Shown: positions 1 through 64,000 of the stretch, one piece after another | How the letters are laid out: each line of letters starts with the position of its first letter | How positions within the stretch are numbered: the first letter of the stretch is position 1 | Sequence record: KP869113 | Length of the DNA stretch: 64,000 nucleotides | From: Escherichia coli O157 typing phage 15 | Reading direction: 5' to 3' (one strand) | Notes under the pieces: generated by a model | Databases searched by the model: none | What the model saw: only the letters and a program-made list of their open reading frames with translations | What the model was told of the DNA's origin: nothing | Position numbers and translations under genes: made by a program

Positions 1-299
1 TCTCTTCCTAATACATGGTAAGAGAAGTTATAAGCTTTGTTTCTCCAGAGCCATCCAACTCTCTGCATGTAGACACCAAGCTTACCAATCTTTCTAATCT
101 TAGCCCATCGTTTGATATGACCTGCATCACCATCAATTGGGTTGTCATAAGTCTCCATCCATCTGAACCCGAAAGGTAAGTGTCCTTTCTTCTCACTGTA
201 GAATGGAACTACAAAAGGTGCTAAGATAACTGCTAAGATTGCTGCAAATGGCTCTAACAAAGCTAAGAAAATCCATGAAGCATACTTTAAGTATCTCAT
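1..299 (-). CDS. Membrane protein, 3' end runs off window; same gene as 29027..29362
   Basis: ATG at 299..297; hand translation MRYLKYASWIFLALLEPFAAILAVILAPFVV... has an N-terminal hydrophobic helix; window 1-76 is identical to 29286-29362, where the frame continues into ORF 29027..29353. Confidence 0.45.
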   Translation of the reverse strand, partial: MRYLKYASWIFLALLEPFAAILAVILAPFVVPFYSEKKGHLPFGFRWMETYDNPIDGDAGHIKRWAKIRKIGKLGVYMQRVGWLWRNKAYNFSYHVLGR

Positions 300-538
300 T
301 GTCTAATCCTCGTAAGGAGGTAAATGTTATTATTCGTTTCTAAACCTTCTGGTAAAACTGTCTCAAAAATAACACTCTTCAGATGTCTACCACCAAAACA
401 ATCACGTATAAAGCTTTCTACTCTAGCGGGGTCACATAAGTATCCCACTTTTAAGAAAATGTGGTGTTCAACACCAATGACCCTGACAAACTCAATACTC
501 TCACAGTTTTCATGTTCAACTACTGTTAATGTTTGCAT
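296..538 (-). CDS. Hypothetical protein (80 aa)
   Basis: Complete ORF in supplied track, same strand as and abutting the membrane-protein gene; no recognisable motif. Confidence 0.35.
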   Translation of the reverse strand: MQTLTVVEHENCESIEFVRVIGVEHHIFLKVGYLCDPARVESFIRDCFGGRHLKSVIFETVLPEGLETNNNIYLLTRIRQ

Positions 539-555
539 AGTATCACCTTTTTATC

Positions 556-631
556 TGGCGCAGGATAAGGGATTCGAACCCCTATTAACAGCTTCGTAGA
601 CTGTTGCTCTTTCCATTTGAACTAATCCTGC
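556..631 (-). tRNA. tRNA-Arg (anticodon ACG)
   Basis: Hand-folded cloverleaf: 7-bp acceptor, T-arm GGGGTTCGAATCCC, anticodon stem ACAGT/GCTGT, loop CTACGAA, encoded CCA. Confidence 0.7.
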
Positions 632-636
632 AAAAT

Positions 637-715
637 TGGTGTTCCAAGACGGATTCGAACCGTCACTAATACAAGGTTTGAGCTTGCATCCTCTGCCAAT
701 TGGGATACTGGAACA
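637..715 (-). tRNA. tRNA-Leu (anticodon CAA), tentative; short variable arm
   Basis: Acceptor GTTCCAG/TTGGAAC, T-arm GACGGTTCGAATCCGTC, anticodon loop CTCAAAC; only 78-79 nt, no long extra arm. Confidence 0.5.
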
Positions 716-790
716 TGGTACTCACTAAAGGACTTGAACCTTTTTCTTCATCTTGTAAGGGTGATGTTTTACCATATAAACTAAGCGAGT
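716..790 (-). tRNA. tRNA-Val (anticodon UAC)
   Basis: Acceptor ACTCGCT/AGTGAGT, T-arm AAAGGTTCAAGTCCTTT, anticodon loop CTTACAA, CCA encoded; a 3'-truncated copy lies at 30083..30151. Confidence 0.6.
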
Positions 791-797
791 ATGAAAG

Positions 798-897
798 NNN
801 NNNNNNNNNNNNNNNNNNNNNNNNNNNNNNNNNNNNNNNNNNNNNNNNNNNNNNNNNNNNNNNNNNNNNNNNNNNNNNNNNNNNNNNNNNNNNNNNN
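798..897. other. Assembly gap (100 N)
   Basis: Run of N. Confidence 0.99.
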
Positions 898-1425
898 TTC
901 TAACAAGCCTTCTTAACAACCTATACAATCACCTTAACCATCTCTCTATACGCTCTTAGAAGCCTCTATACACCCCTTAATCTCTATGTCAGCTATGATA
1001 CTCTCTATAGGTGTTCACTAGGCACTACTAAGCCTCTATATAGACTGTTTTAACAAACTTAACAGGAATATCTTTACAGACCTTATCTCACAAGGTCTAA
1101 CACGGTACTAACAAGGTATCTTATAAGCCTGTTTCTACCTGTATTTTTAAAAGACTGTATAAGTAATTATTCAGAATTTTAAAATTTTTATAAAATAAGA
1201 CTGTCAAGTCATTTTTTAGGGTCTTTGAAGGAACTCAAAAATATCTGTAGAAGATGTATATCTGCTTGGTAGCCCTTAACAGCTCCCTTACAAGTACTTT
1301 GCAAAATTTTAAAATATCCTTAACAACATCTTAACAACTCTCTCAAGCTCTTAACATCTCTTCAAAGGTCTTAACAGTTTCTTAACAGAACTAACAAGGA
1401 TGTAACAGTTTCTTAACAGTTGATA

Positions 1426-1525
1426 NNNNNNNNNNNNNNNNNNNNNNNNNNNNNNNNNNNNNNNNNNNNNNNNNNNNNNNNNNNNNNNNNNNNNNNNNNN
1501 NNNNNNNNNNNNNNNNNNNNNNNNN
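1426..1525. other. Assembly gap (100 N) flanked by identical sequence
   Basis: About 78 bp TCTTAACATCTCTTCAAAGGTCTTAACAG... occurs immediately before and after the N run. Confidence 0.95.
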
Positions 1526-1907
1526 TCTTAACATCTCTTCAAAGGTCTTAACAGTTTCTTAACAGAACTAACAAGGATGTAACAGTTTCTTAACAGTTGA
1601 TACATAGACTTTACAGAATCTTAACAGATGACTAACAAGAGCTAACAAGTTAATTTTAAAGAGTTATTTTGTAGGGATTGGTAACAATACCAATTAAGAT
1701 AATTAACAAGTTCCTAACAAGTGTTTAATCTTTTTAACAAGCTATTAACATGGTCACTATCTCTTTTCTTATCGTTCCCTTTCTCTCTTAGTGATTCTCT
1801 AAACATACCTCTTAAAAGCTCTCTATAACTCTTTATAAGCTCTTTTAAGCCTCTTCCTAGTATTTACCCCTCAACTGTATGGATAGCTCTTTATAGGGCT
1901 TTACAGG

Positions 1908-2007
1908 NNNNNNNNNNNNNNNNNNNNNNNNNNNNNNNNNNNNNNNNNNNNNNNNNNNNNNNNNNNNNNNNNNNNNNNNNNNNNNNNNNNNNNNNNNNNN
2001 NNNNNNN
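1908..2007. other. Assembly gap (100 N) flanked by identical sequence
   Basis: About 80 bp CTTTATAAGCTCTTTTAAGCCTCTTCCTAG... occurs on both sides. Confidence 0.95.
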
Positions 2008-2733
2008 CTTTATAAGCTCTTTTAAGCCTCTTCCTAGTATTTACCCCTCAACTGTATGGATAGCTCTTTATAGGGCTTTACAGGAGCTTTTAAGGCTATG
2101 TCAAAGGTTCTTACAAGGCTTTTACGTGGTCTTAACAGAGATTTAACAAGGGGCTAACAAGTTGCTAACAAGTGCCTTAAAAGCATAACTATGTAGGGAT
2201 TGTTAAGAAATTGTTAAGAAAATGTTAAGGGGGCTAGCATTTACGTAACTTTTAAGCTACTTCAAAGTAACTTTATAGCCCCTATAACATACTTTTAAGA
2301 CACTAACAAGCCCTTTTTAGTAGTTCACAAGATAGCTAACGAGATGATAAAGCTCACACCCTTATAAGATTCTTTTAAGGCTCTAGAAAGCTCTATAAAG
2401 GGCTTTTTAGAGTGGGTTAATATGATTGCTTAAGTTAGGTTGATAAGGCTGTTATAGGGCTTTATAGAGCGTTTAAATGGTTGCCCTTCCCTTTCGGGTT
2501 ATGGGCTTATATTTAAGTTGATTTGATAAGGGGTTATAGAGTAAGCTATAGAGTTATTGCTTTTAAGGTACGGGATAGATTCTAGGAAGGAAAGGAAAGG
2601 GATTGTATAGAGTCTCTTTATAGACGTAAAAAAGCCCCTATGAGAAGGAGCTTTTCAGGTATCTGGGGCTATTTAGCCCCGCTGCGTCGATTAGTTGTAA
2701 CCTTGTTTGCTGTAGTACAGAGAGACAATCAAG

Positions 2734-2833
2734 NNNNNNNNNNNNNNNNNNNNNNNNNNNNNNNNNNNNNNNNNNNNNNNNNNNNNNNNNNNNNNNNNNN
2801 NNNNNNNNNNNNNNNNNNNNNNNNNNNNNNNNN
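2734..2833. other. Assembly gap (100 N) inside the thymidylate synthase gene
   Basis: Run of N; the ThyA-like frame is open from the first base after the gap. Confidence 0.95.
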
Positions 2834-3496
2834 ACTTGGGGTGAAAATGATGGGGAACGCTGGACTATCTGGTCAGATGATTTTAAACGCTGGTTAAGTT
2901 CTAATTATTCTTCTGAACAAGATTGGTTAGAAGATGCAGGTGGGAGAATCTATGGGGTTCAGTGGAGAAACTTTGAAGGTCATAATGGTTGTGTTGTAGA
3001 CCAGCTAGAGGCCTTAGTAACGAAGATGAAGGGTGATATCACAGACCGTTACATGCTTGTTAATGCTTGGAATGCAGCAGATATTGCAGCAAACTCAATG
3101 GCTTTAGCACCTTGTCATGTTCTGTTTCAGATTTATATCACTAATGAGGGTGAAGTTGACTTACAGTGGTATCAACGTTCAGTAGACACCTTTTTAGGAC
3201 TTCCGTTTAATATTGCGTCTTATGGTTTCATCTTAGAAGTTCTTTGTAAGATGACTGGATACACTCCACGGTACTTGATAGGTGTCTTTGGAGATACTCA
3301 GATTTATCAGAACCATATGAAACAGGTTTATGAACTGATGAACAATGAAGAGTTCCATGCACCTACTTTTGAGATTGGTGTACAGCTTAACACCCTGAGT
3401 GACCTGAAACATCTTACTGCAAGTGATTTTATTGGTGGTATTAACAACTACCAACATGCAGGGAAGATTGAAGCACCTCTGTCAGTAGGTAAGTAA
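2834..3496 (+). CDS. thyA: Thymidylate synthase family protein (ThyA-like), 5' end lost in gap
   Basis: Translation carries ThyA hallmarks: YGVQWR, AWN, ALAPCH (catalytic Cys), QRSVDTFLGLPFNIASY, GDTQIY-NH; frame open from 2834; about 80 N-terminal residues missing. Confidence 0.8.
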   Translation, partial: TWGENDGERWTIWSDDFKRWLSSNYSSEQDWLEDAGGRIYGVQWRNFEGHNGCVVDQLEALVTKMKGDITDRYMLVNAWNAADIAANSMALAPCHVLFQIYITNEGEVDLQWYQRSVDTFLGLPFNIASYGFILEVLCKMTGYTPRYLIGVFGDTQIYQNHMKQVYELMNNEEFHAPTFEIGVQLNTLSDLKHLTASDFIGGINNYQHAGKIEAPLSVGK

Positions 3497-3504
3497 AAAC
3501 AAAA

Positions 3505-3540
3505 AAGGCTCCTTTTTACGGGAGCCTTAAATTTTATTTT
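3505..3540. terminator. Bidirectional rho-independent terminator between convergent thyA and the late operon
   Basis: GGCTCC-loop-GGAGCC hairpin flanked by A-run upstream and T-run downstream. Confidence 0.6.
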
Positions 3541-3905
3541 TCAGTATTCTTTGTGTTCTTTTCAGTAATAGCTTGCAAGGCTGATACTGATTGAGCCAGA
3601 TTGTTCACACTGTCAGAGAATTTATCAAGGGTTTTGGTAAGTTTTGCGTTTTCACCCTTAACATTCTCTAACTGAACTTTCTGGTTCTCCATCCCTAGCT
3701 GAATCAATCTCATGTCAGACTGTAAATCACGAATAGCTGAATAGTTACTTTTGGAATAATTATCTAGCTGCTGTAACTTTGTTGTGACAGACACTTCCTG
3801 CTTACCACTTGAGACTTGCATAGTGGTATACATCCCAATAACACTAAAAATACCAACTACAATTGCACCAATATTATTTTTAAAAGCTTCCTCTAGCCAC
3901 TTCAT
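3534..3905 (-). CDS. Membrane-anchored coiled-coil protein (123 aa)
   Basis: N-terminal hydrophobic helix IGAIVVGIFSVIGMY, then Q/K/E-rich helical region; last gene of the tail operon. Confidence 0.45.
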   Translation of the reverse strand: MKWLEEAFKNNIGAIVVGIFSVIGMYTTMQVSSGKQEVSVTTKLQQLDNYSKSNYSAIRDLQSDMRLIQLGMENQKVQLENVKGENAKLTKTLDKFSDSVNNLAQSVSALQAITEKNTKNTEK

Positions 3906-4100
3906 TTATTTCTCCCCCTTAAAAGCTTTTTCTAAGTTATCTACGAACTCATCATCAATAGGTGTATCTGTTTTACTCGCAAGGTATCTTGCAAGCTTAA
4001 AGAACACTTTCTCAATCATGTATTCACTTAGAAGGGATAAAATGAGTTTCCAGAAGAAGCTACCTAGATTTTTTAGAAGAATTGCTAGGATTGTAGACAT
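3906..4100 (-). CDS. Small membrane protein (64 aa), possible holin-like
   Basis: Hydrophobic segment ILAILLKNLGSFFWKLILSLL with charged C-terminus; function not established. Confidence 0.35.
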   Translation of the reverse strand: MSTILAILLKNLGSFFWKLILSLLSEYMIEKVFFKLARYLASKTDTPIDDEFVDNLEKAFKGEK

Positions 4101-4179
4101 TTAATCACCTCATCAGCCAAGATGGTGAGAATACCCATAAAGAATATTAACACCATCTTAACAATCAGTCAACAAGGGA

Positions 4180-6795
4180 TTAAGCAGTTCTTACCCAAGC
4201 CATTAACTTATAGAACTGGTTAGTAACACTAAATGCAGAACCAGAACCAGTACCACCTGTGTTACCGCTAACTGTGTGGCTGTGAGCACCAATATCAACA
4301 GTGTGGCTGTGGTTACCTGTTGTATTCGTTACACCAGACCAGTTTCTTGATGCGTTGAAGTTGACAGGGATACCATTAGTAAAGTTGTTACCAGTATACC
4401 CTTTAGAACCTGCCTGACTACCGAGGTAGAATGCACCACTTGCTGTGTAGAAGCTACTAGCGTCACTTCTGAAGTAACCAAATGAACCAGTAATCTCCAT
4501 AGTACCTCTGTTGTGGTTGTGGTTACCAGTTGTGCTAGAAGTCTTAGTACCATAGTCAAATGATGAAGTAGTAGCAGAGAAGCTGTGCGTGTGTGAAGGT
4601 AAGTTACCAACAGACAACGTTACAGAGTCTGAACCACCAGTTGTAGCAACATCTGAACCGTTTGCTGCTGCAATTCTAATAGTTCTACCAACACCATTAT
4701 TCAGGTACGTCCAAGTTAACCCAGGAAGTGCTGTGTTTGGGTTGACATTACTGTTAAACCACGTCACAATACCTACTGGATAGATTTTATTCAGGTCTGT
4801 AGAGTCACTAATTGCTTCTGCAATCTTCTGGTCAGTCTCTGCTTTAGTGTATGCACCAATATCTGAAGGGGTTGGTTTTTGCAAACTTGTGTAGTATTTT
4901 GCAATTGTACCCTTCACAATACCTTGTGGAGCATCATCAAATGTCTGTGGGACTTCAAACAACTGTACACTTGCATTACTAGAAGACTGAACCCTTGTCG
5001 TTGTGCTGTTTTGATACGTACCAGCAAGATAGTAAATATCATAGGTGTCTCCAGAAGTATTCACATAACCAATATCCCTGACAATGGTGTTCTCTGATGT
5101 TCTCCAAGCAACAACATTTAAGCCCTTTGGATTGTTATTTGAAGTTCGCAGAACAATTTCACATTTACCTGCTTGGTTTGGTGTATTAATATTAAAACCT
5201 GACCCACCAAATACCTCAATAACAGCAGTGGATGCTGATTGTGGCATCACAACAGTGGCAATTTTAGCCCACTTATCAGTGTTTCCCACATTGAAGCTAG
5301 TGCTTCTGATTCTTAGGTATCTACTATCACTAGCACTTTGCGTAAAGTATCTAGCATCTAAGTTAGAGAAATCTGAAGGTTGAACTTGTCCAGCAATAGT
5401 CAATGTTTTGTTAATGTATGATGTTGTATTCCCGAGAACCAATTGGGTTCCAGAATAACTGTTATTTAGGGTAACATCATTCGTGTCAGCACCACCAACA
5501 CCAATCCACCATCTTGATACATTAGTAGTGTCCACACCACGAATATATAATGGTCTATTCTGAGTAGAGTTTTTAACAATCAGACCTTCATTATCCGTAA
5601 CAACTGTCTGTACACCATTAAAAGTATTCCTTGCATTAGTTCTTGCAATCGTACTTAATGTTGCTACCGGAATATATCTAGAGTCAATGTTAGCCCAATC
5701 TGAAGGTTGGACTTGTCCAGTGATTTGCACAGTTTTATTGATACCAATAGTAGTACCTAGTGAAACCTGTGAACCTGTAAGGTAGTTATAAATGTTTAGA
5801 CGTGTCTCGTCAGAATCTGTACCAACATACCATTTATTTGTTCCATCAGACTTCTTACCGAGAATGTAAAGTGCTGTATTTGCATCAGTATTCTGCAAAG
5901 TAATGGCATTAGCATTCTTCTTAGCAACAAGGTTAGTGAAAGTGTTAGCACCTGTAAAAGTATTATTGCCAGCTAACTGTGCAAATCTCTGATTAGCTGC
6001 CGTCTGAGTAAAGTATCTAGCATCTAAGTTAGAGAAATCAGAAGGCTGAACTTGACCAGTGATTGCTAAAGACTTATTAACAGAGATATTACTTGCAACA
6101 GTCAAGACTGAGTTGTATTTGCTATTGTACAGCTTTACTTCGTCAGAGCCATTACTACCAATACCAACCCACCATCTAGCCGAACCATCTAGGTTTACAC
6201 CTTCAATATATTGTGCATTATTTGCATTTTGGTTTCTAAGGCGAAGTAAGTTAGCATCACCTTGAATGTTCTGAGTCCCAGAGAATGTGTTTGTGATAGC
6301 AAGTCTTGCATATCTTGCGTCATTCTCTTCATTAGTTCTCATACCAAGCTCATTAGGACTTGGCTTATTCAGAGTATGATAAACAGTTGCTGACCTTGAA
6401 GCATCTGCAATAGTTAGTTTAAGACCACTTGCGTTAAGTTTAAAAGTCTTTAAAACATCCCCAATAGTAATCTCAGAAGAACCTGTAGGGTCAAATACTG
6501 CCTTACCACCGTAAAGTAACTTGACAATACCTAAATCCCCCGTCATAGTGCTTCCAGCAATCTGAACAAACCTTTCTAGTTTGAAGGAAGCTAAGAAGTC
6601 TTGATAGGTCATTCTACGGTCTTCGTCACCCAACATTTCAGGTCTTTTCTTAACTCTGATGTGCAATAGGTCTTCTGAACGAATTGTGTCGATTGAGTTT
6701 AACTGACTCAATTTGTAATCTGCCATTATGAATTTTCCTCTTAAAAGGGGCTTTATAGCCCCTGTAAAGAAATTAAGCTGTTCTCTGCCACACAT
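4180..6795 (-). CDS. Long tail fibre protein (871 aa) with internal repeats and HxH tip
   Basis: Three about 100-aa repeats (NKxLxITGQVQPSDFSNLDARYFTQ); C-terminal HTHS/HSHT motifs (GNHSHTVDIGAHSHTV); C-terminus shared with the 6773..7948 protein. Confidence 0.7.
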   Translation of the reverse strand: MCGREQLNFFTGAIKPLLRGKFIMADYKLSQLNSIDTIRSEDLLHIRVKKRPEMLGDEDRRMTYQDFLASFKLERFVQIAGSTMTGDLGIVKLLYGGKAVFDPTGSSEITIGDVLKTFKLNASGLKLTIADASRSATVYHTLNKPSPNELGMRTNEENDARYARLAITNTFSGTQNIQGDANLLRLRNQNANNAQYIEGVNLDGSARWWVGIGSNGSDEVKLYNSKYNSVLTVASNISVNKSLAITGQVQPSDFSNLDARYFTQTAANQRFAQLAGNNTFTGANTFTNLVAKKNANAITLQNTDANTALYILGKKSDGTNKWYVGTDSDETRLNIYNYLTGSQVSLGTTIGINKTVQITGQVQPSDWANIDSRYIPVATLSTIARTNARNTFNGVQTVVTDNEGLIVKNSTQNRPLYIRGVDTTNVSRWWIGVGGADTNDVTLNNSYSGTQLVLGNTTSYINKTLTIAGQVQPSDFSNLDARYFTQSASDSRYLRIRSTSFNVGNTDKWAKIATVVMPQSASTAVIEVFGGSGFNINTPNQAGKCEIVLRTSNNNPKGLNVVAWRTSENTIVRDIGYVNTSGDTYDIYYLAGTYQNSTTTRVQSSSNASVQLFEVPQTFDDAPQGIVKGTIAKYYTSLQKPTPSDIGAYTKAETDQKIAEAISDSTDLNKIYPVGIVTWFNSNVNPNTALPGLTWTYLNNGVGRTIRIAAANGSDVATTGGSDSVTLSVGNLPSHTHSFSATTSSFDYGTKTSSTTGNHNHNRGTMEITGSFGYFRSDASSFYTASGAFYLGSQAGSKGYTGNNFTNGIPVNFNASRNWSGVTNTTGNHSHTVDIGAHSHTVSGNTGGTGSGSAFSVTNQFYKLMAWVRTA

Positions 6796-7948
6796 ACACT
6801 ACAAAAGATGGCTGCTCAACACTGAAAGCTTGACCACCACCAACAGAACCAGATGTCCCTGAGTGTGTATGCTCAGAGCTAGAAACAGTAACAGTGCCTG
6901 TATGACTGTGCGAACCAATATTAACAGTGTGGCTGTGAGCACCAATTGCGACAGTATGGCTATGAGCACCAGATGATGCAGTTGTACCTGAGAAGCTATG
7001 GGTGTGAGCACCAGCTAAATCAGTATACATAGCATTACCAACACCAGCATCAGCAGATGCAGTAATAGCGTTTGTGCCACCCCTATCATTACCCCTCATA
7101 GGGACTCTATGGTTGTGGTTACCAGCATTACTTGTTGTGCCACTAAACGTGTGAGTGTGAGCACCAGCACTATTAGTCGTTTTTGTACCGTAATCAAAAG
7201 TTGATGTACTTTTTGAACCATAATCAAAACTAGAGATAGATACACTTGCAGAGTGTGTATGACCACCACCTGTTAGATAGATAGAGTGAGTATGTGCTGG
7301 TAAATTATTATTTGTTAATGCTACAGTCTGAGAACCAAACGTTGAACCAACAGGTCTAGAATCTGTATCATAACCAACTAGTGCTCTACCTTTAGAAACT
7401 AACTCCCAAGTACCTCCACAAAGCAAGTAAGTGGATGGGTTAGCAGAGTTAACAGATAGATGAATAGTCCCTACTGGATATGACGCTTGGATAGCTTTGT
7501 ATAAATTATTAACTGCTTTCGCGGTAGCATACTTATCAGCATCTTCATTGTACAGATTAGATGTTGTCCAGTTCTGAACATTACTTAAACCAACCTGTGC
7601 TTTCGTTGTATTGTGTGGGTTACTTTTGTCGTCAATATGTTGCTGAATTAAGTTATTCACTTCCTCTGACGACATAATTTGTAGATTTGCTCTTGCCTCA
7701 GCAACACTTACAATATCTGACAAGTTATTAGCTGCAACTAATTGAAGAGAGTTAATAACATTATCAAGACCTACTTGTGATTTAGTTACACCATGAGGGT
7801 TATTCCTCAAAGATGCGTGAGGTGCTAACAACTGCTCAAGCGTACATCTTTTATCCTCAACACCTTGCTTAAGGTGGAAGATATCACTCAAATCAACTGG
7901 TAAGGCCGCTTGTGGCAAGGCACTAATTTGAATTTCACCTACTGCCAT
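6773..7948 (-). CDS. Tail fibre protein (391 aa) with fibre repeats, collar-like domain and HxH repeats
   Basis: NPHGVTKSQVGLDNV / NPHNTTKAQVGLSNV repeats; YPVG...LLCGGT collar-like motif; many AHTHS/AHSHT repeats; C-terminus ...YVWQRTA parallels the 871-aa fibre. Confidence 0.7.
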   Translation of the reverse strand: MAVGEIQISALPQAALPVDLSDIFHLKQGVEDKRCTLEQLLAPHASLRNNPHGVTKSQVGLDNVINSLQLVAANNLSDIVSVAEARANLQIMSSEEVNNLIQQHIDDKSNPHNTTKAQVGLSNVQNWTTSNLYNEDADKYATAKAVNNLYKAIQASYPVGTIHLSVNSANPSTYLLCGGTWELVSKGRALVGYDTDSRPVGSTFGSQTVALTNNNLPAHTHSIYLTGGGHTHSASVSISSFDYGSKSTSTFDYGTKTTNSAGAHTHTFSGTTSNAGNHNHRVPMRGNDRGGTNAITASADAGVGNAMYTDLAGAHTHSFSGTTASSGAHSHTVAIGAHSHTVNIGSHSHTGTVTVSSSEHTHSGTSGSVGGGQAFSVEQPSFVVYVWQRTA

Positions 7949-7950
7949 TA

Positions 7951-8253
7951 TTAAGCTCCTACATATTCATATGTGTAAAGGTTTCTTGTACTTGTTGATG
8001 CAGTCCCTGTCTCAGACTTAATGAGATTCCAGCCATTAGCCACTAAATCTGGTTGCTCAGTTGCATATGAACGAACTTCACCAACAGTGCCATTTACTTT
8101 ATTCAGCAGGTAGTTGATAATATAGTTGAACCACTGTCTACCCATAGGCTCACCCTTTAAAAGACCTGTCTCTTGAACTTCCGGTGGTGGTAAAACTTTT
8201 AACTGATTACCATCAGTATCTACTTCGTTTGTAGACCAATTTAGAACTGCCAT
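7951..8253 (-). CDS. Tail fibre / baseplate-associated protein (100 aa)
   Basis: Position between baseplate genes and fibre; translationally coupled. Confidence 0.4.
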
Positions 8254-9107
8254 TAAGAATTTCCTTCTTGTTGTGATTTATCTTTTCTGCCTTTGACAAT
8301 TTGTGCAACCTCAGCCATGATTCCATATGCACCACCTGCAATAGCTTCTTTACCAGCAATGAAATAGCCACTATTATTAGACCTATCTACAGTCATATAA
8401 TCATCGCTCTGTGGGTTTGCTGTTCTGTCAACCTTAAAGTAACCATCAATAACACCAGCATCTGCAAGACTCCCTACTAGGTTGGACTCCAGAGAGCCAC
8501 CAGTGTTATTTGTTACCAGACCCCTGTTAGCATCAGTTACAAACCAGTTCTCTTTATCATCAACAATAGCAAGTGATGAATCAGCAACCTCTACAGGTGT
8601 CCAAGCAGTCCCATTTAAAGTAACATCTCTTAAGATAACAGCGGAACCAGTGGTTGTTGCAGAAATCTTTGACAGTGTATATGCAGCATCAAGAACGCTT
8701 TTTCTAGTATTAATACGGATAACGATACCACCAGTCTTAGGAGTAATATGCTCAAAAATCTGAGAGAAAGTTGCACCATACAATGTCATAATTGCTTTTT
8801 GCAAGAATGTTGGAGTAGTATCAGAACGTCTTAGGAAGATTTGGATATAAAGCATAGCTCTGTATGTTTCATCATCAGCACCTAAAGGTCTAGGAACTTT
8901 AATCAGTGAGCCAATATTATCAAGTTGTTGACCTACTGACGTCCTGATATTTCTCTCTGTGTGCATCTGCCAGCAAACATCCTCTAGTGTTTGTAGCTCA
9001 TCAGTGATTGCTTTCAAGATACTTGTATAGATAAATTTATCTTTAAACTGTGTTACAGTCCTTTCATCAAGTGTTTTATAATAAACACTATCAATCTTTT
9101 CAAACAT
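8253..9107 (-). CDS. Baseplate wedge protein (gpI / Mu gp48-like), by position
   Basis: 284 aa immediately downstream of the J-like baseplate gene. Confidence 0.45.
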
Positions 9108-9109
9108 TA

Positions 9110-10578
9110 TTACTCCTTAGTGATGGTATACTGGCTACTTTCCCAAACAGTATATTGGTCACCGTCAACAGTAATTCTTGCTGTAGTATATTGTCCGTCA
9201 CTAGGTGGAACTGATTGGCTGTTTGATAATGCTACTTTCACCTCATTAATCTCAATACCTTTGATTACGTCATAGATGTACCCATAAATTCTGTTAGGGA
9301 TAACATCATTACCAACCTTAAGAGTTCTTCCGTAGGCGTTAATACCTTGCACAATACTATCTCTGATATCTTCTTCAGGGATTGTCAAACTTTCTTCGTC
9401 ATATAATGAGTAAGACACCTTAACAAATGCGTATTTTGGTGTTGGTCTGCTAAAATAGATATTATGTGCCAGACCACCTAAATCATAGGCTGTACCAAAA
9501 ATTGAGCCATAAGCCCTGATACCAGCAGGTTTTGTATCCCAGATTGCTTGAGCAACATTATCATTTTGACCACCAACTACAACAATCTTAAAAGATTTTG
9601 GTGGAAGACCTTCTGAGTTTGTCTCTTCAGTATCATTTTCAACACCTGAAGCATCTGAGACACCTTGAACTCTTTTAACAGCAGCTACAATTGCATCCAA
9701 AGTCCCTACACCAGTAACTGCTAAGGATTCTAAATATCTCTGTCTAAGTTCTGTGTCAGTTTCTTCGTTTCTACCAGTCGTTAAGTCATACCTGTTATAG
9801 ATGCTGTCAAGACCATCAACAGTTGTCTCAATCTCAATAAGAGTTCCAGCTAAAGCAGGAATAGCACCAACCTCTTCAGCTACTACATCTGAGATAGTTG
9901 TAATCTTTGTAAAGGTCAGAAACGTTGTCGCAGTGACAACCATAGGATTTGTTCTTGCAATGATATCACCCTCATCTTTATAGACTCTTAATGCGGCTCC
10001 ATCATTGATAACTTCTGCTTTTGCTACAATACCACCATTAATAGCCTCTGCTAATTTAGTTAGGAGTGTGGTAATTGTGTCTGATGAGGTTGGTTTATAT
10101 GAGAAAATAACGTTATCAATAATAATAACATAATCTGCATCAGTTCGTAAAGAGTTAACTTCAAGAACAGCTTCAACACAATATGATGGGGTAAGGGTAA
10201 TATTGTTAACTGGATAAAAGATATTTCCAGCAGTACTTCTCAATCTTGTTGTTGAAGAGATGGTAGCACCAGTTGTTCCAGTGAACTCAACCTGACCCCT
10301 TGTTGCCTGAGCAACATATCTGTATACAGCATTCAAAGCTGTAATATCATCAAGGTTAAATCCTTCAGCCTTGTCAATTGTCCCGCCGTCATAGATTTCT
10401 GATAGAATCTCGTGTGTATCTGCTAAAGACCTTGCAATTGAAGCTAGGAAGAGACCTAATTGGCTATCTTCAGAGACGTCAAGGTTTGGTGAAATATCTC
10501 TAAGAAGTCTTGATTTGATATTATCAAAAATTTCCTGATATCTTAGAGTTTGTAATCCTGTTGTAGTTAATCCTGCCA

Positions 10579-10579
<1 letters not shown>
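9110..10579 (-). CDS. Baseplate J-like protein (Mu gp47 / P2 gpJ-like)
   Basis: 489 aa, synteny after gpW-like and gpV-like genes. Confidence 0.5.
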
Positions 10580-15963
<5,384 letters not shown>

Positions 15964-15964
<1 letters not shown>

Positions 15965-16203
15965 TACATTTTTCCTGCTCTTCTAAGTTCGTTGTAAGCA
16001 ATTTCCTCTTTATACGACCTCTGAATCTCAAGAAATTGTCTCAATGATAATAAATCAGAGAATGTCATAGCAAAGAGTTGGTCAAGTGTTTCTTTACACC
16101 CTTCCATACCATAAATAGCAAGCACAAATTTCATCTCGTCTGCTTCTTCATAGGTTGCCTCTACAGCAGCATCAGTTAGTGGTGTCTGTAGAGTGTTACC
16201 CAT
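15964..16203 (-). CDS. Tail assembly chaperone, downstream (frameshift-extension) part
   Basis: 79 aa in the -1 frame relative to the upstream chaperone; that frame stays open back to the slippery site. Confidence 0.55.
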
Positions 16204-16205
16204 GT

Positions 16206-16604
16206 TTACTGAGAAGTTAGGCTTTTGAAAATGCTTGCTTCGAAAAAACTTCCGAAGTTTGCCTCCAGCGCAAATGCTAAGTAATCAATAAACTCACCGT
16301 AGTTTGCTTGGAAGTACGTATCAATATTAAGTGGGAAGTCATCGACAGTTGCCCCTTGAAATAGTAATGTAGCCATTTCTTCAAGGTTAATTTCTTCAAT
16401 TCTGTCAAAACAAGCTTCAACAAGTTCTTTAAATGGAACCATTGGAGCTTCTTTCTTGTCTTTATCAGTCAGACTTGACAGCATCTGTGCAAAGGTTGGA
16501 ACAACAATTTTACCCAACTTCATAGACATCTTAATACCATCTCTCGCCCCAAGCAGAACGATATTTACTTTCTTACCATTAATTACTCTAGATTCTGTTT
16601 TCAT
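16206..16604 (-). CDS. Tail assembly chaperone (G-like)
   Basis: 132 aa between tube and tape measure; contains the slippery site near its 3' end. Confidence 0.55.
   Translation of the reverse strand: MKTESRVINGKKVNIVLLGARDGIKMSMKLGKIVVPTFAQMLSSLTDKDKKEAPMVPFKELVEACFDRIEEINLEEMATLLFQGATVDDFPLNIDTYFQANYGEFIDYLAFALEANFGSFFEASIFKSLTSQ
16242..16248 (-). other. Candidate -1 programmed ribosomal frameshift slippery heptamer (U UUU UUC)
   Basis: Minus-strand ..AGT TTT TTC GAA.. about 13 codons before the stop; the -1 frame reads FFRSKHFQKPNFSVNMGNTLQ into ORF 15964..16203 with no stop. Confidence 0.5.
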
Positions 16605-16619
16605 TGTGATTCCTTAATA

Positions 16620-16665
16620 CTTTTAAAAGAAACAAAAAAGGGGAAGACCTTTTAAAGTCTCCCCC
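16620..16665 (-). terminator. Rho-independent terminator after the tail tube gene
   Basis: Minus-strand hairpin AAGGGGGAGAC..GTCTTCCCCTT followed by TTTTTTGTTTC. Confidence 0.55.
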
Positions 16666-16677
16666 TTATAGGATTTA

Positions 16678-17124
16678 TTAAACACTTGACGCTGGAATTG
16701 TAGAAGTGTAGTCTAGCTTCTCACAACCAAAAATCCAAGTTTTAGAGTTCTGGTCACGACCAAGTTCAATCTGTGGTAATTCCTGCAACCAAGCATTAAT
16801 ACCAGTTGCCAGAACAGAGCCTGATGGGTCGTAGATTACGAAGTTAGAAGAGATATCTTCTTCAAGTTCCATATTGTCTTGTTTAGCTTGAATTGCAGAA
16901 AGCATCTGGTTAGAGAGAGAAGTCTGCATTAGCTCAATCTCAATAGTACCTGTCTTGTCTGCATTTCTTGTCAGAGCAACTTGACCACCTGCACCTACAA
17001 CTGGTGTCACAAGTGGTGATGTTCTCTGTAGACGTAAGAATGAGTCTGGGGCAAAGCCTTCAATGGCAATACCATTCCAGCTACACACAACGTCTTTAGG
17101 GGAATATTGCTGATACATAGCCAT
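16678..17124 (-). CDS. Tail tube protein
   Basis: 148 aa directly downstream of the sheath gene, followed by a terminator. Confidence 0.5.
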   Translation of the reverse strand: MAMYQQYSPKDVVCSWNGIAIEGFAPDSFLRLQRTSPLVTPVVGAGGQVALTRNADKTGTIEIELMQTSLSNQMLSAIQAKQDNMELEEDISSNFVIYDPSGSVLATGINAWLQELPQIELGRDQNSKTWIFGCEKLDYTSTIPASSV

Positions 17125-17139
17125 TCCAATTTACCTCTA

Positions 17140-18492
17140 TTATTCGTAAGCCACTGTACCTTTCAAGTCAACATCCAAGATAGCCCCTGCTAAGATACCT
17201 GAGAAGGTAACGTCTTTCAGGATACGAGCTTTCTTGTCTGCCAAAGCAACTTGAGAGGCTTTAGGAACATTAACTGTGTAAGATGACAGGAAGTTTCTGT
17301 TGACTGCTCTTTGCAGAGAGGTTTCAATGACTTGACGAATACGGGTAATACCAGTATCATCATAAGTAATCTTACCACCCTTCTGGTTAATTAGCAAGTC
17401 TCTCAGAGAAGTTTTCAGGTCTGATTCTAACCAGTCAACACCACGGATGATATCAATCCATTCCCCACCAGAAGTAATCCCTCTACGAACCACTGGAACA
17501 CCACCATCAAGGTCAATAAAGTTACAGTGACGTGCATCTAAAGCTGACTTCTGAATACTTGTCAGAGGTCTCTGATTAGATGGCTGTAGAGAAGCAGCTA
17601 CGCCAGTTAACTGTGCGTTACCCCAAGCAATTGAACCTGCATCATACGGAGCGCCATAAGCAATGTATGCCATTTCTGGATAGTCTTCTGCTGCTGTGTG
17701 ATGCCACAAGCAAACGGTACGAGTGTACTGACTCTTAGCAAGCTGTGCTGGAACATCATTTGCACTGGCTAATTCTGTACCTTGTAGGGCTGTTACATCA
17801 GAGTTAGCTGTAAAGAAAATCTTCTTACGAGCTTGAATCTCAGAAGCCATTGCTAAGACAAACTGTTGAGTTCTATCTTCTGCTGCAATGAAATACCAGT
17901 CAGTTGAATAAGCCTCAATAGCTGCCAGAGCAGTCGATGCTGTGTCAGCAGTTGTACTTGCAATTGACACTGTTTGTGCTGTAGTGGTAACCTTCACGAA
18001 GTCATTGTCACCCGCTTTGGTGATTACCATTGTTGCTGAACCACCAGCACCAGTTACATTGACGGTAACAAGGTCTTTTACAGAAGGCTCTGCTTCAATC
18101 TGAGTTTTAAGCTGCTGTAGCACCTTCTCAGCAGTATCTTCTGACTGTGAAGTGTACTGGAATGGCTGAGAAACTCCACCGCTCACAGCTACAGTTAAAG
18201 AATAGTCGGTGCTCTCAGTAACCTCATCAGGAATTGATACAGTGTACTGCATAGCACGTCTACCAATATAAAGCTGAGTTACTTTAGGAGTCTGACTCCA
18301 AAGTTGTTTAGCAGCCTTATATGCAGCAGAGTTTTCATCGAAATCTTCAGCAACTTCAGTTAAGGAAGTGTAACCACGGACTCTTTCTTCAAAGTTATCT
18401 GTTGAAGCTAAAAATAGTGGTAGCCCAAAACCTTCTCTTGTAGTTCCTGCGGTGTTCAATGTAATATCTACATTAACAATTGGATTCCACAT
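17140..18492 (-). CDS. Tail sheath protein
   Basis: 450 aa preceding the tube gene in a module that also has V/W/J-like baseplate genes. Confidence 0.5.
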   Translation of the reverse strand: MWNPIVNVDITLNTAGTTREGFGLPLFLASTDNFEERVRGYTSLTEVAEDFDENSAAYKAAKQLWSQTPKVTQLYIGRRAMQYTVSIPDEVTESTDYSLTVAVSGGVSQPFQYTSQSEDTAEKVLQQLKTQIEAEPSVKDLVTVNVTGAGGSATMVITKAGDNDFVKVTTTAQTVSIASTTADTASTALAAIEAYSTDWYFIAAEDRTQQFVLAMASEIQARKKIFFTANSDVTALQGTELASANDVPAQLAKSQYTRTVCLWHHTAAEDYPEMAYIAYGAPYDAGSIAWGNAQLTGVAASLQPSNQRPLTSIQKSALDARHCNFIDLDGGVPVVRRGITSGGEWIDIIRGVDWLESDLKTSLRDLLINQKGGKITYDDTGITRIRQVIETSLQRAVNRNFLSSYTVNVPKASQVALADKKARILKDVTFSGILAGAILDVDLKGTVAYE

Positions 18493-19092
18493 TTATTTTA
18501 CCCCTTTGGAGTCTACATCTAGATGGATAGTATATTCTGGTGGCTCTTGTCCTTCTTCGTAAACTAATTCACCATCAACAATGACACGTTCAATAATTCC
18601 CCCACGTTCATCTTTCAGGACTGAATTTTTTACAAGAGTTACAACAAGAGGCGCAGAATTTTCGAAATCTGTATTGAGATAGGTATAGTCATTCGGGATA
18701 GCTCCAGTGTCTAAAACTGTAGCTCCTGTCTCTTCAAGAATTAAATCTCTGACTGAACTCATCTCTAATCGTTGTTTAAGCTCAAGCATAATACTGTGAG
18801 CACCTTTACCATTTACCGTAATTAATACTGGAATCTGAAAAGCAATTCTGTAGCAAACTACATCATCCTCAACAAACTTATCAAGAACCCAACCATAAGG
18901 TGTTGCAGCATCTTGACAATATACGGTAATAAATGGCTGGTCAGGTTTTAAACCTTTGTCATTTGAGTTATCAGAAGGGTAAGCTCTAATTACATTTGGT
19001 CTATTATTTTTATCACGAGCTAGTCTGTGACCAATAACATCCACTAAGGTTCTAACTAGACCTTTTTCAAGTTCTGCTGTTTCTAACTGCAT
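18493..19092 (-). CDS. Neck / tail completion protein (199 aa)
   Basis: Position between head and tail modules. Confidence 0.35.
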   Translation of the reverse strand: MQLETAELEKGLVRTLVDVIGHRLARDKNNRPNVIRAYPSDNSNDKGLKPDQPFITVYCQDAATPYGWVLDKFVEDDVVCYRIAFQIPVLITVNGKGAHSIMLELKQRLEMSSVRDLILEETGATVLDTGAIPNDYTYLNTDFENSAPLVVTLVKNSVLKDERGGIIERVIVDGELVYEEGQEPPEYTIHLDVDSKGVK

Positions 19093-19468
19093 TCATTTTA
19101 TCCCTTCTAATAATGATATATTCATAATGGGACGTATGGGCTAATTGCTGTGACCAATCCATAGTCATAAATACTTCATACTCATGACCATCAATCATAA
19201 CAATGTCAGACTCATTCCACTCTACATCATCTGAAGTTCTAAGTTTATATGTAGTATACAGGATTCTTGTATCGGTAAGCCTGATACCTTCCGGTAAAGC
19301 AATCTGTGTACCGTTCTTTACAGAACCTTTGATATATGGCTGGATATTACCTTTGCAGTTAACCTCTACAATATCTTGTGAAGCTACCCAATCACCATCA
19401 TCATTGTAATAACCGTCTTCAGAGACTTTACGCTTTACTACAAAGCTGTGTCTGTTTAAGAGTCTCAT
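19067..19468 (-). CDS. Neck / head-tail joining protein (133 aa)
   Basis: Position. Confidence 0.35.
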   Translation of the reverse strand: MRLLNRHSFVVKRKVSEDGYYNDDGDWVASQDIVEVNCKGNIQPYIKGSVKNGTQIALPEGIRLTDTRILYTTYKLRTSDDVEWNESDIVMIDGHEYEVFMTMDWSQQLAHTSHYEYIIIRRDKMNAVRNSRT

Positions 19469-19947
19469 TTCTTAATACCCTTCTTAGTAGAAATTTTATA
19501 AGCAAGGTTATCTCTTAAGTCACCTGTCTCAACAAGAGGTGCGTTAAAGCCTTTTTTCTTGACTGTGGAAGGTGCGTTAGGAGGGAGGATAGCAGAATTA
19601 CCAAAACCCCTTTTAATTGCCTTCTGAGCATTCTTTGCAAATGCTTCTAAAGTATTTGAAGGGTCTGTGTTGAGACTGCTAAGTTGCTTATAGAGATTCT
19701 TCTTAGTCTGCTCTAACAAGGTCTGTCTGTTTAGCATCATAGTGATTTCAAACAACCTACGATATACTTTACCAGAAGCTGAAGGAACCCCAATAACTTC
19801 TTGTAAATACATTAAAGCAGGATAAGAAAAACCAGAGCTATGTTGACCTTGTTCTTGAAAATACCCAACTTGAGCATTAGCCGTTTGCAAGTTCTTCATA
19901 GCCCCGACTAATTTTGCTCTAGCGGGGTGAATAACCCTTTTAACCAT
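19465..19947 (-). CDS. Head-tail connector protein (160 aa)
   Basis: Position. Confidence 0.35.
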   Translation of the reverse strand: MVKRVIHPARAKLVGAMKNLQTANAQVGYFQEQGQHSSGFSYPALMYLQEVIGVPSASGKVYRRLFEITMMLNRQTLLEQTKKNLYKQLSSLNTDPSNTLEAFAKNAQKAIKRGFGNSAILPPNAPSTVKKKGFNAPLVETGDLRDNLAYKISTKKGIKK

Positions 19948-20396
19948 TATTCATCTCGCTCGATAATAAATACGCCATTAACACGGTTGCAGTAATCTCT
20001 GCCTTCGTATCTGGCAGCATCACCATATTCTGTGTATTTCTTGACAGAGCAAGGATTTTGACGACGCATATCAATGTCGCACTGATTAATACCACCTGCA
20101 TAGGGTAGTCCTGAAACAGAGCTTTTAACAAGGTCGTCATAAACAGCTTTCAGAGATTTGAATCTGGAAGAGTTACGTAAATAAACACCACCAACCTTCT
20201 CATCTCCCATCTTGGCTACTTGAAAGAGTAAATATTTAAGAGCTTTGATGGCTGCTTTCTTTTCATCCTTTCCAGATTCTAGATAGAACCACTCTAGCAC
20301 AGACTGCTCAATAAGAATTTCATCATTATTGGTGTCTGTGCAGAGGATTCTTACTCTATCAAGAGGGTTATTGGCTGGGTCGCCTGTATAGCACAT
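19947..20396 (-). CDS. Head completion protein (149 aa)
   Basis: Position just downstream of the major capsid gene. Confidence 0.35.
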   Translation of the reverse strand: MCYTGDPANNPLDRVRILCTDTNNDEILIEQSVLEWFYLESGKDEKKAAIKALKYLLFQVAKMGDEKVGGVYLRNSSRFKSLKAVYDDLVKSSVSGLPYAGGINQCDIDMRRQNPCSVKKYTEYGDAARYEGRDYCNRVNGVFIIERDE

Positions 20397-20417
20397 TCAT
20401 AACCCTCCTTAAGAATA

Positions 20418-21524
20418 TTAGTCTGGTTTAGCGTCAGAACGAACGTCTACCAGCAACTGAGGACGTGTGCAGTATGGCAGCATGTAAGAGTGAGCTTCAA
20501 AGTCAATACCTTCGTCACGGTCTTTTTCGTATTCGAATACGTACAGTTCCTGACCAAGTGTATTTGCATAACCCATCTTAGGGCATGGACCATATGCCAC
20601 TTCGAAGATGTTGTTAGCTTCACCCAGCATAGAAACGTTAGGGAAAGCATGACCTACACCAACAGTTGCTGCTACACTATCAATGCTCACCAGAGTGTGA
20701 ACCTTACCACGCTTGTCTTTGAACTTACCGTTGTACTGGACAAACTTAACACCACCGTAGTAGAAAGTGTTCATGTGAGCCTGAACGCCGTCAGTACCAC
20801 CAGTTCTCAGAGAACCAGTAATCTGTTGCCAAGCCAGCGGAGTCTGCTGTGCAAGATAAGCGTCACGAATCTTAGGGTGTTTAACCAGTTTGCTGAAGAA
20901 TAAGCGGTCAACAACTACGTGAATTTCTTCACCGTTGATTACAGTGCCAGTCTTAGCTTCGTCTTCCATGTGCATACGCAGTTCTTCAATAGCAGCGTCA
21001 ATGTCAGCATTAGGGTTGTCAAGGTCGAAGTAAACAGTCTTCTTCTCAACGTCGAACTGCTTGTACAGGTCAGCATACAGAGTACCACGAGCATCAACAA
21101 CTTTACCCTTCAGAGCTTGCATAAACAGGAACTCACGAGTAATATCGAACTTGGTACGAATCTTCATCAGCTTCTTAGCACGTACTACAGCTTCAGTAGT
21201 CAGTTCGTTTGCAGTTCCTGGCTGACGTACACCCTGAATCTCATCAGGAGTAATGCTTTCAACTTCTTTGAAGTACATCATTGGGAAGCTGATTTGACGA
21301 ACACGCTCAGGTGCGCTAGTCTCTGCTTTACGGCTATCGCGGTCTACCGCATCAAGCAAGCTAACATCCCAATCAGTCAAGTCCATAAGGAAAGTAGTTT
21401 GGGTGATTGGTGCTGAACGGAACAGACCTAAGTTGGAAATATACCCATAAGTATTTGGGATAGACTGGACTTCACCAGTAAGGTCAGCAAGGAAAAATCT
21501 GCTTTTTTCAGAATTAGTCAACAT
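20418..21524 (-). CDS. Major capsid protein (lambda gpE-like family)
   Basis: 368 aa; preceded by decoration-like and S49 protease genes in lambda-like order; C-terminal region resembles gpE-family capsids from memory. Confidence 0.65.
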   Translation of the reverse strand: MLTNSEKSRFFLADLTGEVQSIPNTYGYISNLGLFRSAPITQTTFLMDLTDWDVSLLDAVDRDSRKAETSAPERVRQISFPMMYFKEVESITPDEIQGVRQPGTANELTTEAVVRAKKLMKIRTKFDITREFLFMQALKGKVVDARGTLYADLYKQFDVEKKTVYFDLDNPNADIDAAIEELRMHMEDEAKTGTVINGEEIHVVVDRLFFSKLVKHPKIRDAYLAQQTPLAWQQITGSLRTGGTDGVQAHMNTFYYGGVKFVQYNGKFKDKRGKVHTLVSIDSVAATVGVGHAFPNVSMLGEANNIFEVAYGPCPKMGYANTLGQELYVFEYEKDRDEGIDFEAHSYMLPYCTRPQLLVDVRSDAKPD

Positions 21525-21557
21525 TGTAAAATTCTCCAGAATGTCTTATTATTGTTA

Positions 21558-21935
21558 TTACAGGCCAGTTGGTACGAAATCAATACCTTTAGCAGCCAGA
21601 GCTGTCTTGACGGCAGCAGCATCAACGCTCGCTTCAAGAGTAAGCAGGTCTTTCAGTTCTGCATCACGGTGGATACCTACCACTTTCAACTGACCATGAT
21701 AAGACAGTTGCAGGTCTGCGTAGAAATTAACGATACATACAGAGTCTGCTTGGGCTTCTTCTCCAGCTTGTACCTTAGTACCATCTGCTTTCATAACTTC
21801 ACCTACACGGTATTCTGTTGAAGCAACTGGAGTGTACTCTTTACGAGAGTGGCCTGTTGGGGTAATCTGTTCCCAAAGAATGATATCATTCAGAGGTTCT
21901 CTGTTACCTAACTTAGTAAAACCTTGATATGCCAT
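21558..21935 (-). CDS. Head decoration protein (gpD-like)
   Basis: 125 aa between protease/scaffold and major capsid. Confidence 0.5.
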   Translation of the reverse strand: MAYQGFTKLGNREPLNDIILWEQITPTGHSRKEYTPVASTEYRVGEVMKADGTKVQAGEEAQADSVCIVNFYADLQLSYHGQLKVVGIHRDAELKDLLTLEASVDAAAVKTALAAKGIDFVPTGL

Positions 21936-21946
21936 TATTGTGTTCC

Positions 21947-23293
21947 TTATTTGATAAGAGATTTTAGAGCATTCTGGAGAGCCAGTTTGCGTTGTTCAGC
22001 GGTGTCTTCGGAAGCATTCTTAGCTGGTTCTTTTTCTTCTTCAACCAAATCAGCTTCACCGTTATTACCCATTTCTTCCATAGCATTAGAATGCTCAAGA
22101 ACAGCACCAGCAGTTTCTTTCAGCTTGGTAATTTCTGATTCTTTTTCTTCCATTGCAGAAGCATGGGACGCGATAGTTTCATTAAGTTTCTGGTTAGCAC
22201 CTTCCATAGCATTCATAAACAGAACACTCAGAGGGTTATCAAGACCAGCACCTAAAATAGTCGTTGCAGCTTCTTTTGCATCAAATCCAAAAGCTTCAGC
22301 AGAAGCAGAAATCTTATTAGTCAAATCTGACAAAGCAGCTTCCTGTTCTTTGGCTTTCATTTGAGCAACCTGAAGACGCAAAGCCTCTAGTTCTTGCTTT
22401 TCTTGTTCAGTCATTTCTTCACCTGAATTGTTAACGTTTAAACTTACAGGAGCCTCTTCAGAACCTTGTAAGTAATTTAAGAAATCATCTTGAGACATGA
22501 TTGAGTTAATTAAACCAAGTTCAAGAGCTTCCTGAGCAGAATAAACATTCGCCTCAGTATTCTTTACAGCTTCTTCAGAGAGATTACGAGATTCGGCTAC
22601 AAAACCTGTAAAGGTTGCGTAGGTATCATTAATTCTCTTTTGAAGTCTTTCTTTGCTTTCTTCTGAGAGTGCTTGGAATGGTGAACCCATACCTTTAAAC
22701 TCACCAGCTTTGATGACGTTAATTGTTACGCCATTCTTTTCAAATGCCTTAGTTAATTCCTGATGAACCATGATTACACCAATAGAACCAACATCTGCAT
22801 CTGGTGATGCAATAATTTCTTCAGCAGAAGATGCAAGAGCGTATGCAGCGGAACAAGCGAACTCATCTACATAAGCAATAATTTTCTTTTGGCCTCTTGA
22901 AGCCATAATGTGACGTGCTAATTCAAAGCAACCTGAAGCTTCACCACCACCAGAATCAATATGCAGAACAATAGTCTTGATTGACTCATCTGCTAAAGCT
23001 TCGTCAAAGCCTCTACGTAAACCCTCATAAGAGCTTAATCCACCTGTACACATTGCATCAATGAACGTCATACGATGAGTTAAACCACCCATAATAGGGA
23101 TAATAGCAATGTCATCTTTTACTTTTAAAAGACTTCTTGCGTCACCTTTGGGTTTATCAAAGTTTACTGCTGCTTGGACATCACCCAGCAATCTGTTATT
23201 CACATAAGTTGCTGCTGAGTGAGCTAATGATTCAGTGGCTAGTAAAGGTTGGTTGAATAATCTATCAGCAAGTCTGAAGATATTCGAACTCAT
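21947..23293 (-). CDS. Prohead protease / scaffold (S49 ClpP/SppA-like, lambda gpC-like)
   Basis: S49-like core (GGxxSG...IIAYVDEFACSAAYALASSA...SIGV), then long acidic coiled-coil C-terminal region. Confidence 0.65.
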   Translation of the reverse strand: MSSNIFRLADRLFNQPLLATESLAHSAATYVNNRLLGDVQAAVNFDKPKGDARSLLKVKDDIAIIPIMGGLTHRMTFIDAMCTGGLSSYEGLRRGFDEALADESIKTIVLHIDSGGGEASGCFELARHIMASRGQKKIIAYVDEFACSAAYALASSAEEIIASPDADVGSIGVIMVHQELTKAFEKNGVTINVIKAGEFKGMGSPFQALSEESKERLQKRINDTYATFTGFVAESRNLSEEAVKNTEANVYSAQEALELGLINSIMSQDDFLNYLQGSEEAPVSLNVNNSGEEMTEQEKQELEALRLQVAQMKAKEQEAALSDLTNKISASAEAFGFDAKEAATTILGAGLDNPLSVLFMNAMEGANQKLNETIASHASAMEEKESEITKLKETAGAVLEHSNAMEEMGNNGEADLVEEEKEPAKNASEDTAEQRKLALQNALKSLIK

Positions 23294-23304
23294 TTTTACT
23301 CACC

Positions 23305-23637
23305 CTATTTGTTTAAATCTACAGAGACTGAAGAGATAACATAAATACCTTCTTCAGCAAAGAATTGAGGTTTGCTAAGAGCACCAGTTGCCACGCATTT
23401 ATCGTTAGCATCCCACAAGCTATAGTGTGAGACCGTTGCAGAAGCTGGAACAGTAATATTAACTGTGTCTTCTGAGGCAATTAAGCCGTTATCCGGTTCA
23501 GAAAAATAAATAGCCACTGGCTGAGTAACCTTATTTGCTGTAGGGTCTGCCGTTGGGTCTACATTGTGTAAAATAATAGTCGTTGGGGTTAGCGTGGCGA
23601 GGATTTTATTCTTACCATCAATAGTTAATGTTCCCAT
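23305..23637 (-). CDS. Hypothetical protein (110 aa) inserted in head module
   Basis: ORF between portal and protease genes. Confidence 0.35.
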   Translation of the reverse strand: MGTLTIDGKNKILATLTPTTIILHNVDPTADPTANKVTQPVAIYFSEPDNGLIASEDTVNITVPASATVSHYSLWDANDKCVATGALSKPQFFAEEGIYVISSVSVDLNK

Positions 23638-24137
23638 TAATTAAACCTTACTTTTTGTTTAAGGACTGTTGAATGGTTACCAGATTCATCTACCACATTT
23701 ACAATCATATCATATACTTTACCTTTGACAAGTACTTTGTAATCATTTTGTGAAAAAATGTATTCAAGTCTGTTTGTTTCTTTATTAACTGTCATTGGAG
23801 ATTGAAATGCAGTGTCGAGGGTAATGAAAGCGGCTTCAATGCTATTAACATTGATACGTTTATTCTCGCAGTTATATAACTTTACACCCAAAAGGCATGA
23901 ACTGTCAAATGGAATTTTAACAATTTCACTACAATTTCCTGAAATAAACGGTTTCCCACTCATTGGAGCATCAAGTAACCTGCAAATAGTGAAAACGTCA
24001 GAGGTTTCACCATCACTTACATAACCTGAAAGGCTGACCCTTGAGCCAACCTCTACAGATAATTTGTCAGTGATAATAAGAACACCTCTATACGAATGCA
24101 CTCGTGTAGCATTTGAAATAGAGATAACTTCAGCCAT
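23637..24137 (-). CDS. Hypothetical protein (166 aa) inserted in head module
   Basis: ORF between portal and protease genes, coupled to portal stop. Confidence 0.35.
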   Translation of the reverse strand: MAEVISISNATRVHSYRGVLIITDKLSVEVGSRVSLSGYVSDGETSDVFTICRLLDAPMSGKPFISGNCSEIVKIPFDSSCLLGVKLYNCENKRINVNSIEAAFITLDTAFQSPMTVNKETNRLEYIFSQNDYKVLVKGKVYDMIVNVVDESGNHSTVLKQKVRFN

Positions 24138-25612
24138 TATTTATTTGCCTTATTTGCTGTGCTTGGGTCTTTCGCTGAAGGTGTCTTTGCAGTACCTTCT
24201 CCAGCGGTCTTATAACCATCTCCTGAACGGCTTTGGCTATTTGGAGAAAGCTTTTCAGATACTGGCTGAGACTCATCAGCAGGAGGAAGACCAATATGCT
24301 CTCTAAGCTTGTTAGATAGCTCTTTGTCAACTTCCAAAGCACCTACTGCAACAGTCTTCTGAATATAAGAACCAATTGCTTCAAGGTCTGGAGTTTCGAT
24401 ATCATCATATGTGATTTGTACATGTTCTTCATCATCCCACATATTAAGAGCATAAGTCTGTGCAACTAAGTCACGGTTAATTACGTTCTTAATTTGCTTC
24501 AGCAGAATATCTACTGACATCGCTAATAAGCTTGTCTTAGAATCTGCAAGAGAGAATGAACCGTATTTTGACTGACCCATAGCAAGAACATCTGACATAA
24601 ATGCCATCATAATCTGCTTGGAGTATCTGTCAATAATAGAACCTGTATCGTATGCTTTAGCACCCTGTCTAGAAACTAATGAGAACTCGAAAATATCCTC
24701 TTTAGTATCTGGGTCGATATATCTAGGCCAGATTAAACCTGCTCTGTCATTAGCAATCATATCGTTGACAACAGTTTTGCAGTATTGTACGAAAGCTTTC
24801 TTTTCAGGTTCTGCATTTTCATCCAGATAATCTGGTGGTAAACCAATCTTTGGCATACCTACCAAGTCTCTTGAAACACCAACAGCTTCATACTCTTCAA
24901 TCTGTACTTTATACTTCCACGGTACATAAGCATTAAGTAATGGTGAACGACCTTCTGGATTTCCATATTCATCGTCATACTTGAACAGCATGAATTTAGC
25001 TCGTGGAAGTTTTCTTGTTAGTGGTCTTTCTCCGAGATTAATTGCTCCAGCAATATGTGAAACATTTCTCAGATTCTGCCTAACACCTGTAACTTTTCTA
25101 AAGTCTTCGTCAAAATACCACTTATCAAGTGTTGATTGGTTTCTGATTGGTAATTTAGCCCATCCAATTAGACCATCATCAAATTTAGACTGGTACTTTC
25201 CTTTTTTACCCTGACGCTTCTTATAAACTTTCTCGTTAACACAGAACCCATAAGTGCAGAATGACATTACAGAATTAATAAAATCTGCCCAATCATGCTC
25301 CATGTCATCCATTAAAGAATTAAAGAAGTCTGCTCTTTCAAGCATTTTAGGGTCTTGCTCTTTTCCCTTTGGAGGTACGAATCTCCAGTTGACTTTTCTG
25401 ACAAACATCTTAATAATATTTACAGATGCTGCTACAGCAGGGTCACGCATCATTAATTGGAAAGTTTTAATACTTTCAGGGAACCTTAGTGCCTGACGAG
25501 GTTCTTCATAGATTCTTCCATTCTTAACCTTCAGACCCAAAGAACCTACTTCACCCATTCTAAATGGTGGTAAGCTTTCTTGTGTTTCTGTAATATCTGC
25601 CATTCTTCTCAC
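24137..25612 (-). CDS. Portal protein
   Basis: 491 aa immediately downstream of large terminase; acidic C-terminus. Confidence 0.65.
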   Translation of the reverse strand: MRRMADITETQESLPPFRMGEVGSLGLKVKNGRIYEEPRQALRFPESIKTFQLMMRDPAVAASVNIIKMFVRKVNWRFVPPKGKEQDPKMLERADFFNSLMDDMEHDWADFINSVMSFCTYGFCVNEKVYKKRQGKKGKYQSKFDDGLIGWAKLPIRNQSTLDKWYFDEDFRKVTGVRQNLRNVSHIAGAINLGERPLTRKLPRAKFMLFKYDDEYGNPEGRSPLLNAYVPWKYKVQIEEYEAVGVSRDLVGMPKIGLPPDYLDENAEPEKKAFVQYCKTVVNDMIANDRAGLIWPRYIDPDTKEDIFEFSLVSRQGAKAYDTGSIIDRYSKQIMMAFMSDVLAMGQSKYGSFSLADSKTSLLAMSVDILLKQIKNVINRDLVAQTYALNMWDDEEHVQITYDDIETPDLEAIGSYIQKTVAVGALEVDKELSNKLREHIGLPPADESQPVSEKLSPNSQSRSGDGYKTAGEGTAKTPSAKDPSTANKANK

Positions 25613-25619
25613 CTAGCTA

Positions 25620-27236
25620 TCAACGTCTAAGCCCCTCATATGGGTTTCCTCTCACTAAATCTGTGTGAGCACCCATTGATGGTGGCTTGAATAATTTAAC
25701 TTCGTTAAGACTGTTGAAAGCATCACTGGTAGCATCCACTTGGTCATCTTTAGTTTTACCATCACCACAAAAGCCTTCAAGCTCTTGAAAGTAAGCTTCA
25801 TTCCAACTACCTCTCAAGACTTTTACAAGTCCAGCTTCAGAAGCAGCAGAAAATCCCGCAAAGCGGGTAACTTTATCTTTATTTGTTGGTTTGGCTCTTG
25901 CACGATAACCTTTCTCGGCAAGTTTCCTGATGAGGGATGTTGCGTAGGATTTACCAGCAGCGCCTGGGTCTTGAGGGATAAAAATACCAGTTCGCTTACC
26001 GTCACTTTCAGCAGTCAAATTAATTTGTGTTTCGACTCCAGAGGGTCTATCTCTAAATCTTACTACATCAATGATATAATAGCAACCGTCTTTTTTAGAT
26101 TTACCCATCTTAACACCTGCTGTCCAGTCTGGATTAGGGTTAATCTCAGATGGTAAAGTTGCTGCTAAGTCCCATGCTCTAACATCAAATACATCTTCTG
26201 GTAGTGAATCAACAATTTCACACCATTGTCTTTGCCAATAGTTTGAACCTTCTGCACGAGCCTTCCAGTTACCGAAACGAAGTCTTGCAACGTTTACAGG
26301 GGTGTTGTTTTCCAACTTACCACGGTACTTAGGCTCTAAGAAGTCAAGGATTGGGTTATCATCAATCGTACCAGAGATAAAGGTGTATGTTTGAGGAATC
26401 TCAAGAGGGAACATTTCAAGAATCTTGTCTCTCTCCCAATCAGAAACCATCACACCATCGTTCATTACATACCAACGAATACGACCACACTTTTCAGGGT
26501 CTGGATAACCTTCTTCATCTAAGAATGGCTCTACCCAATCGTAAATAAAGTGGTCTCTGTCTGGGTTCATAGAAATCTTCATGTATGAATCACCTTCAGC
26601 ACCAGAACGTAGACGGGTTTGTAGGTATGAAATCTGTGAAGCAGAGAAGTGTGTACCTTCGTCAAAGTAAATAGCTGAGTATTCAATACCCTGATGACCT
26701 TCAGCGTGCTTTTCAAGTTCTAGGTAGGTAAACTTGATAGTTGCCCCAGAAGGGAATGTGATAGTCATTTTCTGCTCGTGAGGAATCCCACCAAACTTAC
26801 CAAATAGTTTCTTTGCAGCAGGCCATAAACCACCTTGTAGCTGTGTTGTATTTCGACGGAAATATACAGCATTATAGTTAGGGTCTTCAATAAATCTTAA
26901 AGAGTCCATTAACAATGCAGCAGTTTTACCAGCACCAGCAGCACCACCATAAAGAACCAAGTCAGCATTAGTGTTTAAAAAGACCTCTTGAGAACCCGGC
27001 TGAGGGGCTACATAATTCTTATCAGTCATCAATTTAAAGATAAGGCGAACTTGGTCTGGTGTGTATCTTAATAAAGTCAGAATTTGAGTTGGAAGGAATT
27101 TAGAGGGGTCTTTACCGAATGATTTGATAATTTCTTTTACTTCATCAGAAAGCCCCAACTCTCCAGCTAGGACTTTCCTAACATCTTCCACTCGCTTCTG
27201 CTTAACAGCATTTAAGTCCATTAAGCACCTCCGCAA
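25620..27236 (-). CDS. Terminase large subunit
   Basis: Walker A VLYGGAAGAGKT near N-terminus; 538 aa; first large gene of late operon. Confidence 0.8.
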   Translation of the reverse strand: MRRCLMDLNAVKQKRVEDVRKVLAGELGLSDEVKEIIKSFGKDPSKFLPTQILTLLRYTPDQVRLIFKLMTDKNYVAPQPGSQEVFLNTNADLVLYGGAAGAGKTAALLMDSLRFIEDPNYNAVYFRRNTTQLQGGLWPAAKKLFGKFGGIPHEQKMTITFPSGATIKFTYLELEKHAEGHQGIEYSAIYFDEGTHFSASQISYLQTRLRSGAEGDSYMKISMNPDRDHFIYDWVEPFLDEEGYPDPEKCGRIRWYVMNDGVMVSDWERDKILEMFPLEIPQTYTFISGTIDDNPILDFLEPKYRGKLENNTPVNVARLRFGNWKARAEGSNYWQRQWCEIVDSLPEDVFDVRAWDLAATLPSEINPNPDWTAGVKMGKSKKDGCYYIIDVVRFRDRPSGVETQINLTAESDGKRTGIFIPQDPGAAGKSYATSLIRKLAEKGYRARAKPTNKDKVTRFAGFSAASEAGLVKVLRGSWNEAYFQELEGFCGDGKTKDDQVDATSDAFNSLNEVKLFKPPSMGAHTDLVRGNPYEGLRR

Positions 27237-27242
27237 ATAGAA

Positions 27243-27443
27243 TTATTCAGAGTCTGTAGCAGTCTCTTCTTTCTTAACTTCGAACTTTGCATCAACAGCA
27301 TCAAGAAGTGCATCCATAGATGCTTCTTTAATATCAATACCTGTTGCTACAGACAATCTGTCTGCAATTGCCATGATAGTATTCTGCATAAATTCTAGCT
27401 TTTTATTAGCTTCATAAAGTTCTTTATAAACGGTCTCGCTCAT
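27243..27443 (-). CDS. Small protein upstream of terminase (66 aa), possible small terminase subunit or head protein
   Basis: ORF with GGAGA RBS; helical, acidic C-terminus. Confidence 0.35.
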   Translation of the reverse strand: MSETVYKELYEANKKLEFMQNTIMAIADRLSVATGIDIKEASMDALLDAVDAKFEVKKEETATDSE

Positions 27444-27479
27444 TATGTTTTCTCCAAATAGTTAACCATGTTTCCCCTT

Positions 27480-27503
27480 AAAAAAGACGGCACAGAGACC
27501 GTC
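27480..27503 (-). terminator. Rho-independent terminator between tRNA array and late operon
   Basis: Minus-strand GACGGTCTCTGTGCCGTC followed by TTTTTT. Confidence 0.55.
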
Positions 27504-27562
27504 AAGGAGAAACCACAATGTACGTCAGAGACATACTGTATAAGTCTTCCTATAAAGTATAA

Positions 27563-27625
27563 CTCTGTAAAAAAGCCCTGTCTAAAAATACTCTTCGGTA
27601 GCGAAAGGAAGAATACTTATAGCAG
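27563..27625 (-). terminator. Long hairpin terminator at the 3' end of the tRNA array
   Basis: Minus-strand GCCCTGCTATAAGTATTCTTCC...GAAGAGTATTTTTAGACAGGGC followed by TTTTTT. Confidence 0.5.
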
Positions 27626-27665
27626 GGCATTATTATTATTTTAATTGAGAGAGAGTAAAATAACT

Positions 27666-27741
27666 TGGAGAATCCGAAGGGACTCGAACCCTTATAAACC
27701 TGTTTTGCAGACAGGCACATAGCCGTTTCTGTCACGGATTC
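27666..27741 (-). tRNA. tRNA-Cys (anticodon GCA)
   Basis: Acceptor GAATCCG/CGGATTC, T-arm GGGTTCGAGTCCC, anticodon stem CCTGT/ACAGG loop CTGCAAA, CCA encoded. Confidence 0.7.
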
Positions 27742-27745
27742 AAAT

Positions 27746-27838
27746 TGGAGGAAGATACCAGACTTGAACTGGTACACCGATTTCTCAGCTACTGGCAGTT
27801 TAGCAAACTGCTCCCTTACCTTTTAGGGTTAATCTTCC
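27746..27838 (-). tRNA. tRNA-Ser (anticodon GCU), long variable arm
   Basis: 93 nt; acceptor GGAAGAT/ATCTTCC, anticodon stem GCAGT/ACTGC loop TTGCTAA, T-arm CCAGTTCAAGTCTGG. Confidence 0.7.
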
Positions 27839-27840
27839 AT

Positions 27841-28575
27841 TTATTTCTGTAATGCGTTCTTCATTTCTGGTGTTGCAATAGTGTCAATTACACCAGTTTT
27901 ACAAGCATCATCAAACCAGTCTGGTAAGATACCTGCTAAGAACCCATTGATATTCGTTTTAAGGTACTCTGCAATAAGAGCAGCTTCTTCTTCAATCATC
28001 TGCACAACTTCATCTGCATAAGCTGTAATTTTTGAAATACCTTCATTAATCTTACTAACAGCTTGCTCAGCTAAATCAGAAATAGTATCAAGACCTTTGT
28101 CAATAGCATCTTGTAAGTCACTTAACACACCATTAACACTATCTAGTGCACTGTTAATCGTATCAATAGCTTTTTGACCATACTCTGTAGCAACACCCAT
28201 AATACCACTAAATGGTGTACAGCCAACTTGTTCACCTGCTGCACCCATAACATTAGAGTAACCTTTTGCTACCTGCATACGTGATGAAAACTCATCAATG
28301 GACTTTTGACCGTAATCTGTTAGTGTTTTGGTAGTTGATGTAGTGCTTGTCAGACTCGTGGTAAAGCTGTTAAGCAGAACTGTTGTAAGTCCAGCAGCAA
28401 CAATCTTATCCTTTACTGTAGGGTCTGATACAGAACTAATAGAGCTTACAAGTGATGTAGAGGCAGCTACGGTTCCACCGAGAACTGCTGCACCAGTAAT
28501 AAGGGGGTTAGAAAACCCTTTACCGGTTTTTAAGAGATTGAAAATCTCCTTACCTTGTTCTGTCATCTCTTTCAT
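27841..28575 (-). CDS. Hypothetical protein embedded in the tRNA array (about 244 aa)
   Basis: Track ORF 27841..28638 overlaps tRNA-Phe at its 5' end, so start moved to an internal ATG (28575 or 28566); Ser/Thr-rich, no recognised motif. Confidence 0.4.
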   Translation of the reverse strand: MKEMTEQGKEIFNLLKTGKGFSNPLITGAAVLGGTVAASTSLVSSISSVSDPTVKDKIVAAGLTTVLLNSFTTSLTSTTSTTKTLTDYGQKSIDEFSSRMQVAKGYSNVMGAAGEQVGCTPFSGIMGVATEYGQKAIDTINSALDSVNGVLSDLQDAIDKGLDTISDLAEQAVSKINEGISKITAYADEVVQMIEEEAALIAEYLKTNINGFLAGILPDWFDDACKTGVIDTIATPEMKNALQK

Positions 28576-28591
28576 TAAGCACCTTTGAAAT

Positions 28592-28667
28592 TGGTAGTCC
28601 AGTGGGATTTGAACCCTCTTCTCATGTTTTTCAGACACGCGCTTTAACCATATAAGCTACTTGGACT
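28592..28667 (-). tRNA. tRNA-Phe (anticodon GAA)
   Basis: T-arm GGGTTCAAATCCC, anticodon stem CGTGT/ACATG loop CTGAAAA. Confidence 0.6.
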
Positions 28668-28673
28668 ATAAAT

Positions 28674-28749
28674 TGGGGTGACCTACGGGATTTGAACCCG
28701 TATAGACCATGTTCACAGCATGGGTCATTACCATTTATGATAAGGCCAC
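28674..28749 (-). tRNA. tRNA-His (anticodon GUG)
   Basis: Acceptor GTGGCCT/AGGTCAC, T-arm ACGGGTTCAAATCCCGT, anticodon stem CCATG/CATGG loop CTGTGAA, CCA encoded. Confidence 0.65.
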
Positions 28750-28780
28750 ATTTAAGGACTCTCGTAAGAATCCTTAGAAG

Positions 28781-28856
28781 TGGCAGCGGCATAAGGATTT
28801 GAACCTTAATAGGACAGCTTCAGAGACTGCTGCATTGCCAGTTATGCTATACCGCT
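28781..28856 (-). tRNA. tRNA-Gln (anticodon CUG)
   Basis: Acceptor AGCGGTA/TGCCGCT, D-stem GCAT/ATGC, anticodon loop CTCTGAA, T-arm TAAGGTTCAAATCCTTA, CCA. Confidence 0.65.
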
Positions 28857-28861
28857 AAATT

Positions 28862-28940
28862 TGGTACTCCATATCGGATTCGAACCGATACATAACACAG
28901 ATTTTAAGTCTGGCCTCTCTGCCAATTGGAGTAATGGAGC
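28862..28940 (-). tRNA. tRNA-Leu (anticodon UAA), tentative; short variable arm
   Basis: Acceptor GCTCCAT/ATGGAGT, T-arm ATCGGTTCGAATCCGAT, anticodon loop CTTAAAA; D-arm CCAATTGGCAGAG as in the other Leu-type tRNAs. Confidence 0.5.
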
Positions 28941-28942
28941 AT

Positions 28943-29018
28943 TGGCGGGGGATGTTGGAATTGAACCAACTTCTTCGATTTCAAAGACCGAGGTTTTAAC
29001 CTTGTAAACTAATCCCCT
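28943..29018 (-). tRNA. tRNA-Gln (anticodon UUG)
   Basis: T-arm GTTGGTTCAATTCCAAC, anticodon stem TCGGT/ATCGA loop CTTTGAA, CCA encoded; possible 1-72 mismatch. Confidence 0.6.
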
Positions 29019-29026
29019 TTAAATCT

Positions 29027-29362
29027 TTACTTTCTTAGTGGATGAATAAAGAATGCCAACATAACTCTTTCCCTTGAAAATGCTCTTTCTTCTGGGACAA
29101 CACTTTTAAGTTTCCACCCAACATAAATTCTCCAGTAAAATTGTTTACCAAAGATTTTGATTGACGGCACAAAAGCGAATAATCCCCAAGCATTACTGTT
29201 CCACATTAGGAGATAACCAGTCTGATTATCTTCAGGGTTAGAACTTACGTTGATATTACCTTTCCACTTAGTAACATCTTTTACATCTCTTCCTAATACA
29301 TGGTAAGAGAAGTTATAAGCTTTGTTTCTCCAGAGCCATCCAACTCTCTGCATGTAGACACC
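29027..29362 (-). CDS. Membrane protein, 5' part lost in N gap (same gene as window 1..299)
   Basis: ORF 29027..29353 is the C-terminal part; 29286-29362 is identical to window 1-77. Confidence 0.45.
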   Translation of the reverse strand, partial: GVYMQRVGWLWRNKAYNFSYHVLGRDVKDVTKWKGNINVSSNPEDNQTGYLLMWNSNAWGLFAFVPSIKIFGKQFYWRIYVGWKLKSVVPEERAFSRERVMLAFFIHPLRK

Positions 29363-30082
29363 NNNNNNNNNNNNNNNNNNNNNNNNNNNNNNNNNNNNNN
29401 NNNNNNNNNNNNNNNNNNNNNNNNNNNNNNNNNNNNNNNNNNNNNNNNNNNNNNNNNNNNNNNNNNNNNNNNNNNNNNNNNNNNNNNNNNNNNNNNNNNN
29501 NNNNNNNNNNNNNNNNNNNNNNNNNNNNNNNNNNNNNNNNNNNNNNNNNNNNNNNNNNNNNNNNNNNNNNNNNNNNNNNNNNNNNNNNNNNNNNNNNNNN
29601 NNNNNNNNNNNNNNNNNNNNNNNNNNNNNNNNNNNNNNNNNNNNNNNNNNNNNNNNNNNNNNNNNNNNNNNNNNNNNNNNNNNNNNNNNNNNNNNNNNNN
29701 NNNNNNNNNNNNNNNNNNNNNNNNNNNNNNNNNNNNNNNNNNNNNNNNNNNNNNNNNNNNNNNNNNNNNNNNNNNNNNNNNNNNNNNNNNNNNNNNNNNN
29801 NNNNNNNNNNNNNNNNNNNNNNNNNNNNNNNNNNNNNNNNNNNNNNNNNNNNNNNNNNNNNNNNNNNNNNNNNNNNNNNNNNNNNNNNNNNNNNNNNNNN
29901 NNNNNNNNNNNNNNNNNNNNNNNNNNNNNNNNNNNNNNNNNNNNNNNNNNNNNNNNNNNNNNNNNNNNNNNNNNNNNNNNNNNNNNNNNNNNNNNNNNNN
30001 NNNNNNNNNNNNNNNNNNNNNNNNNNNNNNNNNNNNNNNNNNNNNNNNNNNNNNNNNNNNNNNNNNNNNNNNNNNNNNNNNN
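29363..30082. other. Assembly gap (720 N); true content is probably represented by window 77-721
   Basis: N run; flanks 29286-29362 and 30083-30160 match window 1-77 and 722-797. Confidence 0.9.
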
Positions 30083-30151
30083 CTCACTAAAGGACTTGAA
30101 CCTTTTTCTTCATCTTGTAAGGGTGATGTTTTACCATATAAACTAAGCGAG
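30083..30151 (-). tRNA. tRNA-Val (UAC), 3'-truncated duplicate of 716..790
   Basis: Identical to window 722-790; 3' end lies in the gap. Confidence 0.5.
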
Positions 30152-30248
30152 TATGAAAGAGGTCTGAAGTTGTGCCGCTAACTCAACTTCGTGGAATTTG
30201 TTACGGTCTTCAGTTGACTCAAAGCGGTCTTTCACTTGACCTCTGAAT

Positions 30249-30324
30249 TGGTGCTCCCACAAGGACTCGAACCCTGATAAGTTGCTTACAAGGCAACCGT
30301 AATAACCAATTATACGATAGGAGC
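30249..30324 (-). tRNA. tRNA-Thr (anticodon UGU)
   Basis: Acceptor GCTCCTA/TGGGAGC, T-arm CAGGGTTCGAGTCCTTG, anticodon stem GTTGC/GCAAC loop CTTGTAA, CCA. Confidence 0.7.
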
Positions 30325-30331
30325 ATTAATT

Positions 30332-30406
30332 TGGAGCATCCAGAGGGAATCGAACCCTCAACCTCAGTTTGGAAGACTGTAATTTTCCCGTTTAAACTAT
30401 GGATGC
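30332..30406 (-). tRNA. tRNA-Gly (anticodon UCC)
   Basis: 75 nt; acceptor GCATCCA/TGGATGC, T-arm GAGGGTTCGATTCCCTC, anticodon loop CTTCCAA. Confidence 0.65.
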
Positions 30407-30412
30407 ACTAAT

Positions 30413-30488
30413 TGGTGGAGTCACTGAGAATTGAACTCAGTTCCCAAGTTTGCAAAACTCGAATTTTAACCATATAAACTATGACCCC
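30413..30488 (-). tRNA. tRNA-Ala (anticodon UGC)
   Basis: Acceptor GGGGTCA/TGACTCC with G3-U70 wobble (Ala identity element), anticodon stem CGAGT/ACTTG loop TTTGCAA, T-arm CTGAGTTCAATTCTCAG, CCA. Confidence 0.7.
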
Positions 30489-30494
30489 ATTGTT

Positions 30495-30570
30495 TGGTAC
30501 AGGTGGAGGGAATTGAACCCATCGTCTTACTGATTAAGAGTCAGCCGCATAACCATTTTGCTACACCTGC
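30495..30570 (-). tRNA. tRNA-Lys (anticodon CUU); atypical T-stem
   Basis: Acceptor GCAGGTG/CACCTGT, anticodon stem GCTGA/TCAGT loop CTCTTAA; T-arm ATGGGTTCAATTCCCTC pairs only 3 bp canonically. Confidence 0.5.
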
Positions 30571-30577
30571 ATTAATT

Positions 30578-30654
30578 TGGTACACCTAGAGAGATTCGAA
30601 CTCACACTGAGCAGATTCTAAGTCTGCTGCCTCTACCAGTTGGGCTATAGGTGC
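30578..30654 (-). tRNA. tRNA-Leu (anticodon UAG), tentative; short variable arm
   Basis: 77 nt; acceptor GCACCTA/TAGGTGT, anticodon stem GCAGA/TCTGC loop CTTAGAA, T-loop TTCGAAT, CCA; D-arm CCCAACTGGTAGAGG. Confidence 0.5.
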
Positions 30655-30912
30655 ATTAAATCTTTTTAGAGAACTTCTAAGAACCTGAGCAACAAGGTTC
30701 CACAACAAGCGACTAATAACCTTAGAAGCCCTCTAAAAAGACCTAAATAGGTCTTTGCATAGTCTTGTTTAATCCGGTGACTAGAACCTTTGGAGAGCTT
30801 GATATTATCTCTTCTCCGTGACACCTACTAGGTGTTTTATCAGTGTGTACAACAATACACGCGGTATACCAAAGCAACATCCGAATGAAGCTTGGCTTTA
30901 AATCTTATTAGG
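30655..30912 (-). ncRNA. Structured spacer in tRNA array (candidate stable small RNA)
   Basis: 258 nt with no tRNA and no ORF of 60 aa or more; four local hairpins (GAACC..GGTTC, GACCT-AAAT-AGGTC, CACCT-ACT-AGGTG, GTGTA..TACAC). Confidence 0.3.
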
Positions 30913-31000
30913 CGGTAAGTAAAGGAGTCGAACCCTCACCGTATCTCTACAGTGGCAACTGTTTTCAAGACAGTTTGGCTACCATTAGCCGCTACCTACC
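30913..31000 (-). tRNA. tRNA-Ser (anticodon UGA), long variable arm; CCA not encoded
   Basis: 88 nt; acceptor GGTAGGT/ACTTACC, anticodon stem ACTGT/ACAGT loop CTTGAAA, T-loop TTCGACT. Confidence 0.6.
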
Positions 31001-31013
31001 CCTAATAAGACTG

Positions 31014-31418
31014 CTAAATACTTAACAGTCCTGCATGAACTTTCCTATGACAGTTTGAGCAAAGCACAACACACTTACGAACTTCACGCTTAATAGTTCC
31101 CCTAGAGTAAGTCTTAAGATTGCTTGGAGCAAAATCTTTCTCTTTAGGGTCTAAGTGATGAAAATCTAAAGCTACTGGCTCGGATTCACCACATATTCTG
31201 CATTTGCAAAACTTTTTATATCTACTAAGGAACTCTCTGTTTCTCTTTTTGTCATATTTTGCTCTAACTTTCCTTTTTGCTTTATAAGTAGGGTCTTCTT
31301 TGTATCTCTTTGCTGAGTACTTAGCTTTACAATCTTTGCAAGCAGACTGATAGCCATTCCCTCTTTTATGAAAGCAACTTAAAGGCTTCTCTTGAGAACA
31401 TTTTCTACAAAGTTTCAT
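31014..31418 (-). CDS. HNH homing endonuclease inserted in the tRNA array
   Basis: N-terminal CxxC...CxxC zinc ribbon; C-terminal HNH motif DFHHLDP...LCSNCHRKVH; lies between tRNA-Ser and tRNA-Trp. Confidence 0.75.
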   Translation of the reverse strand: MKLCRKCSQEKPLSCFHKRGNGYQSACKDCKAKYSAKRYKEDPTYKAKRKVRAKYDKKRNREFLSRYKKFCKCRICGESEPVALDFHHLDPKEKDFAPSNLKTYSRGTIKREVRKCVVLCSNCHRKVHAGLLSI

Positions 31419-31432
31419 ACAAGCACCTTTTC

Positions 31433-31503
31433 TGGCAGGGGTGTAGAGATTCGAACTCTAATCAAGAATTTTGGAGACTCTATTGCTGCCATAGCTCACC
31501 CCT
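31433..31503 (-). tRNA. tRNA-Trp (anticodon CCA), compact (71 nt)
   Basis: Acceptor AGGGGTG/CACCCCT, T-arm TAGAGTTCGAATCTCTA, anticodon stem AGAGT/ATTCT loop CTCCAAA, CCA encoded; short D-arm. Confidence 0.55.
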
Positions 31504-31651
31504 ATTAAAACTATAATTCGAAGCTTACCGTATTATCTCAACACTGTAAAGCCCCTTCTCAGATTATTTACATGTTCTGGAAAACATGAGATACAGACCA
31601 CCTCCCTACAGGAAGACCCGCTTAGGTCGTCTAAGTAATCTGCTAACTAAT
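31504..31651 (-). ncRNA. Structured spacer without canonical tRNA (candidate small RNA or degenerate tRNA)
   Basis: 148 nt; hairpin CTTAG-GTCGT-CTAAG; contains ATTCGAAG but no pairable T-stem or acceptor. Confidence 0.25.
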
Positions 31652-31728
31652 TGGCACACCCTACAGGATTCGAACCTGTAACTAACGATTTAGAAGACCG
31701 TTGCTCTATCCAATTGAACTAAGGGTGC
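31652..31728 (-). tRNA. tRNA-Arg (anticodon UCU)
   Basis: Acceptor GCACCCT/AGGGTGT, D-stem GTTC/GAGC, anticodon stem ACGGT/ATCGT loop CTTCTAA, T-arm ACAGGTTCGAATCCTGT, CCA. Confidence 0.7.
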
Positions 31729-32003
31729 ATTAACATTTTAAAGGGTACTCATTGCATTTAAGCCAAGCCCCATAAGGGATACCCTTTAGAATGTTGCCCA
31801 CCTTATTAATCATACCGTGGGCTAGTACGCCAAATTCTTTGATGAGGGATTGGAAGACCTCACTGGTGTTTAGCCTATCAAGCTACTGCCAGAAAAACAT
31901 TGTCGTTTGCATTTATTTTAAATTTGCAAAATAGACGCTACGCAACGAAAACTAAGGTTACTATAAAGTAGTCACATCTCAATGTCAACAACTTTATTGA
32001 AAT
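31729..32003 (-). ncRNA. Structured 275-nt spacer in tRNA array (candidate small RNA and/or internal promoter)
   Basis: No tRNA, no long ORF; hairpins AAGGGTA..TACCCTT and TTTGCA..TGCAAA. Confidence 0.25.
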
Positions 32004-32079
32004 TGGTACTGGTAGGTGGAATCGAACCACCGATGTTCCCTTATCAGGGGAGTGTTATAACCTTCTTAACTATACCAGC
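32004..32079 (-). tRNA. tRNA-Ile (anticodon GAU)
   Basis: Acceptor GCTGGTA/TACCAGT, T-arm GGTGGTTCGATTCCACC, anticodon loop CTGATAA, CCA. Confidence 0.65.
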
Positions 32080-32080
32080 T

Positions 32081-32157
32081 TGGAGGTTCAGATGGGAATC
32101 GAACCCACATTCATAGGGCTTATGAGACCCTTGCATTACCTTATCTGCGACTGAACC
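32081..32157 (-). tRNA. tRNA with anticodon CAU (Met, or Ile2 if lysidinylated)
   Basis: Acceptor GGTTCAG/CTGAACC, T-arm GTGGGTTCGATTCCCAT, anticodon stem AGGGT/GCCCT loop CTCATAA, CCA. Confidence 0.6.
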
Positions 32158-32235
32158 AGAATAAGTACCCTAGTTAGAGAAACTGTTGAGTGGGTGTTTC
32201 CAGCCGCGCAGGTGTTTCTTAGTTAAGGGTGAATT

Positions 32236-32311
32236 TGGTAGAAGTGGAGGGATTCGAACCCATCGCCTGTCAGATTAAAAGTCTGCCGCATCACCATTCT
32301 GCTACACTTCC
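32236..32311 (-). tRNA. tRNA-Lys (anticodon UUU); atypical T-stem, paralog of 30495..30570
   Basis: Acceptor GGAAGTG/CACTTCT, anticodon loop CTTTTAA, T-arm ATGGGTTCGAATCCCTC with only 3 canonical pairs. Confidence 0.5.
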
Positions 32312-32317
32312 ATTAAA

Positions 32318-32457
32318 TTATCTTTGTAGATAAGCTACCCAGACTTGCTTAAGGTCTGTAGCGATGTGCCTTTTTGGGTTTAAATCTAGAATTTACCCTT
32401 TCACCCTTTGTGGTCGCATACTCACAGGTAAGCTTAATAACTTATCTACAAAGATAA
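32318..32457. repeat. 17-bp perfect inverted repeat (TTATCTTTGTAGATAAG / CTTATCTACAAAGATAA) enclosing a 106-nt core
   Basis: Arms at 32318-32334 and 32441-32457; core has no tRNA and no ORF. Confidence 0.6.
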
Positions 32458-32511
32458 TTACCAGACCGTTGTTTATCATCTTAAGTGCTACCATTACACC
32501 AACTCGACATC

Positions 32512-32536
32512 TGCCGAGTGAAGGAATCGAACCTTC
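32512..32536 (-). pseudogene. tRNA-like 3' fragment (T-arm plus acceptor 3' strand) with no identifiable 5' half
   Basis: Canonical T-arm GAAGGTTCGATTCCTTC followed by ACTCGGC, but no complementary acceptor strand, D-arm or anticodon arm upstream. Confidence 0.3.
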
Positions 32537-32740
32537 GCCTTTTCTTTACCGGAGAAATAGATTGTTTAAGTTTTGCTGTAAACGGTCTTCTGTAAATTTG
32601 TTGAGCCAGACCAAGTTTTAAATTTTTCAAAATTAAATTGGCTTGAAATTTTAAATAACTTGCTGTATTTGGTCTTCTGCTCCTTTAAAGAATACTCGTA
32701 AGAACCCTTTAAGGGAGGGGCTAAATAGCCCTCTCAAAAT

Positions 32741-32818
32741 TGGCGGTTACGAAGGGATTTGAACCCTCATCATCTCCCGTGACAGGGGAGTATTTTAACC
32801 AAATTAAACTACATAACC
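32741..32818 (-). tRNA. tRNA-Asp (anticodon GUC)
   Basis: Acceptor GGTTATG/CGTAACC, anticodon stem CTCCC/GGGAG loop CTGTCAC, T-arm GAGGGTTCAAATCCCTT, CCA. Confidence 0.7.
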
Positions 32819-32823
32819 TTTAT

Positions 32824-32911
32824 TGGTGTGCCGTGTAGGAGTCGAACCTACCGAGTCTCAATGACAAGGGATTTACAGTCCCCACCGCTACCATCTACGG
32901 GATAACGACAC
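32824..32911 (-). tRNA. tRNA-Tyr (anticodon GUA), long variable arm
   Basis: 88 nt; acceptor GTGTCGT/ACGGCAC, anticodon stem GGGGA/TCCCT loop CTGTAAA, T-arm GTAGGTTCGACTCCTAC, CCA. Confidence 0.7.
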
Positions 32912-32980
32912 ATTTAATTTCTATTCAGGCTAAGGACTTGTACCTTACAAATCGGTGAGCAATCGCTTCTCTCCTAAATT

Positions 32981-33057
32981 TGGCGGTTAGTCAGGGATTC
33001 GAACCCTGTGCCATTCGCTTAACAGGCGACCGCACATACCTTATGTGCTTCCTAACC
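32981..33057 (-). tRNA. tRNA-Asn (anticodon GUU)
   Basis: D-stem GCAC/GTGC, anticodon loop CTGTTAA, T-arm CAGGGTTCGAATCCCTG, CCA. Confidence 0.65.
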
Positions 33058-33141
33058 ATGTTTAGTATTACCAGACCGTATATTTCAATTTTTTCCGCTA
33101 AAAATTTAATAAATATTGCTGTAAACGGTCTTCTGTAAATT
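33058..33141 (-). repeat. Inter-tRNA spacer hairpin element (ACCAGACCGT ... ACGGTCTTCTG family)
   Basis: Stem arms AGACCGT/ACGGTCT around an AT-rich loop; minus strand also reads TTTACAGAAGACC (-35-like). Confidence 0.5.
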
Positions 33142-33218
33142 TGGAGGCGGGTGCAGGAGTCGAACCTGCCGATACCATGCTAATGAGACATGTGAGACGC
33201 CCTTTCTCTATACCCGCA
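33142..33218 (-). tRNA. tRNA with anticodon CAU (Met / initiator / Ile2 candidate), non-canonical features
   Basis: T-arm GCAGGTTCGACTCCTGC, anticodon stem CATGT/GCATG loop CTCATTA, CCA encoded; position 1-72 apparently unpaired. Confidence 0.5.
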
Positions 33219-33308
33219 ATTCTTAATGACCAGACCAAATATCTTCTTTGTCCGATTAACTTTCAGATGAGTAGATTAAGTTTGCTGTAATTGGTCTTCT
33301 GTCAAAAC
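33219..33308 (-). repeat. Inter-tRNA spacer hairpin element, second copy with compensatory changes
   Basis: Arms AGACCAA/TTGGTCT replace AGACCGT/ACGGTCT of the first copy, preserving pairing; minus strand reads TTGACAGAAGACC. Confidence 0.5.
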
Positions 33309-33386
33309 TGGCGTTCCAGAAGGGATTTGAACCCTCAAATATCCACTTTGAAAGAGTGGTGACTTTACCATTTTGTCTACTGGAAC
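33309..33386 (-). tRNA. tRNA-Glu (anticodon UUC)
   Basis: Acceptor GTTCCAG/CTGGAAC, anticodon stem CCACT/AGTGG loop CTTTCAA, T-arm GAGGGTTCAAATCCCTT, CCA. Confidence 0.7.
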
Positions 33387-33393
33387 ATTAATT

Positions 33394-33473
33394 TGGTCTC
33401 CGTTGAAGGATTTGAACCCTCGACCCCTTGCTCCCAAAGCAAGTGCTGCTAAACCAGACTGAGCTAAACGGAG
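33394..33473 (-). tRNA. tRNA-Pro (anticodon UGG)
   Basis: Acceptor CTCCGTT/AACGGAG, anticodon stem CTTGC/GCAAG loop TTTGGGA, T-arm GAGGGTTCAAATCCTTC, CCA. Confidence 0.7.
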
Positions 33474-33489
33474 ATAAACTTTTCAAACT

Positions 33490-33560
33490 TTATGTAACCA
33501 CTTTAACATTATTTTTTAGTGGTTGTCAAGAACTTTTTTAAAATATTTTTCAGCATCTTA
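33490..33560 (-). promoter_or_regulatory. Putative sigma70-like promoter for the tRNA array
   Basis: Minus strand reads TTGACA-17 nt-TTAAAG just upstream of the first tRNA; the -10 is weak. Confidence 0.3.
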
Positions 33561-33597
33561 GAAAAGCTCTCATTTCGTTTCTATGTAGAACATATTA

Positions 33598-33635
33598 AAG
33601 GGTATTAAACACATTGTCAATACCCTTTTTAAAAC
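33598..33635. terminator. Hairpin terminator downstream of the vWA gene
   Basis: AAGGGTATT-12 nt-AATACCCTT followed by T-rich tract. Confidence 0.5.
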
Positions 33636-33638
33636 TTT

Positions 33639-35054
33639 TTACCAGATATAACGGTCAATCATTACTGCTTTGAGCATTACACTGATTGGGTCAAACTTCT
33701 CACCACCAAGCAGAGCTTTTAAAGTGGCTGGAGAGAACCCTGATACCATTGCTACACCGTTATCCTTAACAGATACTTCGCAAGTACCATTACGGTTTGC
33801 TAAGTACCAGAATACCAGTTGTGGCATCTCATATCCAGCTTTTTTGTACTTACTCTGAATTGCTTCAAAGTTTGTACGACCGTTAGCTCCATCAACCTGA
33901 TTAAACTCCATATCGGAGAAGATGATAAGCTTACTTGGCATATCTTTCTGAGTCAAGTTGTTTCTTTTACCTGTTTCAAGAATGCGGTCAAAAGCTGCTT
34001 GTAAGTTAGTTGAGCCATATTCAACGTGTCGCATCACCTGACGATGACGGTTTCGTAAATCACCACTCAGTTCGATGAAGTGAGGGTTTGTTGAATAAAC
34101 CATCAACTCATTCTTAAAGCAACCTGTATTGCGTTCTGCTACATACAAGGCAAGTGATACACCAATATCCAGAGCAGTAATGGAGCCAAAATTCACCCAA
34201 GACATTGAACTTGATACATCAGACATACACAAGATGTTTTCACCTTCTGCCATCCAGTTTGGTAGTGCTTTCCACTGCTCATTAGCAACATCTGCATTAC
34301 CATACTTGACAGATTTAATCACATCGTATGGGTAAACAGCACCAGCGTTAATCTTAGTCTCACCTTTTGATAAGGACTCGATGTAAGCTTTGTAACGCTC
34401 TCCATCTTTACGGTTAAACAGTTTTTGGTAACGTGCAGCAGCAAGTGAAGGAATCTTACTGTAGTCAATCTTACCAAACTCATTAGCAGAGATTTTTTGC
34501 TCAACTGTATCAGATAGTGCAGACAACAGTGTGCGGTACTCTTTCTCACTCAAGTTGGCAAACTTGCAGAAACGTTTTACAAACTGCTTATGACGTGGTT
34601 TGACTCGTGGTAACCACTTAGCCGCCAAACCTGCTGTTGCAGGGTCTAGTAATGCTGCTTCTAAATGTTTGAAGGCATCTGTCTCGAAACGAGTACCTAC
34701 GAAGATTTTGAAGTCATCAAAACGACCAAGTTCTGCAATCTTATCCATAATGCGAAGAACCTGCGTAGACTCTAAAACTTTGTCTTCAATCGCTTGAAGT
34801 AAAACAGCTCTGAAGGCTTTACGCTCACCCATACCTTCTCGTACATCTCGCATATGCAGTAAAATACGAACTGCAACATCAACATCCTCACGCAAAGCTT
34901 TGTAGAACAGGTCTGGTAAGATTTCTACATTGCTACGGCTTGAACCAGCAGCTTTGTAAAAGTCTACAAGAGCAGACATTGATGAAGTATGGTTTACAGC
35001 ACCATTTTCAGTTCGACCTGCATGAAGGTGCGCATGTTTAAATAACTCGCTCAT
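33639..35054 (-). CDS. vWA-domain protein with MIDAS motif and about 270-aa helical N-terminal domain (possibly Ro60/TROVE-like)
   Basis: C-terminal half has DxSxS MIDAS motif (MSDVSSSM) followed by hydrophobic strand typical of vWA fold; N-terminal half is helix-rich; immediately upstream of the tRNA array on the same strand. Confidence 0.55.
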   Translation of the reverse strand: MSELFKHAHLHAGRTENGAVNHTSSMSALVDFYKAAGSSRSNVEILPDLFYKALREDVDVAVRILLHMRDVREGMGERKAFRAVLLQAIEDKVLESTQVLRIMDKIAELGRFDDFKIFVGTRFETDAFKHLEAALLDPATAGLAAKWLPRVKPRHKQFVKRFCKFANLSEKEYRTLLSALSDTVEQKISANEFGKIDYSKIPSLAAARYQKLFNRKDGERYKAYIESLSKGETKINAGAVYPYDVIKSVKYGNADVANEQWKALPNWMAEGENILCMSDVSSSMSWVNFGSITALDIGVSLALYVAERNTGCFKNELMVYSTNPHFIELSGDLRNRHRQVMRHVEYGSTNLQAAFDRILETGKRNNLTQKDMPSKLIIFSDMEFNQVDGANGRTNFEAIQSKYKKAGYEMPQLVFWYLANRNGTCEVSVKDNGVAMVSGFSPATLKALLGGEKFDPISVMLKAVMIDRYIW

Positions 35055-35135
35055 ATTTTACTCTCTTCTCTCATTTGTTGTTTGATGTGACAGACTTTAG
35101 AGCAACTTTATAGAGTCTGTCAACATCTTTTAAAA

Positions 35136-35507
35136 TTATTTTTTAAGGGTTGCAACAGCAGAGAACGTTGGTTTGTTATCTGTCTGAGACTGACCACCGT
35201 TATCAGGAGTCTTCTTAGTGTCTGCTGCAATTGCTTTCATCTCACCTGCTGAGTGGGTCATGATAGTTTTACCGACTTCAATCATGCTCTTGATGGTTAC
35301 ATCGTCTGTGTTTAACCCGAACTCTGCAAGCTTAGCAGCGTCCCTTGTAACAATCGCCTCAAACAACTTTGCAGCAAACTCAGCAGAATTATCAATGGTC
35401 AGTTGAGCTTTTACAAGTGAGCTTTTGTTACGAGAGCCTTTTGGTCTTCCAGATGGGTTTCCAGACTGGCCTTTTTTAAACTGGCCTTTGTTTGTTCTGT
35501 TTTTCAT
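35136..35507 (-). CDS. Hypothetical basic protein (123 aa)
   Basis: ORF with KGQSGNPSGRPKG motif common in small phage proteins. Confidence 0.4.
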   Translation of the reverse strand: MKNRTNKGQFKKGQSGNPSGRPKGSRNKSSLVKAQLTIDNSAEFAAKLFEAIVTRDAAKLAEFGLNTDDVTIKSMIEVGKTIMTHSAGEMKAIAADTKKTPDNGGQSQTDNKPTFSAVATLKK

Positions 35508-35756
35508 TGGTATGCCTCTTATAAGACCTCTTAAAAGGCTTTTAAGATAAAAGATAGATATCCAGAAAGATATCTGTTTAAATAGCCTTTTTAGAGGAAC
35601 CTTTTAAGTTATCTTCTAAGTATTTATAAGCCTACACCTTGTCAAGTACTTTGTCAACAACTTTTTTAACTTGCAATAGTTCTTGACTTGTTGTATGGAT
35701 TACTGTACCATCTTACTTAAAGCTGTAGGTCTGCCTTGTTCTACAAAGGAGACTTA
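35508..35756. promoter_or_regulatory. Divergent intergenic control region
   Basis: Several TTGACA/TTGACT-like hexamers and palindrome AGATATC..GATATCT between divergently oriented gene blocks. Confidence 0.35.
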
Positions 35757-35918
35757 ATGAGAAAATCAAATAAACCGAAGAAAGGTAAGAATACCAATCA
35801 CTGTAAGGAATCCAAAAGGGTAGAGTTAATCTACTATTCATCCTCTGAAATTGGTCTGTACCTGTTCTTTCAAAATTACAGAAGACAAGAGGATTATCTA
35901 TGTGTAGTTCCCAATTAG
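35757..35918 (+). CDS. Small hypothetical protein (about 53 aa)
   Basis: ATG at 35757 preceded by AAGGAGA; track ORF 35736..35918 trimmed to the RBS-supported start. Confidence 0.35.
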   Translation: MRKSNKPKKGKNTNHCKESKRVELIYYSSSEIGLYLFFQNYRRQEDYLCVVPN

Positions 35919-36133
35919 AAATCGCAGATATTATAGATTTATATCAAACTGCAAAGAGTCATGGCTATATAACCTCAATTGGAAAGAATAGTCACTATGA
36001 TGCTTTGACTGGAATGTATTTCAGGGCAATGGCTCAATCTAGTGAACAACACTTAATGGTTTCTTCCAGTGAGTTTACTTCGTTTCTCTATTGCAGCAAA
36101 ATTATAAATCGCAGGAGAACTGAAAAATGCTAA
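35900..36133 (+). CDS. Hypothetical protein (77 aa)
   Basis: Track ORF in co-directional gene array. Confidence 0.35.
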   Translation: MCSSQLEIADIIDLYQTAKSHGYITSIGKNSHYDALTGMYFRAMAQSSEQHLMVSSSEFTSFLYCSKIINRRRTEKC

Positions 36134-36717
36134 CAGTAAGTTTTAATTACAATAGTGATGGCTCTGTATCAATTAATTCACCATATGCAAATGACCTACT
36201 TAAAGAGCTAGTCAATCAGTGTGATAGAGGTCTTCACTATGTTCAAAATTCTTTTAAACAGAAGACTATTGCTAATAACTTGATGCGTGTAACAGTAACG
36301 GCATCGAATCCAAATTATGACTTTGATAGTGAAAGTCCGTACTCATTAGTTGCGCTTGGAGAGAGCAGCCAATTCAAACTTGTTTGCCACGACTCAGAAA
36401 CATTCCTTAAGGTCTTTTCCAACCTTATCCATAATAATAAGTACAGCTACGTTGATGGTAGTGTAAATTTCTATCCAGCAAACTATACATGTTTGTTGGT
36501 TGATAATATGAGAAAAAGTAAGCAAGAGCCTACGGAAATTTCATTTGATGTGAACTCTAGTCCAGACGCAGAAACAAGTAAGAACTTTGATATGAGTTAC
36601 GCATTGTCACTTAGTAAGAAATCCGAGTTCATTGATTATGTCAATGGATTTGGTTTTAAGTTTGATGAGAGTATGAATCTTAAAAAACTTAAGAACCTAC
36701 TTAAGACCAAAGCTTAA
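36127..36717 (+). CDS. Hypothetical protein (196 aa)
   Basis: Track ORF, no recognised motif. Confidence 0.4.
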   Translation: MLTVSFNYNSDGSVSINSPYANDLLKELVNQCDRGLHYVQNSFKQKTIANNLMRVTVTASNPNYDFDSESPYSLVALGESSQFKLVCHDSETFLKVFSNLIHNNKYSYVDGSVNFYPANYTCLLVDNMRKSKQEPTEISFDVNSSPDAETSKNFDMSYALSLSKKSEFIDYVNGFGFKFDESMNLKKLKNLLKTKA

Positions 36718-36764
36718 GTGTGAATAGGGGCTGATGCCCCTTTAACTATTTATAAGGATATTTA

Positions 36765-37136
36765 ATGAAAGCTAAGAGTGCAAAAGACTTTTATTGCTTC
36801 CTACAATCCTATATCAATTCCGTGCAAAATGGTGAAAGGTACAACCTTAATGATGTTATCCCAACACCTTTGACATGGAGACTCAGTAAATGGCCTGAAG
36901 AAGATATTACACCAACAATCGAACAATGCACCTACAAACCCGAAATCAATATTCCAGACTCTGAGAATCTATTATATCCAATGTTCCATATTGTTGGTCT
37001 TGGAAGATTCCTTATGGATATCCAGTATATAATTGGTAAAGGTTATAAGGTTAAAGGTATTGTTGTTGGTGATGTATCTCCGAATCACAAAGGTTATTTT
37101 AGGCTAAACGCACATTTAGAGGCTGAAAAGAAATGA
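36765..37136 (+). CDS. Hypothetical protein (123 aa), paralog of N-terminal domain of next gene
   Basis: Shares the pattern W-PEEDI / YKPE / LLY / FxMDxQY with the first about 125 residues of the 37133..38014 protein. Confidence 0.5.
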   Translation: MKAKSAKDFYCFLQSYINSVQNGERYNLNDVIPTPLTWRLSKWPEEDITPTIEQCTYKPEINIPDSENLLYPMFHIVGLGRFLMDIQYIIGKGYKVKGIVVGDVSPNHKGYFRLNAHLEAEKK

Positions 37137-38014
37137 TTAAAGCAAAGACTTACCCAGACTTCAAAGAGTTTGTGAAGGGCTTCATTGCAAACGTAAAGGC
37201 TGGTAAGAGGTATGATTTTAGAACATATCAAGAGGCTATTTTACCACTTACCTATAGCTCGTATTGGCCTGAAGCTGATATTGCAGAAGTTGAGAAGTTT
37301 GACTATAAACCAGACTATAAAGTCCCATTTAGTGATGAGTTGCTTTACAGTGTTGGTGCTCAAATGAGAACTTCTGACTTCTTCATGGACTTACAATATG
37401 CAATTATCAATGGTAAAGACGTTGATACAGTTTATTGTGAATGGCTGGCAAGAGTTAAACCATTCTCAATGTTGAATGCTAAGTTGAAGGACGCTATCAA
37501 GCCACCATCAATCACTCAGCAACCAACCAATCAAACAGTAAATGAAGGTGGTACACTTACCCTAAGCGTTATTGCAACTAATGCCACTGGATATCAATGG
37601 AAAAAGGATGGTGAGGATATCACTAGCGCCACATCTGCAACCTACACAAAACAGTCTGTAGAACCTTCTGATGCAGGTTCATACACTTGCGTTGTAACAG
37701 GTGCAGGTGGTTCTGTCACTTCTAGCCCTGCAACGGTTACTGTTAACGCACTTCCGGTAATCACTCAACAGCCAACCAATCAAGAAATCAATGAAGGTGA
37801 GACCTTAACGCTGAATGTTGTGGCAACAGGTGCGACAGGTTACCAGTGGAAGAAAGGTGAGGAAGACATCCTTGATGCAACTACTGCAACTTACACCAAA
37901 GAAGGTGCGACCGCTGCTGATGCAGGAAGCTACACCTGTGTAGTTACTGGTGCAGGTGGCTCTGTAACATCCAATGCAGCAACAGTTACAGTTAACCCAG
38001 CAGGGGAGGCGTAA
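37133..38014 (+). CDS. Protein with paralogous N-domain plus two tandem Ig-like repeats
   Basis: Two about 80-aa repeats ITQQPTNQ..NEG.TLTL.V.ATGATGYQWKK.....ATYTK....DAGSYTCVVTGAGGSVTS..ATVTVN; stop overlaps endolysin start. Confidence 0.55.
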   Translation: MIKAKTYPDFKEFVKGFIANVKAGKRYDFRTYQEAILPLTYSSYWPEADIAEVEKFDYKPDYKVPFSDELLYSVGAQMRTSDFFMDLQYAIINGKDVDTVYCEWLARVKPFSMLNAKLKDAIKPPSITQQPTNQTVNEGGTLTLSVIATNATGYQWKKDGEDITSATSATYTKQSVEPSDAGSYTCVVTGAGGSVTSSPATVTVNALPVITQQPTNQEINEGETLTLNVVATGATGYQWKKGEEDILDATTATYTKEGATAADAGSYTCVVTGAGGSVTSNAATVTVNPAGEA

Positions 38015-38478
38015 TGCAACTCTCAAGAAAAGGTTTAGATGCTATTAAGTTCTTCGAAGGTCTGGAGTTAGAGGCTTACGAAGATTCTGCCGGAATCCCA
38101 ACAATCGGGTATGGGACAATCCGTATTGACGGAAAACCTGTTAAGATGGGTATGAAAATTACTGCTGAACAAGCTGAACAGTATCTTCTCGCGGATGTTG
38201 AGAAGTTTGTTGCAGCAGTGAACAAAGCTATCAAGGTTCCAACTACTCAGAATGAGTTCGATGCACTTGTAAGTGAAACATACAACATCGGTATCACAGC
38301 TATGCAGGATTCCACATTTATCAAGCGCCACAATGCTGGTAATAAGGTAGGTTGTGCAGAAGCTATGCAGTGGTGGAACAAGGTTACAGTCAAAGGTAAG
38401 AAGGTCACTTCAAACGGTCTGAAAAACAGACGTAGAATGGAAGCTGACATTTATCTTGACAGTGTATACCCAAAGTAA
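38014..38478 (+). CDS. Endolysin, GH24 phage lysozyme family
   Basis: N-terminal catalytic motif FEGLELEAYEDSAGIPTIGYGT characteristic of T4/lambda-type lysozymes; 154 aa; followed by terminator. Confidence 0.8.
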   Translation: MQLSRKGLDAIKFFEGLELEAYEDSAGIPTIGYGTIRIDGKPVKMGMKITAEQAEQYLLADVEKFVAAVNKAIKVPTTQNEFDALVSETYNIGITAMQDSTFIKRHNAGNKVGCAEAMQWWNKVTVKGKKVTSNGLKNRRRMEADIYLDSVYPK

Positions 38479-38487
38479 TATCTTCAT

Positions 38488-38515
38488 AGGCTCCTTCGGG
38501 AGCCTTTTTTATTTT
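38488..38515 (+). terminator. Rho-independent terminator after endolysin
   Basis: AGGCTCC-TTCG-GGAGCCT followed by TTTTTTATTTT. Confidence 0.7.
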
Positions 38516-38529
38516 CTAAGGAGAAAGCT

Positions 38530-38928
38530 ATGAAACTTTGGGCTAGTGACTTTGGAACTTTTAAGTACACTCGTAATGGCTCGCTTGTACGCATTGTCGG
38601 GAACAATGTGGTTTCAAGAGGTGACAAGGTATATACACGGTTTACTGTAGAGCTTGTTGAGCTGTCACCTATTGAGTCTGTGAACAATGGCCTGTTCAAG
38701 TTTGAGACTTACAATGTCAACGAACATGGACAATTCAACCCTCTTGGTGAAAGTGGACTTGATATTATTTCAGAGCACCCATTGACAAAAGAGCAACTCG
38801 CAAGTTATTATAAAACTGTTCTGGAAAGGCAGTTAGCAACACATGAACAAGAAGCTAACTATCATTTACAACATTGCGAAGCTTTAAGAGCAAAAATAGA
38901 ACAAGCAGAGAGAGGTTTTTATGAATAA
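38530..38928 (+). CDS. Hypothetical protein (132 aa)
   Basis: ATG preceded by AAGGAGAAAG. Confidence 0.45.
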   Translation: MKLWASDFGTFKYTRNGSLVRIVGNNVVSRGDKVYTRFTVELVELSPIESVNNGLFKFETYNVNEHGQFNPLGESGLDIISEHPLTKEQLASYYKTVLERQLATHEQEANYHLQHCEALRAKIEQAERGFYE

Positions 38929-39310
38929 AGAGATTCAAGTAAAAGTTGACACCTTTGGCCATGATGGTCGAGAAGATGCTGGACTTGCTGACGCAGTGAT
39001 TTTTGAGTGTAATGGAAATATTAGTCTTCGCTTTACAGGCTCAGGTAGCACCCTTCGCAGAATGCGAGATGATGCAGATGGTTGCCCTGTATTTGGCTGG
39101 TATGACATGGAGTTTCCTCTTTACGCCATCCATTATCCAGATGGTGGAGAAGACTGGACAACTCAATCAATCCGCGATGAGCTTAATGGCATTCCAGTTG
39201 AGCAAGAAGAGCAAGAGCCTGTTGAACTCACATTCACTTTTATCAAAGAAGAGAAAGTTGGTGATTTGTCTGTAACTGAAGCAATTCAAGTCTCACAGGT
39301 TATTCGTTAA
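38921..39310 (+). CDS. Hypothetical protein (129 aa)
   Basis: Track ORF, coupled. Confidence 0.4.
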   Translation: MNKEIQVKVDTFGHDGREDAGLADAVIFECNGNISLRFTGSGSTLRRMRDDADGCPVFGWYDMEFPLYAIHYPDGGEDWTTQSIRDELNGIPVEQEEQEPVELTFTFIKEEKVGDLSVTEAIQVSQVIR

Positions 39311-39603
39311 TGAGTAAAGTACAGGTTGTTTTCCCTATTTGTGACTTCTCACTAGAGCGTGAACTTGACCTGTACGAAGAAATTACTGACGAAATTATCT
39401 GGTCTGTTGTAGAAGAGGCTATCAAGAAGCTGTATGGTGGCCTCTTAAATCCATCAAGTAAGAAGTTAAGCACTAAGCAAGTAGCTGACCCATATGTTTC
39501 ATACGATGCCTACAACAAGCCTTTTGAAAATACCTGCTTTGACCTTATGGTAGGTAATAACAAAGTCAACTATTTCTTCGTCAGAGAGTTTAACGATGAG
39601 TAA
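39310..39603 (+). CDS. Hypothetical protein (97 aa)
   Basis: Track ORF, coupled. Confidence 0.4.
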   Translation: MSKVQVVFPICDFSLERELDLYEEITDEIIWSVVEEAIKKLYGGLLNPSSKKLSTKQVADPYVSYDAYNKPFENTCFDLMVGNNKVNYFFVREFNDE

Positions 39604-39940
39604 GCTCCATGTCACAGTTTACAAAAACTTCTCAGATATCAAAGAGTCTTTAACAAATAAGCTTGACTTACAACGTAAAAGACTCTTTTTAATGTATGAC
39701 ATAGACAACTACAACCATCCTAAAGAGTTTAACTACAAAGATGGTACAAAGGTTGTTGAGTTTGAAGATTCTGTGACGGTGTATGTCAAGCATGACTTAC
39801 CAGCAAAGTATATAGGGATGTTAGAGTACTACATATTCAAACATACTGGTATGCGTGGTGAATCTGTTAAGATATCTTCTATAGAAGTTTTTGAGAAACC
39901 TAACACACAACTTAAAAAGTATTTAATGAGGAAACTGTAA
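39596..39940 (+). CDS. Hypothetical protein (114 aa)
   Basis: Track ORF, coupled. Confidence 0.4.
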   Translation: MSKLHVTVYKNFSDIKESLTNKLDLQRKRLFLMYDIDNYNHPKEFNYKDGTKVVEFEDSVTVYVKHDLPAKYIGMLEYYIFKHTGMRGESVKISSIEVFEKPNTQLKKYLMRKL

Positions 39941-40521
39941 TGTCAGAAGAACATGAGCATATCCAACCAGAAGTTACATTAGTAAAACATTTCGGAAATG
40001 TAGAAGGCTGTGTAGCACTTTTTCAGACTAACATCAATTCTCCAGTCAAACTGTGCAAATTGACGATAAACACTAACAACATCAGTGTATGCGTGAATGA
40101 AGAAGTACAATACTTCAAATTCAATGATAAAGAGGTTGATGCTGCACTACTGAAATACAGAGCAAATCTTGAAAAAGATATTGACCATAAAGAGGTTGTG
40201 AGTCTCTTTGCAGACCTACATAAGCTTCTTGATAAGGTTGAAAAAAGAACATACTACATGAATAATGGCTCTATCATTACCACTATGATTTCACCATGTA
40301 TCTCTGAGCCAATCTTCACAGATGATGGTGCTTATTATATTGTAGCTTCGGCAGTGTCTGATTGGTGGTTAAAAAATAACGCCCTGAAAACAGTGATTGA
40401 TGCTATCAGAGAACACATCCCTACATTTAGTCCGTGGAAGGGTAAAGGTGATGAATTTATCGCACTGTTGAGTGAAGAGAGTAACAAGCGCAGTGCATTA
40501 CTGCCTAAAAAATACTCTTGA
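39940..40521 (+). CDS. Hypothetical protein (193 aa)
   Basis: Track ORF. Confidence 0.4.
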   Translation: MSEEHEHIQPEVTLVKHFGNVEGCVALFQTNINSPVKLCKLTINTNNISVCVNEEVQYFKFNDKEVDAALLKYRANLEKDIDHKEVVSLFADLHKLLDKVEKRTYYMNNGSIITTMISPCISEPIFTDDGAYYIVASAVSDWWLKNNALKTVIDAIREHIPTFSPWKGKGDEFIALLSEESNKRSALLPKKYS

Positions 40522-40593
40522 CCGAGTATACAATATTGATTATGATGGGAGCTATCGAGAGGTAGTTCCCTTTTTAGTTTCTGGAGAATAGAT

Positions 40594-41139
40594 ATGGCTA
40601 AAGTGAAAGAACACGATAAAATTATTTTGTATGTTAAACAGAATCCTTCAAAGAGTGTTGAGGCTGTTGTAACACACATCTCACACAATGGAACAGTTTA
40701 TTTTCAACCACTGAAGAACTTAGACTTTGACACAACACCAAACCACACATTTAGTACTTCTGCAAGACTGTGTGCTGGAACTGTATACTCGACTGCTGAG
40801 ATTGAGTCCTTATCTTTCACAGGTGCTTACAAAAACTTTATAGGGATTGCTTTAAAGGACTCTGAGGAATCTTTTAAATTCTTCATGGAGACCAATAAAG
40901 GCTGTTATGCACATGTTATGCCAGTCTATAAGAAAGTTGACACAGAACTTACAAGCAAGTGCGAAGAGATTAGCAGCGACCTGAAGGAGCGTAAAACAGC
41001 TATTCAGAATGCTATTTACATCATTGAGAGGGACCACTTAGAAGTTCTTTTCAGAGATATGCTAAAAGCAGGGTTTACCCCAAACGAAATTACAAGAGAA
41101 ACACAACGCCAGTTCAGAAACGCTATGGTGAAAGAATGA
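40594..41139 (+). CDS. Hypothetical protein (181 aa)
   Basis: Track ORF. Confidence 0.4.
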   Translation: MAKVKEHDKIILYVKQNPSKSVEAVVTHISHNGTVYFQPLKNLDFDTTPNHTFSTSARLCAGTVYSTAEIESLSFTGAYKNFIGIALKDSEESFKFFMETNKGCYAHVMPVYKKVDTELTSKCEEISSDLKERKTAIQNAIYIIERDHLEVLFRDMLKAGFTPNEITRETQRQFRNAMVKE

Positions 41140-41354
41140 AAAAACTAACTACAGTTGAAGATTACTACAAACTGTCCTTGTTAGAACAGTATCGCAGAAG
41201 CCAGAATATCAGAAAATGCTATGGTAAACACGCTGAAGGTGACTTTTACCATTGTTACGATGCAGATTTAAAAGGTGTAACACCTAGAGGAAAAGTTCTG
41301 CAAAGATTTGTTGACCTTGAATGGAACAAGAGATTGAGAGGGGTTGGAAAATGA
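41136..41354 (+). CDS. Hypothetical protein (72 aa)
   Basis: Track ORF, coupled. Confidence 0.35.
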   Translation: MKKLTTVEDYYKLSLLEQYRRSQNIRKCYGKHAEGDFYHCYDADLKGVTPRGKVLQRFVDLEWNKRLRGVGK

Positions 41355-41854
41355 TTTACGAAGAAAGATATAAGATAGATTACCAGAAGACTGGTCATCA
41401 TGTCTCTTTAAGAGTAACCAAACCAAATGGAGATACCGGTATCATAGCACATTTTGGTGGTGATTATTGGTATGGTACAGGTTGCTTTGAAGGCTACACT
41501 CAAGAATACTTGAAAGCTTTCTACAGAGACTTTACAAACGACTACAACAGGGTTGTTGACGAAAAGAATAAGTGCATTAAGCATGAATACCATGCCAGAG
41601 GTTGTCTGAATATTGTTATGATACTGGCTTTCTTCTTAGCAATGTTACTGGCAGTATCAGCAATTAGCTGCATAGCTCAAGATTTGACAATTACACAGAT
41701 TACTGCAAAGCTACATGATATCTGGTACTTGTATACTGTTCCTTTAGCTGGTATTATCATCTCACTAATAAGATTCAGAGTTCATAAGAAACGACTTAAG
41801 GATTCCGAGGTTAAACTTGAAGAGGTAAGTAAAGAATGCAACCTACAATTATAG
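41321..41854 (+). CDS. Membrane protein (177 aa) with two C-terminal transmembrane helices
   Basis: Hydrophobic segments LNIVMILAFFLAMLLAVSAISCI and YLYTVPLAGIIISLI. Confidence 0.4.
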   Translation: MEQEIERGWKMIYEERYKIDYQKTGHHVSLRVTKPNGDTGIIAHFGGDYWYGTGCFEGYTQEYLKAFYRDFTNDYNRVVDEKNKCIKHEYHARGCLNIVMILAFFLAMLLAVSAISCIAQDLTITQITAKLHDIWYLYTVPLAGIIISLIRFRVHKKRLKDSEVKLEEVSKECNLQL

Positions 41855-41930
41855 CTGTATGTGTTCGTTTTGCAATCGCTGAAATGATTAACAAGGCAAT
41901 CTTAAAAGATGCCTATGGAGAGACTAAGTA

Positions 41931-42155
41931 ATGATTAAGACGCCTGTACCAATTTTTGGATTTCCTTCTATAGAAGAGTTCAAAGTTTACCTTGACAAAA
42001 ACTTCTACAACGAGCAACCTGTTACTTTGCTGAAGAGTGACTTATCAGAGCTTCTTGATATGGTTATCAAGGCAACTTCTGAGAAGGAACCTGAACAGAA
42101 AGCTGAGAAGAAGACTAGTAAGAAATCCGATAAGAAGACTGAAAAGTCTGAGTAG
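41931..42155 (+). CDS. Small protein with K/E-rich tail (74 aa)
   Basis: Track ORF. Confidence 0.35.
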   Translation: MIKTPVPIFGFPSIEEFKVYLDKNFYNEQPVTLLKSDLSELLDMVIKATSEKEPEQKAEKKTSKKSDKKTEKSE

Positions 42156-42207
42156 TAGCTTGAGGGGTTACTTGATAGCCCCTTTGTAGAACTTAGAAGG
42201 TAGCGAA

Positions 42208-42630
42208 ATGAAAGAGCTTATTGGTAAAAGATTGACAGTTTACTGCTCTAAAACAAAGAAACCACTTACTTCTGTGAAGGTCTTTGATGTTGACACCACT
42301 GGTGTAGAGTACCCAATCCAATGCACAATAATTACTCCATTCCATGCAGATGATATGGATTTTAAAGAGTGTGAAGTGATATCTTTTAATGCTGATGGGT
42401 ATTGGAGAGGTAAGTTAAACAAGCAATCAGAAGATTTTGATATGCAAATCATTATCAATGAAGGCTATATCGGTGTAAAAGATATCCTCGTAGAAGCCTA
42501 TGAAGAAGGTATAATTGATATTGTGCATGATGTTGAAAAAGCTTTAAAGCTTGTTATGCCGCATTTAGAATCTGGAAAGCTGACTTTAGAGATGCTTAAT
42601 AGGATTATTCGGAGAGCTTATGAAAATTAA
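42208..42630 (+). CDS. Hypothetical protein (140 aa)
   Basis: Track ORF. Confidence 0.4.
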   Translation: MKELIGKRLTVYCSKTKKPLTSVKVFDVDTTGVEYPIQCTIITPFHADDMDFKECEVISFNADGYWRGKLNKQSEDFDMQIIINEGYIGVKDILVEAYEEGIIDIVHDVEKALKLVMPHLESGKLTLEMLNRIIRRAYEN

Positions 42631-43084
42631 AGAAGTAGTGCAAAGAGCAATGCTTGATAATTCTACTAAAGATGAGATGTACACAGAAATTTGTGATAAG
42701 TTGAACTGCTCAAGACATGCTGCTAAGGTTCTTGTACATTGTTTTATTTGGGAATGCTCAGAAGCCTATATGAAACACGTAGCTTTTGAGAGTTCTCATT
42801 TACTCGGTGATGTAAAAATAGGTGTAGCACTAAAAGAGCCTGAGATGAAAACAGTACCTAAGGTCGGTAATGTGTATAAACTAAAAAATTTTATTACAGG
42901 CGAGATTGTTGCAGAAGGTGAAGTGCAACAGGTTTATCATGATGGTAAATATCTGTTTAAGATATTCGAGTATGATAGTCGTTACAGACACTTATGTGGT
43001 ATTACATTTTTAGTTTCAGAGGATGACCTCATCAAGAACAATAGTAATAAATTCGCAGTACCAGAATATCAAGTTTTACGATAA
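42620..43084 (+). CDS. Hypothetical protein (154 aa)
   Basis: Track ORF. Confidence 0.4.
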   Translation: MKIKEVVQRAMLDNSTKDEMYTEICDKLNCSRHAAKVLVHCFIWECSEAYMKHVAFESSHLLGDVKIGVALKEPEMKTVPKVGNVYKLKNFITGEIVAEGEVQQVYHDGKYLFKIFEYDSRYRHLCGITFLVSEDDLIKNNSNKFAVPEYQVLR

Positions 43085-43097
43085 TGGTGTGATAGAT

Positions 43098-43646
43098 ATG
43101 GAAAAAGATAACTTAAAAGATGTTGAAGGTAACTATCTAGTCCTTGACTGGAAGGATGTTCGGGAAGCACTCTCCGAAGAAAATCTTGACTGGTTCGAAC
43201 AAATTATCTTTGCAGTACGGCATAACCGAGAAGTTGAAAATGGTAAAGAGCCACTTGAAGGAATCTTTGTAGATAGGTCTTATCCATTCTATGAAGACAC
43301 TTTGCAGAAAGTTAAGATGTACTTTAGACAGAAGAACCGTAAAGTGGTCACTATGGTATCTCTTGGTGGACAGAATATGTCTGTGATGGAAGATATTAAT
43401 CCTAAGAGACCGAGTAAAGGTATCTGTATAAAAATCACAGGACATGAAGAGTATATCTCAGTGGATGACTTTAGTGCATTCTGTAATGGCTCTTGTGTCT
43501 TTAATGGTTTTCACTATGATATCCGAGTGTACCCAATCAAGGGAGATGATATCATGATGCAGGTATTCGATAATAACAACGGCTTTACTCATTTTTATCA
43601 GACAACCAAGTCATCACTAAAAACAGTTCTGGAAACACTGATTTAA
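43098..43646 (+). CDS. Hypothetical protein (about 182 aa)
   Basis: Track ORF 43023..43646 trimmed to the ATG at 43098 to remove overlap with the upstream gene. Confidence 0.4.
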   Translation: MEKDNLKDVEGNYLVLDWKDVREALSEENLDWFEQIIFAVRHNREVENGKEPLEGIFVDRSYPFYEDTLQKVKMYFRQKNRKVVTMVSLGGQNMSVMEDINPKRPSKGICIKITGHEEYISVDDFSAFCNGSCVFNGFHYDIRVYPIKGDDIMMQVFDNNNGFTHFYQTTKSSLKTVLETLI

Positions 43647-43656
43647 AATATCTTAA

Positions 43657-43690
43657 GAGCCTCCTTAATTGGGGGCTTTTTTTAATTTTT
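43657..43690. terminator. Bidirectional terminator at convergence of plus and minus gene blocks
   Basis: AGCCTCC-TTAATT-GGGGGCT followed by TTTTTTT. Confidence 0.6.
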
Positions 43691-43699
43691 ATAAAAATT

Positions 43700-43965
43700 T
43701 TATCGGTTGTTCCAACCTCTGGGTCACCATCATATGTGAATAAAATATCTATCCTTCTTAACAACCTTCTTAATCTTACTCTCTATATATAGTTATATAG
43801 TACTATATAGTGTCTTAGTAACTATCTAGTGGTCTTAATAGCCCCTCTGTATAACCCTTCTAAATAGCCCTCTAAACACTCTTCTAACAAGCCTTCTTAA
43901 CAACCTATACAATCACCTTAACCATCTCTCTATACGCTCTTAGAAGCCTCTATACACCTCACCCC
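43700..43965. repeat. Pyrimidine-rich CTTAACAA-type repeat region; 43881-43957 identical to 898-974
   Basis: Same word family as 898-2733; 77-bp exact match. Confidence 0.6.
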
Positions 43966-44164
43966 AATAATGGTAGTGAGATTCCTCGTTTATGGCTTCT
44001 TTTACGGCATCTTTCCAGAAGTCATCAGTAGGGTTATAATCTGGTATCACCTGCTGAATCAGCATTTTGATAAGGTCAAAGGTATTATCTGTTCCACCGA
44101 TATCGAATTTTGCATCAAGTTGGTGGCAGCCATAAGCATTAACAGTTACGCGGATAGTTGACAT
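43940..44164 (-). CDS. Small early protein (74 aa)
   Basis: ORF immediately downstream of a promoter/hairpin/RBS cassette. Confidence 0.45.
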   Translation of the reverse strand: MSTIRVTVNAYGCHQLDAKFDIGGTDNTFDLIKMLIQQVIPDYNPTDDFWKDAVKEAINEESHYHYWGEVYRGF

Positions 44165-44230
44165 AATTTAGAATCTCCAGTTTAGGACTTTATTTAGTGG
44201 GGAAGGTCATTCCCTCCCCGTTGTTTAGTA
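44165..44230 (-). promoter_or_regulatory. Early-gene leader cassette, family 1
   Basis: Coding-strand consensus CAACGGGGAGGGAATGACCTTCCCCACTAA(G/A)TAAAGTCCTTAAACT(A/G)GAGATTC then ATG. Confidence 0.55.
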
Positions 44231-44232
44231 AT

Positions 44233-44496
44233 TTACTGCATATTGGCGTAGGTTGCAAGCCTTTTTTCGTTGTATTTTGTCAGAATTTCACAAGATAGAA
44301 CATCGTACATTGTAACCGCTTTGCTTTTGTCGAGGTCAAAAAAGCCAAATGCTTTACCATCTTTGAATCCGACAACTTCGTAAGATTCTTTAATGATTTC
44401 ACCATTGAACAAATCACTTTCGATACGGTGAAACAACGCTACGTCTTCTTTGTCAGTTGCAATCTGCAATAGTGTGGTTAATTCTACGTGTTCCAT
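44233..44496 (-). CDS. Small early protein (about 87 aa)
   Basis: Track ORF 44233..44601 trimmed to the ATG at 44496 that directly follows the cassette RBS. Confidence 0.45.
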   Translation of the reverse strand: MEHVELTTLLQIATDKEDVALFHRIESDLFNGEIIKESYEVVGFKDGKAFGFFDLDKSKAVTMYDVLSCEILTKYNEKRLATYANMQ

Positions 44497-44570
44497 TTTT
44501 GAATCTCCTAGTTTAAGGACTTTACTTAGTGGGAAGGTTAATCCCTCCCCGTTGATTGACAATTTACAGA
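44497..44570 (-). promoter_or_regulatory. Early-gene leader cassette, family 1
   Basis: Same consensus; upstream minus strand reads TTGACG-17 nt-TAAATT. Confidence 0.55.
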
Positions 44571-45094
44571 CTTTTGATTGTCTCGTCAATATCTTTTTCA
44601 ATATCTTTTAAAGTTTTTTCTAAGTTCTTGATATTGAAGGATAAGCCTTCACCGAGAGTCTTAGAATAACTGCTAGGACGTAAATCATAAAGGCCAATTT
44701 GTTCTACATTGGAGAGGTTGACCATTTCACCGCTTACATCATAAGCTATTGATACGGTGTTTTCAGGGGCTTTATAGAACTTGTTAAGATTCTTGATAGA
44801 ACGTTCATAAGCCATTTTATAACCATTTAAAAGGTCTTTAACGTGGTTGCGAACGTTTTTACACTCATCTAAGTAAATACCTAAGAATAGCGGTAACAGT
44901 TCTGCTACAGCTTGCATAAAGTGAGATACTACAACAGTAGAAACATTACGACGATGTATATAATAAGCCCCGTTTTCTGATTTAGTGATAGTTGCAAAGT
45001 GTACACCGTTGCAACGAAATTCGAAGGTATCTTTAACGGGTTTAGTCATAACGTTAGATGAGCGAATGTAGTTGATAGCTTGAAACTTGTTCAT
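44564..45094 (-). CDS. Hypothetical early protein (176 aa)
   Basis: ORF following cassette. Confidence 0.45.
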   Translation of the reverse strand: MNKFQAINYIRSSNVMTKPVKDTFEFRCNGVHFATITKSENGAYYIHRRNVSTVVVSHFMQAVAELLPLFLGIYLDECKNVRNHVKDLLNGYKMAYERSIKNLNKFYKAPENTVSIAYDVSGEMVNLSNVEQIGLYDLRPSSYSKTLGEGLSFNIKNLEKTLKDIEKDIDETIKSL

Positions 45095-45165
45095 TTTGAA
45101 TCTCCTAGTTTAAGGACTTTACTTAGTGGGGAAGGTCATTCCCTCCCCGTTGATTAGTACTATAC
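45095..45165 (-). promoter_or_regulatory. Early-gene leader cassette, family 1
   Basis: Same consensus; minus strand reads TTGCAA..TATAGT upstream of hairpin. Confidence 0.55.
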
Positions 45166-45315
45166 TTGTTTTGATTTGCCTTTGCAAGCAATTTTTTAAG
45201 TTTATCTATAAAGAATCTATTAAGTGAATCCCTTTTAGATAACCCCCTCGAACAAAGTTACCAATGTCAATGGGTATTGTCAACACTTTTTTAAAAGTTT
45301 TTTGTAAGTTATTGA

Positions 45316-45657
45316 TTAACTTATGAAGATTTTTTCAGGCTTTACATAGCTGATACGCTGACTTTTTAGCAGGTCATCCCAGATTAAAGCGGCAATATGT
45401 GCATAACCGGATTCACGTAAAAGCTTCATTGTTTTACTTCTCGTTTCAAAACGGCTTGCGTAGTATTCACTGTTCAAGGTCGTTTTATTCCCTTCGTTAT
45501 CTGTATGGATGATTTGCATCACTTGAAAGGGGCTTACACCCTCGCCTTTGTTCCACTGTTCAAAGTATTTTAGGCACTGCATAGGTGACATCTTATCACT
45601 TACTTGAGTTGACCAAGATGAGCCAGCTTTATCGGTAATTACGGTTACATAAGCCAT
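45316..45657 (-). CDS. Hypothetical early protein (113 aa)
   Basis: ORF following family-2 cassette. Confidence 0.45.
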   Translation of the reverse strand: MAYVTVITDKAGSSWSTQVSDKMSPMQCLKYFEQWNKGEGVSPFQVMQIIHTDNEGNKTTLNSEYYASRFETRSKTMKLLRESGYAHIAALIWDDLLKSQRISYVKPEKIFIS

Positions 45658-45742
45658 TTTAGAATCTCCAGTTTAGGATTGAGTGGTAAAGCTCTTTATC
45701 TGGGGCTTACTATACAGACTAATAAGCCCCATGTAAAGTACT
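45658..45742 (-). promoter_or_regulatory. Early-gene leader cassette, family 2
   Basis: Coding-strand palindrome GGGGCTTA-N13-TAAGCCCC, then AGATAAAGAGCTTTACCACTCAATCCTAAACTGGAGATTC and ATG. Confidence 0.55.
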
Positions 45743-45991
45743 TTAAGCGTCTTTATATTCTATCTCTGTGCACTCACCTTTTACTAGCTCAAAGGTCCAA
45801 ATAATTCGTTTATACTCAATCACTACTACAGTAACAAGGTCAGTCCTCTTCTCATTGGTTTTAAAGTCTATTGTGTGGGTATACTCATAACTAGTCTTAT
45901 CCTTAATTTCCCCGTAGCGTCTACACTCTTTATAGACTTCATCCATTAAGCCATTGCTAACCATGTTTTTTAGTTGAGTTTTAGTATACAT
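45743..45991 (-). CDS. Small early protein (82 aa)
   Basis: ORF following cassette. Confidence 0.45.
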   Translation of the reverse strand: MYTKTQLKNMVSNGLMDEVYKECRRYGEIKDKTSYEYTHTIDFKTNEKRTDLVTVVVIEYKRIIWTFELVKGECTEIEYKDA

Positions 45992-46084
45992 TTTTTGGAA
46001 TCTCCTAGTTTAAGGACTTTACTTAGTGGGGAAGGTCATTCCCTCCCCGTTGATTGATAATTTACAGACTTTTATCAGGCTTGT
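45992..46084 (-). promoter_or_regulatory. Early-gene leader cassette, family 1
   Basis: Consensus plus upstream TAGACA..TAAATT promoter-like hexamers. Confidence 0.55.
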
Positions 46085-46318
46085 CTAGTCTTTTTCAATG
46101 ATAATTTCATATTGACCATCGACACTGTCGAAATAGATTCCTTCGTCATCTTCTGTCTTAAAGTAACATTGTATATCATCACTGGCGGGGTAGTCTTGTC
46201 TTGCTATCTGGCAAACTTGAATAGCATTTTCTTTACTTCCTGTAAACTCTTCAAGCCCTTTAAAGTCACATGAATGGCCGTTACAAATGGAAAGGATGAG
46301 ATAAATGGTTGTAAGCAT
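46085..46318 (-). CDS. Small secreted protein (77 aa)
   Basis: N-terminal signal-like hydrophobic segment MLTTIYLILSICNG; several Cys. Confidence 0.4.
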   Translation of the reverse strand: MLTTIYLILSICNGHSCDFKGLEEFTGSKENAIQVCQIARQDYPASDDIQCYFKTEDDEGIYFDSVDGQYEIIIEKD

Positions 46319-46324
46319 GATTTA

Positions 46325-46370
46325 AGCCCTCTAAAAGCCCCTGTAAGGGGTTAATCAGTGTTTATAAGGT
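46325..46370 (-). terminator. Hairpin terminator after gene 46385..46927
   Basis: Minus-strand CCCCTTACAGGGG followed by CTTTTAG. Confidence 0.4.
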
Positions 46371-46384
46371 GAATGTATAGGTTT

Positions 46385-46927
46385 TTAGAAAAAGACCTTT
46401 AAATCACTCTCTACAATGTTTTCTGTCAGTGTATCCATGATGTCACAAAAAACCTGAATACTGTCGGATTGTTGGATACTTTTAGCAAGTAGCTCCAATG
46501 TTTCATCAAGATAATTTAAATTTGGGTTATCCAGTGAAGGGAGACAAAAAGGTGAATACATAGCGTTGAACTCTGTTGTATAGACCTTTTTAATCCAATT
46601 TACATCAAAGTACTCTGTAAAGCTTGCTATATTTGACATGTTATCACAAGAATAATCATCATTTAGCTCATCCTCTGGAATGTCAAGTTCTAAGATAACA
46701 ATATTTTGAGTTTTCATCTGAAAAGCTGCCGTGATAGTGGCATTTCCTAGAGCTTGCTGGATACCTTCCGATGCTATCTCTTCCTCATCATCACCATAGA
46801 GTTTATTTTCTGGGTACACGTAAAAATTGCCGTCCATATCCGAACAATTCCATACACCTGATGGTTTATCACCGTTATTAATCAGGTTGATAAAGTTTTC
46901 TTGAGTAGTACCGTGAAAGCATTTCAT
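46385..46927 (-). CDS. Hypothetical protein (180 aa) with N-terminal HGT motif (speculative ADP-ribosyltransferase or 2'-phosphotransferase-like)
   Basis: MKCFHGTT at N-terminus, aromatic-rich segment NFYVYPENKLYG, acidic central region; motif-level resemblance only. Confidence 0.4.
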   Translation of the reverse strand: MKCFHGTTQENFINLINNGDKPSGVWNCSDMDGNFYVYPENKLYGDDEEEIASEGIQQALGNATITAAFQMKTQNIVILELDIPEDELNDDYSCDNMSNIASFTEYFDVNWIKKVYTTEFNAMYSPFCLPSLDNPNLNYLDETLELLAKSIQQSDSIQVFCDIMDTLTENIVESDLKVFF

Positions 46928-47020
46928 TTTGAATCTCCTAGTTTAAGGATTTAGTGGTAAAGCTCTTTATCTGGGGCTTACTTTATCGAACTATAAGCCC
47001 CTTGTAAAGTACTTTATCAG
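46928..47020 (-). promoter_or_regulatory. Early-gene leader cassette, family 2
   Basis: GGGGCTTA..TAAGCCCC palindrome plus conserved RBS segment. Confidence 0.55.
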
Positions 47021-47218
47021 TTAATTTTTGACAACTTTTAAAACTGCAAGATAACCTAAGCAATAAGAATCACCGAAGAGAGTTCTACCCATGAAAGAAT
47101 CATCTTTGATATCCTTTGCAGTGACTGTTTTTTCTACGCCGTGGGAAAGAACTACATCACCAACTTTAATGTCTTTGATGTGCGTGGTTTCAATGGTTAA
47201 ACCGTTGATAATAGCCAT
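47021..47218 (-). CDS. Small early protein (65 aa)
   Basis: ORF following cassette. Confidence 0.4.
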   Translation of the reverse strand: MAIINGLTIETTHIKDIKVGDVVLSHGVEKTVTAKDIKDDSFMGRTLFGDSYCLGYLAVLKVVKN

Positions 47219-47319
47219 TTTGAATCTCCTAGTTTAAGGACTTTACTTAGTGGGGAAGGTCATTCCCTCCCCGTTGATGTGTAATTTAATCTATCTAAAA
47301 ATCAGTGTCAATAAAATTT
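47219..47319 (-). promoter_or_regulatory. Early-gene leader cassette, family 1
   Basis: Consensus hairpin plus RBS. Confidence 0.55.
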
Positions 47320-47724
47320 TTAGAGTTCTGCATAAATTGCGTCGCAGATGTCACGAAAGTCATGATTTGCCAAATTACGTTGTAACCAAGTGGCAAAGAA
47401 ATCAGCGATTGCAAAATTAGCATCATACTCAACAGATAGCCACACTTTCACGGCAAATCTAAACATTTTCAAGTCTAACTCTTTATTCATTACCTTAGAT
47501 TTGCCTAACATGTCGACCATTTCATATTGTGCACCGTCTAGCGTGATACCTGCTGCAACGTCAGCCAATGAGTTTTTTACGTTTTCAACGTCTAAGATAA
47601 CGCTTTGAATCTTTCCGATAATGTTGTGCAATGTTTCATCCGGTGCTGATGATGTAATAACATTGATTCGATTAACGGTTAAACGTGCTTTTAAGATTGA
47701 CAACTCACGATTATTAATAGCCAT
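47320..47724 (-). CDS. Hypothetical early protein (134 aa)
   Basis: ORF following cassette. Confidence 0.45.
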   Translation of the reverse strand: MAINNRELSILKARLTVNRINVITSSAPDETLHNIIGKIQSVILDVENVKNSLADVAAGITLDGAQYEMVDMLGKSKVMNKELDLKMFRFAVKVWLSVEYDANFAIADFFATWLQRNLANHDFRDICDAIYAEL

Positions 47725-47809
47725 TTTAGAATCTCCAATTTAGGATTGAGTGGTAAAGCTCTTTATCTGGGGCTTACTGTACAGACTAATAAGCCCCCTG
47801 TAAAGTACT
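47725..47809 (-). promoter_or_regulatory. Early-gene leader cassette, family 2
   Basis: Palindrome GGGGCTTA..TAAGCCCC; TTTACA-17 nt-TACAGT overlaps the palindrome. Confidence 0.55.
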
Positions 47810-48082
47810 TTATACTAAATGCAGTTTTTTACCTTTTACTATGATGTAACTTGATGTGCTATTGCTACATACATCCTGATAAATTCTGCGCAAACGTCCT
47901 TCATAGTATACTTTCCAGCTAGTTGGAATCTTTTTGCCGTATCCGGTAGCAGTTTTTTGGAGTCCTGCGACTTGCCAATCTAAGATATGTTGCTCAGCCT
48001 GTAAATCCTCAAAGTGCATCACACCGTCTACATAGTGACGTAGAGTGACATTTAAAGTGCGACCGTTGTTAGTAGTATACAT
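47810..48082 (-). CDS. Small early protein (90 aa)
   Basis: ORF following cassette. Confidence 0.45.
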   Translation of the reverse strand: MYTTNNGRTLNVTLRHYVDGVMHFEDLQAEQHILDWQVAGLQKTATGYGKKIPTSWKVYYEGRLRRIYQDVCSNSTSSYIIVKGKKLHLV

Positions 48083-48171
48083 TTTAGAATCTCCTAGTTT
48101 AAGGACTTTATTTAGTGGGGTGTTTATTGCCTCCCCGTTGATGTGTAATTTAATCTATCTAAAAATCAGTG
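48083..48171 (-). promoter_or_regulatory. Early-gene leader cassette, family 1 variant
   Basis: Variant hairpin GGGGAGGCAATAAACACCCC with conserved RBS segment. Confidence 0.5.
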
Positions 48172-48504
48172 TCAACAGTTTTGTTTTCGTTTGCTCAACT
48201 CTTGAACAATTACAGTATGATAGTCTTTTAAGTCACTAATATTTAAAGCATTTATCAGAGAATTATAATCATCGACTAATTGAAAATCATCTTTGAAAAT
48301 GTCGCTGATTTGATAAGTTCTCGCCCTGAATCTGAAGCTCATTTCTAACCGCTTTAATTGTTCATCGCTCAACCGCTCTAGAAAGCTCATTACAAGGCTA
48401 TTGCTAACCTGTTGTGTGATTGCCTTATTTGCTAGATTATAGGCTTTATATGCCTTATAGAGCGCGAAAATGGCAATGATTGCAGTGATACCAGTCATTA
48501 ACAT
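48172..48504 (-). CDS. Small membrane-anchored protein (110 aa)
   Basis: N-terminal hydrophobic helix MLMTGITAIIAIFALYKAY. Confidence 0.4.
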   Translation of the reverse strand: MLMTGITAIIAIFALYKAYKAYNLANKAITQQVSNSLVMSFLERLSDEQLKRLEMSFRFRARTYQISDIFKDDFQLVDDYNSLINALNISDLKDYHTVIVQELSKRKQNC

Positions 48505-48794
48505 GGTGCTTCCTCTTTACGTGATACTTTGCCATTTACAGTTATCTCATAAGAATCTAGTAAATCGCTTTTAGATTTGACAGGACTTTTAAGAGTATCA
48601 TCATAGATATTAACTTGCAATACAGGTTTTTTATACTCCCTGCAACTATTCCATAAGCAAATCACTACACGACGACCTTTTATTTTGCCGTGTAACCATT
48701 CCATAACATCATGGCTATTTCTTGATGTTTCAATGAAATCAATTTTGTTGAGTAATTTGCTTAGATTTTCACGAACTTTATTTGATAATTTCAT
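48498..48794 (-). CDS. Hypothetical early protein (98 aa)
   Basis: ORF following cassette. Confidence 0.45.
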   Translation of the reverse strand: MKLSNKVRENLSKLLNKIDFIETSRNSHDVMEWLHGKIKGRRVVICLWNSCREYKKPVLQVNIYDDTLKSPVKSKSDLLDSYEITVNGKVSRKEEAPC

Positions 48795-48882
48795 TTTTGA
48801 ATCTCCAGTTTAGGATTGAGTGGTAAAGCTCTTTATCTGGGGCTTAAGATACCAACTTTTAAGCCCCTTGTAAAGTACTTTA
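48795..48882 (-). promoter_or_regulatory. Early-gene leader cassette, family 2
   Basis: Palindrome plus RBS segment. Confidence 0.55.
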
Positions 48883-49173
48883 TCAGTTAATTTTCAGCTT
48901 TGCATAACCTCTCATTGTACGAATTGGAGATGTTAAGGCTACGCGTCTAATATATGCCTTTTTCGTGTATACATTTGTCTTTCCGATAGTGTTTACACAT
49001 GTAAAAAGATTTATTGGTGAATTTTTTAACTTCAACTGTTTATCAGCCTTCACACCCCATCTTACAGCAGATTGTTTTCCGTTGTCAACCACTTTCCCGC
49101 CTAACTTTTTCGCCATGATGCGAGCGTCATCACGAGTTTTTACAGGAATTACAACGTTTTTGATAGTAGCCAT
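48883..49173 (-). CDS. Small basic protein (96 aa)
   Basis: ORF following cassette. Confidence 0.45.
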   Translation of the reverse strand: MATIKNVVIPVKTRDDARIMAKKLGGKVVDNGKQSAVRWGVKADKQLKLKNSPINLFTCVNTIGKTNVYTKKAYIRRVALTSPIRTMRGYAKLKIN

Positions 49174-49261
49174 TTTTGAATCTCCAATTTAGGATTTAGT
49201 GGTAAAGCTCTTTATCTGGGGCTTACTTTATCGAACTATAAGCCCCTTGTAAAGTACTTTA
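49174..49261 (-). promoter_or_regulatory. Early-gene leader cassette, family 2
   Basis: Palindrome plus RBS segment. Confidence 0.55.
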
Positions 49262-49642
49262 TCAGTTAATTTTGAAGATTGTTACATAACCATCACTACC
49301 GATTATTTGAGACACTCCAGCTTTTTCTACTTGATAGCCCATATTTTCAAGATGATAAACAGCATCATCGTAACCATATGCGCCACCCTGATAACGTCTC
49401 TTATCGCATCTTATCAGGTTTTTACCACGTCCAGCAAGTGCATGTAAAATGGCTTTTTCACTTGAAAGAGTACCATCTAGCATTGTCGCCGTGTAATGGT
49501 TAATTTTATTCCCATTGATATCATACTTAAAATTAAACGAGTGAACAACAATAACGTTACCTTTAAAATTCTCATCAAGTGACTTCTCCAGTGCGTTGCG
49601 AAAGTTGTCTTTGTTGATGAATTTAGGTGCACGATATGCCAT
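49262..49642 (-). CDS. Hypothetical early protein (126 aa)
   Basis: ORF following cassette. Confidence 0.45.
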   Translation of the reverse strand: MAYRAPKFINKDNFRNALEKSLDENFKGNVIVVHSFNFKYDINGNKINHYTATMLDGTLSSEKAILHALAGRGKNLIRCDKRRYQGGAYGYDDAVYHLENMGYQVEKAGVSQIIGSDGYVTIFKIN

Positions 49643-49733
49643 TTTTGAATCTCCTAGTTTAAGGGTTGATTTGGTAAAGCTCTTTATCTGGGGCTTAAGA
49701 TATCAGCTTTTAAGCCCCTTGTAAAGTACTTTA
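49643..49733 (-). promoter_or_regulatory. Early-gene leader cassette, family 2
   Basis: Palindrome plus RBS segment. Confidence 0.55.
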
Positions 49734-49940
49734 TTAGGCATCGTAGTAATAAACTGCTGTCTGTCTTATGTACTTTCTTGTATTTCTTGTAAGGTAGCAA
49801 TTAGAGTTTATAGCTGTTTCTACATAGTTGCAATAGTCAGCCTCTGATATTCTAGACCATGCGCCACATACTTGCATGTAAAAACGTTTTACCTTTGTGT
49901 TAACGTTAGTTGTAACCATCAATTCACGACTATAAAGCAT
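49734..49940 (-). CDS. Small early protein (68 aa)
   Basis: First ORF of the small-gene array, preceded by a cassette-like RBS segment. Confidence 0.4.
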   Translation of the reverse strand: MLYSRELMVTTNVNTKVKRFYMQVCGAWSRISEADYCNYVETAINSNCYLTRNTRKYIRQTAVYYYDA

Positions 49941-50138
49941 TTTCGATTCTCCAGTTTAGGAAGTGGGCTTGCTTGCCCGTCTGATGCAAATAGTACGTAA
50001 ACTTGTTTGGCGTGTCAACGGTTTTTATTAAATATTTTTTGTAAGGTTGGGAAATGAACGGGCGCGCACGACTACCACAAAACAGAACACAAATCAAGAA
50101 TTATTTTTCAACCCGCTACAAATTTTTCTCTTGACTTT

Positions 50139-50175
50139 TGGGGAGAGGTGGAGTAAGAGGGGGAGAGGGGTTGGT
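50139..50175. other. Purine (G)-rich tract GGGGAGAGGTGGAGTAAGAGGGGGAGAGGGGTTGG
   Basis: Conspicuous G-run cluster in an otherwise AT-rich non-coding region. Confidence 0.6.
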
Positions 50176-50194
50176 CTGGCTCTCTATAAAAACC

Positions 50195-50385
50195 TACCTG
50201 CACGATTCTAAAATGATTTTTCTTGCCCGACCTGAGCGGGGTCTGCACGTTTTGAAAATGAAAAAGCTCTTTGGAGATTACCTGCACAGTTTGAAAATGA
50301 ATTTTCTCTTTGGAGTTCAAAATTCTCTCTACAGATTTCTCTACAGAACTCTACCTGCACAATCCTGAAATGAAAAAGCCCTCCT
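50195..50385. repeat. Four direct iteron-like repeats (C)CTGCAC-N2-(T/C)-N3-TGAAA(A)TGA(A/T)
   Basis: Copies at about 50195, 50243, 50280 and 50354 inside a 500-bp non-coding region. Confidence 0.55.
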
Positions 50386-50446
50386 TACCTGAAAAATTTA
50401 CCAGATAAAGAAGGCTTAGTCTATTGTGAATATTATACAGAGTTTC

Positions 50447-51232
50447 TTAGTTCTTTGCGTCTAAGAAGGTAACTTCTGGTGAAGAGAAGACCGTCTCGAT
50501 ATCCTCATCAGTTCTTGCATAAATATATGTATCTGCATCACTGCCAAATGTTACGGCTATCCTGTGATTGCTCTTCGACAGGTGGGTAACTAGAGCGTTA
50601 CTTAGAGACATCTTCTCAACCGGAGGGTTACTTTGATGTATCTTACCTTTTCTTCGTCTGAAGAGGGTAACTGTATCATCTTTGAACGTTACTACACCTG
50701 CAAAGTATTCTGGTTCACAGTAGTTATTCCAACCTGAGCGTAACTTGTGGTACATCTCTCCTTCGTAGACATACAGATAAACATCTACACTCTTCATCAC
50801 CTGATTAATGATAACTGTGACGGCTTGAGGGTCAAGTCCACCGATACCTGCACCAATCATAGGTAAACCAACCTTCTTCAACTGATTAACTTCACAGTAT
50901 CTGTTAAGCTGTTTCAAAGATGACTCTAAAGCACTGTATCGGGCATCTTTACCAGTCTTAAGCTGAGTGTAAAGGTTAGCTATACGACCTTGTTTTAAAC
51001 GTGCTACAGAGAAATTACCCAGTAAATTTTCACAGGGTTTGTGTCCTATACCACCTGCATACAGATAAACTTCTGTATCGGTCTCATATGCTTTTGGGTA
51101 AAGTTTAGAAATCTTGTCAGCGATACCTGCACCCATTAAATTCATACAGTTGCAACCGTGACCGATGATGTCAAACTTACCTTTATCAAATGCGGCAAAG
51201 ATATCACCATTAATTATTTTTACAATACCCAT
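50447..51232 (-). CDS. Macro-domain protein (TARG1/OARD1-like ADP-ribose-processing family), 261 aa
   Basis: N-terminal NGDIF...IIGHGCNCMNLMGAGIA and internal GLPMIGAGIGGL resemble the GDLF...HCIS.D..MGAGIA and P.IGCGLD motifs of TARG1-type macrodomains (from memory). Confidence 0.55.
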   Translation of the reverse strand: MGIVKIINGDIFAAFDKGKFDIIGHGCNCMNLMGAGIADKISKLYPKAYETDTEVYLYAGGIGHKPCENLLGNFSVARLKQGRIANLYTQLKTGKDARYSALESSLKQLNRYCEVNQLKKVGLPMIGAGIGGLDPQAVTVIINQVMKSVDVYLYVYEGEMYHKLRSGWNNYCEPEYFAGVVTFKDDTVTLFRRRKGKIHQSNPPVEKMSLSNALVTHLSKSNHRIAVTFGSDADTYIYARTDEDIETVFSSPEVTFLDAKN

Positions 51233-51433
51233 TTAACATCTCTCCCAAGATTCTTTGTCTTCTGAAGGTTTTACACGTTGTCCTTCGTGGTCTACCCAGA
51301 TGCACCCACAACCTTCACAGATTACTGGCATTGCATAACCAGCTTTAAAGTCATCTTCAGTGATAAGACCTTTTAAGTCACCTGTATCACGTCCGAACAT
51401 TTCGATAGAACAGTCTTTGCAGAAGTCAGCCAT
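51233..51433 (-). CDS. Small zinc-ribbon protein (about 66 aa)
   Basis: CxxC...CxGC motifs (CKDC, CEGCGC); track ORF trimmed to an internal ATG to avoid overlap. Confidence 0.4.
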   Translation of the reverse strand: MADFCKDCSIEMFGRDTGDLKGLITEDDFKAGYAMPVICEGCGCIWVDHEGQRVKPSEDKESWERC

Positions 51434-51653
51434 TGATAATTGCCTCTTGAATGATGATACCTTTACCACAACGGCTTTTAAAATCTTCCAACGGTTGGGA
51501 GATGAAGCCACGCAAGCAATCACTAAACACTAAGTTTTTCCTGTAGGCTATCACATCGTTTGCTGTAAACGGGATGACTTCATTTCTTCCAATGAATACT
51601 GCTGACCGGATGAGTTTCCGTGTCTTTTTATCTCTGGCTAGAATTACTCTCAT
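51426..51653 (-). CDS. Hypothetical protein (75 aa)
   Basis: Track ORF. Confidence 0.35.
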   Translation of the reverse strand: MRVILARDKKTRKLIRSAVFIGRNEVIPFTANDVIAYRKNLVFSDCLRGFISQPLEDFKSRCGKGIIIQEAIING

Positions 51654-51993
51654 AGTTTACCTTCTCAGTTAGCTCATATAAATCAACATGCTCAATACTA
51701 TCAATGTTGATATCAATCTTTTTGAAGCGTTCTATCACTTCGTTGTCAGTCATCCATATCAGACACCAATGATTCTGAATGGATTCTTCAAGAAGGTCAA
51801 CACAATCTTTAAAAGTTTTTGTATCACTTCTCGTTCCAACTACTGCGATTGTTCCATATAGCCACCCACCATTGCCATAAGATACTTGCGCTACGCCAAC
51901 TTCTTTACCTTTCTCGTAGTAAACGGCTACAAAGTCTCTTCCATTAATCTGCATTTGTAAGTTCCTCTGTTGGTAATTCACCATTTTCAGCAA
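51628..51993 (-). CDS. Hypothetical protein (121 aa)
   Basis: Track ORF; start uncertain. Confidence 0.35.
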   Translation of the reverse strand: MLKMVNYQQRNLQMQINGRDFVAVYYEKGKEVGVAQVSYGNGGWLYGTIAVVGTRSDTKTFKDCVDLLEESIQNHWCLIWMTDNEVIERFKKIDINIDSIEHVDLYELTEKVNYESNSSQR

Positions 51994-52258
51994 AGTATTG
52001 AAGGTACGGCAACAACTCTTTTACCTGTTCTTGATTGAGCTTCATTCTTTGATTACCTATAAAATCTTTACCAACTAATGCTGGGATATCAAGTGTTTTC
52101 CAGCCATTATCTAGGTACTGAACAGAGACCTCTTTAGCACCTAACCAGATACATGGTTCGTATGATGAACTCTCTTGTAAAGTACAAATTTCCCCTTTAG
52201 CATCTTTAAATTCTGCATAAGAAAATCCACGATTTGTTGGCTGGAATTGCATAATCAT
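51944..52258 (-). CDS. Hypothetical protein (104 aa)
   Basis: Track ORF; start uncertain. Confidence 0.35.
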   Translation of the reverse strand: MIMQFQPTNRGFSYAEFKDAKGEICTLQESSSYEPCIWLGAKEVSVQYLDNGWKTLDIPALVGKDFIGNQRMKLNQEQVKELLPYLQYFAENGELPTEELTNAD

Positions 52259-52527
52259 TTCCTCGTTTTAAGAACTGCTAAGATTTCTTTAGAGTCTGGT
52301 AGGAACCATGTGTAGTGATTCTCTTTGATTTCTGGATGAGTGTCAACCTTTATTTTGCACTCTTTACCAACATGCTTAAGCTGTGCTGTGATACCTTGCA
52401 TAAAGATGTGACACATTACATTATCCATAATCGTAGGTAAGAAATCAATCCTCATGTAAGTATCTTTCGGTCTCGGTAGAAGTAAGTAACCTTCTGTGTA
52501 GAAAGTTTCATCATTACTTTGTGTCAT
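52255..52527 (-). CDS. Hypothetical protein (90 aa)
   Basis: Track ORF, coupled. Confidence 0.4.
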   Translation of the reverse strand: MTQSNDETFYTEGYLLLPRPKDTYMRIDFLPTIMDNVMCHIFMQGITAQLKHVGKECKIKVDTHPEIKENHYTWFLPDSKEILAVLKTRK

Positions 52528-52793
52528 TACTGCTTATTCCCTAATAAAATCATATCAATCAAGTTGTTAGCTTTCATAGTACACTGATAGTACCCGTCAC
52601 GATAAAACTCAAGGGCTTCTGATAAGTCTGCACCAGTGTTACCTTTGACAGCATATCTTACATCTTCCTGAGTGTACTTATCACTTTCACTTACTTGGGA
52701 GTTTTTGAATGTATTGCTCACTTTGTTCGTTGAACACCCTGACATAGTTATCAGTAACACAAACATTATAAAACTCTGGCTTAGTCTTTTCAT
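52527..52793 (-). CDS. Outer-membrane lipoprotein spanin (o-spanin, Rz1-like), overlapped
   Basis: Signal peptide with lipobox LLITMSGC; 88 aa; gene starts inside the 3' part of the i-spanin gene in another frame. Confidence 0.6.
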   Translation of the reverse strand: MKRLSQSFIMFVLLITMSGCSTNKVSNTFKNSQVSESDKYTQEDVRYAVKGNTGADLSEALEFYRDGYYQCTMKANNLIDMILLGNKQ

Positions 52794-53034
52794 ATGTCAG
52801 TACCTCTTTTGTGTGCTTATTCTTAGCAAGCACGTCTTTCAAATCATTTTTGTAATTGGTGCTCAGTGTAGCTAATCCTTCCTGATAAGCATCTTTAGCA
52901 ACACTTATTAGCTTCTGGTTGTTTAGCTCAGTTTCAGCAACTTGGTAGTCTCTGTAAGAGTATCCTCCCCAGACACCTGCCCCAACTAAGAAAACAATTA
53001 TGAAAGTAGCTTGACAGAACTCTTTAAATGTCAT
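52687..53034 (-). CDS. Inner-membrane spanin (i-spanin, Rz-like)
   Basis: N-terminal transmembrane anchor FIIVFLVGAGVWGGYSY then charged helical periplasmic domain; classic overlapped Rz/Rz1 layout. Confidence 0.6.
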   Translation of the reverse strand: MTFKEFCQATFIIVFLVGAGVWGGYSYRDYQVAETELNNQKLISVAKDAYQEGLATLSTNYKNDLKDVLAKNKHTKEVLTYEKTKPEFYNVCVTDNYVRVFNEQSEQYIQKLPSK

Positions 53035-53086
53035 TTAACAATCTCCTGAAATGAAAAAGGCTCCCGAAGGAGCCTGTATCTTAACC

Positions 53087-53566
53087 TTAACCGAGGACTT
53101 TAGCAAGGATATTTGCAGCCATCGAAGAAGCTTTTGCAGCAGCAACTACGCCAGCTTTGACAGTGCTATCCTTAATAGCAGATACCGTTGCAGCATCAGT
53201 AAAGAGATAAGTGATTGTTTTGGAACCACTTGTAAAGGAAAGCATAAGGGTAGTTTCCAGATTGAAAGAGCGATACGGAGCACCTTCTTTAACGATACCT
53301 TCAGCACCTAACTCTGAAGCCTTACCCATATCATAGATAGTCATCAGGTTTTCTTTGTGTGCAGTCGTTGAACCAACACCTTTTACGTGCTTCTTAACGT
53401 TCAACAATGCACGATATTCACGAATGCTACCATCAGCTTTTACATTAACAGCACGGAAAATTTTACCTTCAAAGTTACCTTGAATCATTTTACGAACTAC
53501 TTCAGATTTGTTTGCCGTATCGTCCAGTGCTACCGTAATGATATTGTTCATAAGTTCTTCTCTCAA
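53087..53566 (-). CDS. Hypothetical protein (159 aa)
   Basis: Track ORF with RBS. Confidence 0.4.
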   Translation of the reverse strand: MREELMNNIITVALDDTANKSEVVRKMIQGNFEGKIFRAVNVKADGSIREYRALLNVKKHVKGVGSTTAHKENLMTIYDMGKASELGAEGIVKEGAPYRSFNLETTLMLSFTSGSKTITYLFTDAATVSAIKDSTVKAGVVAAAKASSMAANILAKVLG

Positions 53567-54258
53567 TGTTTAACTAACATGGTTTTAATGTGTGGAAGGA
53601 TTCTGTTTACCTTCTGAACATTCTTCTCTGTATCTTCTATAAAGCATACTATATTAAAGTAAGGAAGAATGCAAGACTGAATCATCCTCACTTTCAAACT
53701 TTCTGCACTTATAGAGTTAGTTCCAAAACCACGCATAAAAAGCAAGTAATCATGCTCTATATTGTGCCTTAAAAACATCTCAGTAGGTATTCTCTGAGAT
53801 TCACCTCTTGCTGTCAAGAGTCCAACTGCTGCATGATTTGCAATTGCATCAATAATGTTGAAAACATATGTTGGTTTTGCTCTTACAGAATCAAGAAGAT
53901 TAGTGTACTGTGAGAATGACCCATCAGTCAATTCCGTTGAGCAATCTTCGTGATTAAAATTTGTAAGAACACCATCAATATCTGCTAAGATGAGGTTACC
54001 TTTTTCTACAAGGTCTTTATTGACTATCACTAAACTATCACGCCTTACACCTATAGTTTGTCCAGTCTCTTTGTCCACAACGTTCACAATGGGTTCTGAT
54101 GTGTGGAACTCTTCAAGTGAACATACAACCTCTCTTGCAGTGTCTTCAAAATCTCTGCACTGTTCTGGAGTCCATACACAGGAATCAAGACCTAACTCAT
54201 GAGGATGCAAGTCATAAGCGTGGCACAGGACTTCATCAGACTTTCTTAATTTTTTCAT
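53563..54258 (-). CDS. HAD-superfamily phosphatase-like protein (231 aa)
   Basis: HAD motif I DxDGV (LILADIDGVLTNF), downstream GLLTARGE (motif II-like) and C-terminal acidic motif. Confidence 0.5.
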   Translation of the reverse strand: MKKLRKSDEVLCHAYDLHPHELGLDSCVWTPEQCRDFEDTAREVVCSLEEFHTSEPIVNVVDKETGQTIGVRRDSLVIVNKDLVEKGNLILADIDGVLTNFNHEDCSTELTDGSFSQYTNLLDSVRAKPTYVFNIIDAIANHAAVGLLTARGESQRIPTEMFLRHNIEHDYLLFMRGFGTNSISAESLKVRMIQSCILPYFNIVCFIEDTEKNVQKVNRILPHIKTMLVKH

Positions 54259-54784
54259 GATTTACCTTAGAAATGTTTGTTGCAAATTCACATTGAGCGA
54301 TAACTTTCATATTGTTATAGACATCTTGAGAGTATTTCTTAGCTTTAGGGATTCTGTACGAATACCCAGCATTATATGATGCTAAAACTTTTTGTAAAGT
54401 CTTCTTTGACTTTGGGTGACCATGCACCTTCGTCCAAAACTCAAGCTCTTTATGTGTTTCTTTTGCGGCATAGTCAAAATCTTTTAAGAGTTTCTTTTTA
54501 GCAACATTAGGACTAATTTTGTTACGCTTTACAACAGTCTTCAAGTGATTCTGGAAGATACCATAGTCATGGGTCTTTTTATTTTCTACCTTCAGACCTA
54601 ACTCTGACTCTTGTAAGGCTATAGCTGCTAGAGTGATACCCCAACCTTTACCCATGTTATTCTCACCATACTGGTAAGCTTTTAACATGTTCACTTTTTG
54701 GCTAATTGATAGCTCTGGGCAGTCAACTGCATAAGATAAGTGTGCTGTAAACATTAAGCACAAACCTAGAATCAATTTCTTCAT
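54236..54784 (-). CDS. Secreted lytic-transglycosylase-domain (SLT-like) protein
   Basis: Signal peptide MKKLILGLCLMFTAHLSYA; catalytic-type ALQESELG motif and ASYNAGYSY motif typical of SLT domains. Confidence 0.5.
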   Translation of the reverse strand: MKKLILGLCLMFTAHLSYAVDCPELSISQKVNMLKAYQYGENNMGKGWGITLAAIALQESELGLKVENKKTHDYGIFQNHLKTVVKRNKISPNVAKKKLLKDFDYAAKETHKELEFWTKVHGHPKSKKTLQKVLASYNAGYSYRIPKAKKYSQDVYNNMKVIAQCEFATNISKVNHEKIKKV

Positions 54785-54884
54785 TGGTTCTCCTGTTTAG
54801 TTTATCGTGACAACAATTATACAGCACTCTGCACAAAATACAAATAAAAAAGGCCGCCGAAGCAGCCTTTTAAGAAATTACTTA

Positions 54885-55994
54885 TTAGATTTCACGTTTA
54901 CGTTGAGAGATGAGTTCACCAGCAGTGCCAACGATGACATGCAAAGCTTCAGTCTTACCATCCCATGCTTCCAGCACTTTACGTTGATTATCAACGATTG
55001 CTGCAACTTCATAACGAGAGGAACGCATCTTCATATCGTTGTAATCAGTTGGAACAGATACAACATCTCGTGGATGTACGCGAACCTTCAGGATTGTATC
55101 ACCTGAGAAGCAACGAACATAATCCCAAGCACCAACATGAAGACCTTGAGAGCAAGTTACGTTACGGTTATTATCAACCATCCAACGTGGCATTTCTACA
55201 ATGTTACCCAAATCATTAGGCACTTTGTAGGTGTGAGAGTCAACCAGCTTGCCTTCACGAGTAGAGACTTTCTTCCAACCAATGATGTAGCCTTCTTCAT
55301 CAATTTCAACATCAAGGTGAGATACAAATCCCCAAAGTTGTTCTACAGAATCTTTAGATGGGTTTTCCATCAGTTTTTCGAAGAACATTACAAGTCGTTC
55401 AAAACCTTTATCGCCAGTTTTCATCATGTGAAGAATACGGTCAACCAGAGTAGAACGCATCTCAACAGCACCGTAGAATAGCTTGTCACCTTTGATTGTG
55501 ATAGCACCCTGAGTGAAGTTTTCGATAGACTTACGAATGTTCATCAGTTCAAATGCTTTCTTGAACTCACCTTTCACAACATGAACTACAATCTCTTGAT
55601 AGTTCGGATGAGTAGACTCAACAATTTCAGATTCTGAACCATAAGTCATAATTACAGAATCACCAGTAATCATGTACTCAATCTTGTCATCTTTCTGCAT
55701 AGCTTCGTGCAGTTTATTTACTGGAGCTTTCTGTACAGTGTCTTTAACGACCTTTTCAACTGGTTTGCCAGCTTTCTTTTTAAAAGTCTTAGCAAATTGT
55801 TTCAAAGTCTTCGTAGCTGGTGTAGAAGTTGCCTTCTTCTTGCCTTTTAAGGTTGCTTCATGACGCTCTACAGCACGACCAACTGAACGGGTTGAAGTAT
55901 TGAACTTCTGTGCAATAGCTGTTTTAGTCAGCTTACCTTCTTTAACCAGTTTGTAAATTTCTGCGTCAATCTGTGCTTTAGTTTTAGTAGTCAT
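54885..55994 (-). CDS. rIIB: rIIB-like protein (369 aa)
   Basis: Immediately downstream of the rIIA-like gene on the same strand, in the T4-type rIIA-rIIB arrangement; basic N-terminus. Confidence 0.5.
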   Translation of the reverse strand: MTTKTKAQIDAEIYKLVKEGKLTKTAIAQKFNTSTRSVGRAVERHEATLKGKKKATSTPATKTLKQFAKTFKKKAGKPVEKVVKDTVQKAPVNKLHEAMQKDDKIEYMITGDSVIMTYGSESEIVESTHPNYQEIVVHVVKGEFKKAFELMNIRKSIENFTQGAITIKGDKLFYGAVEMRSTLVDRILHMMKTGDKGFERLVMFFEKLMENPSKDSVEQLWGFVSHLDVEIDEEGYIIGWKKVSTREGKLVDSHTYKVPNDLGNIVEMPRWMVDNNRNVTCSQGLHVGAWDYVRCFSGDTILKVRVHPRDVVSVPTDYNDMKMRSSRYEVAAIVDNQRKVLEAWDGKTEALHVIVGTAGELISQRKREI

Positions 55995-56073
55995 CTTATT
56001 ACTCTCTCTTGTTAGTTAATCAATCAATTTGTGAGGCTATTCTAAGGGGCTTCAAAGCCCCTTGTCAAACACT

Positions 56074-58440
56074 TTAATCGTAAATTGTTGTACCTTCTGG
56101 AACACATTTCACATTAAAGCCTAAAAACTTACTCACTTCGATAGGTGATACTTTATTCCAATCTAAGTGTGAAAGCAAGAAGTTTTCTTGTTTTCTTTTT
56201 GAAAGATAGTTTGTCAGCTTGATAACCATGCGGTCACCTGCTTTCTTAATCTTTTTGTACAGTTTTGTGTCATTATCAAGGCATGTCTTCAAATCCTGAA
56301 GAACACTGATAGTGTAAGTGTATGCAAACGGTGCAGCCACATACTGAATCTTACCAAACATTGCCTCAACAGCATCTTCATTCCCTTCTAAGAAGATTGT
56401 CTTAATAGTATCCCTTGAATAACAATACCCGCGAGAAATCTTCCTGTTATTGAACGTAAAGTTTCTGGCAATAATCCAACTGCTTGTAAGGTCGAGGACA
56501 CCATCCATGTAGATGCGTGTCATATACCTGTTATGGTTAATCCAATGAACATCAGTTAAGCTGTCGTTCAAGAGCTTCTCATCTACTTCAATCCAGTCTT
56601 CTGGTATCTTTTTCCAATTTGCTTTTCGGAAAACATAGACTGTCTTGCCTGTAACATTAGCAACTGACTTAGCTACATCCTCTGGAGATGAGCAAAAACA
56701 TCTACCATCAACTGTGTCACCTACTGCCTTAATATAAAGCTGAGGCTCTTCAATTGTGTCTAAGTCTTCTGACACCTCTTTGTATGAAGCTTTAGTTTCT
56801 GCTGGAACAGCTTTCCAGAGTTTTACAACACCCCTTACAGCTTCTTTACGCTGATAGTGGTGTTCCTTATCAGACATCTTCACAATCTTTAACAAGCTTT
56901 TATCAAGTTTGTGTAGATTGATTAAATCATCTAACTCTTTTTCAGTCGAGAATACAAAGACAATACCATTGTATCTGTGAAACAGATTTGACTCACTGGC
57001 GTAGTCTCGACATGCACCACGCAAAATTTGATTGCGTCCTACAGTCTTCTCAGTACCGTTTTTATTGCGACGGTCATTAATCACGAACAAAAACTGTTCA
57101 ATTTGGCTTTTACGCATTGCACCAAAGATATTGAACATACTTGCCTCTTGAGTGTAGGAAAGTGCTGTTGCACGAATCTTACTCTCTAAAGAGTTGAACT
57201 TGACATAAGCAACTGGGTCATAAAGATAATCTACTTTAGGGATATTGTTCCCGTTCCTATCAACCTTAATATTGCCTTTACCGTCACGTTCATAAATGAC
57301 TGAGCCGTCTTCTGCGTAGATAATTCCACGACGAATGTTTAACAATTCTTCTTCCAGAGAATCAAGCTTAATGCCTCCCCACTCTAGCTTTGGACACACA
57401 GCATTAAACATCTCTCGTGAGTTCAAACGTAGCTCTGCATAAGCCTGTGCAGCATCCATGAGTGTAGGTTGGCTATTAACTTTCTTGATAACATCCTTTG
57501 TAATTGCTTCAGTTATCTTTTTGGTAGCCTCGATGATAACATTTTTTGTCGTATCATTCATCTGCAATGCTTCACGAGAAGCTGCTATAGCAACTGAACC
57601 AATAGGCATGTAGATGTTTACAAGGTCTACGCTCCTACGGAAAAACTCTGGCAAGACTTTGAAGAAATCATCACCAAGTAATGCTTCCATGTTCACTGGA
57701 TAGGCAATATTACCCATCACCACATTAAACTCTGTCCTGTTACCACTAGAACGCCAGCTTTGCTTATGAATCATGGCATCATAAACACCTTCTTCACGGG
57801 CAATGACGTTCATATCTGCTAATACATCGTCGTACTCAATATTACTTTCTGGTTTTACAGTGAAGTATGAGTACACATTTCCAGCTTCTTCAAAGAACTT
57901 TGAGATACGGTGGTCAGCAACTGCCACACGTACAGCTAAACCATTAGGTTCTTTTGTTGGGTTAGTGGTCAGCTTAGTTACTTGAGGGATACCATTCTCA
58001 AGATAAACAGAGTACTTATTAACAACACCATCAACATAGCTAGATACTGTGAATGACTGAGCAATTGCAAATGGGGATTTTGAGCCGATACCCATTGCAC
58101 CAATGTAGTCATTAGAGTCATTCTTCGTAGAAGCCCCGTAGTTTAGGTACAAACTCATAACTTTATCATGAGTCAATCCAGTTCCAAAATCACGAACTTC
58201 AAAGTAAGGCTCAAAACGAGTAGGTAAATGCACATGGAACGGGATGTTCTCTTTTCCAGCTTCTTTCTGAGCATCTACTGCGTTACATGACAGTTCACGA
58301 ATCACTGCCCTTTCTTTAAAGGTATATACACCAGAACTCAAAAGGCTGAACATCTCAGGTGTCATTGTAATCTGTGCTTGAGACGTCTCTAAAGAAGTTG
58401 AACTCTTAATCACTTCTGCGTGGTCATTTACCATGCGCAT
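56074..58440 (-). CDS. rIIA: rIIA-like protein with N-terminal GHKL (Bergerat) ATPase fold (788 aa)
   Basis: N-terminal motifs RELSCNAVDAQ (N-box), RDFGTGL (G1), GAMGIGSKS (G2) as in rIIA-family HATPase domains; size matches. Confidence 0.65.
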   Translation of the reverse strand: MRMVNDHAEVIKSSTSLETSQAQITMTPEMFSLLSSGVYTFKERAVIRELSCNAVDAQKEAGKENIPFHVHLPTRFEPYFEVRDFGTGLTHDKVMSLYLNYGASTKNDSNDYIGAMGIGSKSPFAIAQSFTVSSYVDGVVNKYSVYLENGIPQVTKLTTNPTKEPNGLAVRVAVADHRISKFFEEAGNVYSYFTVKPESNIEYDDVLADMNVIAREEGVYDAMIHKQSWRSSGNRTEFNVVMGNIAYPVNMEALLGDDFFKVLPEFFRRSVDLVNIYMPIGSVAIAASREALQMNDTTKNVIIEATKKITEAITKDVIKKVNSQPTLMDAAQAYAELRLNSREMFNAVCPKLEWGGIKLDSLEEELLNIRRGIIYAEDGSVIYERDGKGNIKVDRNGNNIPKVDYLYDPVAYVKFNSLESKIRATALSYTQEASMFNIFGAMRKSQIEQFLFVINDRRNKNGTEKTVGRNQILRGACRDYASESNLFHRYNGIVFVFSTEKELDDLINLHKLDKSLLKIVKMSDKEHHYQRKEAVRGVVKLWKAVPAETKASYKEVSEDLDTIEEPQLYIKAVGDTVDGRCFCSSPEDVAKSVANVTGKTVYVFRKANWKKIPEDWIEVDEKLLNDSLTDVHWINHNRYMTRIYMDGVLDLTSSWIIARNFTFNNRKISRGYCYSRDTIKTIFLEGNEDAVEAMFGKIQYVAAPFAYTYTISVLQDLKTCLDNDTKLYKKIKKAGDRMVIKLTNYLSKRKQENFLLSHLDWNKVSPIEVSKFLGFNVKCVPEGTTIYD

Positions 58441-58468
58441 AATACTTTCCTCTTAGTTTACTGTTAAA

Positions 58469-58645
58469 TTACTTATTAAACATTTTACCAGAACCACCAC
58501 ACATAGGGCAACAACCTGCTCTTGTATACCCTTCTCCGTTACAGTAGTCACACTTCTTGTGTTCTGCAAAGTACTTACAAAGAAGATAAACAAGGACTGC
58601 TACACTACCAAGTGACAGTAAAATTTCTACCCAATATGCTTGCAT
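58469..58645 (-). CDS. Small membrane protein with DnaJ-type CxxCxGxG zinc finger (58 aa)
   Basis: Hand-translated MQAYWVEILLSLGSVAVLVYLLCKYFAEHKKCDYCNGEGYTRAGCCPMCGGSGKMFNK; below the 60-aa track cutoff. Confidence 0.35.
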   Translation of the reverse strand: MQAYWVEILLSLGSVAVLVYLLCKYFAEHKKCDYCNGEGYTRAGCCPMCGGSGKMFNK

Positions 58646-58974
58646 GACTCACCCCTCATGTTTTTGTAAAGGATAAAGCTTCTGTCATGGACGATACTTG
58701 TAGATACTGCAAAGTTACTTTCAAGCATCTGTTTGTTTGGATTGTAGAAGCTTTTTTTAAACTCGTCAAGTGCAAATTGGTGATGGTCTGGAAGACCTTT
58801 TACACAAACTTTTATTGTGATTGCTGCTGCAATCTTGCCAGTCAGTTCTTCTTTAGCTGCTACTAAAATTTTGTTAAGGAACTTTTTACCATCTTCAGGT
58901 TTCTTAATGTTCTCCCAACGTTCTTCTAAGATAATGTTGATGTTCATCTCTTTGATTTTCATAGTTTTCACCAA
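58627..58974 (-). CDS. Hypothetical protein (115 aa)
   Basis: Track ORF. Confidence 0.4.
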   Translation of the reverse strand: MVKTMKIKEMNINIILEERWENIKKPEDGKKFLNKILVAAKEELTGKIAAAITIKVCVKGLPDHHQFALDEFKKSFYNPNKQMLESNFAVSTSIVHDRSFILYKNMRGESCKHIG

Positions 58975-59312
58975 GTCCAGTTAATGAGTATGCCATCGAA
59001 ACCTTTTGCTAAAGGTACACCCTCATGTTCATAAAATTCAGGATTAACTTCGAATCCACGATTTTCAATATACTCTATCATGTATTTCATTACAAAGCTA
59101 ATCTCTTCGTAGTCATCTGGGTCTCTGCCAAAGAACTGTTCTATGACAAACATACCTTCTTTTGTAGCAAATTGGCAGTGGTGATTGTAGATACCTTCAC
59201 AAAACTTTTCAAACTTTTCTTTACCGAGAACTTTAAGGATGTCTGTATAGGCAACTTGTAAGTATTTCGGTTGTACAGGTTTATTGTTAAACCATATGGA
59301 AAGGTTGTCCAT
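58968..59312 (-). CDS. Hypothetical protein (114 aa)
   Basis: Track ORF. Confidence 0.4.
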   Translation of the reverse strand: MDNLSIWFNNKPVQPKYLQVAYTDILKVLGKEKFEKFCEGIYNHHCQFATKEGMFVIEQFFGRDPDDYEEISFVMKYMIEYIENRGFEVNPEFYEHEGVPLAKGFDGILINWTW

Positions 59313-59365
59313 AGCATTCTCCAGAAATTAAAAAGGCTCCCGTAGGAGCCTCTTATCATATACTT

Positions 59366-61147
59366 TTAAAGCTGCTTGTCAATATTATTTCGAATATCAC
59401 CAAGAGTTGTGTAACCGTACTGCTCAGAGTCGCTAAAGACTAAACGTAAAGCACAAGCTGGATGTTCAAGTGCATCTGCAAAGCTCTGGAATCCATAGCC
59501 ATCTACAGCTTTCAAATTCTCACCATCCCACATAGGTGCTACACCACCAAAGGCAGATTTCTTAACACCACTATCTGTTTTAGGGTCTTTTGCAAGCATA
59601 ATCTCTTTGCCACCAATGCTTGCAAGAGTTGCTTTGACAGCAAATGCAAAGGTGTCACGAGTCATGTACTGGTAAGTGTAAGAGCCTACACCAAACACCA
59701 CGTTAGAGCTTGCAAACCCCATTTCATACAGACGCTTCAGGATTTCGTTTGCACGTTCCAACGTGATAGAGTCGCCATAGATAAGTCCAATGTGCTCATC
59801 CAGTACCTTAAAACCTTTAGAGTTGATAGTTCCTCCAAAGATGTTATACAAGGTCTTAATAGCTCCATCAATCTCTGCTACAGGGCGTGTTACAACGTTT
59901 GCAGAACCAACCATATAAGCGTTCTTCAACATCACTGTATCAGCAACTTCAAAGTCTTCTCTGTCAACAACCATTTCGTAGCCTTCTGACAGTAGCCATC
60001 CAGCAATACCATAGTTGATGTTTTCAAGCTTCATGTTAAGAACAGCATTCAACATTGTGTCACTGACTTCCAGCTTGCTTAGGTGCTCGTAATAAGCCTT
60101 CTTAGCACATTCTAAGTGGATTGCTTTATAACCTGTGACAATATGTACAGGGTCTCCAGAGTCAGGGCGAATTACCAGTTTGCCATCACGTTCCATAATT
60201 TCTTTACGAAGTGCTGGTAAGATTTCTGACACAGTTCTCCAGAAGTTATAAGTATCTGAAACAATACTTGCAATACCTGTTGGGTAAGTTTCTGTTAAGA
60301 AACGACGGAAGGTTTGTAACTCACCTTTAAAGCGTCTTTCTTCTTCAATCAACTCATTACCACCTTCCCAAGCAATGTTTGCACACATTACAGAGTGCTC
60401 AGTGGCTGGTACAGAGCTACCAATATCAGAGATTGGGTAGGACTGTCCATAGATTCGTTTAGCCGTGTATACAGCAGGGAAGCTATCAGTCCCTTTAAAG
60501 CTGGTTAAGTGACCTACAGCGTTAAATGCGTCATCAGTAAAGCCGGACATACCACGCATAGCAAAATCATGGCACTGATAAGGTAAATGTAAGTCATTGT
60601 CACAAGTAAGGTCAGCCCACTTCTTACAGATGCGTTTGTAATGCAATGCAATAGTTGCAATGGTGCAAGCCTTCCAAATTTCAGCAGAGAAAGCATCTTC
60701 CAGATAACCTGCTACCCAATGAAAACCTGAAACAGTGTTCTGAAAGACAATCATCGGGACACGCATTGGAACAACTGTGCCTTCTTCTACAGCGTATACT
60801 TCAACTGGTAGATAACCTAAGTCGTGAAGTGCTTCCCAATGCTCTCGACCGATAGCATCTTTACCCAGAACACCATTCATGACTTCTAAGATTTCATCAA
60901 TGGCTTCTTTTTTATCACGTTCAAAGAAAGTGGCATTCCAGTGGTCTATCAAGTAATCTTTAACAAAACGTTGAATACCAAAAGCCACTACACCGTCAAT
61001 TGCTAAAGGGCTGTTAAACCATTTATCACTACGTGGTGTCAGGTTGAACATCAAGTATTCTGTTGCACTAGGATACTGGTAAACATGACCAGATTTGTAA
61101 GCATCTGCATTTAAACCTGCTGGTACTGCATAAAGTGATTTAGTCAT
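59366..61147 (-). CDS. Nicotinamide phosphoribosyltransferase family protein (Nampt/NadV-like; candidate Namat)
   Basis: Conserved Nampt motifs DAYKSGH, HDFAMRG, SFKGTDS, VPATEHSV, VSDTYN, IRPDSGDP; 593 aa with C-terminal extension relative to about 490-aa NadV. Confidence 0.85.
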   Translation of the reverse strand: MTKSLYAVPAGLNADAYKSGHVYQYPSATEYLMFNLTPRSDKWFNSPLAIDGVVAFGIQRFVKDYLIDHWNATFFERDKKEAIDEILEVMNGVLGKDAIGREHWEALHDLGYLPVEVYAVEEGTVVPMRVPMIVFQNTVSGFHWVAGYLEDAFSAEIWKACTIATIALHYKRICKKWADLTCDNDLHLPYQCHDFAMRGMSGFTDDAFNAVGHLTSFKGTDSFPAVYTAKRIYGQSYPISDIGSSVPATEHSVMCANIAWEGGNELIEEERRFKGELQTFRRFLTETYPTGIASIVSDTYNFWRTVSEILPALRKEIMERDGKLVIRPDSGDPVHIVTGYKAIHLECAKKAYYEHLSKLEVSDTMLNAVLNMKLENINYGIAGWLLSEGYEMVVDREDFEVADTVMLKNAYMVGSANVVTRPVAEIDGAIKTLYNIFGGTINSKGFKVLDEHIGLIYGDSITLERANEILKRLYEMGFASSNVVFGVGSYTYQYMTRDTFAFAVKATLASIGGKEIMLAKDPKTDSGVKKSAFGGVAPMWDGENLKAVDGYGFQSFADALEHPACALRLVFSDSEQYGYTTLGDIRNNIDKQL

Positions 61148-61192
61148 CTTTTAATCTCTCTCAAAATGGGGCTTTTAAGCCCCTATAAAGTT

Positions 61193-62089
61193 TCAATCAA
61201 GGTTTGCTACAGTAACTTGACCATAATGTGTTAAGCCACGGTCTTTAGCTTCCCCTAAAGAGTTTGTAGTGTAGATATGGTCAATACCATTGTCAAGAAG
61301 GTTTTCAACATCTTTAGAGAAGATACCATGTGTTACATAGAGTTCCACACGTTTTGTACCTGCTTCACGGAGATGCTTAGCTGCTTCTATGAAGGTTCGA
61401 CCACCATCACAGATATCATCCAGAATCATGACGGTTTTATCTGTCAAATCAACATCATCAAGGATTCGCATACCAGTAATTTCACCAGTCTTAAGGTTAC
61501 GCACCTTAGACATTGTGATATATGGTTTATCCACCTCTTTAGCGGTCTCTGCAACCTTCTTAGCAGCACCTGCATCTGGGGCTACTAAGTAATCAACCAG
61601 TGGGTCATTTGCATAGTGGACTGCAATCTCCTTTTGAGGAATACTCTGGAAGCAGTTAAACAGGTTATCTGGTACATAGCTGTGAGGGTCAACTGCACAG
61701 ACTGCGCCAAATCCCATTGCATTAATCTGTTTAGCAAAAACCTTTAAAGCTGCTGCGTCACCTTTAAACATGTGACGGTCATATCGTGCATTTGGTAAGT
61801 AGTAAAAGATGACAGTCTTTAAAGCATAATCATGAGGAATTAAATCATCAATTGCTTCTTTAGCAAGTGCCACAGCAAACAATGTGTCCTTGTCATAACC
61901 TTTTACAATCATAATCACATTGTTGATGGATGATGCTGCATAAGCAGTAAAATCAACAAACTCTGGCGAAAAGTGTCCACCAATCTCACCAGAAGGGAAT
62001 TGGACGATGTTAAACTCTTCTTCATGAGTCCCTTTAGTTGGTGAATGAACTGTAACACGGATAGATGTTTTCATAGTTTTCTCTCTCAA
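61193..62089 (-). CDS. Ribose-phosphate pyrophosphokinase family protein (Prs-like; candidate ADP-ribose pyrophosphokinase Adps)
   Basis: PRPP-binding loop VMILDDICDGGRT and overall about 300-aa Prs-like architecture; stop overlaps upstream gene start. Confidence 0.7.
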   Translation of the reverse strand: MREKTMKTSIRVTVHSPTKGTHEEEFNIVQFPSGEIGGHFSPEFVDFTAYAASSINNVIMIVKGYDKDTLFAVALAKEAIDDLIPHDYALKTVIFYYLPNARYDRHMFKGDAAALKVFAKQINAMGFGAVCAVDPHSYVPDNLFNCFQSIPQKEIAVHYANDPLVDYLVAPDAGAAKKVAETAKEVDKPYITMSKVRNLKTGEITGMRILDDVDLTDKTVMILDDICDGGRTFIEAAKHLREAGTKRVELYVTHGIFSKDVENLLDNGIDHIYTTNSLGEAKDRGLTHYGQVTVANLD

Positions 62090-62364
62090 TCAAAAGTTAC
62101 GTTTGTTACTGCCATTGCAGATTTGCATTTTGCAGGGTCTACAACGTGATAAAGTACACTACAGTTACCTGTGCTGTCTGGTACAGGTTTAACCCATTGT
62201 TGCTTGACAGTTGGTTCGCCTAAGTCTTTGTAAGAACCATCTGTAAAGTTGTTTACCATCTCAAGTGCAATTGGCTCTGGAACATGACCACGTATCATGT
62301 ACATTTCACAACCATTACCTCCTTCACTGACTAATGGTAAAATCTCCCACTTTTCTTTAGTCAT
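62086..62364 (-). CDS. Hypothetical protein (92 aa) co-transcribed with the Prs-like/Nampt-like pair
   Basis: ORF coupled at both ends (overlapping start/stop codons). Confidence 0.4.
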   Translation of the reverse strand: MTKEKWEILPLVSEGGNGCEMYMIRGHVPEPIALEMVNNFTDGSYKDLGEPTVKQQWVKPVPDSTGNCSVLYHVVDPAKCKSAMAVTNVTFD

Positions 62365-62872
62365 TATAAGTTGCCCTATAAACTGTCTCGAACTTCAACA
62401 GGAGAGATATTGCCAAATCTGTATAGTTGTTGTCAAGCACATCTGGCATATTATTTTTGATATATTTCTCTTGCTCTTCATAGGTCATCTTAGGGATACT
62501 TAGGAGGCTATCTCCTTGCTTCTGGTTATCAGCTTTAGTTTGGATAAACCAGTTTGCACAGTGATGTTCACCACCTTTTGTAACAGGTTTGTGATGACCT
62601 AATGTAAATATTTGCTTACCCGTATACCTGCAAAGATTGTTCAGTGTTGCAATGGTGTTCTTCACAACACACCATTCATACAGGTTATCTATTGTGTAGT
62701 GTGGGTAATAACGGACAAGTGCTCTTTCACGTAAGTTACCACGATTCCAAAGAACCATGTGATTAGAATTTGAAGGGTCATATTTGTGGGAGTCTATAAA
62801 CTCTTGACGCTCATCAAAGCTGAGTCTTAGAACTGACATTGCAACCGAACGTTTCAGGTTTGACAGATACAT
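62357..62872 (-). CDS. HNH endonuclease (171 aa)
   Basis: HNH motif GHHKPVTKGGEHHCANWFIQTKADNQKQGD. Confidence 0.65.
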   Translation of the reverse strand: MYLSNLKRSVAMSVLRLSFDERQEFIDSHKYDPSNSNHMVLWNRGNLRERALVRYYPHYTIDNLYEWCVVKNTIATLNNLCRYTGKQIFTLGHHKPVTKGGEHHCANWFIQTKADNQKQGDSLLSIPKMTYEEQEKYIKNNMPDVLDNNYTDLAISLLLKFETVYRATYND

Positions 62873-62923
62873 TTTACCTCCAAAATAAAAAGGGAACCTT
62901 TACAGTCCCCTTATAGTATCTGT

Positions 62924-63244
62924 TTACTGAGCTACTTTCAAGATTCTTGTGAATGGAATTTCACTTTCTTCCATTAACTCTTTAGTTTCTTTGGTAACTT
63001 TCACAAAGTTATCTAGGCAGATAATCTTCTTATCTTTCTTACTATAGGTTAATTTAACCTTTTCAATATCTTTCTCAGAGCTTTTCTCTTCATTGAAGAG
63101 TTTTACAGCCTCTTTGAATGGGAGATATGAGCCATCATTATCACTAATGAATCCTGTACCACAATAGTAGGAGTTATGTTCTCTAGCCATAAACTGGCAC
63201 AGTAAGAAAATCTGTAATTTACGAGTGTTATAAACTTTGCTCAT
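62924..63244 (-). CDS. Hypothetical protein (106 aa)
   Basis: Track ORF. Confidence 0.4.
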   Translation of the reverse strand: MSKVYNTRKLQIFLLCQFMAREHNSYYCGTGFISDNDGSYLPFKEAVKLFNEEKSSEKDIEKVKLTYSKKDKKIICLDNFVKVTKETKELMEESEIPFTRILKVAQ

Positions 63245-63246
63245 GA

Positions 63247-63510
63247 TTATTTAGCCTTCTTATTACGTTTACGGTTACGGTTACGAGCTTTCTTAGCTGC
63301 GCGTTTAATTGCTGCTGCACCAGTCGGACGATGGGCTTGCTTCTTACCACCTTTGCCACGGCCTACATAGATGCTTTTCATAATCTCATTAGCCAGTTTC
63401 TCATCCATCTTGAAGTTCTGCATAAGATGAGTCACATCAACACCAGTGAGCATACCTAATGAAGCTAGTGCTGCTTTCACTTTTGATTTAAAACTATTCC
63501 AGAGTCCCAT
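63247..63510 (-). CDS. Small protein with highly basic C-terminus (87 aa)
   Basis: C-terminal KRAAKKARNRNRKRNKKAK tail, nucleic-acid-binding character. Confidence 0.4.
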   Translation of the reverse strand: MGLWNSFKSKVKAALASLGMLTGVDVTHLMQNFKMDEKLANEIMKSIYVGRGKGGKKQAHRPTGAAAIKRAAKKARNRNRKRNKKAK

Positions 63511-63634
63511 TTCATATCTCTCTCAATCTTTTCACAAAATGTTTTAAGTTCTTCTTCAGTGATACCAACGGTTAAGTTTGTTCTGTAGAACATTGTAAAG
63601 TGGCTTTTACCGATAACCTACTTTATAACGAGAT

Positions 63635-64000
63635 TTACTCTGCTCTCCACTGACAATCACCTTGCCATCCGTACTCTTTTCTCCAGAGGTTTTGGTTATC
63701 TGAACCACGATACGGTTTAACTGTTGGTTTAGATGAATCATACTTACCATCAATCACCACGTCAACATATTTCATCACATCAAGGTGAATTTTTTCATGT
63801 AACTGAAAACCTGTCCAGAGCCAGATAGATTTTTCTGGGTAAACGGTTTTAATACGTTTGCATATGTTGGTAACCTCTTGAATATTTCTATCATCTAGAG
63901 GTTCTCCACCAAGTATTGACAGCCCACTGATGGCATTATCATCCATTAACTTAATGATGCCATAAAGGTTTGCATAAGTGAACTCTTTACCAGCATTAAA
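63635..64000 (-). CDS. nrdG: Anaerobic ribonucleotide reductase activating protein NrdG, C-terminal part (5' end beyond window)
   Basis: Matches NrdG C-terminal motifs LSILGGEPL, IWLWTGF, VVIDGKY, YRGSDNQ; N-terminal radical-SAM Cys cluster would lie past position 64000. Confidence 0.7.
   Translation of the reverse strand, partial: FNAGKEFTYANLYGIIKLMDDNAISGLSILGGEPLDDRNIQEVTNICKRIKTVYPEKSIWLWTGFQLHEKIHLDVMKYVDVVIDGKYDSSKPTVKPYRGSDNQNLWRKEYGWQGDCQWRAE

What the first reader, a model, noticed from the sequence alone, without database searches (positions are those of the whole stretch)
32312..32536. 17-bp perfect inverted repeat enclosing a 106-nt core, next to an orphan tRNA T-arm fragment
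TTATCTTTGTAGATAAG (32318-32334) and its exact reverse complement (32441-32457) bracket a 106-nt segment with no tRNA or ORF. About 55 nt further on lies a canonical T-arm plus acceptor 3' strand (32512-32536) with no matching 5' half. Together this looks like a small structured RNA or mobile insertion that may have disrupted a tRNA gene, or a split or permuted tRNA-like RNA.
Basis: seen in the sequence. Interest (0 to 1): 0.5.

Follow-up and report, generated by a model that had tools for sequence, protein, structure and literature searches.

The report
Phage tRNA-mimic RNAs beside a Ro60-like gene
The "orphan" tRNA fragment and the long hairpin belong to a conserved set of small structured RNAs, one of them a tRNA look-alike, encoded just downstream of a phage gene whose protein resembles the RNA-binding Ro60 ring, so they look like a previously unmapped viral version of the Ro60/Y-RNA system.

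Summary
The window is a FelixO1-like phage (Felixounavirus). All 28 tRNAs are on the minus strand. The finding lies in a conserved 429-nt gap between tRNA-Asp and tRNA-Lys.

**Observation.** Both features are real. Read on the minus strand, though, the T arm is not orphan. Its acceptor 3' strand pairs with a complementary 5' strand 4 nt downstream, and a canonical D arm follows.

**What the T arm belongs to.** This acceptor-closed, circularly permuted tRNA-like domain (hairpin, T arm, closed acceptor hairpin, D arm) has the architecture of bacterial YrlA Y RNAs. It sits inside a conserved "handle": AGR-helix, CAGCAA, complementary strand, G.
- The handle occurs four times here (Y1-Y4), within 1.2 kb downstream of a 471-aa DUF2828 protein on the same strand.
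- That protein's model matches only Ro60/TROVE structures over its full length.
- Handle RNAs occur in 39 of 75 distant DUF2828 phage loci: 61 on the gene strand, 3 on the other.
- A model built from the Felix-group copies of Y4 finds full-length relatives there, and 31 of 32 pairs covary.

**The inverted repeat.** It closes a separate 149-nt structured RNA (M3). Its stem covaries, and it is confined to Felix-like phages.

**Still inferred.** Protein binding and function are inferred, not shown.

**Side lead.** The short handle RNAs closely resemble Dictyostelium Class I RNAs.

The parts
33639..35054 (-). Ro60-like protein gene (471 aa; DUF2828 + DUF7788/vWA with an intact MIDAS motif DxSxS), directly upstream of the tRNA cluster on the same strand
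   Evidence: ORF. Pfam PF11443 and PF25043. PHROG 850 'RNA-binding protein'. AF2 model pLDDT 86.9. The Foldseek top 11 PDB hits are all Ro60/TROVE (2i91, 2nvo, 9l5y, 9kop). Invariant D279, S281, S283, T349, D381.
33224..33304 (-). Y1: short handle RNA in the tRNA-Glu/tRNA-Met spacer (UGAC-AGA-AGACCAA-UUA-CAGCAA ... UUGGUCU-G-GUCA)
   Evidence: R1 model 40.8 bits.
33065..33138 (-). Y2: short handle RNA in the tRNA-Met/tRNA-Asn spacer
   Evidence: R1 model 51 bits.
32600..32682 (-). Y3: short handle RNA (GAGC-AGA-AGACCAA-AUA-CAGCAA ... UUGGUCU-G-GCUC) enclosing an A/U-rich hairpin
   Evidence: Weak Rfam RF01414 match at 32607-32674. Not listed in the R1 search of the window.
32455..32595 (-). 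Y4: 141-nt handle RNA carrying the tRNA-like domain.
   Evidence: Fold z = -4.8. Alignment and pair counts. Family model R1 and covariation.
32573..32588 (-). Y4 handle, 5' side: helix strand AGACCGU, then UUA, then the conserved single-stranded CAGCAA
32462..32469 (-). Y4 handle, 3' side: helix strand ACGGUCU plus the conserved G. The outer 4-bp helix strand GUAA follows at 32458-32461.
32541..32557 (-). Anticodon-arm-like ('V') hairpin UUUCU-CCGGUAA-AGAAA, preceded by CUAU
   Evidence: (Rfam tRNA aligns it as the anticodon arm).
32520..32536 (-). T arm GAAGG-UUCGAUU-CCUUC
   Evidence: (invariant).
32502..32519 (-). Closed acceptor-like hairpin: ACUCGGC (32519-32513), loop AGAU (32512-32509), GUCGAGU (32508-32502); 7 bp
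   Evidence: Three of 7 pairs are compensatory within Ounavirinae. All 7 covary family-wide.
32485..32499 (-). D arm GUGU-AAUGGUA-GCAC, preceded by U8-G9 equivalents at 32501-32500
32312..32460 (-). It abuts Y4 upstream and tRNA-Lys downstream.
   Evidence: Model R2 finds no copy outside Felix-like phages.
32438..32459 (-). M3 stem, 5' arm (one arm of the inverted repeat)
32316..32337 (-). M3 stem, 3' arm (the other arm of the inverted repeat)
32335..32361 (-). M3 internal hairpin CUAC-AGAC-CUUAAGCAA-GUCU-GG-GUAG, which resembles a miniature handle. In type-B relatives it reads AGACC-CUU-UAGCAA-GGUCU-G.
   Evidence: Pair 106/122 (A4) and pair 110/126 (A7) are compensatory.
32236..32311 (-). 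Flanking tRNA-Lys(UUU), 4 nt downstream of M3
32741..32818 (-). Flanking tRNA-Asp(GUC), at the upstream end of the 429-nt gap

Best explanation
The finding covers parts of two neighbouring non-coding RNAs. Both belong to an array of structured RNAs encoded among the phage's tRNA genes, just downstream of a Ro60-like protein gene and on the same strand.

**Y4 (32455-32595, minus strand).** Y4 is a Y-RNA-like molecule of the YrlA type. A conserved 'handle' closes a circularly permuted tRNA-like domain.
- The handle is a 4-bp outer helix, an AGA/G internal loop, a 7-bp helix that begins AGR and ends YCU, a single-stranded CAGCAA, and a trailing G.
- The tRNA-like domain is an anticodon-arm-like hairpin, a T arm, an acceptor stem closed by a 4-nt loop, and a D arm.

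**Y1-Y3.** These are three shorter RNAs with the same handle but no tRNA-like cargo.

**M3 (32312-32460).** It is a separate, lineage-specific structured RNA closed by a near-perfect duplex of about 23 bp.

**Proposed mechanism.**
1. The RNAs are made as part of the long tRNA-cluster transcript. (Inferred.)
2. They are released by the enzymes that mature tRNAs. RNase III is the likely enzyme at the long M3 duplex. (Inferred.)
3. The Ro60-like ring protein binds the handle. (Inferred by analogy with Ro60 and Y RNAs.)
4. The cargo, here a tRNA mimic, tethers or decoys tRNA-recognising factors. This would contribute to the counter-defence role reported for the Ro60-like protein (gp130) of the Felixounavirus Bas63. 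I infer that gp130 is the ortholog of the protein encoded here. (Inferred.)

**Shown here:** the RNA structures, their covariation, the handle family, its tight strand-specific linkage to DUF2828 genes, and the Ro60-like fold of the protein.

**Not shown:** expression as discrete RNAs, protein binding, processing sites and biological role.
For: **Context.** The window is a Felixounavirus. All 28 tRNAs are on the minus strand. The 429-nt Asp-Lys gap is kept in Felixounavirus, Mooglevirus and Suspvirus.

**tRNA-like domain.**
- The minimum-free-energy fold gives the four arms inside a closing stem, z = -4.8.
- In 11 Ounavirinae sequences 97.2% of cells pair. The acceptor hairpin changes from ACUCGGC/GUCGAGU to ACACG/CGUGU to ACCCUUC/GAAGGGU, with 3 of 7 pairs compensatory.
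- A strict descriptor (T arm, then closed acceptor hairpin, then D arm) hits the window once and shuffled sequence never.

**Partner protein.** The 471-aa DUF2828 protein ends 1,044 nt upstream of Y4 on the same strand. Its AF2 model (pLDDT 86.9) has only Ro60/TROVE structures as its top 11 PDB matches, over about 500 aligned columns.

**Handle.**
- There are 4 copies in the window against 0.17 expected. Both helices covary among the copies.
- In 75 distant DUF2828 loci (38-47% protein identity) the handle descriptor gives 61 hits on the gene strand in 39 loci. It gives 3 on the other strand and 1.6 in shuffles. Most hits lie within 400 nt of the gene.

**Family.** A covariance model built only from Felix-group Y4 copies finds 15 full-length hits with E < 1e-3 in 12 distant loci, all on the gene strand. 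In that alignment 31 of 32 pairs show compensatory change. Cells pair at 91.6%, against 56% in shuffles and about 43% with slid partners.

**Link to known Y RNAs.**
- The Rfam YrlA model gives sub-threshold but significant hits on relatives: L034 39.2 bits, E = 4e-5; L079 28.7 and 25.2 bits.
- The order V-T-AS-D, the YUAY before V, and 'same strand within 4 kb of Ro60' are the published YrlA features (PMC4201824).
- Eight relatives encode N-CCA right after the acceptor 3' strand. This fits the RNase P cleavage and CCA end seen for M. smegmatis YrlA.

**Literature.** Bas63 gp130 is a Ro60 structural homolog directly upstream of that phage's tRNA genes and counters the ppl defence. Its authors only guessed that some annotated tRNAs might be Y RNAs (PMC11482910).

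**M3.** The stem and internal helices covary.
Against: - There is no direct evidence of expression, processing or protein binding.
- The canonical Ro60-binding motif GNCGAA(N)G is not conserved. A GGCGAAG at the hairpin/T-stem junction varies among close relatives.
- The Rfam YrlA model does not hit the window copy even at E <= 10. Relatives stay far below the gathering score of 69.
- The partner protein is DUF2828, not a Pfam TROVE protein. The link to Ro60 rests on a predicted fold (TM 0.5-0.65).
- Natural isolates lack parts of Y4 or M3 (SP116, ESCO49), so the RNAs are dispensable for growth on those phages' isolation hosts.
- The R1 model did not list Y3 in the window.
- M3 has no relatives outside Ounavirinae, and its role is the weakest part of the account.
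- Alignment A6 was fitted to the model, which inflates pair counts somewhat.
Confidence: 0.65

Rival explanations
1. The handles and the M3 duplex are cis-acting processing or stability elements of the polycistronic tRNA precursor. They would be leader-trailer helices or RNase III/E/P guides, acting independently of the Ro60-like protein. The tRNA-like domain would simply recruit RNase P to cut the precursor.
For: - The elements sit in tRNA spacers.
- In some distant loci the handle encloses a canonical-order tRNA-like sequence, like a leader-trailer helix (L058 5734-5834, L067 5758-5854).
- The M3 stem is a near-perfect duplex of 22-24 bp, the classic RNase III substrate length.
- N-CCA in many acceptor loops implies processing.
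Against: - In many distant loci the handle RNAs flank the DUF2828 gene directly, often with no tRNA beside them (for example L028, L033, L037, L064, L075).
- An invariant single-stranded CAGCAA plus the AGR/YCU-G flanks looks like a specific protein-binding site, not a generic nuclease site.
- The descriptor found no handle copies elsewhere in the window's tRNA cluster (27.6-32.3 kb), where 22 tRNAs lie.
Confidence: 0.2
2. Y4 is a genuine circularly permuted (split) tRNA gene. RNase P and 3' trimming would open the acceptor loop to give a two-piece tRNA held together by the handle. That tRNA would be charged and used in translation (anticodon GGU, Thr, in relatives).
For: - All tRNA elements are present: U8, A14, G18-G19, the T-loop UUCGAUU, G53-C61 and a 7-bp acceptor.
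- Many relatives have canonical 7-nt anticodon-like loops with U33 and a purine at 37: CUGGUAA, CUGUUAA, UUCAUAA, CUACGAA.
- Eight relatives encode discriminator plus CCA.
- One GenBank record annotates a 131-nt tRNA-Thr(GGT) here.
Against: - The window copy has C33.
- Several close relatives have a 6-nt loop (CGGUAA), and others have CUUAUAA or ACUUUCA, so the loop is not under decoding constraint in this lineage.
- The break lies at position 26/27, where an extra helix and about 23 nt of single strand are inserted. No known tRNA tolerates this (my own knowledge).
- The window copy lacks CCA and has a closed tetraloop.
- The phage already encodes tRNA-Thr(UGU).
Confidence: 0.08
3. The elements are decayed remnants of tandem tRNA genes and recombination scars in a recombination-prone tRNA array, with no function of their own.
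For: - tRNA arrays here recombine through shared T-loops and repeats. The SP116 deletion joins the Y4 T-loop to the tRNA-Lys T-loop.
- The warpig deletion lies between two handle repeats.
- Y4 is dispensable in some isolates.
Against: - Compensatory changes keep every helix across genera and across phages whose partner proteins share only about 40% identity.
- The T and D arms are invariant within Ounavirinae.
- The same architecture recurs next to DUF2828 genes, on the gene strand, in unrelated phage genomes.
Confidence: 0.03
4. One reading: the inverted repeat marks a small mobile insertion (MITE-like) that disrupted a tRNA gene and left an orphan T arm.
For: There are perfect terminal inverted repeats of 17-22 nt around a core of about 100 nt. 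The core differs strongly between two groups of relatives, types A and B.
Against: - It is single-copy in the window (model R2) and has no match in 5,426 E. coli genomes.
- It is present at the same site in all three genera examined (Felixounavirus, Mooglevirus, Suspvirus). Among the fetched genomes that keep this part of the gap, none lacks it; SP116 lost it in a larger deletion.
- The arms co-vary to keep pairing.
- The T arm is not orphan and belongs to the neighbouring RNA.
Confidence: 0.02

Closest known systems
YrlA-type bacterial Y RNAs (Salmonella, Mycobacterium and mycobacteriophage; Chen et al. 2014, PMC4201824; Rfam RF02553)
   Same: - The design is modular: a protein-binding stem formed by the 5' and 3' ends, plus a tRNA-like domain in the order V, T arm, closed acceptor stem-loop, D arm.
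- YUAY precedes V (CUAU here).
- It is encoded on the same strand within 4 kb of a Ro60-type gene.
- Relatives with a 7-bp acceptor plus CCA parallel M. smegmatis YrlA, which RNase P cuts and which carries CCA.
   Different: - The GNCGAA(N)G Ro-binding motif is replaced by a different handle (AGR helix, CAGCAA, YCU-G).
- The partner is a DUF2828 protein, recognisable as Ro60-like only by fold.
- The 'V' hairpin looks like an anticodon arm followed by a 4-nt variable loop.
- The Rfam model does not reach its threshold (no hit on the window copy; 22-39 bits on relatives, against 69).
- The RNAs are interleaved with real tRNA genes.
Deinococcus radiodurans Yrn1 / Ro60-Y RNA-PNPase (RYPER), and Thermus phage phiLo Ro60 with Yrl1/Yrl2 (PMC12135203)
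   Same: A Ro60-family ring protein has adjacent small RNAs that combine a binding stem with an effector module. A phage-encoded example is already known. Canonical-order tRNA-like cargo (D, anticodon arm, T, with the handle at the acceptor position) in some relatives mirrors the Yrn1 topology.
   Different: Those RNAs carry the CGAA-type motif and bind a TROVE-annotated Ro60. No effector is known for the Felix-type system, and no binding data exist.
Bas63 gp130 (PhageMaP preprint, PMC11482910)
   Same: Same phage genus and same gene position, directly upstream of the tRNA stretch. The Ro60-like fold was noted there, and the gene counters the ppl defence. That gp130 is the ortholog of the protein encoded here is my inference from genus and position.
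   Different: The authors only suggested that some annotated tRNAs might be Y RNAs. The RNAs mapped here lie in unannotated spacers and are not the annotated tRNAs.
Dictyostelid Class I RNAs (Rfam RF01414; Kjellin et al. 2021, PMC7919456)
   Same: This applies to the short handle RNAs (Y1-Y3 and relatives):
- length of about 60 nt;
- a terminal covarying stem of 6-7 bp;
- a 5' end AG... and a 3' end ...CUGU;
- the motif (U)UACAGCAA directly after the 5' stem strand.

The Rfam model hits six phage modules, and nothing else in the sequences searched, at 16.6-30.7 bits.
   Different: - The scores are below the gathering score (41.5).
- There is one nucleotide less between stem and CAGCAA.
- Class I RNAs are eukaryotic Pol-transcribed genes with a DUSE promoter.
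- Their known direct binder is an RRM protein (Rnp1A/CIBP).
- I could not check whether Dictyostelium has a DUF2828 protein.
Circularly permuted tRNA genes (Cyanidioschyzon merolae and others) and two-piece tmRNAs (from my own knowledge, not tested here)
   Same: The 3' tRNA half is encoded upstream of the 5' half, with the acceptor ends joined by a short linker. Some relatives encode CCA in that linker.
   Different: - The break point is at position 26/27.
- No splicing-endonuclease motif or ligation route is evident.
- The loop is not constrained as an anticodon in this lineage.
- ARAGORN reports no permuted tmRNA.

Membership tests
YrlA-type Y RNA | tRNA-like domain in the order V, T arm, closed acceptor stem-loop, D arm, enclosed by a stem formed from the 5' and 3' ends | tested here: met
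YrlA-type Y RNA | Encoded within about 4 kb of a Ro60 ortholog, on the same strand | tested here: met
   The gene at 33639-35054(-) ends 1,044 nt upstream of Y4. The Ro60-like fold is supported by Foldseek. Caveat: the protein is Pfam DUF2828, not TROVE.
YrlA-type Y RNA | Conserved GNCGAA(N0-1)G motif near the 5' end | tested here: not met
   The only match (GGCGAAG) is at the hairpin/T-stem junction and varies among close relatives (GGAGAAG, GGUGAAG). The conserved 5' motif is CAGCAA instead.
YrlA-type Y RNA | Rfam RF02553 gathering score (69 bits) | tested here: not met
   There is no hit on the window copy at E <= 10. Relatives score 39.2, 28.7, 25.2 and 22.6 bits.
YrlA-type Y RNA | Bound by Ro60; carries tRNA modifications (pseudouridine 55, dihydrouridine) | not testable with these tools
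   Needs immunoprecipitation and modification mapping.
Ro60 / TROVE protein (for the neighbouring gene) | HEAT-repeat ring plus a C-terminal vWA domain with a MIDAS motif | tested here: met
   AF2 model pLDDT 86.9, pTM 0.86. Full-length Foldseek matches to 2i91, 2nvo, 9kop and 9l5y with TM up to 0.65. Invariant DxSxS...T...D.
Ro60 / TROVE protein (for the neighbouring gene) | Sequence-level membership (Pfam TROVE, or a hit to solved Ro60 sequences) | tested here: not met
   Pfam gives DUF2828 and DUF7788 only. Neither phmmer nor a 40-sequence profile against PDB sequences finds Ro60.
Canonical tRNA gene | Cloverleaf in canonical order, detected by ARAGORN or by Rfam tRNA at 29 bits or more | tested here: not met
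   ARAGORN finds none in 32312-32740. Rfam tRNA gives 22 bits, partial (model positions 7-64).
Functional circularly permuted tRNA | Constrained 7-nt anticodon loop with U33, and a route to rejoin or hold the halves | tested here: not met
   The window has CCGGUAA (C33). Close relatives have a 6-nt CGGUAA, CUUAUAA or ACUUUCA. The rejoining route is not testable.
Dictyostelid Class I RNA (for Y1-Y3) | About 60 nt; terminal 6-7 bp stem; 5' AG and 3' CUG(U); UACAGCAA next to the 5' stem strand | tested here: met
   Direct reading of the modules against the published description and the Rfam consensus. In the window the 3' end reads CUGG, not CUGU.
Dictyostelid Class I RNA (for Y1-Y3) | Rfam RF01414 gathering score (41.5 bits) | tested here: not met
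   Scores of 16.6-30.7 bits on six modules.
Mobile element (MITE / IS) | Multiple copies, or presence/absence polymorphism with empty sites | tested here: not met
   Model R2 finds only the one copy. There is no E. coli genome match. It is present at the same site in all three genera examined.
RNase III processing stem (for M3) | Near-perfect RNA duplex of about 20 bp or more | tested here: met
   22-24 bp, conserved in length in both sequence types. Cleavage itself is not testable here.

The most novel reading that the evidence does not exclude
The 'CAGCAA-handle' RNAs found here next to DUF2828 (Ro60-like) genes in many phages may be the same RNA class as the Class I RNAs of dictyostelid social amoebae. 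Those RNAs are abundant and developmentally regulated. Their function is unknown, and they are reported to be unique to Dictyostelia.

If so, Class I RNAs would be Y-RNA-like partners of a eukaryotic DUF2828/Ro60-like protein. The handle with modular cargo (empty, permuted tRNA mimic, canonical-order tRNA mimic, or other) would be a second, cross-kingdom branch of the Ro60/Y-RNA system.
Probability: 0.35. Interest if true: 0.9.

Novelty: new variant of a known kind. Interest (0 to 1): 0.74.

Why it matters
- **It places the missing RNAs of a known protein.** The Ro60-like protein of Felix-type phages (Bas63 gp130) was reported to counter a bacterial defence system (ppl). Its presumed RNA partners were never located. 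They are mapped here in unannotated tRNA spacers, some currently mis-annotated as a hypothetical protein or as a 131-nt tRNA.
- **It defines a recognisable RNA signature.** The signature is an AGR helix, CAGCAA and YCU-G. It marks a large, previously uncatalogued family of phage non-coding RNAs with modular cargo, found next to DUF2828 genes in diverse phages. No Rfam family reaches its threshold on them. This makes the DUF2828 branch of the Ro60 family experimentally tractable.
- **It bears on tRNA mimicry in phage-host conflict.** The family includes tRNA mimics with anticodon-like loops and encoded CCA ends, which is relevant to decoys or adaptors for tRNA-targeting defences.
- **It raises a testable partner for Class I RNAs.** If the resemblance to Dictyostelium Class I RNAs is real, it offers a testable protein partner for an RNA class whose function has been open since its discovery.

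Tried and rejected
- **Rfam.** Searches of the region at gathering score and at E up to 10 gave only a partial tRNA match and chance-level hits. There was no YrlA hit on the window copy.
- **tmRNA.** ARAGORN found nothing there. The 29-bit Rfam permuted-tmRNA match at 31878-32062 overlaps tRNA-Ile and was dismissed.
- **Promoter or terminator reading.** Counts do not exceed shuffles. The plus-strand 'terminator' at 32518-32538 is just the T arm read backwards. The TTTACA/TTGACA before three handles is not kept in distant loci.
- **Plus-strand 85-aa ORF (wV8 gp48).** Rejected because of frameshifting indels among close relatives.
- **CUUAA/UUAAG helix in the single-sequence fold.** Not conserved (D1-2, Sf19, Mordin), so it was dropped from the model.
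- **Levitt-pair (15:48) covariation.** Position 15 is an invariant A while the candidate position 48 varies freely, so there is no support.
- **Protein sequence against solved structures.** Neither a single sequence nor a profile detects Ro60. Only the fold comparison does. The single-sequence AF2 model was too poor to use.
- **M3 outside Ounavirinae.** Nothing found.
- **Host origin of Y4+M3.** No match.
- **Dictyostelium DUF2828 protein.** I could not check for one. The AlphaFold-database library was unavailable, and Avesson 2011 is not in the library. Burroughs and Aravind 2016 and the 2020 Annual Review are not held either.
- **Bas63 record.** I guessed its accession wrongly. The orthology of the window protein to Bas63 gp130 therefore rests on genus and gene position only.
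Full report
**1. Where we are.**
- The 3 kb around the finding is 95-98% identical to FelixO1/wV8-type phages of the genus Felixounavirus.
- ARAGORN finds 28 tRNA genes in the window, all on the minus strand.
- The finding lies in a 429-nt stretch without a predicted tRNA. It is bounded by tRNA-Asp (32741-32818) and tRNA-Lys (32236-32311).
- A gap of about 430-450 nt is present in 228 of 251 matching phage records. It is kept in Felixounavirus, Mooglevirus and Suspvirus.
- Everything below is read on the minus strand, the strand of the tRNAs.

**2. Checking the observation.**
- The inverted repeat is real. It has 17 perfect pairs and extends to 22 nt at 95% complementarity (32438-32459 with 32316-32337).
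- The T arm and acceptor 3' strand are real.
- The claim that no 5' half matches is wrong. After the T arm GAAGG-UUCGAUU-CCUUC comes ACUCGGC, a 4-nt loop AGAU, and then the exact partner GUCGAGU. UG and a canonical D arm GUGU-AAUGGUA-GCAC follow.
- The 289-nt stretch folds with z = -4.8. It forms a multi-branch tRNA-like domain inside a closing stem, followed by the long inverted-repeat hairpin.

**3. The tRNA-like RNA (Y4, 32455-32595).**
- From 5' to 3' it has the following parts:
  - an outer 4-bp helix (UUAC/GUAA) and an AGA/G internal loop;
  - a helix AGACCGU/ACGGUCU and a single-stranded UUACAGCAA;
  - a hairpin UUUCU-CCGGUAA-AGAAA preceded by CUAU, then a 4-nt linker;
  - the T arm, the closed 7-bp acceptor hairpin and the D arm.
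- In 11 distinct Ounavirinae sequences 97.2% of cells pair.
- The acceptor hairpin is kept through three different sequences: ACUCGGC/GUCGAGU; ACACG/CGUGU with a UACG loop; and ACCCUUC/GAAGGGU. The T and D arms never vary.
- The hairpin loop is not constrained like an anticodon in this lineage: CCGGUAA, a 6-nt CGGUAA, CUGGUAA, CUUAUAA, ACUUUCA.
- In Mordin and Mijalis the acceptor loop reads G-CCA-AACA, a discriminator plus CCA.
- The order (V, T, closed acceptor, D) is the published architecture of YrlA-type bacterial Y RNAs. So is the YUAY before V. Those RNAs lie on the same strand within 4 kb of a Ro60 gene (PMC4201824).

**4. The neighbour is Ro60-like.**
- Directly upstream of the tRNA cluster, on the same strand, is a 471-aa ORF (33639-35054).
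- Pfam sees only DUF2828 and DUF7788. PHROGs calls the family 'RNA-binding protein'.
- Sequence searches against solved structures find nothing.
- An AlphaFold model built on 40 homologs (pLDDT 86.9, pTM 0.86) has Ro60/TROVE structures as all of its top 11 PDB matches: Xenopus Ro60, Deinococcus Rsr and the Thermus phage phiLo Ro60. They align over about 500 columns with TM up to 0.65. Only isolated vWA domains follow.
- The MIDAS residues of the vWA domain are invariant in the family.
- A 2024 preprint noted independently that Bas63 gp130 is Ro60-like, lies directly upstream of the tRNA genes and counters the ppl defence. Its authors only speculated that some annotated tRNAs might be Y RNAs (PMC11482910).
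- That gp130 is the ortholog of the window's protein is my inference from genus and gene position.

**5. A repeated handle.**
- The motif AGAAGACC-N4-ACAGCAA occurs four times in the window against 0.17 expected. All four are on the minus strand and lie between the Ro60-like gene and tRNA-Lys:
  - Y1, 33224-33304;
  - Y2, 33065-33138;
  - Y3, 32600-32682;
  - Y4, 32455-32595.
- In each copy the same two helices form and covary:
  - outer helix UGAC/GUCA, UUAC/GUAA, UUGC/GCAA, GAGC/GCUC;
  - inner helix AGACCGU/ACGGUCU or AGACCAA/UUGGUCU.
- Y1-Y3 are short (74-83 nt) and carry no tRNA-like cargo.

**6. The family is much wider than Felix-like phages.** I fetched 75 loci encoding distant homologs of the protein (38-47% identity).
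- A handle descriptor was defined as AGR-N4, 1-4 nt, CAGCAA, then a perfect complement followed by G.
  - It gives 61 hits on the gene strand in 39 loci.
  - It gives 3 hits on the other strand and 1.6 in shuffles.
  - The helices all differ, and most hits lie within 400 nt of the gene.
- A strict descriptor for 'T arm, closed acceptor hairpin, D arm' hits 9 of these loci. Every hit is on the gene strand and none overlaps an ARAGORN tRNA. It has zero hits in shuffles.
- A covariance model built only from the Felix-group Y4 alignment finds 15 full-length matches with E < 1e-3 in 12 loci (best 78.8 bits). Of 47 matches at E <= 1, 46 are on the gene strand.
- On that alignment, which is fitted to the model, 31 of 32 pairs show compensatory change. 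Cells pair at 91.6%, against 56% in shuffles and about 43% with slid partners.
- The Rfam YrlA model gives significant but sub-threshold matches on relatives: 39.2 bits with E = 4e-5, then 28.7 and 25.2 bits. It gives nothing on the window copy.
- Eight family members encode N-CCA directly after the acceptor 3' strand. Others, like the window, close the stem with a tetraloop.
- The handle carries diverse cargo:
  - nothing (47-64 nt);
  - a permuted tRNA-like domain;
  - canonical-order D, anticodon and T arms, with the handle in place of the acceptor stem;
  - another conserved motif.

**7. The inverted-repeat RNA (M3, 32312-32460).**
- M3 abuts Y4 upstream and tRNA-Lys downstream.
- Two sequence types exist. 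Type A is the window and wV8. Type B is DaR-2019a, SWJM-02, JLBYU32, Mooglevirus and Suspvirus.
- Both keep an outer stem of about 23 bp and three or four internal hairpins.
- The stem has compensatory pairs 5/149, 13/141, 20/134 and 25/129. Interior helices covary too: 58/96, 63/91 and 106/122 in type B.
- Its 3' internal hairpin resembles a miniature handle. In type B it reads AGACC-CUU-UAGCAA-GGUCU-G.
- A model of M3 finds nothing in the 75 distant loci. Y4+M3 has no match in E. coli genomes.
- M3 is therefore a real, lineage-specific structured RNA and not a mobile element. A conserved, near-perfect duplex of 22-24 bp suggests RNase III processing. That is an inference.

**8. How it most likely works.**
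- Shown here: the structures, the covariation, the linkage to the gene and the fold of the protein.
- Inferred by analogy with Ro60 and Y RNAs:
  - the ring protein binds the handle;
  - the cargo recruits or decoys other factors, here tRNA-recognising ones;
  - the RNAs are cut out of the tRNA-cluster transcript by RNase P, RNase III and exonucleases.
- Promoter-like sites lie upstream of the gene and of the cluster, at 35123-35094, 33620-33592 and 33529-33500. They are not above chance.
- Natural deletions show that the RNAs are accessory. In SP116 the Y4 T-loop is fused to the tRNA-Lys T-loop, and ESCO49 has a different deletion.

**9. Comparison and novelty.**
- Y4 works like a YrlA RNA, but it fails two defining tests of that family: the GNCGAA motif and the Rfam threshold. 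Its partner is also a distinct branch of the Ro60 fold.
- I therefore file it as a new variant of a known kind.
- No paper in the searchable library maps these RNAs.

**10. Side lead.**
- The Rfam model of Dictyostelium Class I RNAs hits six short handle modules, exactly at their ends and on the gene strand. It hits nothing else in the sequences searched. Scores are 16.6-30.7 bits.
- The reported E-values are multiplied by 4,227 families. For this one family they are roughly 1e-5 to 1e-3.
- The published Class I features match the phage consensus AG-R-N4, NN(U)A-CAGCAA ... N4-Y-CU-GU. Those features are about 60 nt, a start AAG, a 6-bp covarying terminal stem, the motif CCUUACAGCAA beside the 5' stem strand, and an end CUGU.
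- Class I RNAs have no known function and are reported to be unique to Dictyostelia. One of four proteins pulled down with them (DDB_G0281243) is uncharacterised.
- I could not test whether Dictyostelium encodes a DUF2828 protein.

Noticed in passing
window 32600-32682, 33065-33138, 33224-33304; L057 7692-7749; L064 3960-4017; L079 7387-7445 and 7937-7991; L082 5888-5943: The short handle RNAs match the defining features of Dictyostelid Class I RNAs: about 60 nt, an AG... start, a ...CUGU end, a covarying terminal stem, and UACAGCAA beside the 5' stem strand. They are the only places hit by Rfam RF01414 in the sequences searched (16.6-30.7 bits, below the 41.5 threshold). Class I RNAs have no known function and were reported as unique to Dictyostelia.
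   Followed up: partly
L058 5734-5834, L067 5758-5854, L091 8520-8616, L024 3133-3233, L040 5734-5829, L027 1265-1374: The same handle carries different cargos in distant phages. Some have canonical-order D, anticodon and T arms with the handle replacing the acceptor stem (ARAGORN calls two of them tRNA-Thr and tRNA-Asn(att)). Others have an unrelated conserved cargo, CCUUUCYGGAGGGGAAAGCAAAAACUCGCC.
   Followed up: partly
L010 1027-1082 (Mordin), L091 7680-7817 and 8736-8841, L079 7792-7925 and 10482-10614, L095 3647-3789 and 5508-5691, L067 7563-7618: In about eight family members the acceptor loop begins with discriminator plus CCA, implying that it is opened to give a tRNA-like CCA end. In L095 5508-5691 a roughly 60-nt insert follows the CCA. 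Many 'V' hairpins there have canonical anticodon-type loops (CUGUUAA, UUCAUAA, CUACGAA, CUGUAAA, AUGAUAA).
   Followed up: partly
L013 905-945 (Salmonella phage SP116); L014 660-710 (ESCO49); L015 (warpig): These are natural deletion variants. SP116 fuses the Y4 T-loop to the tRNA-Lys T-loop and so loses the acceptor hairpin, D arm, M3 and most of tRNA-Lys. In warpig the match resumes at the Y4 handle directly after tRNA-Met, which suggests a deletion between the repeated Y2 and Y4 handles. ESCO49 lacks tRNA-Asp, Y3 and most of Y4. The array recombines through its repeats and is dispensable for growth on those phages' isolation hosts.
   Followed up: yes
window 32364-32621 (+); L001 1770-2027; L016 506-636: Public annotations cover these RNAs with doubtful features. 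One is an 85-aa 'hypothetical protein' (wV8 gp48) on the opposite strand; it is broken by 1-nt indels in close relatives. The other is a 131-nt 'tRNA-Thr GGT' in phage REP5.
   Followed up: yes
L022-L096 (for example L022, L024, L026, L027, L034; tmRNA in L039 and L041; permuted tmRNA in L036; group I introns in L034 and L082): Across very different phages the DUF2828 Ro60-like gene sits immediately beside tRNA arrays on the same strand. tmRNA genes or group I introns are sometimes nearby, suggesting a general functional tie between this protein and phage tRNA clusters.
   Followed up: partly
window 32690-32740 (-): A conserved G+C-rich hairpin (GAGAGGGCUAUUUAGCCCCUCCC) and a CCCUUAAAGGG palindrome lie between tRNA-Asp and Y3. 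They are nearly invariant across genera. Their role is unknown; they could be a processing or termination signal.
   Followed up: no
window 32518-32538 (+): The terminator-like site reported by the consensus scan on the plus strand is simply the Y4 T arm read on the wrong strand.
   Followed up: yes

Follow-up and report, generated by a model that had tools for sequence, protein, structure and literature searches.

The window considered here, i.e., the whole 64-kb stretch of phage DNA that was analysed, is placed among the Felix O1-like phages (Felixounavirus) by 99% identity to vB_EcoM_LMP34 and by 312 matching phage records (megablast). It carries 28 tRNA genes, in every case on the minus strand (ARAGORN), a gene encoding a 471-aa Ro60-like protein and, within the tRNA array, four repeated elements named A to D (Table 1). 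The elements sit 335-1181 nt downstream of the stop codon of the Ro60-like gene, on the same strand. The CCA of the upstream tRNA is separated from the element by 4 nt (D) or 3 nt (C), and 8-10 nt lie between the element and the next tRNA. The tandem sigma-70-like promoters at 33500..33620 (minus strand) are likely the start of the transcript bearing both the tRNAs and the four elements. The scaffold contains runs of N at 798-897, 1426-1525, 1908-2007, 2734-2833, and 29363-30082, none of them within 2 kb of the elements. As a separate observation, the piece 1-797 overlaps both edges of the 720-N gap with 77 identical bases each (1-77 = 29286-29362; 721-797 = 30083-30159); this puts the tRNA-Arg/Leu/Val genes at 556-790 within the main array and means that tRNA-Val(UAC) enters the count twice.

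Table 1. Features of the Ro60-like gene and tRNA region in the window; paired positions are given as 5' strand/3' strand of the minus-strand RNA.
Feature	Position	Strand	Basis and remarks
Ro60-like protein gene, 471 aa	33639..35054	minus	directly upstream of the tRNA/Y-like RNA array, same strand; presumed protein partner
Sigma-70-like promoter TTGACA-17-TAATAT	33620-33592	minus	promoter scan, direct repeat D7; between Ro60-like gene and tRNA-Pro
Sigma-70-like promoter TTGACA-18-TAAAGT with TG	33529-33500	minus	promoter scan, direct repeat D7; between Ro60-like gene and tRNA-Pro
tRNA-Glu	33309-33386	minus	ARAGORN; flanks element D
Element D, candidate short Y-like RNA	33227..33304	minus	between tRNA-Glu and tRNA-Met; fold; covariance model R1 44.9 bits, E 4.9e-8
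Element D, outer helix UGAC/GUCA; loop AGA; unpaired G	33301-33304/33227-33230; 33298-33300; 33231	minus	
Element D, inner helix AGACCAA/UUGGUCU; box UUACAGCAA	33291-33297/33232-33238; 33282-33290	minus	
tRNA-Met	33142-33218	minus	ARAGORN; between elements D and C
Element C, candidate short Y-like RNA	33068..33138	minus	between tRNA-Met and tRNA-Asn; fold; R1 53.1 bits
Element C, outer helix UUAC/GUAA; loop AGA; unpaired G	33135-33138/33068-33071; 33132-33134; 33072	minus	
Element C, inner helix AGACCGU/ACGGUCU; box UUACAGCAA	33125-33131/33073-33079; 33116-33124	minus	
tRNA-Asn	32981-33057	minus	ARAGORN; flanks element C
Element B, candidate short Y-like RNA	32603..32682	minus	fold; R1 52.3 bits
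Element B, outer helix GAGC/GCUC; loop AGA; unpaired G	32679-32682/32603-32606; 32676-32678; 32607	minus	
Element B, inner helix AGACCAA/UUGGUCU; box AUACAGCAA	32669-32675/32608-32614; 32660-32668	minus	
Element A, candidate long YrlA-like RNA, handle enclosing a tRNA mimic	32458..32595	minus	fold; R1 35.7 bits, E 7e-6
Element A, handle: outer helix; inner helix; box	32592-32595/32458-32461; 32582-32588/32463-32469; 32573-32581	minus	
Element A, V hairpin	32541-32557	minus	fold
Element A, T arm GAAGG-UUCGAUU-CCUUC, canonical	32520-32536	minus	fold
Element A, acceptor-like stem, 7 bp, closed by AGAU tetraloop	32502-32519	minus	fold
Element A, D arm GUGU-AAUGGUA-GCAC, canonical	32485-32499	minus	fold

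The first-pass annotation described repeated hairpin elements in the inter-tRNA spacers, and these are real: the motif CAGAAGACCnnnTACAGCAA occurs exactly four times in the window, on the minus strand only, where 0.24 copies are expected by chance. The longer pattern AGAAGACC-N30-60-GGTCTGG is matched by three of the four copies, with none expected. The 3' arm of the fourth, element A, had been missed; it is located ~110 nt off at 32463-32469. Folds of the minus-strand RNA reveal a common architecture, in which an AGA/G internal loop joins an outer helix of 4 bp to an inner one of 7 bp, and the interior of elements B, C, and D is a short A/U-rich hairpin. The length from AG to CUG is 60-69 nt in C, D, and B and 127 nt in A. 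A covariance model (R1) trained on 24 short copies, with element A outside the training set, finds in the window only the four elements, A included, at 35.7-53.1 bits, the next best match scoring 14.7. A strict pattern for the ends of the elements, termed here the handle (AG-N5-N2-4-CAGCAA ... N5'(pairing)-CUG), additionally matches positions 46-255 (minus strand, ~210 nt) inside coding-looking sequence; this match is taken as chance, with 0.1 expected per window from shuffles (128 kb, both strands). Searches against Rfam at permissive thresholds returned no riboswitch, ribozyme, or known phage RNA, only partial tRNA and weak Dicty_Class_I matches, and a promoter and terminator scan of the elements was negative apart from a weak promoter call in C.

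For the arms enclosed by the handle of element A, 12 distinct orthologues were compared. No variation is seen in the T and D arms and the first (V) hairpin is mostly kept (88%), while the acceptor-like stem occurs in three versions (ACUCGGC/GUCGAGU, ACACGU/GCGUGU, and ACCCUUC/GAAGGGU), with three covarying pairs and 98.8% of cells paired. A helix standing in for the anticodon stem is unsupported in the same orthologues (79% paired, no covariation). The Rfam tRNA model matches element A partially, at 22 bits versus a cut-off of 29, and ARAGORN calls no tRNA in 32458-32595. A functional circularly permuted tRNA gene was considered and rejected, since CCA is missing, a loop of 4-8 nt closes the acceptor stem, and the substitute for the anticodon stem is unsupported; element A thus shows neither the open acceptor ends and anticodon arm of a tRNA gene nor recognition by a tRNA finder.

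The search of related phage tRNA arrays proposed with the first description of the elements yielded 66 distinct copies from Ounavirinae phages. In 30 of the 66 the inner helix reads AGACCAA/UUGGUCU and in another 30 AGACCGU/ACGGUCU, which bears out the compensation between GT/AC and AA/TT reported previously. Five inner-helix variants pair only as G.U on minus-strand RNA, and one would pair only on the plus-strand transcript. The outer helix covaries as well (UUAC/GUAA in 26 copies, UGAC/GUCA in 14, GAGC/GCUC in 14, UUGC/GCAA in 7, GGAGC/GUUCC in 3, and GGGC/GCUC in 2). Motif counts, minus-strand folds, and compensation in both helices thus confirm the initial observation and place the structure on the transcribed strand. 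Selection on RNA secondary structure, suggested from two pairs of arms in the window, is strongly supported by the covariation of the inner and outer helices and of element A. Across Felixounavirus and Mooglevirus the copies occupy fixed syntenic positions in a single orientation. Small "hypothetical protein" ORFs are annotated over elements in LMP34 (L001, 3094-3195 and 3266-3439) and in Campylobacter phage CP81 (ORF140; L123, 3903-4040). They were rejected as coding on the basis of 1-2-nt indels and compensatory changes among orthologues; these deposited ORFs are probably spurious, and genome annotations would accordingly carry false small genes over handle RNAs. One rearranged locus was also observed (L013, ~5543-5650; IMGVR_UViG_2706796742_000001), in which the 5' half of element A passes via the T arm into the 3' end of tRNA-Lys(UUU). 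This junction is a deletion that arose by recombination between the T arms of element A and tRNA-Lys(UUU).

In the 471-aa protein, helical repeats make up the N-terminal part; the vWA domain after it carries the MIDAS motif D279-x-S281-x-S283, and this DxSxS motif is invariant. The ORF matches Pfam DUF7788 and DUF2828 as well as PHROG 850 "RNA-binding protein"; Pfam TROVE is not matched. DUF2828 is a Pfam family with eukaryotic members as well. Sequence-level searches miss Ro60, and a profile search of PDB sequences reaches it only at E 0.77. An AlphaFold2 model built with 41 homologues as input (mean pLDDT 89.7) was compared with the PDB by Foldseek, and the best 11 matches are all Ro60/TROVE proteins aligned over the full length (E 7e-8 to 3e-6); judging from this predicted structure, the resemblance to Ro60 is visible at the fold level only. 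Homologues are encoded in at least 709 deposited phage genomes, from phages infecting Escherichia, Salmonella, Vibrio, Campylobacter, Listeria, Staphylococcus, Enterococcus, Bacillus, and Mycobacterium, and some mycobacteriophage homologues are annotated "Ro-like RNA binding protein". For Bas63, another Felix O1-like phage, a preprint describes gp130 as Ro60-like and as countering the Ppl defence system; its gene lies directly upstream of tRNA genes, and the authors only speculated that some annotated tRNAs might be Y RNAs (10.1101/2024.10.10.617714). We equate gp130 with the ORF at 33639-35054 by that description. A literature search of limited coverage found no publication identifying the RNAs of this protein, and the RNA partners of the phage Ro60-like protein had previously only been guessed at.

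The association between gene and handle extends to distant phages. Seventy-five loci encoding a homologue with 38-47% identity (851 kb) were scanned on both strands. The strict handle pattern gave 64 matches on the gene strand and 0 on the opposite one; it is present in 39 of the 75 loci, at a median of 265 nt from the gene and about equally often upstream and downstream, and looser handle variants exist as well. R1 gave 45 matches at E<=0.01, on the gene strand only. When pairing was not presupposed and the box alone was searched for (AG-N5-N3-CAGCAA), 85 matches were found on the gene strand versus 10 on the opposite strand, and 62 of the 85 are followed within 230 nt by a perfectly pairing 5-mer and CUG, with 4.9 expected from permuted 5-mers. 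An alignment of all copies with a covariation check had been recommended by the first-pass annotation. Pairing holds in 99% of the cells of the handle alignment, both bases vary at six of the seven pairs, with as many as five pair types, and the covariation score is 0.849 compared with 0.187 in shuffles and at most 0.172 in controls with a slid partner; the alignment behind this score was partly picked by a model that rewards pairing, while the strand asymmetry and the motif-only test are free of such selection. The conserved positions of the handle are the closing A-U (~86%), an invariant G-C, U-W-CAGCAA, and CUG; across the phage family the 5' G of the stem is found in 42/42, the paired C in 42/43, and the 3' G in 42/42.

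Individual loci illustrate this arrangement. R1 finds three handle copies just upstream of the gene in Listeria phage LP-083-2, one beside the gene in Campylobacter phage CP81 (under the annotated small ORF), two just downstream of the "Ro-like RNA binding protein" gene in mycobacteriophage BigCheese, and the handle beside the gene in Vibrio phage phi-ST2, in each case on the gene strand; BigCheese and phi-ST2 have no annotated tRNA gene in the stretch examined. What the handle encloses, its cargo, is modular. Interiors range from ~15 nt to >200 nt across phages and comprise a T arm only, a full set of T arm, closed stem, and D arm with unrelated stem sequences, or recurring larger domains. 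In ten distant loci, Rfam at gathering thresholds returned only tRNA, tmRNA, and a group I intron. Several single cases were noted alongside these results. At L117 8519-8616 and L083 5733-5834 the handle seems to enclose a complete non-permuted tRNA (Rfam 55.2 and 52.9 bits), so that, provided the 3' partner is correctly assigned, the cargo could comprise an entire tRNA body in some cases and a permuted mimic in others. A larger cargo module ending in ...GAACCUUUCUGGAGGGGAAAGCAAAAACUCGCCAAAA recurs inside handles of unrelated phages (L048 3132, L050 148, L051 1264, L053 1419, and L064 5733) and looks like a distinct conserved domain. In LP-083-2 (L122, 3619-8026), three handle RNAs, the Ro-like gene, tRNA genes, and a gene for an RtcB-like RNA ligase lie within ~5 kb, an arrangement that echoes the bacterial rsr-yrlBA-rtcBA. 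Mycobacteriophage LeBron encodes a Ro-like protein together with an RNA ligase and a polynucleotide kinase (PMC13148394).

Several features of the window RNAs recall bacterial Y RNAs. In YrlA (Rfam RF02553) a variable hairpin, a T arm, a closed acceptor-like stem, and a D arm follow one another within a terminal stem, and true Y RNAs are searched for within 4 kb of the Ro60 gene on the same strand (Chen et al., 2014; PMC4201824); a phage example is the Ro60-Yrl1/2 particle of Thermus phage phiLo (PMC12135203). As in those systems, the window RNAs adjoin a Ro60-fold gene on the same strand (335-1181 nt, within ~4 kb), their 5' and 3' ends pair into a terminal stem with conserved sequence according to folds and covariation, and a single locus holds several RNAs, one long and several short, as with YrlA and YrlB. 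Element A has the order V - T - closed acceptor-like stem - D with canonical T and D loops, like YrlA, and elements B, C, and D have no tRNA-like module, like YrlB. There are also clear differences. The canonical Ro-binding motif is GNCGAAN0-1G, with CGAA in the 5' strand (PMC4201824); it is absent from the elements, where the conserved 5' sequence is AG-N5-NUW-CAGCAA, and the motif conserved in the RNAs, AG...UWCAGCAA...CUG, stands in place of GNCGAA(N)G. The presumed partner protein belongs to the DUF2828/DUF7788 family and not to Pfam TROVE, and, unlike YrlA, the window RNAs are embedded in a tRNA array and their cargo modules are far more varied. The Rfam model of YrlA (gathering score 69 bits) does not match elements A-D even at E<=10. 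Its sole match in the window covers tRNA-Phe/tRNA-His at 28606-28728 (17.3 bits, E 9.8), and three long handle-bearing forms in other phages score 38.9 bits (E 5e-5), 39.2, and 28.7, below the cut-off of 69. Lacking a CGAA-type motif, a Pfam TROVE match, and an Rfam score in the window, the system is set apart from canonical Y RNA/YrlA. Another comparison is offered by T4 "species 1 and 2" (RNA C and D), which are small, stable, and of no known function and are transcribed as part of the T4 tRNA precursor and then cut out of it; the window RNAs likewise lie in a phage tRNA cluster. We know of no Ro60-like partner of the T4 RNAs and of no sequence or handle that they share with the elements.

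It is proposed that the four elements are Y-RNA-type small non-coding RNAs, co-transcribed with the tRNAs and freed by tRNA processing, in which the handle docks on the Ro60-like ring protein and the cargo does the work; we would assign this reading a probability of roughly 0.7. We infer that transcription together with the tRNAs would start from the promoters at 33500-33620, and that each element would be released by RNase P cleavage at the 5' end of the next tRNA and by trimming behind the CCA of the previous one. The handle that would be presented to the protein (33639-35054) consists of the paired 5' and 3' ends, i.e., a 7-bp helix with a nearly invariant outermost A-U and an invariant G-C, a single-stranded U-W-CAGCAA box after the helix on the 5' strand, and an unpaired G after it on the 3' side; to this the Felix O1-like phages add the 4-bp outer helix and the AGA/G internal loop. 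The variable interior would then serve as the working module, a tRNA mimic in A, where it would present a tRNA elbow, and the short A/U-rich hairpin in B, C, and D. Such a complex might tether or sequester host RNA-handling enzymes or defence factors, as an analogy to Ro60-Y RNA particles suggests. The docking and recruitment steps are modelled on Ro60-Y RNA-PNPase particles, on the Ro60 of phage phiLo, and on the counter-defence phenotype of Bas63. A precise and searchable handle provides concrete candidates for binding, structural, and knockout work.

The handle also resembles a class of eukaryotic RNAs. Dicty_Class_I_RNA (RF01414) is the only Rfam family that repeatedly touches the short elements (21.1 bits for C and 16.6 for B, against a threshold of 41.5), and the columns aligned to it are exactly the conserved ones. 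Class I RNAs start with AAG, are ~60 nt long (range 42-65 nt), and have a 6-bp stem with an invariant G paired to the C of a 3' CUGU; the 11-nt box CCUUACAGCAA directly follows the stem on its 5' strand, and the interior varies (PMC7919456). Similarly, the window copies read AAG-ACCnn...nnGGU-CUGG, with the 5' G paired to the C of CUG, and have (G/A)(U/A)UUACAGCAA or AAAUACAGCAA at the place of the box, matching it at 8-9 of 11 positions; positions C6, C9, A10, and A11, which hardly vary among Class I RNAs, hardly vary in the phage family either. The strict pattern derived from phages is satisfied by 78 of 128 curated Class I sequences from six dictyostelids (Kjellin et al., 2021, supplement; PMC7919456). 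Canonical tRNA T arms occur in 3 of the 128, from three species (0.03 expected from shuffles), namely asu_can_20, which also has a closed hairpin after it, ppa_can_99, and DpuR-22, and a subset (DdR-66/67 and DpuR-27 to 30) shares a larger module, GGUGUAGAAUAGGUGGGAG...GUGAAAUACCACC. These T arms and the larger shared module mirror the modular cargo of the phage family. However, Class I RNAs are eukaryotic, each with its own DUSE promoter ~60 nt upstream, and are reportedly unique to Dictyostelia (PMC7919456), whereas the copies in the window are part of a phage tRNA operon. A peptide search of the partial Dictyostelium proteome from the Kjellin supplement matched only an unrelated vWA protein. 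It is possible, and we suggest it tentatively, that the phage RNAs and the dictyostelid Class I RNAs form one ancient family sharing an AG-stem-UWCAGCAA...stem-CUG handle, with the DUF2828 branch of Ro60-like proteins as its natural partner; this common descent, or a partner in common, is put forward as a hypothesis, since the direct binder known for Class I RNA is an RRM protein. If this holds, the orphan Class I RNAs, so far regarded as exclusive to social amoebae, would be the Y RNAs of these organisms, with the phage system as a simple model of their function, and the phage family would represent a modular "handle plus cargo" platform showing tRNA mimics or other RNA modules to host enzymes or defence systems. 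The handle match makes the role and binding of the abundant Class I RNAs, a long-open question, directly testable.

Since an RRM protein reportedly binds the Dictyostelium look-alikes, a protein of another kind could read the handle. On that account the handle is a real signal for some other factor, be it an RNA-binding protein of host or phage or an enzyme of RNA repair or ligation, and its linkage to the Ro60-like gene would reflect a shared pathway and not direct binding. [quoted passage not shown] Against this, the tight, strand-specific adjacency to the Ro60-like gene holds in unrelated phages, also where no RNA-repair gene is annotated nearby, and parallels the rule by which true Y RNAs are searched for; we consider a different reader unlikely. 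The explanation of the elements as punctuation or processing hairpins of the polycistronic tRNA precursor, guiding RNase E, III, or P or blocking 3' exonucleases and having no life after cleavage, was among those first offered. Elements located 3-10 nt from tRNA ends, and the many protein relatives encoded in tRNA-rich regions, are what it would lead one to expect. It does not explain why the single-stranded CAGCAA box and the closing pairs stay constant when helix sequences are free to vary, why the handle is found beside the Ro60-like gene in BigCheese and phi-ST2, with no tRNA gene annotated in the stretch examined, why most tRNA junctions of the array are without such an element, or why element A is an elaborate conserved tRNA mimic, and such a role alone appears rather improbable.

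The third possibility, which regards the elements as tRNA genes in decay, scars of recombination, or small mobile cassettes by which tRNA genes are shuffled, can draw on the T- and D-arm sequences within element A, on the L013 deletion fusing its T arm to that of tRNA-Lys, and on cargo modules that vary between phages. The mobile-cassette function envisaged originally is nevertheless a poor explanation, as positions and orientation are fixed across Felixounavirus and Mooglevirus, the four copies share one orientation within one 850-nt stretch with none dispersed elsewhere in the 64-kb window, and compensatory changes maintain the helices, that of the closed acceptor-like stem included; this origin is held to be very improbable. 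The weakest account, internal sigma-70 promoters with TT(G/T)ACA as -35, is scarcely credible, for although TTGACA is found in D and TTTACA in A and C, as claimed, and C scores 9/12 in the sigma-70 scan, B has GGAGCA, no -10 is conserved, the region holds 3 sites versus 3.0 expected with C the only element called, and weakly, the hexamer is the 5' strand of a helix whose bases covary with the 3' partner and is missing from the wider family, and strong promoters already lie upstream of the array (33620-33592 and 33529-33500).

Besides the Y-RNA-type elements proposed here, the array contains other potential structures. Long inverted repeats with 16-26-nt arms are present in other tRNA spacers (30656-30746, 31732-31795, and 31124-31267), and the CAGCAA handle is absent from these three. 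A G+C-rich hairpin, GAGAGGGCUAUUUAGCCCCUCCC, at 32695-32735 (minus strand) closely follows tRNA-Asp and precedes element B; it is conserved in Shigella phage Sf18 and, having no U tract, is no typical terminator. Adjoining element A, a 148-nt hairpin (32314-32461, minus strand) with a near-perfect 22-bp closing stem (-48.3 kcal/mol, z -6.3) has no match in Rfam, and it probably represents a further structured RNA or a site for RNase III, as both arms are changed and yet complementary in Sf18 (L038).

Follow-up and report, generated by a model that had tools for sequence, protein, structure and literature searches.

Ro60 proteins and their Y RNAs form particles that are conserved from bacteria to humans and whose function is poorly understood. 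Ro60 binds the conserved stem of Y RNAs on its outer rim and the ends of single-stranded RNAs in its central hole, and Ro60-Y RNA-PNPase complexes are known. To our knowledge, work on phage Ro60 proteins has so far dealt with TROVE-annotated cases only.

Bacterial and mycobacteriophage Ro60 (Rsr) is a helical-repeat ring with a vWA domain and MIDAS; the genes of its partner RNAs YrlA and YrlB lie on its own strand, at most a few kb away (PMC4201824; RF02553). In YrlA the tRNA-like domain is circularly permuted (T arm, closed acceptor stem, D arm and an optional V hairpin), the two ends of the RNA pair in a stem, and a conserved motif (GNCGAAN0-1G, the putative Rsr contact) is found close to the 5' end, while YrlB is shorter and lacks the tRNA module. 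A YrlA RNA is also expected to bear tRNA-type modifications and to be a substrate for RNase P and the CCA-adding enzyme. Thermus phage phiLo encodes a named TROVE-domain protein, phiRo60, together with Yrl1 and Yrl2 (Hu et al. 2025, PMC12135203; PDB 9kop/9l5y), and PNPase binding has been shown for phiRo60 (PMC12135203). In coliphage Bas63 (Felixounavirus JohannRWettstein), gp130 counters the ppl defence, as reported in the 2024 PhageMaP preprint, in which gp130 was called Ro60-like, some Bas63 tRNAs were guessed to be Y RNAs, and no RNA was identified (bioRxiv 10.1101/2024.10.10.617714).

Here we analyse a locus in Escherichia coli O157 typing phage 15 (KP869113), a Felix O1-like phage, within a stretch of 64,000 nt (the window; Table 1). 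It shares with the Rsr systems the helical-repeat ring with vWA/MIDAS, the nearby same-strand RNAs, one RNA with the permuted arms of YrlA, RNA ends that pair, with a conserved motif close to the 5' end, and shorter RNAs resembling YrlB in lacking the tRNA module. It differs in its protein families (DUF2828 and DUF7788 instead of TROVE and vWA_Ro60, with a shorter N-domain of ~270 aa), in its RNA motif (UACAGCAA instead of GNCGAAN0-1G, which is absent from the window RNAs) and in its setting (four or five units inside a tRNA array instead of an rsr-rtcBA operon). We read it, with a probability of about 0.7, as a Ro60-type protein with four downstream Y-like RNA partners, a predicted RNP that would redirect host RNA decay or repair and act in counter-defence. 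The results support the interpretation in a preliminary description, made from the sequence alone, of a Ro60-like protein with RNA partners in the tRNA array.

Table 1. Features of the locus (window coordinates)
Feature	Position	Strand	Remarks
Promoter candidate, sigma-70-like (TTGACA-18-TAAAGT)	35094..35123	-	40 nt 5' of start codon; consensus match only
Ro60-fold protein gene	33639..35054	-	471 aa, ATG start
Two promoter candidates, sigma-70-like	33620-33592, 33529-33500	-	between stop codon and tRNA-Pro; consensus match only
tRNA array	27666..33473	-	25 tRNAs (ARAGORN), broken by an HNH endonuclease gene and a 720-N assembly gap
Y-like unit A, short form	33222..33306	-	R2 32.2 bits, E 6.5e-5
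Y-like unit B, short form	33060..33140	-	R1 31.8 bits, E 9e-4; R2 26 bits, E 1.9e-3
Y-like unit C, short form	32598..32684	-	R2 29 bits, E 3.6e-4
Y-like unit D, long, YrlA-like	32457..32594	-	R1 62.8 bits, E 1.2e-9, full length
Candidate fifth element E	32312..32460	-	very stable multi-branched fold, closing helix ~24 bp

Protein family and predicted fold

As had been noted from the sequence, the protein combines a helix-rich N-terminal domain, shorter than a canonical TROVE module, with a C-terminal vWA domain carrying a MIDAS motif. The MIDAS is complete, and the protein ends in a terminal helix. The motif DVSSSM (D-x-S-x-S) occupies residues 279-284, and D279, S281, S283, T349 and D381 are invariant across 59 homologues. 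A Pfam scan at E <= 1 returns only DUF7788 (PF25043, 1.7e-43) and DUF2828 (PF11443, 3.8e-29), with DUF2828 and DUF7788 scoring 102 and 149 bits (curated cut-offs 29 and 27), and PHROG 850 ('RNA-binding protein') matches the whole length (5.8e-184). This family, to which wV8 gp47 belongs, comprises 6,956 cluster representatives (E <= 1e-10) and has homologues in 709 phage records, including Felix O1-, KVP40-, A511-, Twort-like and Campylobacter phages. Bas63 gp130 is 97% identical over 471 aa and shares synteny.

In the AlphaFold model (mean pLDDT 89.9, pTM 0.89), residues 1-270 form ~17 helices and residues 274-455 an alpha/beta vWA domain, after which comes one last helix. The repeat ring that the preliminary description suggested looking for is present in the model, as alpha-helical (HEAT-like) repeats closed by the vWA domain, and in fold comparison the only full-length matches are Ro60 proteins. 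As modelled, the protein is thus of Ro60 type: its helical repeats form a horseshoe, which the vWA domain, with its MIDAS intact, completes to a ring. That it is instead a chelatase-type protein or vWA cochaperone (MoxR/CoxE/BatA-like), with a helical domain only superficially like Ro60, is scarcely credible: matches to such vWA families, which the preliminary description had named as grounds for rejecting its proposal, were sought in Pfam and NCBIfam and not found, vWA-only fold matches rank below Ro60, and no AAA+ ATPase gene lies near the ORF.

The TROVE and VWA profile search suggested at the outset was negative: neither Pfam TROVE (PF05731) nor vWA_Ro60 (PF25045) matches the ORF at E <= 1; the positive control, mycobacteriophage Bxz1 gp220, scores 9e-50 and 4e-54, respectively. 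An NCBIfam search for TROVE gives noise only, and phmmer and profile searches against PDB sequences return a sole match, to phiRo60 (9kop/9l5y), which is confined to the MIDAS and insignificant (E 1.5). The relationship to Ro60 is revealed by fold comparison only, as TROVE sequence searches gave nothing significant. When a profile of the ORF family is aligned with a 28-sequence TROVE profile of bona fide Ro60 proteins (hhalign, 80% probability, E 1.4e-5, 193 columns), only the last helix and the vWA domain are covered (register YPYDV~HPINV, DVSGSM, VSGFS~VSGFD), and the helical N-domain, which shows no sequence-profile similarity to Ro60, is left unaligned. DUF2828/DUF7788 is a large, mostly phage-borne family and probably a distant sister of the TROVE-family Ro60 proteins.

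Y-like units in the tRNA array

The gene is, as originally observed, the first upstream of the tRNA array and on the same strand, with tRNA-Pro (33473-33394) beginning 165 nt past the stop codon. The two promoter candidates in between (33500..33620) likely mark, to judge from their consensus matches, the start of the transcript carrying the tRNAs and Y-like RNAs. Units A-D lie 333-1182 nt 3' of the gene on its strand, inside the ~4 kb, same-strand range used for candidate Y RNAs by Chen et al. (2014, PMC4201824). The structured non-tRNA spacers remarked on earlier prove to hold these units, so the array stands as a putative source of RNA partners, but in its inter-tRNA spacers and not among its annotated tRNAs, which are what the Bas63 preprint had suggested. 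Unit A occupies the tRNA-Glu/tRNA-Met spacer and unit B the tRNA-Met/tRNA-Asn spacer; every unit has tRNAs or another unit as its neighbours, and C and D have less defined ends.

All four units fold into one closing architecture, and the differences between them are compensatory. The common module comprises helix P1 (7 bp, its terminal pairs conserved), an A/G mismatch and bulge, and an outer stem of 4 bp, and an invariant UACAGCAA lies directly 3' of the 5' strand of P1. In unit A the outer stem UGAC/GUCA and an AGA bulge are followed by P1 (AGACCAA/UUGGUCU), the motif and a variable loop; unit B has the outer stem UUAC/GUAA and P1 AGACCGU/ACGGUCU, and unit C the outer stem GAGC/GCUC and the same P1 as A. 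The pattern AGAAGACCNNNTACAGCAA occurs four times in the window (0.07 expected), each time on the gene strand.

In unit D, P1 and the motif enclose a circularly permuted tRNA-like domain. The enclosed part starts with a short stem (CUUA/UAAG) and an anticodon-arm-like hairpin (UUUCU-CCGGUAA-AGAAA), and continues in order with a T arm (GAAGG-UUCGAUU-CCUUC), a closed 7-bp acceptor-like hairpin (ACUCGGC-AGAU-GUCGAGU), UG, and a D arm (GUGU-AAUGGUA-GCAC). The T arm, closed acceptor-like stem and D arm, enclosed by a stem formed from the RNA ends, are features of YrlA. The 'tRNA-like fragment' of the preliminary description is recognizable in this domain, where the Rfam tRNA model scores 22-23 bits (32519-32569 / 32512-32620, - strand).

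This score, the tRNA-like arms, the labelling of unit D as tRNA-Thr or tRNA-Met in a few GenBank records and the occurrence of pseudo-tRNAs in phage tRNA arrays might suggest that tRNA genes have decayed into these units, or that these are small mobile or duplicated array repeats, in either case functionless as RNAs. We consider this very improbable: the permuted arm order is no product of tRNA decay, the short units keep P1 and the motif though they have no tRNA parts, and compensatory changes preserve the structure across phages whose proteins are only 38-47% identical.

Rfam scans give no Y_RNA or YrlA match, either for the window at gathering thresholds or at E <= 10 for positions 27000-36000 and for a 191-nt sequence with unit D; for YrlA (RF02553) the gathering threshold is 69 bits, and the window falls short of it, with no match at E <= 10 in the 9-kb and 191-nt searches. 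A weak 'tmRNA_permuted' match, located at 31878-62 and overlapping tRNA-Ile, was disregarded.

Adjacent to unit D, element E is very stable (z -7.2; none of 200 shuffles folds as well) and shows six pairs with compensatory changes relative to Mooglevirus/Suspvirus. It contains a hairpin, CAGAC-CUUAAGCAA-GUCUG, that resembles a minimal P1 with the motif, and is at most a tentative member of the Y-like system.

Covariance models and distribution across phages

The exact Felix-type motif AGAAGACC...GGTCTGG occurs in Felixounavirus loci only and is absent from distant loci, for which a structure-based detector was therefore written. A loose regular expression ('stem + CAGCAA') was too noisy (500 gene-strand and 283 opposite-strand matches), so covariance models were used instead. 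The two models, R1 and R2, were seeded only from distant phages (protein 38-47% identical). Unit D was misplaced by MAFFT and hence left out of the R1 seed, so that it serves as an independent test sequence, and four short units that lay one column off in alignment A6 were removed from the R2 seed.

R1 and R2 recover all four window units with E-values, rough owing to short calibration, of 1e-9 to 2e-3, and a search of the window with R2 (128 kb over two strands, E <= 10) returns exactly units A, B and C and no other match. The covariance-model search of the spacers that had been proposed at the start is thereby answered in two ways, negatively for the Rfam Y_RNA and YrlA models and positively for these purpose-built ones.

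Among distant DUF2828 loci, 50 of 75 carry a unit, and the other 25 have no R1 or R2 match; the Vibrio phage phi-pp2 locus shows no convincing unit. The gene strand holds every match (48/48 for R1 and 92/92 for R2, from 81 sources). Of the 50 positive loci, 36 have their nearest unit no more than 500 nt from the gene, and 22 no more than 100 nt. Units are also present at loci without any tRNA. The arrangement is repeated in a 148-kb phage, a Klebsiella phage and mycobacteriophage Samty.

In the RNA alignment, 88% of cells are paired (55% in shuffles, 35-43% in slid controls) and 27 of 29 pairs show double changes, pair counts on the seed being partly circular because its sequences were chosen with the structure-based detector; helix P2, which was not used in sequence selection, covaries in 5 of 5 pairs. 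In Ounavirinae neither P1 nor the motif varies; the loops have diverged, and changes in the acceptor-like hairpin are all compensated. The family motif is (U/A)N(C/A)(A/C)GCAA, with UUCAGCAA or CCGCAA in place of the window motif elsewhere.

Over the full RF02553 model, the sister RNAs from Samty and the Klebsiella phage reach 34-38 bits, below its threshold. This threshold is strict for phage RNAs, since the accepted YrlA locus of Bxz1 scores only 32.5 bits; R1 matches the tRNA-like core of the Bxz1 YrlA and not its stem.

The T5 region of 25 tRNAs, a negative control, gives best scores of 23.8 (R1) and 18.4 bits (R2), which rules out the units as a generic feature of phage tRNA arrays. The stable non-tRNA RNAs of T5 (RNA1/2/3, RNAI/III/IV) are likewise small structured RNAs among phage tRNAs and presumably co-matured with them, but are unmatched by R1 and R2. 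ROOL RNA, which is far larger and of unrelated fold, occurs near the DUF2828 gene of Listeria phage LP-083-2. No Y-like RNA is annotated in the compared GenBank records, which mostly have nothing or antisense 'hypothetical proteins' at these positions, and the RNA family appears not to have been described before.

The predicted particle and counter-defence

The four small RNAs in the tRNA operon 3' of the gene are the putative partners of the protein. Units A and B fill their tRNA-to-tRNA spacers exactly, so tRNA processing would release them, RNase P cutting at the 5' end of the next tRNA and trimming acting on the 3' end of the one before. The P1/UACAGCAA module is, in analogy to the conserved Y RNA stem, the predicted protein-binding site. 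The tRNA-shaped end of unit D may recruit host factors that recognize tRNAs, either PNPase or tRNA-processing or -modifying enzymes, and during infection the resulting RNP would divert host RNA decay or repair and contribute to counter-defence.

Bas63 gp130 by itself, on a plasmid or in T7, rescues T7 from ppl, restoring plaquing on the ppl host without any Bas63 RNA (bioRxiv 10.1101/2024.10.10.617714), so that at least the anti-ppl activity is independent of the phage's own Y-like RNAs. Since vWA/MIDAS domains are also classic protein-protein adhesion modules (PMC12135203), the protein alone might inhibit host defence, for instance if its MIDAS face bound Ppl or a host factor, and the units might be unrelated processing or stability signals of the tRNA operon; 44% of DUF2828 loci are near tRNA genes, and some of the co-location could therefore be indirect. 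We regard this as unlikely, though it deserves to be kept in view. At most positive loci, tRNA-free ones included, the units lie within 100-500 nt of the gene, the T5 array has no units, and Samty and the Klebsiella phage also combine a Ro60 fold with a YrlA-type RNA. An invariant UACAGCAA with a covarying helix and freely diverging loops is, moreover, the expected signature of a specific binding site. Action of the protein alone is also compatible with the RNAs being regulators, and excludes only an obligatory role for them.

A Ro60-type protein acting with its Y-like RNAs is thus the reading that we prefer, and it can tentatively be extended to the family, at odds that we would put somewhat below even. 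DUF2828 proteins and UACAGCAA-motif RNAs could form a second, widespread and mostly phage-borne branch of Ro60-Y RNA systems, with RNAs matured by the tRNA-processing machinery. Such particles might serve in counter-defence or RNA surveillance by capturing host nucleases or tRNA-handling enzymes via tRNA-shaped or A-rich modules, and the RNAs might tune or retarget the anti-ppl activity.

The Ro60 fold occurs in a different and much larger family (~7,000 cluster representatives) with its own class of Y-like RNAs, one of which is a permuted tRNA mimic. Bas63 is a genetically tractable coliphage, and its orthologue gp130 already has a ppl-counter phenotype; together with exact RNA coordinates and a defined motif, this makes the regulation of a Ro60-type protein by Y RNAs in phage-host conflict directly testable. 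In Bas63, the antisense 'hypothetical' CDS bas63_0137/0138 are annotated over units C and D.

The DUF2828/DUF7788 protein and its fold

The analysis supports the interpretation offered in the preliminary description, a Ro60-type protein beside possible RNA partners, and the finding is real; the locus is best read as a Ro60-Y RNA system. The underlying observation was correct in every particular: the 471-aa ORF directly precedes, on the same strand, an array of 25 tRNAs. The protein belongs to DUF2828 (PF11443) and DUF7788 (PF25043) in Pfam, and to family 850 ('RNA-binding protein') in PHROGs. The suggested TROVE affinity held for the predicted fold but not in Pfam, which gave no TROVE or vWA_Ro60 match. 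PDB sequence searches gave no significant match, the best trace (E 1.5, insignificant) lying at the MIDAS of the 'TROVE domain-containing protein' of Thermus phage phiLo.

The AlphaFold2 model, built from an alignment of 59 sequences, is confident (pLDDT 89.9, pTM 0.89) and consists of ∼17 helices (residues 1-270), a vWA α/β domain (274-455) and a C-terminal helix. In a Foldseek comparison with the PDB, Ro60 proteins (phiLo, Xenopus, human, Deinococcus Rsr) take all of the top nine places with alignments over the full length (E 2e-8 to 4e-6, TM 0.50-0.65), followed after a gap by vWA-only matches. At the level of the model, the comparison with Ro60 is unambiguous and bears out the Ro60-type architecture proposed from the sequence. 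The domain sizes agree with those of phiRo60 (HEAT 25-306, vWA 316-477, terminal helix 478-492; PMC12135203). The DVSSSM motif noted earlier lies at residues 279-284, and the MIDAS is complete, since D279, S281, S283, T349 and D381 are invariant across homologues. In a profile-profile test against a TROVE orthologue profile seeded on mycobacteriophage Bxz1 gp220, the protein reached 80% probability (E 1.4e-5) over the last helix and vWA domain only, with YPYDV/HPINV, DVSGSM and VSGFS/VSGFD in register. Judged by the fold, profile-profile and Pfam results, the modelled protein has a Ro60 fold and is probably a distant Ro60 homologue, yet by sequence it falls outside the TROVE family.

The DUF2828/DUF7788 family comprises 6,956 cluster representatives (E <= 1e-10). 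A homologue is present in 709 phage records, from Felixounavirus and from phages of Mycobacterium, Vibrio, Listeria, Staphylococcus, Campylobacter, Enterococcus, Bacillus and Aeromonas. Felix O1-like coliphages and Salmonella phages (wV8, O157 typing phages; 274 records) share 97-99% identity with the region. Depositors label the gene 'hypothetical protein', 'DUF2828 family protein' or 'vWFA protein', and RefSeq 'RNA-binding protein'. The DUF5681 gene also adjoins the Ro60-like gene in wV8 and Bas63, and the wV8 record marks the aberrant tRNA-Trp as a pseudo-tRNA. The window is a scaffolded draft with four 100-N gaps (798-897, 1426-1525, 1908-2007, 2734-2833) and a 720-N gap within the tRNA array (29363-30082). 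Because positions 1-797 duplicate both flanks of the latter (1... = 29286...; 774-797 = 30136-30160), the tRNA-Arg/Leu/Val at 556-790 belong in this gap, as in wV8.

Features of the Ro60-like gene region and tRNA array
Feature	Position	Strand	Remarks
Ro60-like ORF	33639-35054	-	471 aa; counterpart of wV8 gp47
DUF5681 protein gene	35136-35507	-	123 aa; upstream neighbour of the Ro60-like ORF; N-terminus basic, glycine-rich
Sigma-70-like promoter candidates	35123, 33620, 33529		predicted
Unit A	33306-33222	-	variable A/U-rich loop; exactly fills a tRNA-to-tRNA spacer
Unit B	33140-33060	-	variable A/U-rich loop; exactly fills a tRNA-to-tRNA spacer
Unit C	32684-32598	-	variable A/U-rich loop
Unit D	32594-32457	-	P1 and motif around a circularly permuted tRNA-like domain
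Aberrant tRNA-Trp	31433-31503	-	71 nt; anticodon at position 30; Rfam 33 bits; directly beside HNH gene
HNH endonuclease gene	31014-31418	-	inside tRNA array

Y-like RNA units in the array spacers

Reading the array spacers on the minus strand revealed a repeat, AGAAGACCNNNTACAGCAA, present in four copies in the window (0.07 expected by chance), all on the gene strand and 0.3-1.2 kb downstream of the Ro60-like gene. The four copies (units A-D) fold with one common closing architecture. Its outer stem has 4 bp (UGAC/GUCA, UUAC/GUAA or GAGC/GCUC), AGA bulges out facing a single G, and a 7-bp helix, P1 (AGACCAA/UUGGUCU or AGACCGU/ACGGUCU), has UACAGCAA immediately 3' of its 5' strand. In unit D, the 'tRNA-like fragment' of the preliminary description, the enclosed domain begins with the short stem CUUA/UAAG and a hairpin resembling an anticodon arm (5 bp, loop CCGGUAA); next come the T arm (GAAGG-UUCGAUU-CCUUC) and an acceptor-like stem of 7 bp with a tetraloop, and last UG followed by a D arm (GUGU-AAUGGUA-GCAC).

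The spacer after unit D (32312-32460, minus strand) has a very stable predicted fold (-48 kcal/mol, z -7.2) with a ∼24-bp closing helix and a hairpin, CAGAC-CUUAAGCAA-GUCUG, resembling a minimal P1 and motif; compensatory changes preserve both in Mooglevirus/Suspvirus, and the spacer is a candidate fifth partner RNA or may instead act in processing. Two further non-tRNA spacers on the minus strand, a predicted ∼26-bp hairpin (30655-30800, z -3.5) and a multi-hairpin region (31729-31878, z -2.8), match no Rfam family and neither of the covariance models R1 and R2 described below. Opposite units C and D, on the plus strand, an ORF of 85 aa (32364-32621) corresponds to annotated 'hypothetical proteins' (wV8 gp48), which are probably spurious calls on RNA genes.

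Covariation and linkage across distant phages

For comparison, 80 viral loci with homologues were fetched, 5 from Felixounavirus and 75 encoding proteins only 38-47% identical. Searched with a simple detector for a T arm, a closed hairpin of 6-7 bp and a D arm in that order, they yielded 23 domains on the gene strand and 0 on the other; 18 of these are flanked by a complementary stem and carry a (C/A)NGCA(A/G) motif. Between phages the stem sequences differ while complementarity stays, and the motif (U/A)N(C/A)(A/C)GCAA is kept. Covariance models of the long form (R1, 29 bp) and short form (R2) were seeded on distant loci only. In the window, R1 recovers unit D at full length (62.8 bits, E 1.2e-9) and unit B (31.8 bits), its remaining matches (<= 26 bits) being tRNA-junction noise, and R2, run over both strands of the whole window, returns exactly three matches at E <= 10, units A (6.5e-5), C (3.6e-4) and B (1.9e-3).

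Across all loci every match lies on the gene strand (R1 48/48, R2 92/92). At least one unit occurs in 50 of the 75 distant loci (96 distinct units), and among these 50 the nearest unit lies <500 nt from the gene in 36 and <100 nt in 22, set beside roughly 6% that we estimate for random placement in ∼16-kb flanks. Only 33 of the 75 loci contain tRNAs, and since units still adjoin the gene in tRNA-free loci (L008, L013, L022, L041, L043, L050, L058, L068), their linkage involves the gene itself rather than tRNAs alone. The layout of gene, short and long units, and tRNA array recurs in a 148-kb phage and in Klebsiella phage phi1_175008, and without the array in mycobacteriophage Samty (R1 74-84 bits in phi1_175008 and Samty).

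Covariation of the units is strong: in the alignment fitted to the model, paired cells make up 88% (55% in shuffles, 35-43% in slid controls), with double changes at 27 of 29 pairs, and helix P2, which had no role in sequence selection, covaries at 5/5 pairs. Within Ounavirinae (Mooglevirus, Suspvirus) the loops diverge while P1 and the motif are invariant; the acceptor-like hairpin comes in variants whose changes are fully compensated (ACUCGGC/GUCGAGU, ACACGU/GCGUGU, ACCCUUC/GAAGGGU), and in one outer stem UUAC/GUAA has become UUGC/GCAA.

Relation to YrlA and Bas63 gp130

Unit D has the arm order of bacterial YrlA (T arm, closed acceptor stem, D arm), in which the RNA ends form the protein-binding stem (PMC4201824). 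In the covariance-model search of the spacers suggested earlier, matches came from R1 and R2, which find units A-D, but not from the Rfam YrlA model (RF02553, gathering score 69), which was silent on unit D even in a 191-nt search. On the Bxz1 control, RF02553 recovered the RNA expected there, which precedes the TROVE gene by 190 nt, with only 32.5 bits, and it matches the Samty and Klebsiella-phage RNAs at full length (34-38 bits). In Bxz1 YrlA, R1 recognises the tRNA-like core but not the stem. As RF02553 and R1 cross-match only in part, these RNAs belong to the YrlA kind as a divergent branch that has its own presumed protein-binding module. In the T5 tRNA region, a negative control with 25 tRNAs and 8 stable RNAs, the best scores were 23.8 (R1) and 18.4 bits (R2). 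The T5 record (NC_005859, 28-42 kb; L094) lists the eight as 'stable RNAs with unknown functions', three labelled tRNA-like; they are unrelated to the Y-like units.

A full-text literature search returned one directly relevant paper, the PhageMaP preprint, in which Bas63 gp130 counters the ppl defence: on a ppl host the deletion mutant forms minute plaques, which complementation restores, and T7 is rescued by gp130 alone (bioRxiv 10.1101/2024.10.10.617714). The preprint also raised the possibility that some annotated tRNA genes of Bas63 are Y RNAs. The bas63_0130 product is 97% identical to the window protein. Bas63 carries the same four units, all in spacers and none annotated as tRNA, with C and D beneath the antisense 'hypothetical protein' CDS bas63_0137/0138. 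The C-D region occurs in 251 phage records; among 30 sampled, the region is unannotated, covered by an antisense ORF or, over unit D, occasionally called as tRNA-Thr/Met. That the protein is Ro60-like was known before, from annotations ('Ro-like RNA binding protein' for some mycobacteriophage homologues) and this preprint. What appears new is the family of cognate RNAs, together with its anatomy and breadth: a literature search that did not extend to the phage list in the supplement of Chen et al. 2014 found no paper describing these RNAs. The search of Chen et al. was confined to genomes with an annotated TROVE protein (PMC4201824).

With the fold, MIDAS, RNA structures, covariation and linkage to the gene counted as established, and the anti-ppl activity of the orthologue taken from the literature, a mechanism may be proposed. 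RNase P and 3'-end processing would excise the units from the tRNA transcript, and the protein would bind the module made up of P1 and UACAGCAA on its outer surface, much as Ro60 holds the conserved stem of Y RNAs. In unit D, the module shaped like a tRNA might recruit tRNA-recognising host factors (e.g. PNPase), on the model of Ro60-Y RNA-PNPase complexes (PMC12135203, PMC4201824). Chief among the caveats, gp130 by itself is enough against ppl in T7 infection, so the RNAs may regulate or retarget the protein rather than be needed for this activity.

In Listeria phage LP-083-2 (NC_024383), RtcB-like RNA ligase and HD phosphohydrolase genes lie 1.3 kb from the homologous gene, echoing the Salmonella rsr-yrlBA-rtcBA RNA-repair operon. 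The same block, which also holds tRNAs, contains a ROOL RNA match (L096 1429-1980; 87.4 bits, E 1.7e-16, slightly below gathering score) ∼1 kb upstream of the DUF2828 homologue.

Follow-up and report, generated by a model that had tools for sequence, protein, structure and literature searches.

What do two related genes do that lie directly upstream of a phage endolysin gene, the second of them overlapping its start? We addressed this question in a 64,000-nt stretch of Escherichia coli O157 typing phage 15 (record KP869113; hereafter the window). The original prediction, made from the letters and ORF list of the window, described a 123-aa and a 293-aa protein as tandem paralogs, with the longer one fused to two Ig-like repeats, and linked both to lysis. 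Both ORFs were found, with these lengths, at 36765-37136 and 37133-38014. The surrounding positions, 36000-39000, match Escherichia (O157) typing phage 1 (KP869100 / NC_041979; Ounavirinae, Felixounavirus) at 100% identity, and the same block is present in about 250 Felix O1-like genomes. In RefSeq (NC_041979), the short gene is FDI04_gp124, a 'hypothetical protein', and the long gene is FDI04_gp123, a 'tail protein'; the endolysin gene rrrD follows. The features of the locus are:

36727..36741, + strand: GC-rich hairpin (GGGGC-TGAT-GCCCC, then TTT), weakly terminator-like, between a 196-aa gene and the short gene
36765..37136, + strand: short gene, 123 aa (14.2 kDa), Ig-less paralog of the Hex-Dec capsid-binding domain (phrog_4463)
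37119..37122, + strand: Shine-Dalgarno sequence GAGG for Hex-Dec, within the 3′ end of the short gene
37133..38014, + strand: Hex-Dec gene, 293 aa (31.5 kDa, calculated), identified by PDB sequence match and by phrog_3995 over its full length
37133..37486, + strand: predicted capsid-binding domain (aa 1-118), with Arg79 and Arg107 present
37505..37753, + strand: Ig-like repeat 1 (aa 125-207), I-set/Ig_3 type
37754..38002, + strand: Ig-like repeat 2 (aa 208-290), I-set/Ig_3 type, ortholog of Bas63 Hex-Dec repeat 4, the last one there
38014..38478, + strand: endolysin, 154 aa, GH24 phage lysozyme (Phage_lysozyme, E 4.5e-41)
38488..38505, + strand: strong intrinsic terminator (AGGCTCC-TTCG-GGAGCCT, then a T-run), which would close a three-gene unit

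The paralogy was readily confirmed. BLASTP aligned the 123-aa protein to residues 2-100 of the 293-aa protein with 37% identity over 101 aa (E 1e-16), and the shared motifs on which the prediction had drawn (WPE-DI, YKP, LLY, and F-MD-QY) all fell within the alignment. The two proteins also cross-hit, as phrog_4463 and phrog_3995 were each matched by both. The Ig-like repeats are real as well: in the proposed HMM check for Ig/Big domains, the 293-aa protein matched Pfam Ig_3 (E 1.6e-23), Ig_2 (1.4e-18), and I-set (9e-18), each over two stretches. However, the description of the repeats as near-identical was too strong, as repeats 1 and 2, which recur with a period of 249 nt (83 aa), share 75% of their amino acids and 70-76% of their DNA sequence. 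The Ig part is acidic (pI 4.1). The capsid-binding nature of the N-terminal module that the two proteins share had gone unnoticed in the original prediction.

When the 293-aa protein was compared with PDB sequences (phmmer), it matched 9ncf_S (E 0, 460 aa, 'Immunoglobulin-like domain protein') and 9c2d_S/9c3a (E 3.6e-191, 372 aa, labelled 'tail protein'), in both cases end to end and aligned from residue 1. Over its first 125 residues, it shares ~98% of positions with 9ncf_S, and the same figure holds for aa 1-118 against the part of that chain that was modelled. These chains, from Escherichia phage JohannRWettstein (Bas63) and Shigella phage Sf14, come from icosahedral reconstructions of T=9 capsids (PMC12609058, PMC11821841). 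Bas63 Hex-Dec consists of an N-terminal domain with pseudo-C2 lobes, which occupies hexamer centers as a monomer and only in facet-edge hexamers, followed by disordered Ig-like domains; its gene lies more than 10 kb away from the structural module, and relatives carry one to four Ig domains (PMC12609058). In Sf14 gp20, capsid binding was assigned to the first 118 aa, in which Arg79 and Arg107 form salt bridges to Asp221 in three of the six major capsid protein (MCP) subunits; 60 pentamer-proximal hexamers are bound, which leaves empty the 20 that lie on true 3-fold axes, and gp20 was detected in virions by mass spectrometry (MS) (PMC11821841). Among long forms, Arg79 is conserved in 44/44 and Arg107 in 43/44, and the 293-aa protein has both. 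It is also 93% identical to its Felix O1 ortholog gp36 (31.6 kDa), which adjoins the lysin gp35 and for which MS of virions gave 14 peptides that covered 44% of the protein (PMC3185647).

Because its orthologs sit on the Bas63 and Sf14 capsids, we identify the 293-aa protein, by homology, as the Hoc-like Felixounavirus Hex-Dec head decoration protein, the capsid location being that seen in the orthologs. The decoration-type character at which the original prediction had hinted is thus that of a hexamer-center protein. Earlier publications (2010, 2025) already describe this protein with its Ig domains, where it sits, how its repeat number varies, and that its annotation is wrong. As in these close orthologs, the N-terminal domain of ~118 aa would plug the center of each of the 60 hexamers nearest the pentamers, with Arg79 and Arg107 as its anchors to MCP Asp221, and the two acidic Ig-like domains would project outward as a flexible, Hoc-like fiber. 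By analogy with T4 Hoc, and given the acidic Ig part, this fiber probably has an adhesion role in ounaviruses, in which weak adhesion or aggregation would place virions near their hosts.

We also compared the 293-aa protein with known systems. The order short gene, Hex-Dec, endolysin is the same in Bas63, and the Ig domains are of the same type, but Bas63 Hex-Dec has four repeats in 460 aa, while ours has two in 293 aa. The Sf14 ortholog (9C2D/9C3A chain S), from a Mooglevirus, shares Arg79, Arg107, and the restriction to pentamer-proximal hexamers; it differs in having three repeats and in a small gap, rather than an overlap, before the endolysin gene. Like the 293-aa protein as proposed, T4 Hoc is a non-essential monomer at the hexamer center that displays a string of acidic Ig-like domains, with a proposed role in adhesion or aggregation. 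However, its capsid-binding domain is C-terminal rather than N-terminal, its capsid-binding fold is topologically distinct from that of Hex-Dec (PMC12609058), and its sequence is unrelated, making it an analog from another family. Matches to the Hoc-like families phrog_2973 and phrog_4069 covered only aa 121-291 of the 293-aa protein. Similarly, the Ig region matched T5 pb10 (5lxk and 8zvi, 'Decoration protein', E about 1e-10), and this was the only match, with no similarity detectable in the capsid-binding domain. Siphophage major tail proteins of the lambda gpV / HK97 type carry a C-terminal Ig-like display domain of the same class, but their tail-tube domain is lacking in the 293-aa protein, which by homology would sit on the head.

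We then considered the short gene. Orthologs of the 123-aa protein are Felix O1 gp37, Bas63 bas63_0125, Sf14 FDI99_gp021, and VpaE1 ORF40c. Against the PDB, it matched only the Hex-Dec chains (E 4e-12 for 9ncf_S and 2e-11). An AlphaFold2 (AF2) model built from a 13-sequence alignment was unusable (pLDDT 54), and a 23-sequence alignment was used instead (pLDDT 82, pTM 0.82). Foldseek with this model retrieved 9c2d_S and 9ncf_S only (TM 0.72-0.75, E ~4e-6; next E 0.4), a match that is partly circular in that the AF2 alignment contained long-form sequences. The model is therefore best read as supportive of a predicted Hex-Dec capsid-binding fold. Pfam gave no match to the 123-aa protein, which stops at residue 123 and is without Ig domains. 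Its family comprises 51 clusters at ≥66% identity, of which 50 are 104-124 aa long and one is 88 aa (72% query cover); there are no fusions among them. An exhaustive profile search of 1.84 billion representatives gave only 12 clusters that hold the capsid-binding domain in whatever form, and no distant relatives that would reveal function; those clusters whose contigs were looked up were ounavirus-like.

A programmed frameshift that would fuse the short and long ORFs was considered and rejected, as the junction has no X_XXY_YYZ heptamer and the offset between the ORFs differs, at 368 nt in typing phage 1 and the 87-kb metagenomic phage L011 versus 367 nt in SUSP1. Separately, the label 'tail protein' is already attached to the short gene in some automated records, which suggests that annotation pipelines may have already caught its similarity to the long gene.

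The short gene is widespread. It is intact in about 232/252 related genomes (Felixounavirus, Mooglevirus, and Suspvirus), and the divergent metagenomic ounavirus L011 carries the full trio of short gene, long gene, and endolysin. It is absent in the Erwinia and Hafnia ounavirus outgroups, in which a 196-aa-like gene is followed by the decoration gene and then the endolysin. Since the short gene is found in the enterobacterial branch and missing in these outgroups, we place its origin within that branch, once the Erwinia and Hafnia phages had split off, through a tandem duplication that took in only the capsid-binding domain. The duplicate is under purifying selection. In seven genomes (21 pairs, with dS up to saturation), the short gene had a median dN/dS of 0.14, compared with 0.035 in the Hex-Dec capsid-binding domain and 0.077 in the endolysin, and the mean dN of the short gene was ~2 times that of the Hex-Dec capsid-binding domain. 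Per-site constraint was correlated between the short and long families (Spearman 0.39, p 1e-5).

The residues that anchor Hex-Dec have been replaced in the short family. The position of Arg79 is Gly in 47/48 short forms, and that of Arg107 is Gln in 42/48, with Asn or His as the other replacements. The loop that holds Arg79, SVGAQMRTS in Hex-Dec, is fixed as PMFHIVGLG; this loop block is nearly invariant within the short family, and about 27 residues in a row are nearly invariant. Thus, the surface equivalent to the capsid contact is, as judged from these alignments, strongly constrained but re-specified. Net charge and pI of the short and long domains, considered as a clue to binding, were inconsistent across lineages.

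About 19 genomes, in a clade that includes SP116, REP10, and CECAV_041 and whose hosts are Salmonella and E. coli, share a short-gene pseudogene with a 226-nt internal deletion and a destroyed start. Only the 3′ end, with the Hex-Dec Shine-Dalgarno sequence, has been kept. In Felix O1, RT-PCR found genes 36 and 37 to be maximal late, like the portal, baseplate, and fiber genes. The short gene thus appears to be functional, yet, because it is pseudogenized in the viable SP116 clade, dispensable in one natural clade.

Is the short protein part of the virion? The MS list of Felix O1 virion proteins lacks gp37, although the 9.7-kDa gp23 was detected (PMC3185647); the list held only proteins with at least 25% coverage. 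ORF40c is likewise not among the VpaE1 virion proteins named in the accessible part of that report. Although Bas63 and Sf14 encode intact copies, neither 9NCF nor 9C2D contains a chain for the short protein, and the capsid maps have no density on the remaining hexamers (PMC12609058, PMC11821841). As icosahedral averaging would miss a low-copy or symmetry-mismatched protein and MS lists have coverage cut-offs, we conclude that the short protein probably does not form part of the capsid in an ordered and abundant way. The Bas63 and Sf14 cryo-EM papers mention neither the paralogy nor the short genes (PMC12609058, PMC11821841), and a keyword search of the literature (Hex-Dec, Hoc-like proteins, ounaviruses) found nothing that describes the short gene. 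What appears to be new, and apparently undescribed, is the nature of the upstream 'hypothetical protein', a paralog of the capsid-binding domain that has no Ig part and in which the anchors are replaced. The phylogenetic origin of the short gene, the natural knock-out clade, and the recombination chimeras of the Ig repeats (below) are further new points, all of them modest.

The stop and start codons at the short/long junction overlap as ATGA (37133-37136), and at the long/endolysin junction, as the original prediction had it, the Hex-Dec stop and the endolysin ATG share one base (TAATG). The hairpin at 36727..36741 is kept in SP116, REP10, and CECAV_041, and annotators of the Mordin record marked terminators at both equivalent places. 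The short gene, Hex-Dec, and endolysin would therefore make up a short unit outside the structural module, bounded by the hairpin and the terminator. From these terminators and overlaps only, it is most likely that they form one three-gene transcription unit. No promoter could be assigned to it: a sigma-70 scan of 35000-45000 gave 27 sites versus 29.5 expected, no better than chance, and a candidate late-promoter motif between the hairpin and the short gene, TATTTATAAGG, was rejected, as it had 4 matches versus 2.1 expected and was equalled in 16/100 shuffles. An Rfam scan of the window detected tRNAs only, and a literature search for Felixounavirus transcriptomes found nothing relevant. By RT-PCR, lysin gene 35 of Felix O1 reaches its maximum before genes 36 and 37 do, a timing that sits uneasily with one simple late transcript.

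The gene order 196-aa-like gene, decoration gene, endolysin is kept in Mooglevirus, Suspvirus, Kolesnikvirus (Erwinia), a Hafnia ounavirus, and two metagenomic lineages, so that the decoration/endolysin neighborhood is ancestral in Ounavirinae. The overlap itself is not conserved, with gaps of 2-50 nt in Sf13, Sf14, Erwinia Rouille, and Hafnia SarahDanielle.

Two readings that differ from ours follow from where these genes lie and how they are labelled. RefSeq and PHROGs would make the 293-aa protein a tail protein: many records call it 'tail protein' or 'HK97 major tail subunit', and phrog_3995 carries the label tail. We give this almost no credence. Such labels arise because the Ig region alone gives tail-protein matches, those to the major-tail families phrog_158, phrog_853, and phrog_3575 being limited to aa 127-207; the N-terminal domain is of the capsid-binding type, with no tail-tube domain, and the authors who saw the Bas63 ortholog on the capsid called its tail annotation wrong (PMC12609058). 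The gene called 'tail protein' here, as in most Felix O1-like genomes, thus encodes a head decoration protein, and the main practical gain lies in setting this annotation right. The other reading is that the pair acts in lysis, by binding cell wall or carbohydrate to aid the endolysin or by substituting for a holin. The genes do lie directly upstream of the endolysin with overlapping stop and start codons, their adjacency to it is conserved across Ounavirinae, and, as had been predicted, no canonical holin is nearby: a hydropathy scan found no membrane protein adjoining the endolysin, and earlier work had noted that the lysin has no holin next to it in Felix O1 (PMC3185647) and also in UAB_Phi87. 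However, neither paralog has a membrane segment (maximal 19-residue Kyte-Doolittle scores of 1.16 for the short protein and 1.04 for the long, threshold 1.6), two cryo-EM structures show orthologs of the long protein on the capsid and MS detected such orthologs in virions, the overlap gives way to gaps in several ounaviruses, and genes 36 and 37 differ in timing from the lysin. A role in lysis is thus highly improbable, and any functional link to lysis that the overlap might suggest was not supported; the caveats of the original prediction, that the proteins might not be expressed or that the repeats might lack an Ig-like fold, ran counter to what was found. Most likely, adjacency to the endolysin reflects transcription as one unit and not a function in lysis. 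Overall, we consider it likely that the long protein is Hex-Dec, that the short protein is its duplicated capsid-binding domain, and that both lie beside the endolysin through co-transcription, with no lysis role.

What the short protein does is harder to say. We tentatively favor, while holding it less than probable, that it is a non-essential morphogenetic accessory that touches hexamers or Hex-Dec transiently or sub-stoichiometrically, and that could act through its re-specified surface, for example on procapsids or by tuning Hex-Dec loading. Somewhat unlikely, in our view, is the more specific proposal that it is a dedicated decoration modulator, setting where, when, and how much of the Hoc-like fiber loads; it could do so by occupying hexamer centers transiently (in procapsids or at 3-fold hexamers) or by binding Hex-Dec, and would, if real, add a novel type of accessory factor to those that act in the decoration of phage heads. 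The main rival reading, which we regard as unlikely, is that the short protein is a second hexamer-center decoration, or 'cap', on the 20 3-fold hexamers or on a few hexamers near the portal, missed through averaging or low copy number. Its predicted fold, its late expression alongside structural genes, and its nearly invariant yet re-specified contact loop would suit such a cap; the geometry of Asp221 differs at the 3-fold hexamers, which a paralog without the arginines could fit (PMC11821841), and a minor protein might fall below the 25% coverage of the Felix O1 list. Against it, both cryo-EM studies saw no density on other hexamers despite intact copies, the protein is missing from the Felix O1 virion proteome, in which the smaller gp23 was found, and from the VpaE1 proteins so far as that report is accessible, and the SP116 clade does without the gene. 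That the gene is a functionless duplicate heading for loss is very unlikely. Its decay in about 19 genomes of viable phages, its ~2-fold higher dN, and the lost anchoring arginines are what such a duplicate would show, but its omega, 0.14 in the 21 pairwise comparisons, in which dS reached saturation, the intact copies in most genomes of Felixounavirus, Mooglevirus, and Suspvirus as well as in the divergent L011, the nearly invariant run of about 27 residues, and its transcription all argue otherwise. Whichever way the accessory role that we favor is realized, the short paralog offers a tractable handle on how Hoc-like decoration evolves and loads, with natural knock-outs and two solved capsids at hand.

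Lastly, the Ig repeats carry a record of how their number changes. Comparison domain by domain revealed that repeat 1 of the 293-aa protein matches Bas63 repeat 1 and that repeat 2 matches Bas63 repeat 4, with the C-terminal side of repeat 1 ending in middle-repeat sequence. The single-repeat forms of EC6 and SP116 are chimeras of first and last repeats with differing crossover points. Such chimeras, with their different crossovers, point to in-register recombination between repeats as the way in which copy number varies (1-4 among relatives). Hex-Dec could also be a display scaffold that carries one to four Ig modules, and the chimeras extend, but do not alter, the published picture of this protein.

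The versions of the head decoration protein Hex-Dec that carry a single Ig domain, in phages EC6 (L010 2069-2701) and SP116 (L003 2498-3130), are chimeric: part of the first repeat is joined to part of the last, at crossover points that differ. In TP1, the end of Ig repeat 1 (window 37505-37753) resembles that of a middle repeat. These data indicate recurrent in-register recombination inside the Hex-Dec repeat array.

Other fusions of the capsid-binding domain are seen at loci L004, L005, and L013 of relatives and in proteins P0101, P0102, P0104, and P0105. In more distant ounaviruses (L004 2753-3373 and L005 3001-3966), this domain is fused, as judged by eye, to an apparent Big_2-type bacterial Ig domain instead of I-set repeats. 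In the L013 lineage, an Ig domain is missing and the fusion partner is only a Lys/Ser-rich tail. It appears that the display module on the capsid-binding domain is exchangeable.

In the clade comprising SP116, REP10, and CECAV_041, the short paralog, an Ig-less copy of the capsid-binding domain, persists as a pseudogene remnant:

L003 2306-2497, L016 1006-1197, and L017 1013-1197: short-paralog pseudogene remnant

This remnant retains the 5′ hairpin and the final ~75 nt, a stretch that contains the Hex-Dec ribosome-binding site, GAGG. The retention of these parts suggests that the downstream translation signals are under selection. A record named 'Staphylococcus phage SA1', whose short paralog is 99% identical, was found among the Felix O1-like database matches; mislabelling or contamination appears to explain its presence there.

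The gene upstream of the paralogs encodes a protein family without an assigned function:

36127-36717, plus strand: 196-aa protein, phrog_4034

Its homologs lie immediately 5′ of the capsid-binding-domain gene(s) in all ounaviruses examined; this also holds for the Erwinia and Hafnia outgroups and for two metagenomic lineages. One homolog gave a faint match to Pfam Phage_Inh_N. A functional link between the 196-aa protein and either the decoration gene or the endolysin is possible.

Four small proteins, all encoded far from the endolysin, have hydrophobic segments at the N terminus or further inside the chain and are candidates for a holin or spanin:

52687-53034, minus strand: 115-aa protein, one N-terminal transmembrane segment
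3534-3905, minus strand: 123-aa protein, one N-terminal transmembrane segment
54236-54784, minus strand: 182-aa protein, signal peptide and SLT-like motif
41351-41854, plus strand: 167-aa protein, two hydrophobic stretches

In Erwinia phage Rouille, a 'putative holin' is annotated three genes 3′ of the endolysin (L004 4388-4621).

An Rfam scan detected 25 tRNAs in the window, and the large tRNA array adjoins a gene for a TROVE-like protein:

33639-35054, minus strand: 471-aa DUF2828/TROVE-like 'RNA-binding protein'
27669-33473 and 559-790 (-): tRNA arrays

A Ro-like protein and a tRNA cluster are paired in this phage; annotators of relatives noted a vWA domain. Elsewhere, ~1.6 kb at a coding-strand switch (window ~43650-45290; record positions 25513-27155) has no CDS annotated in NC_041979.
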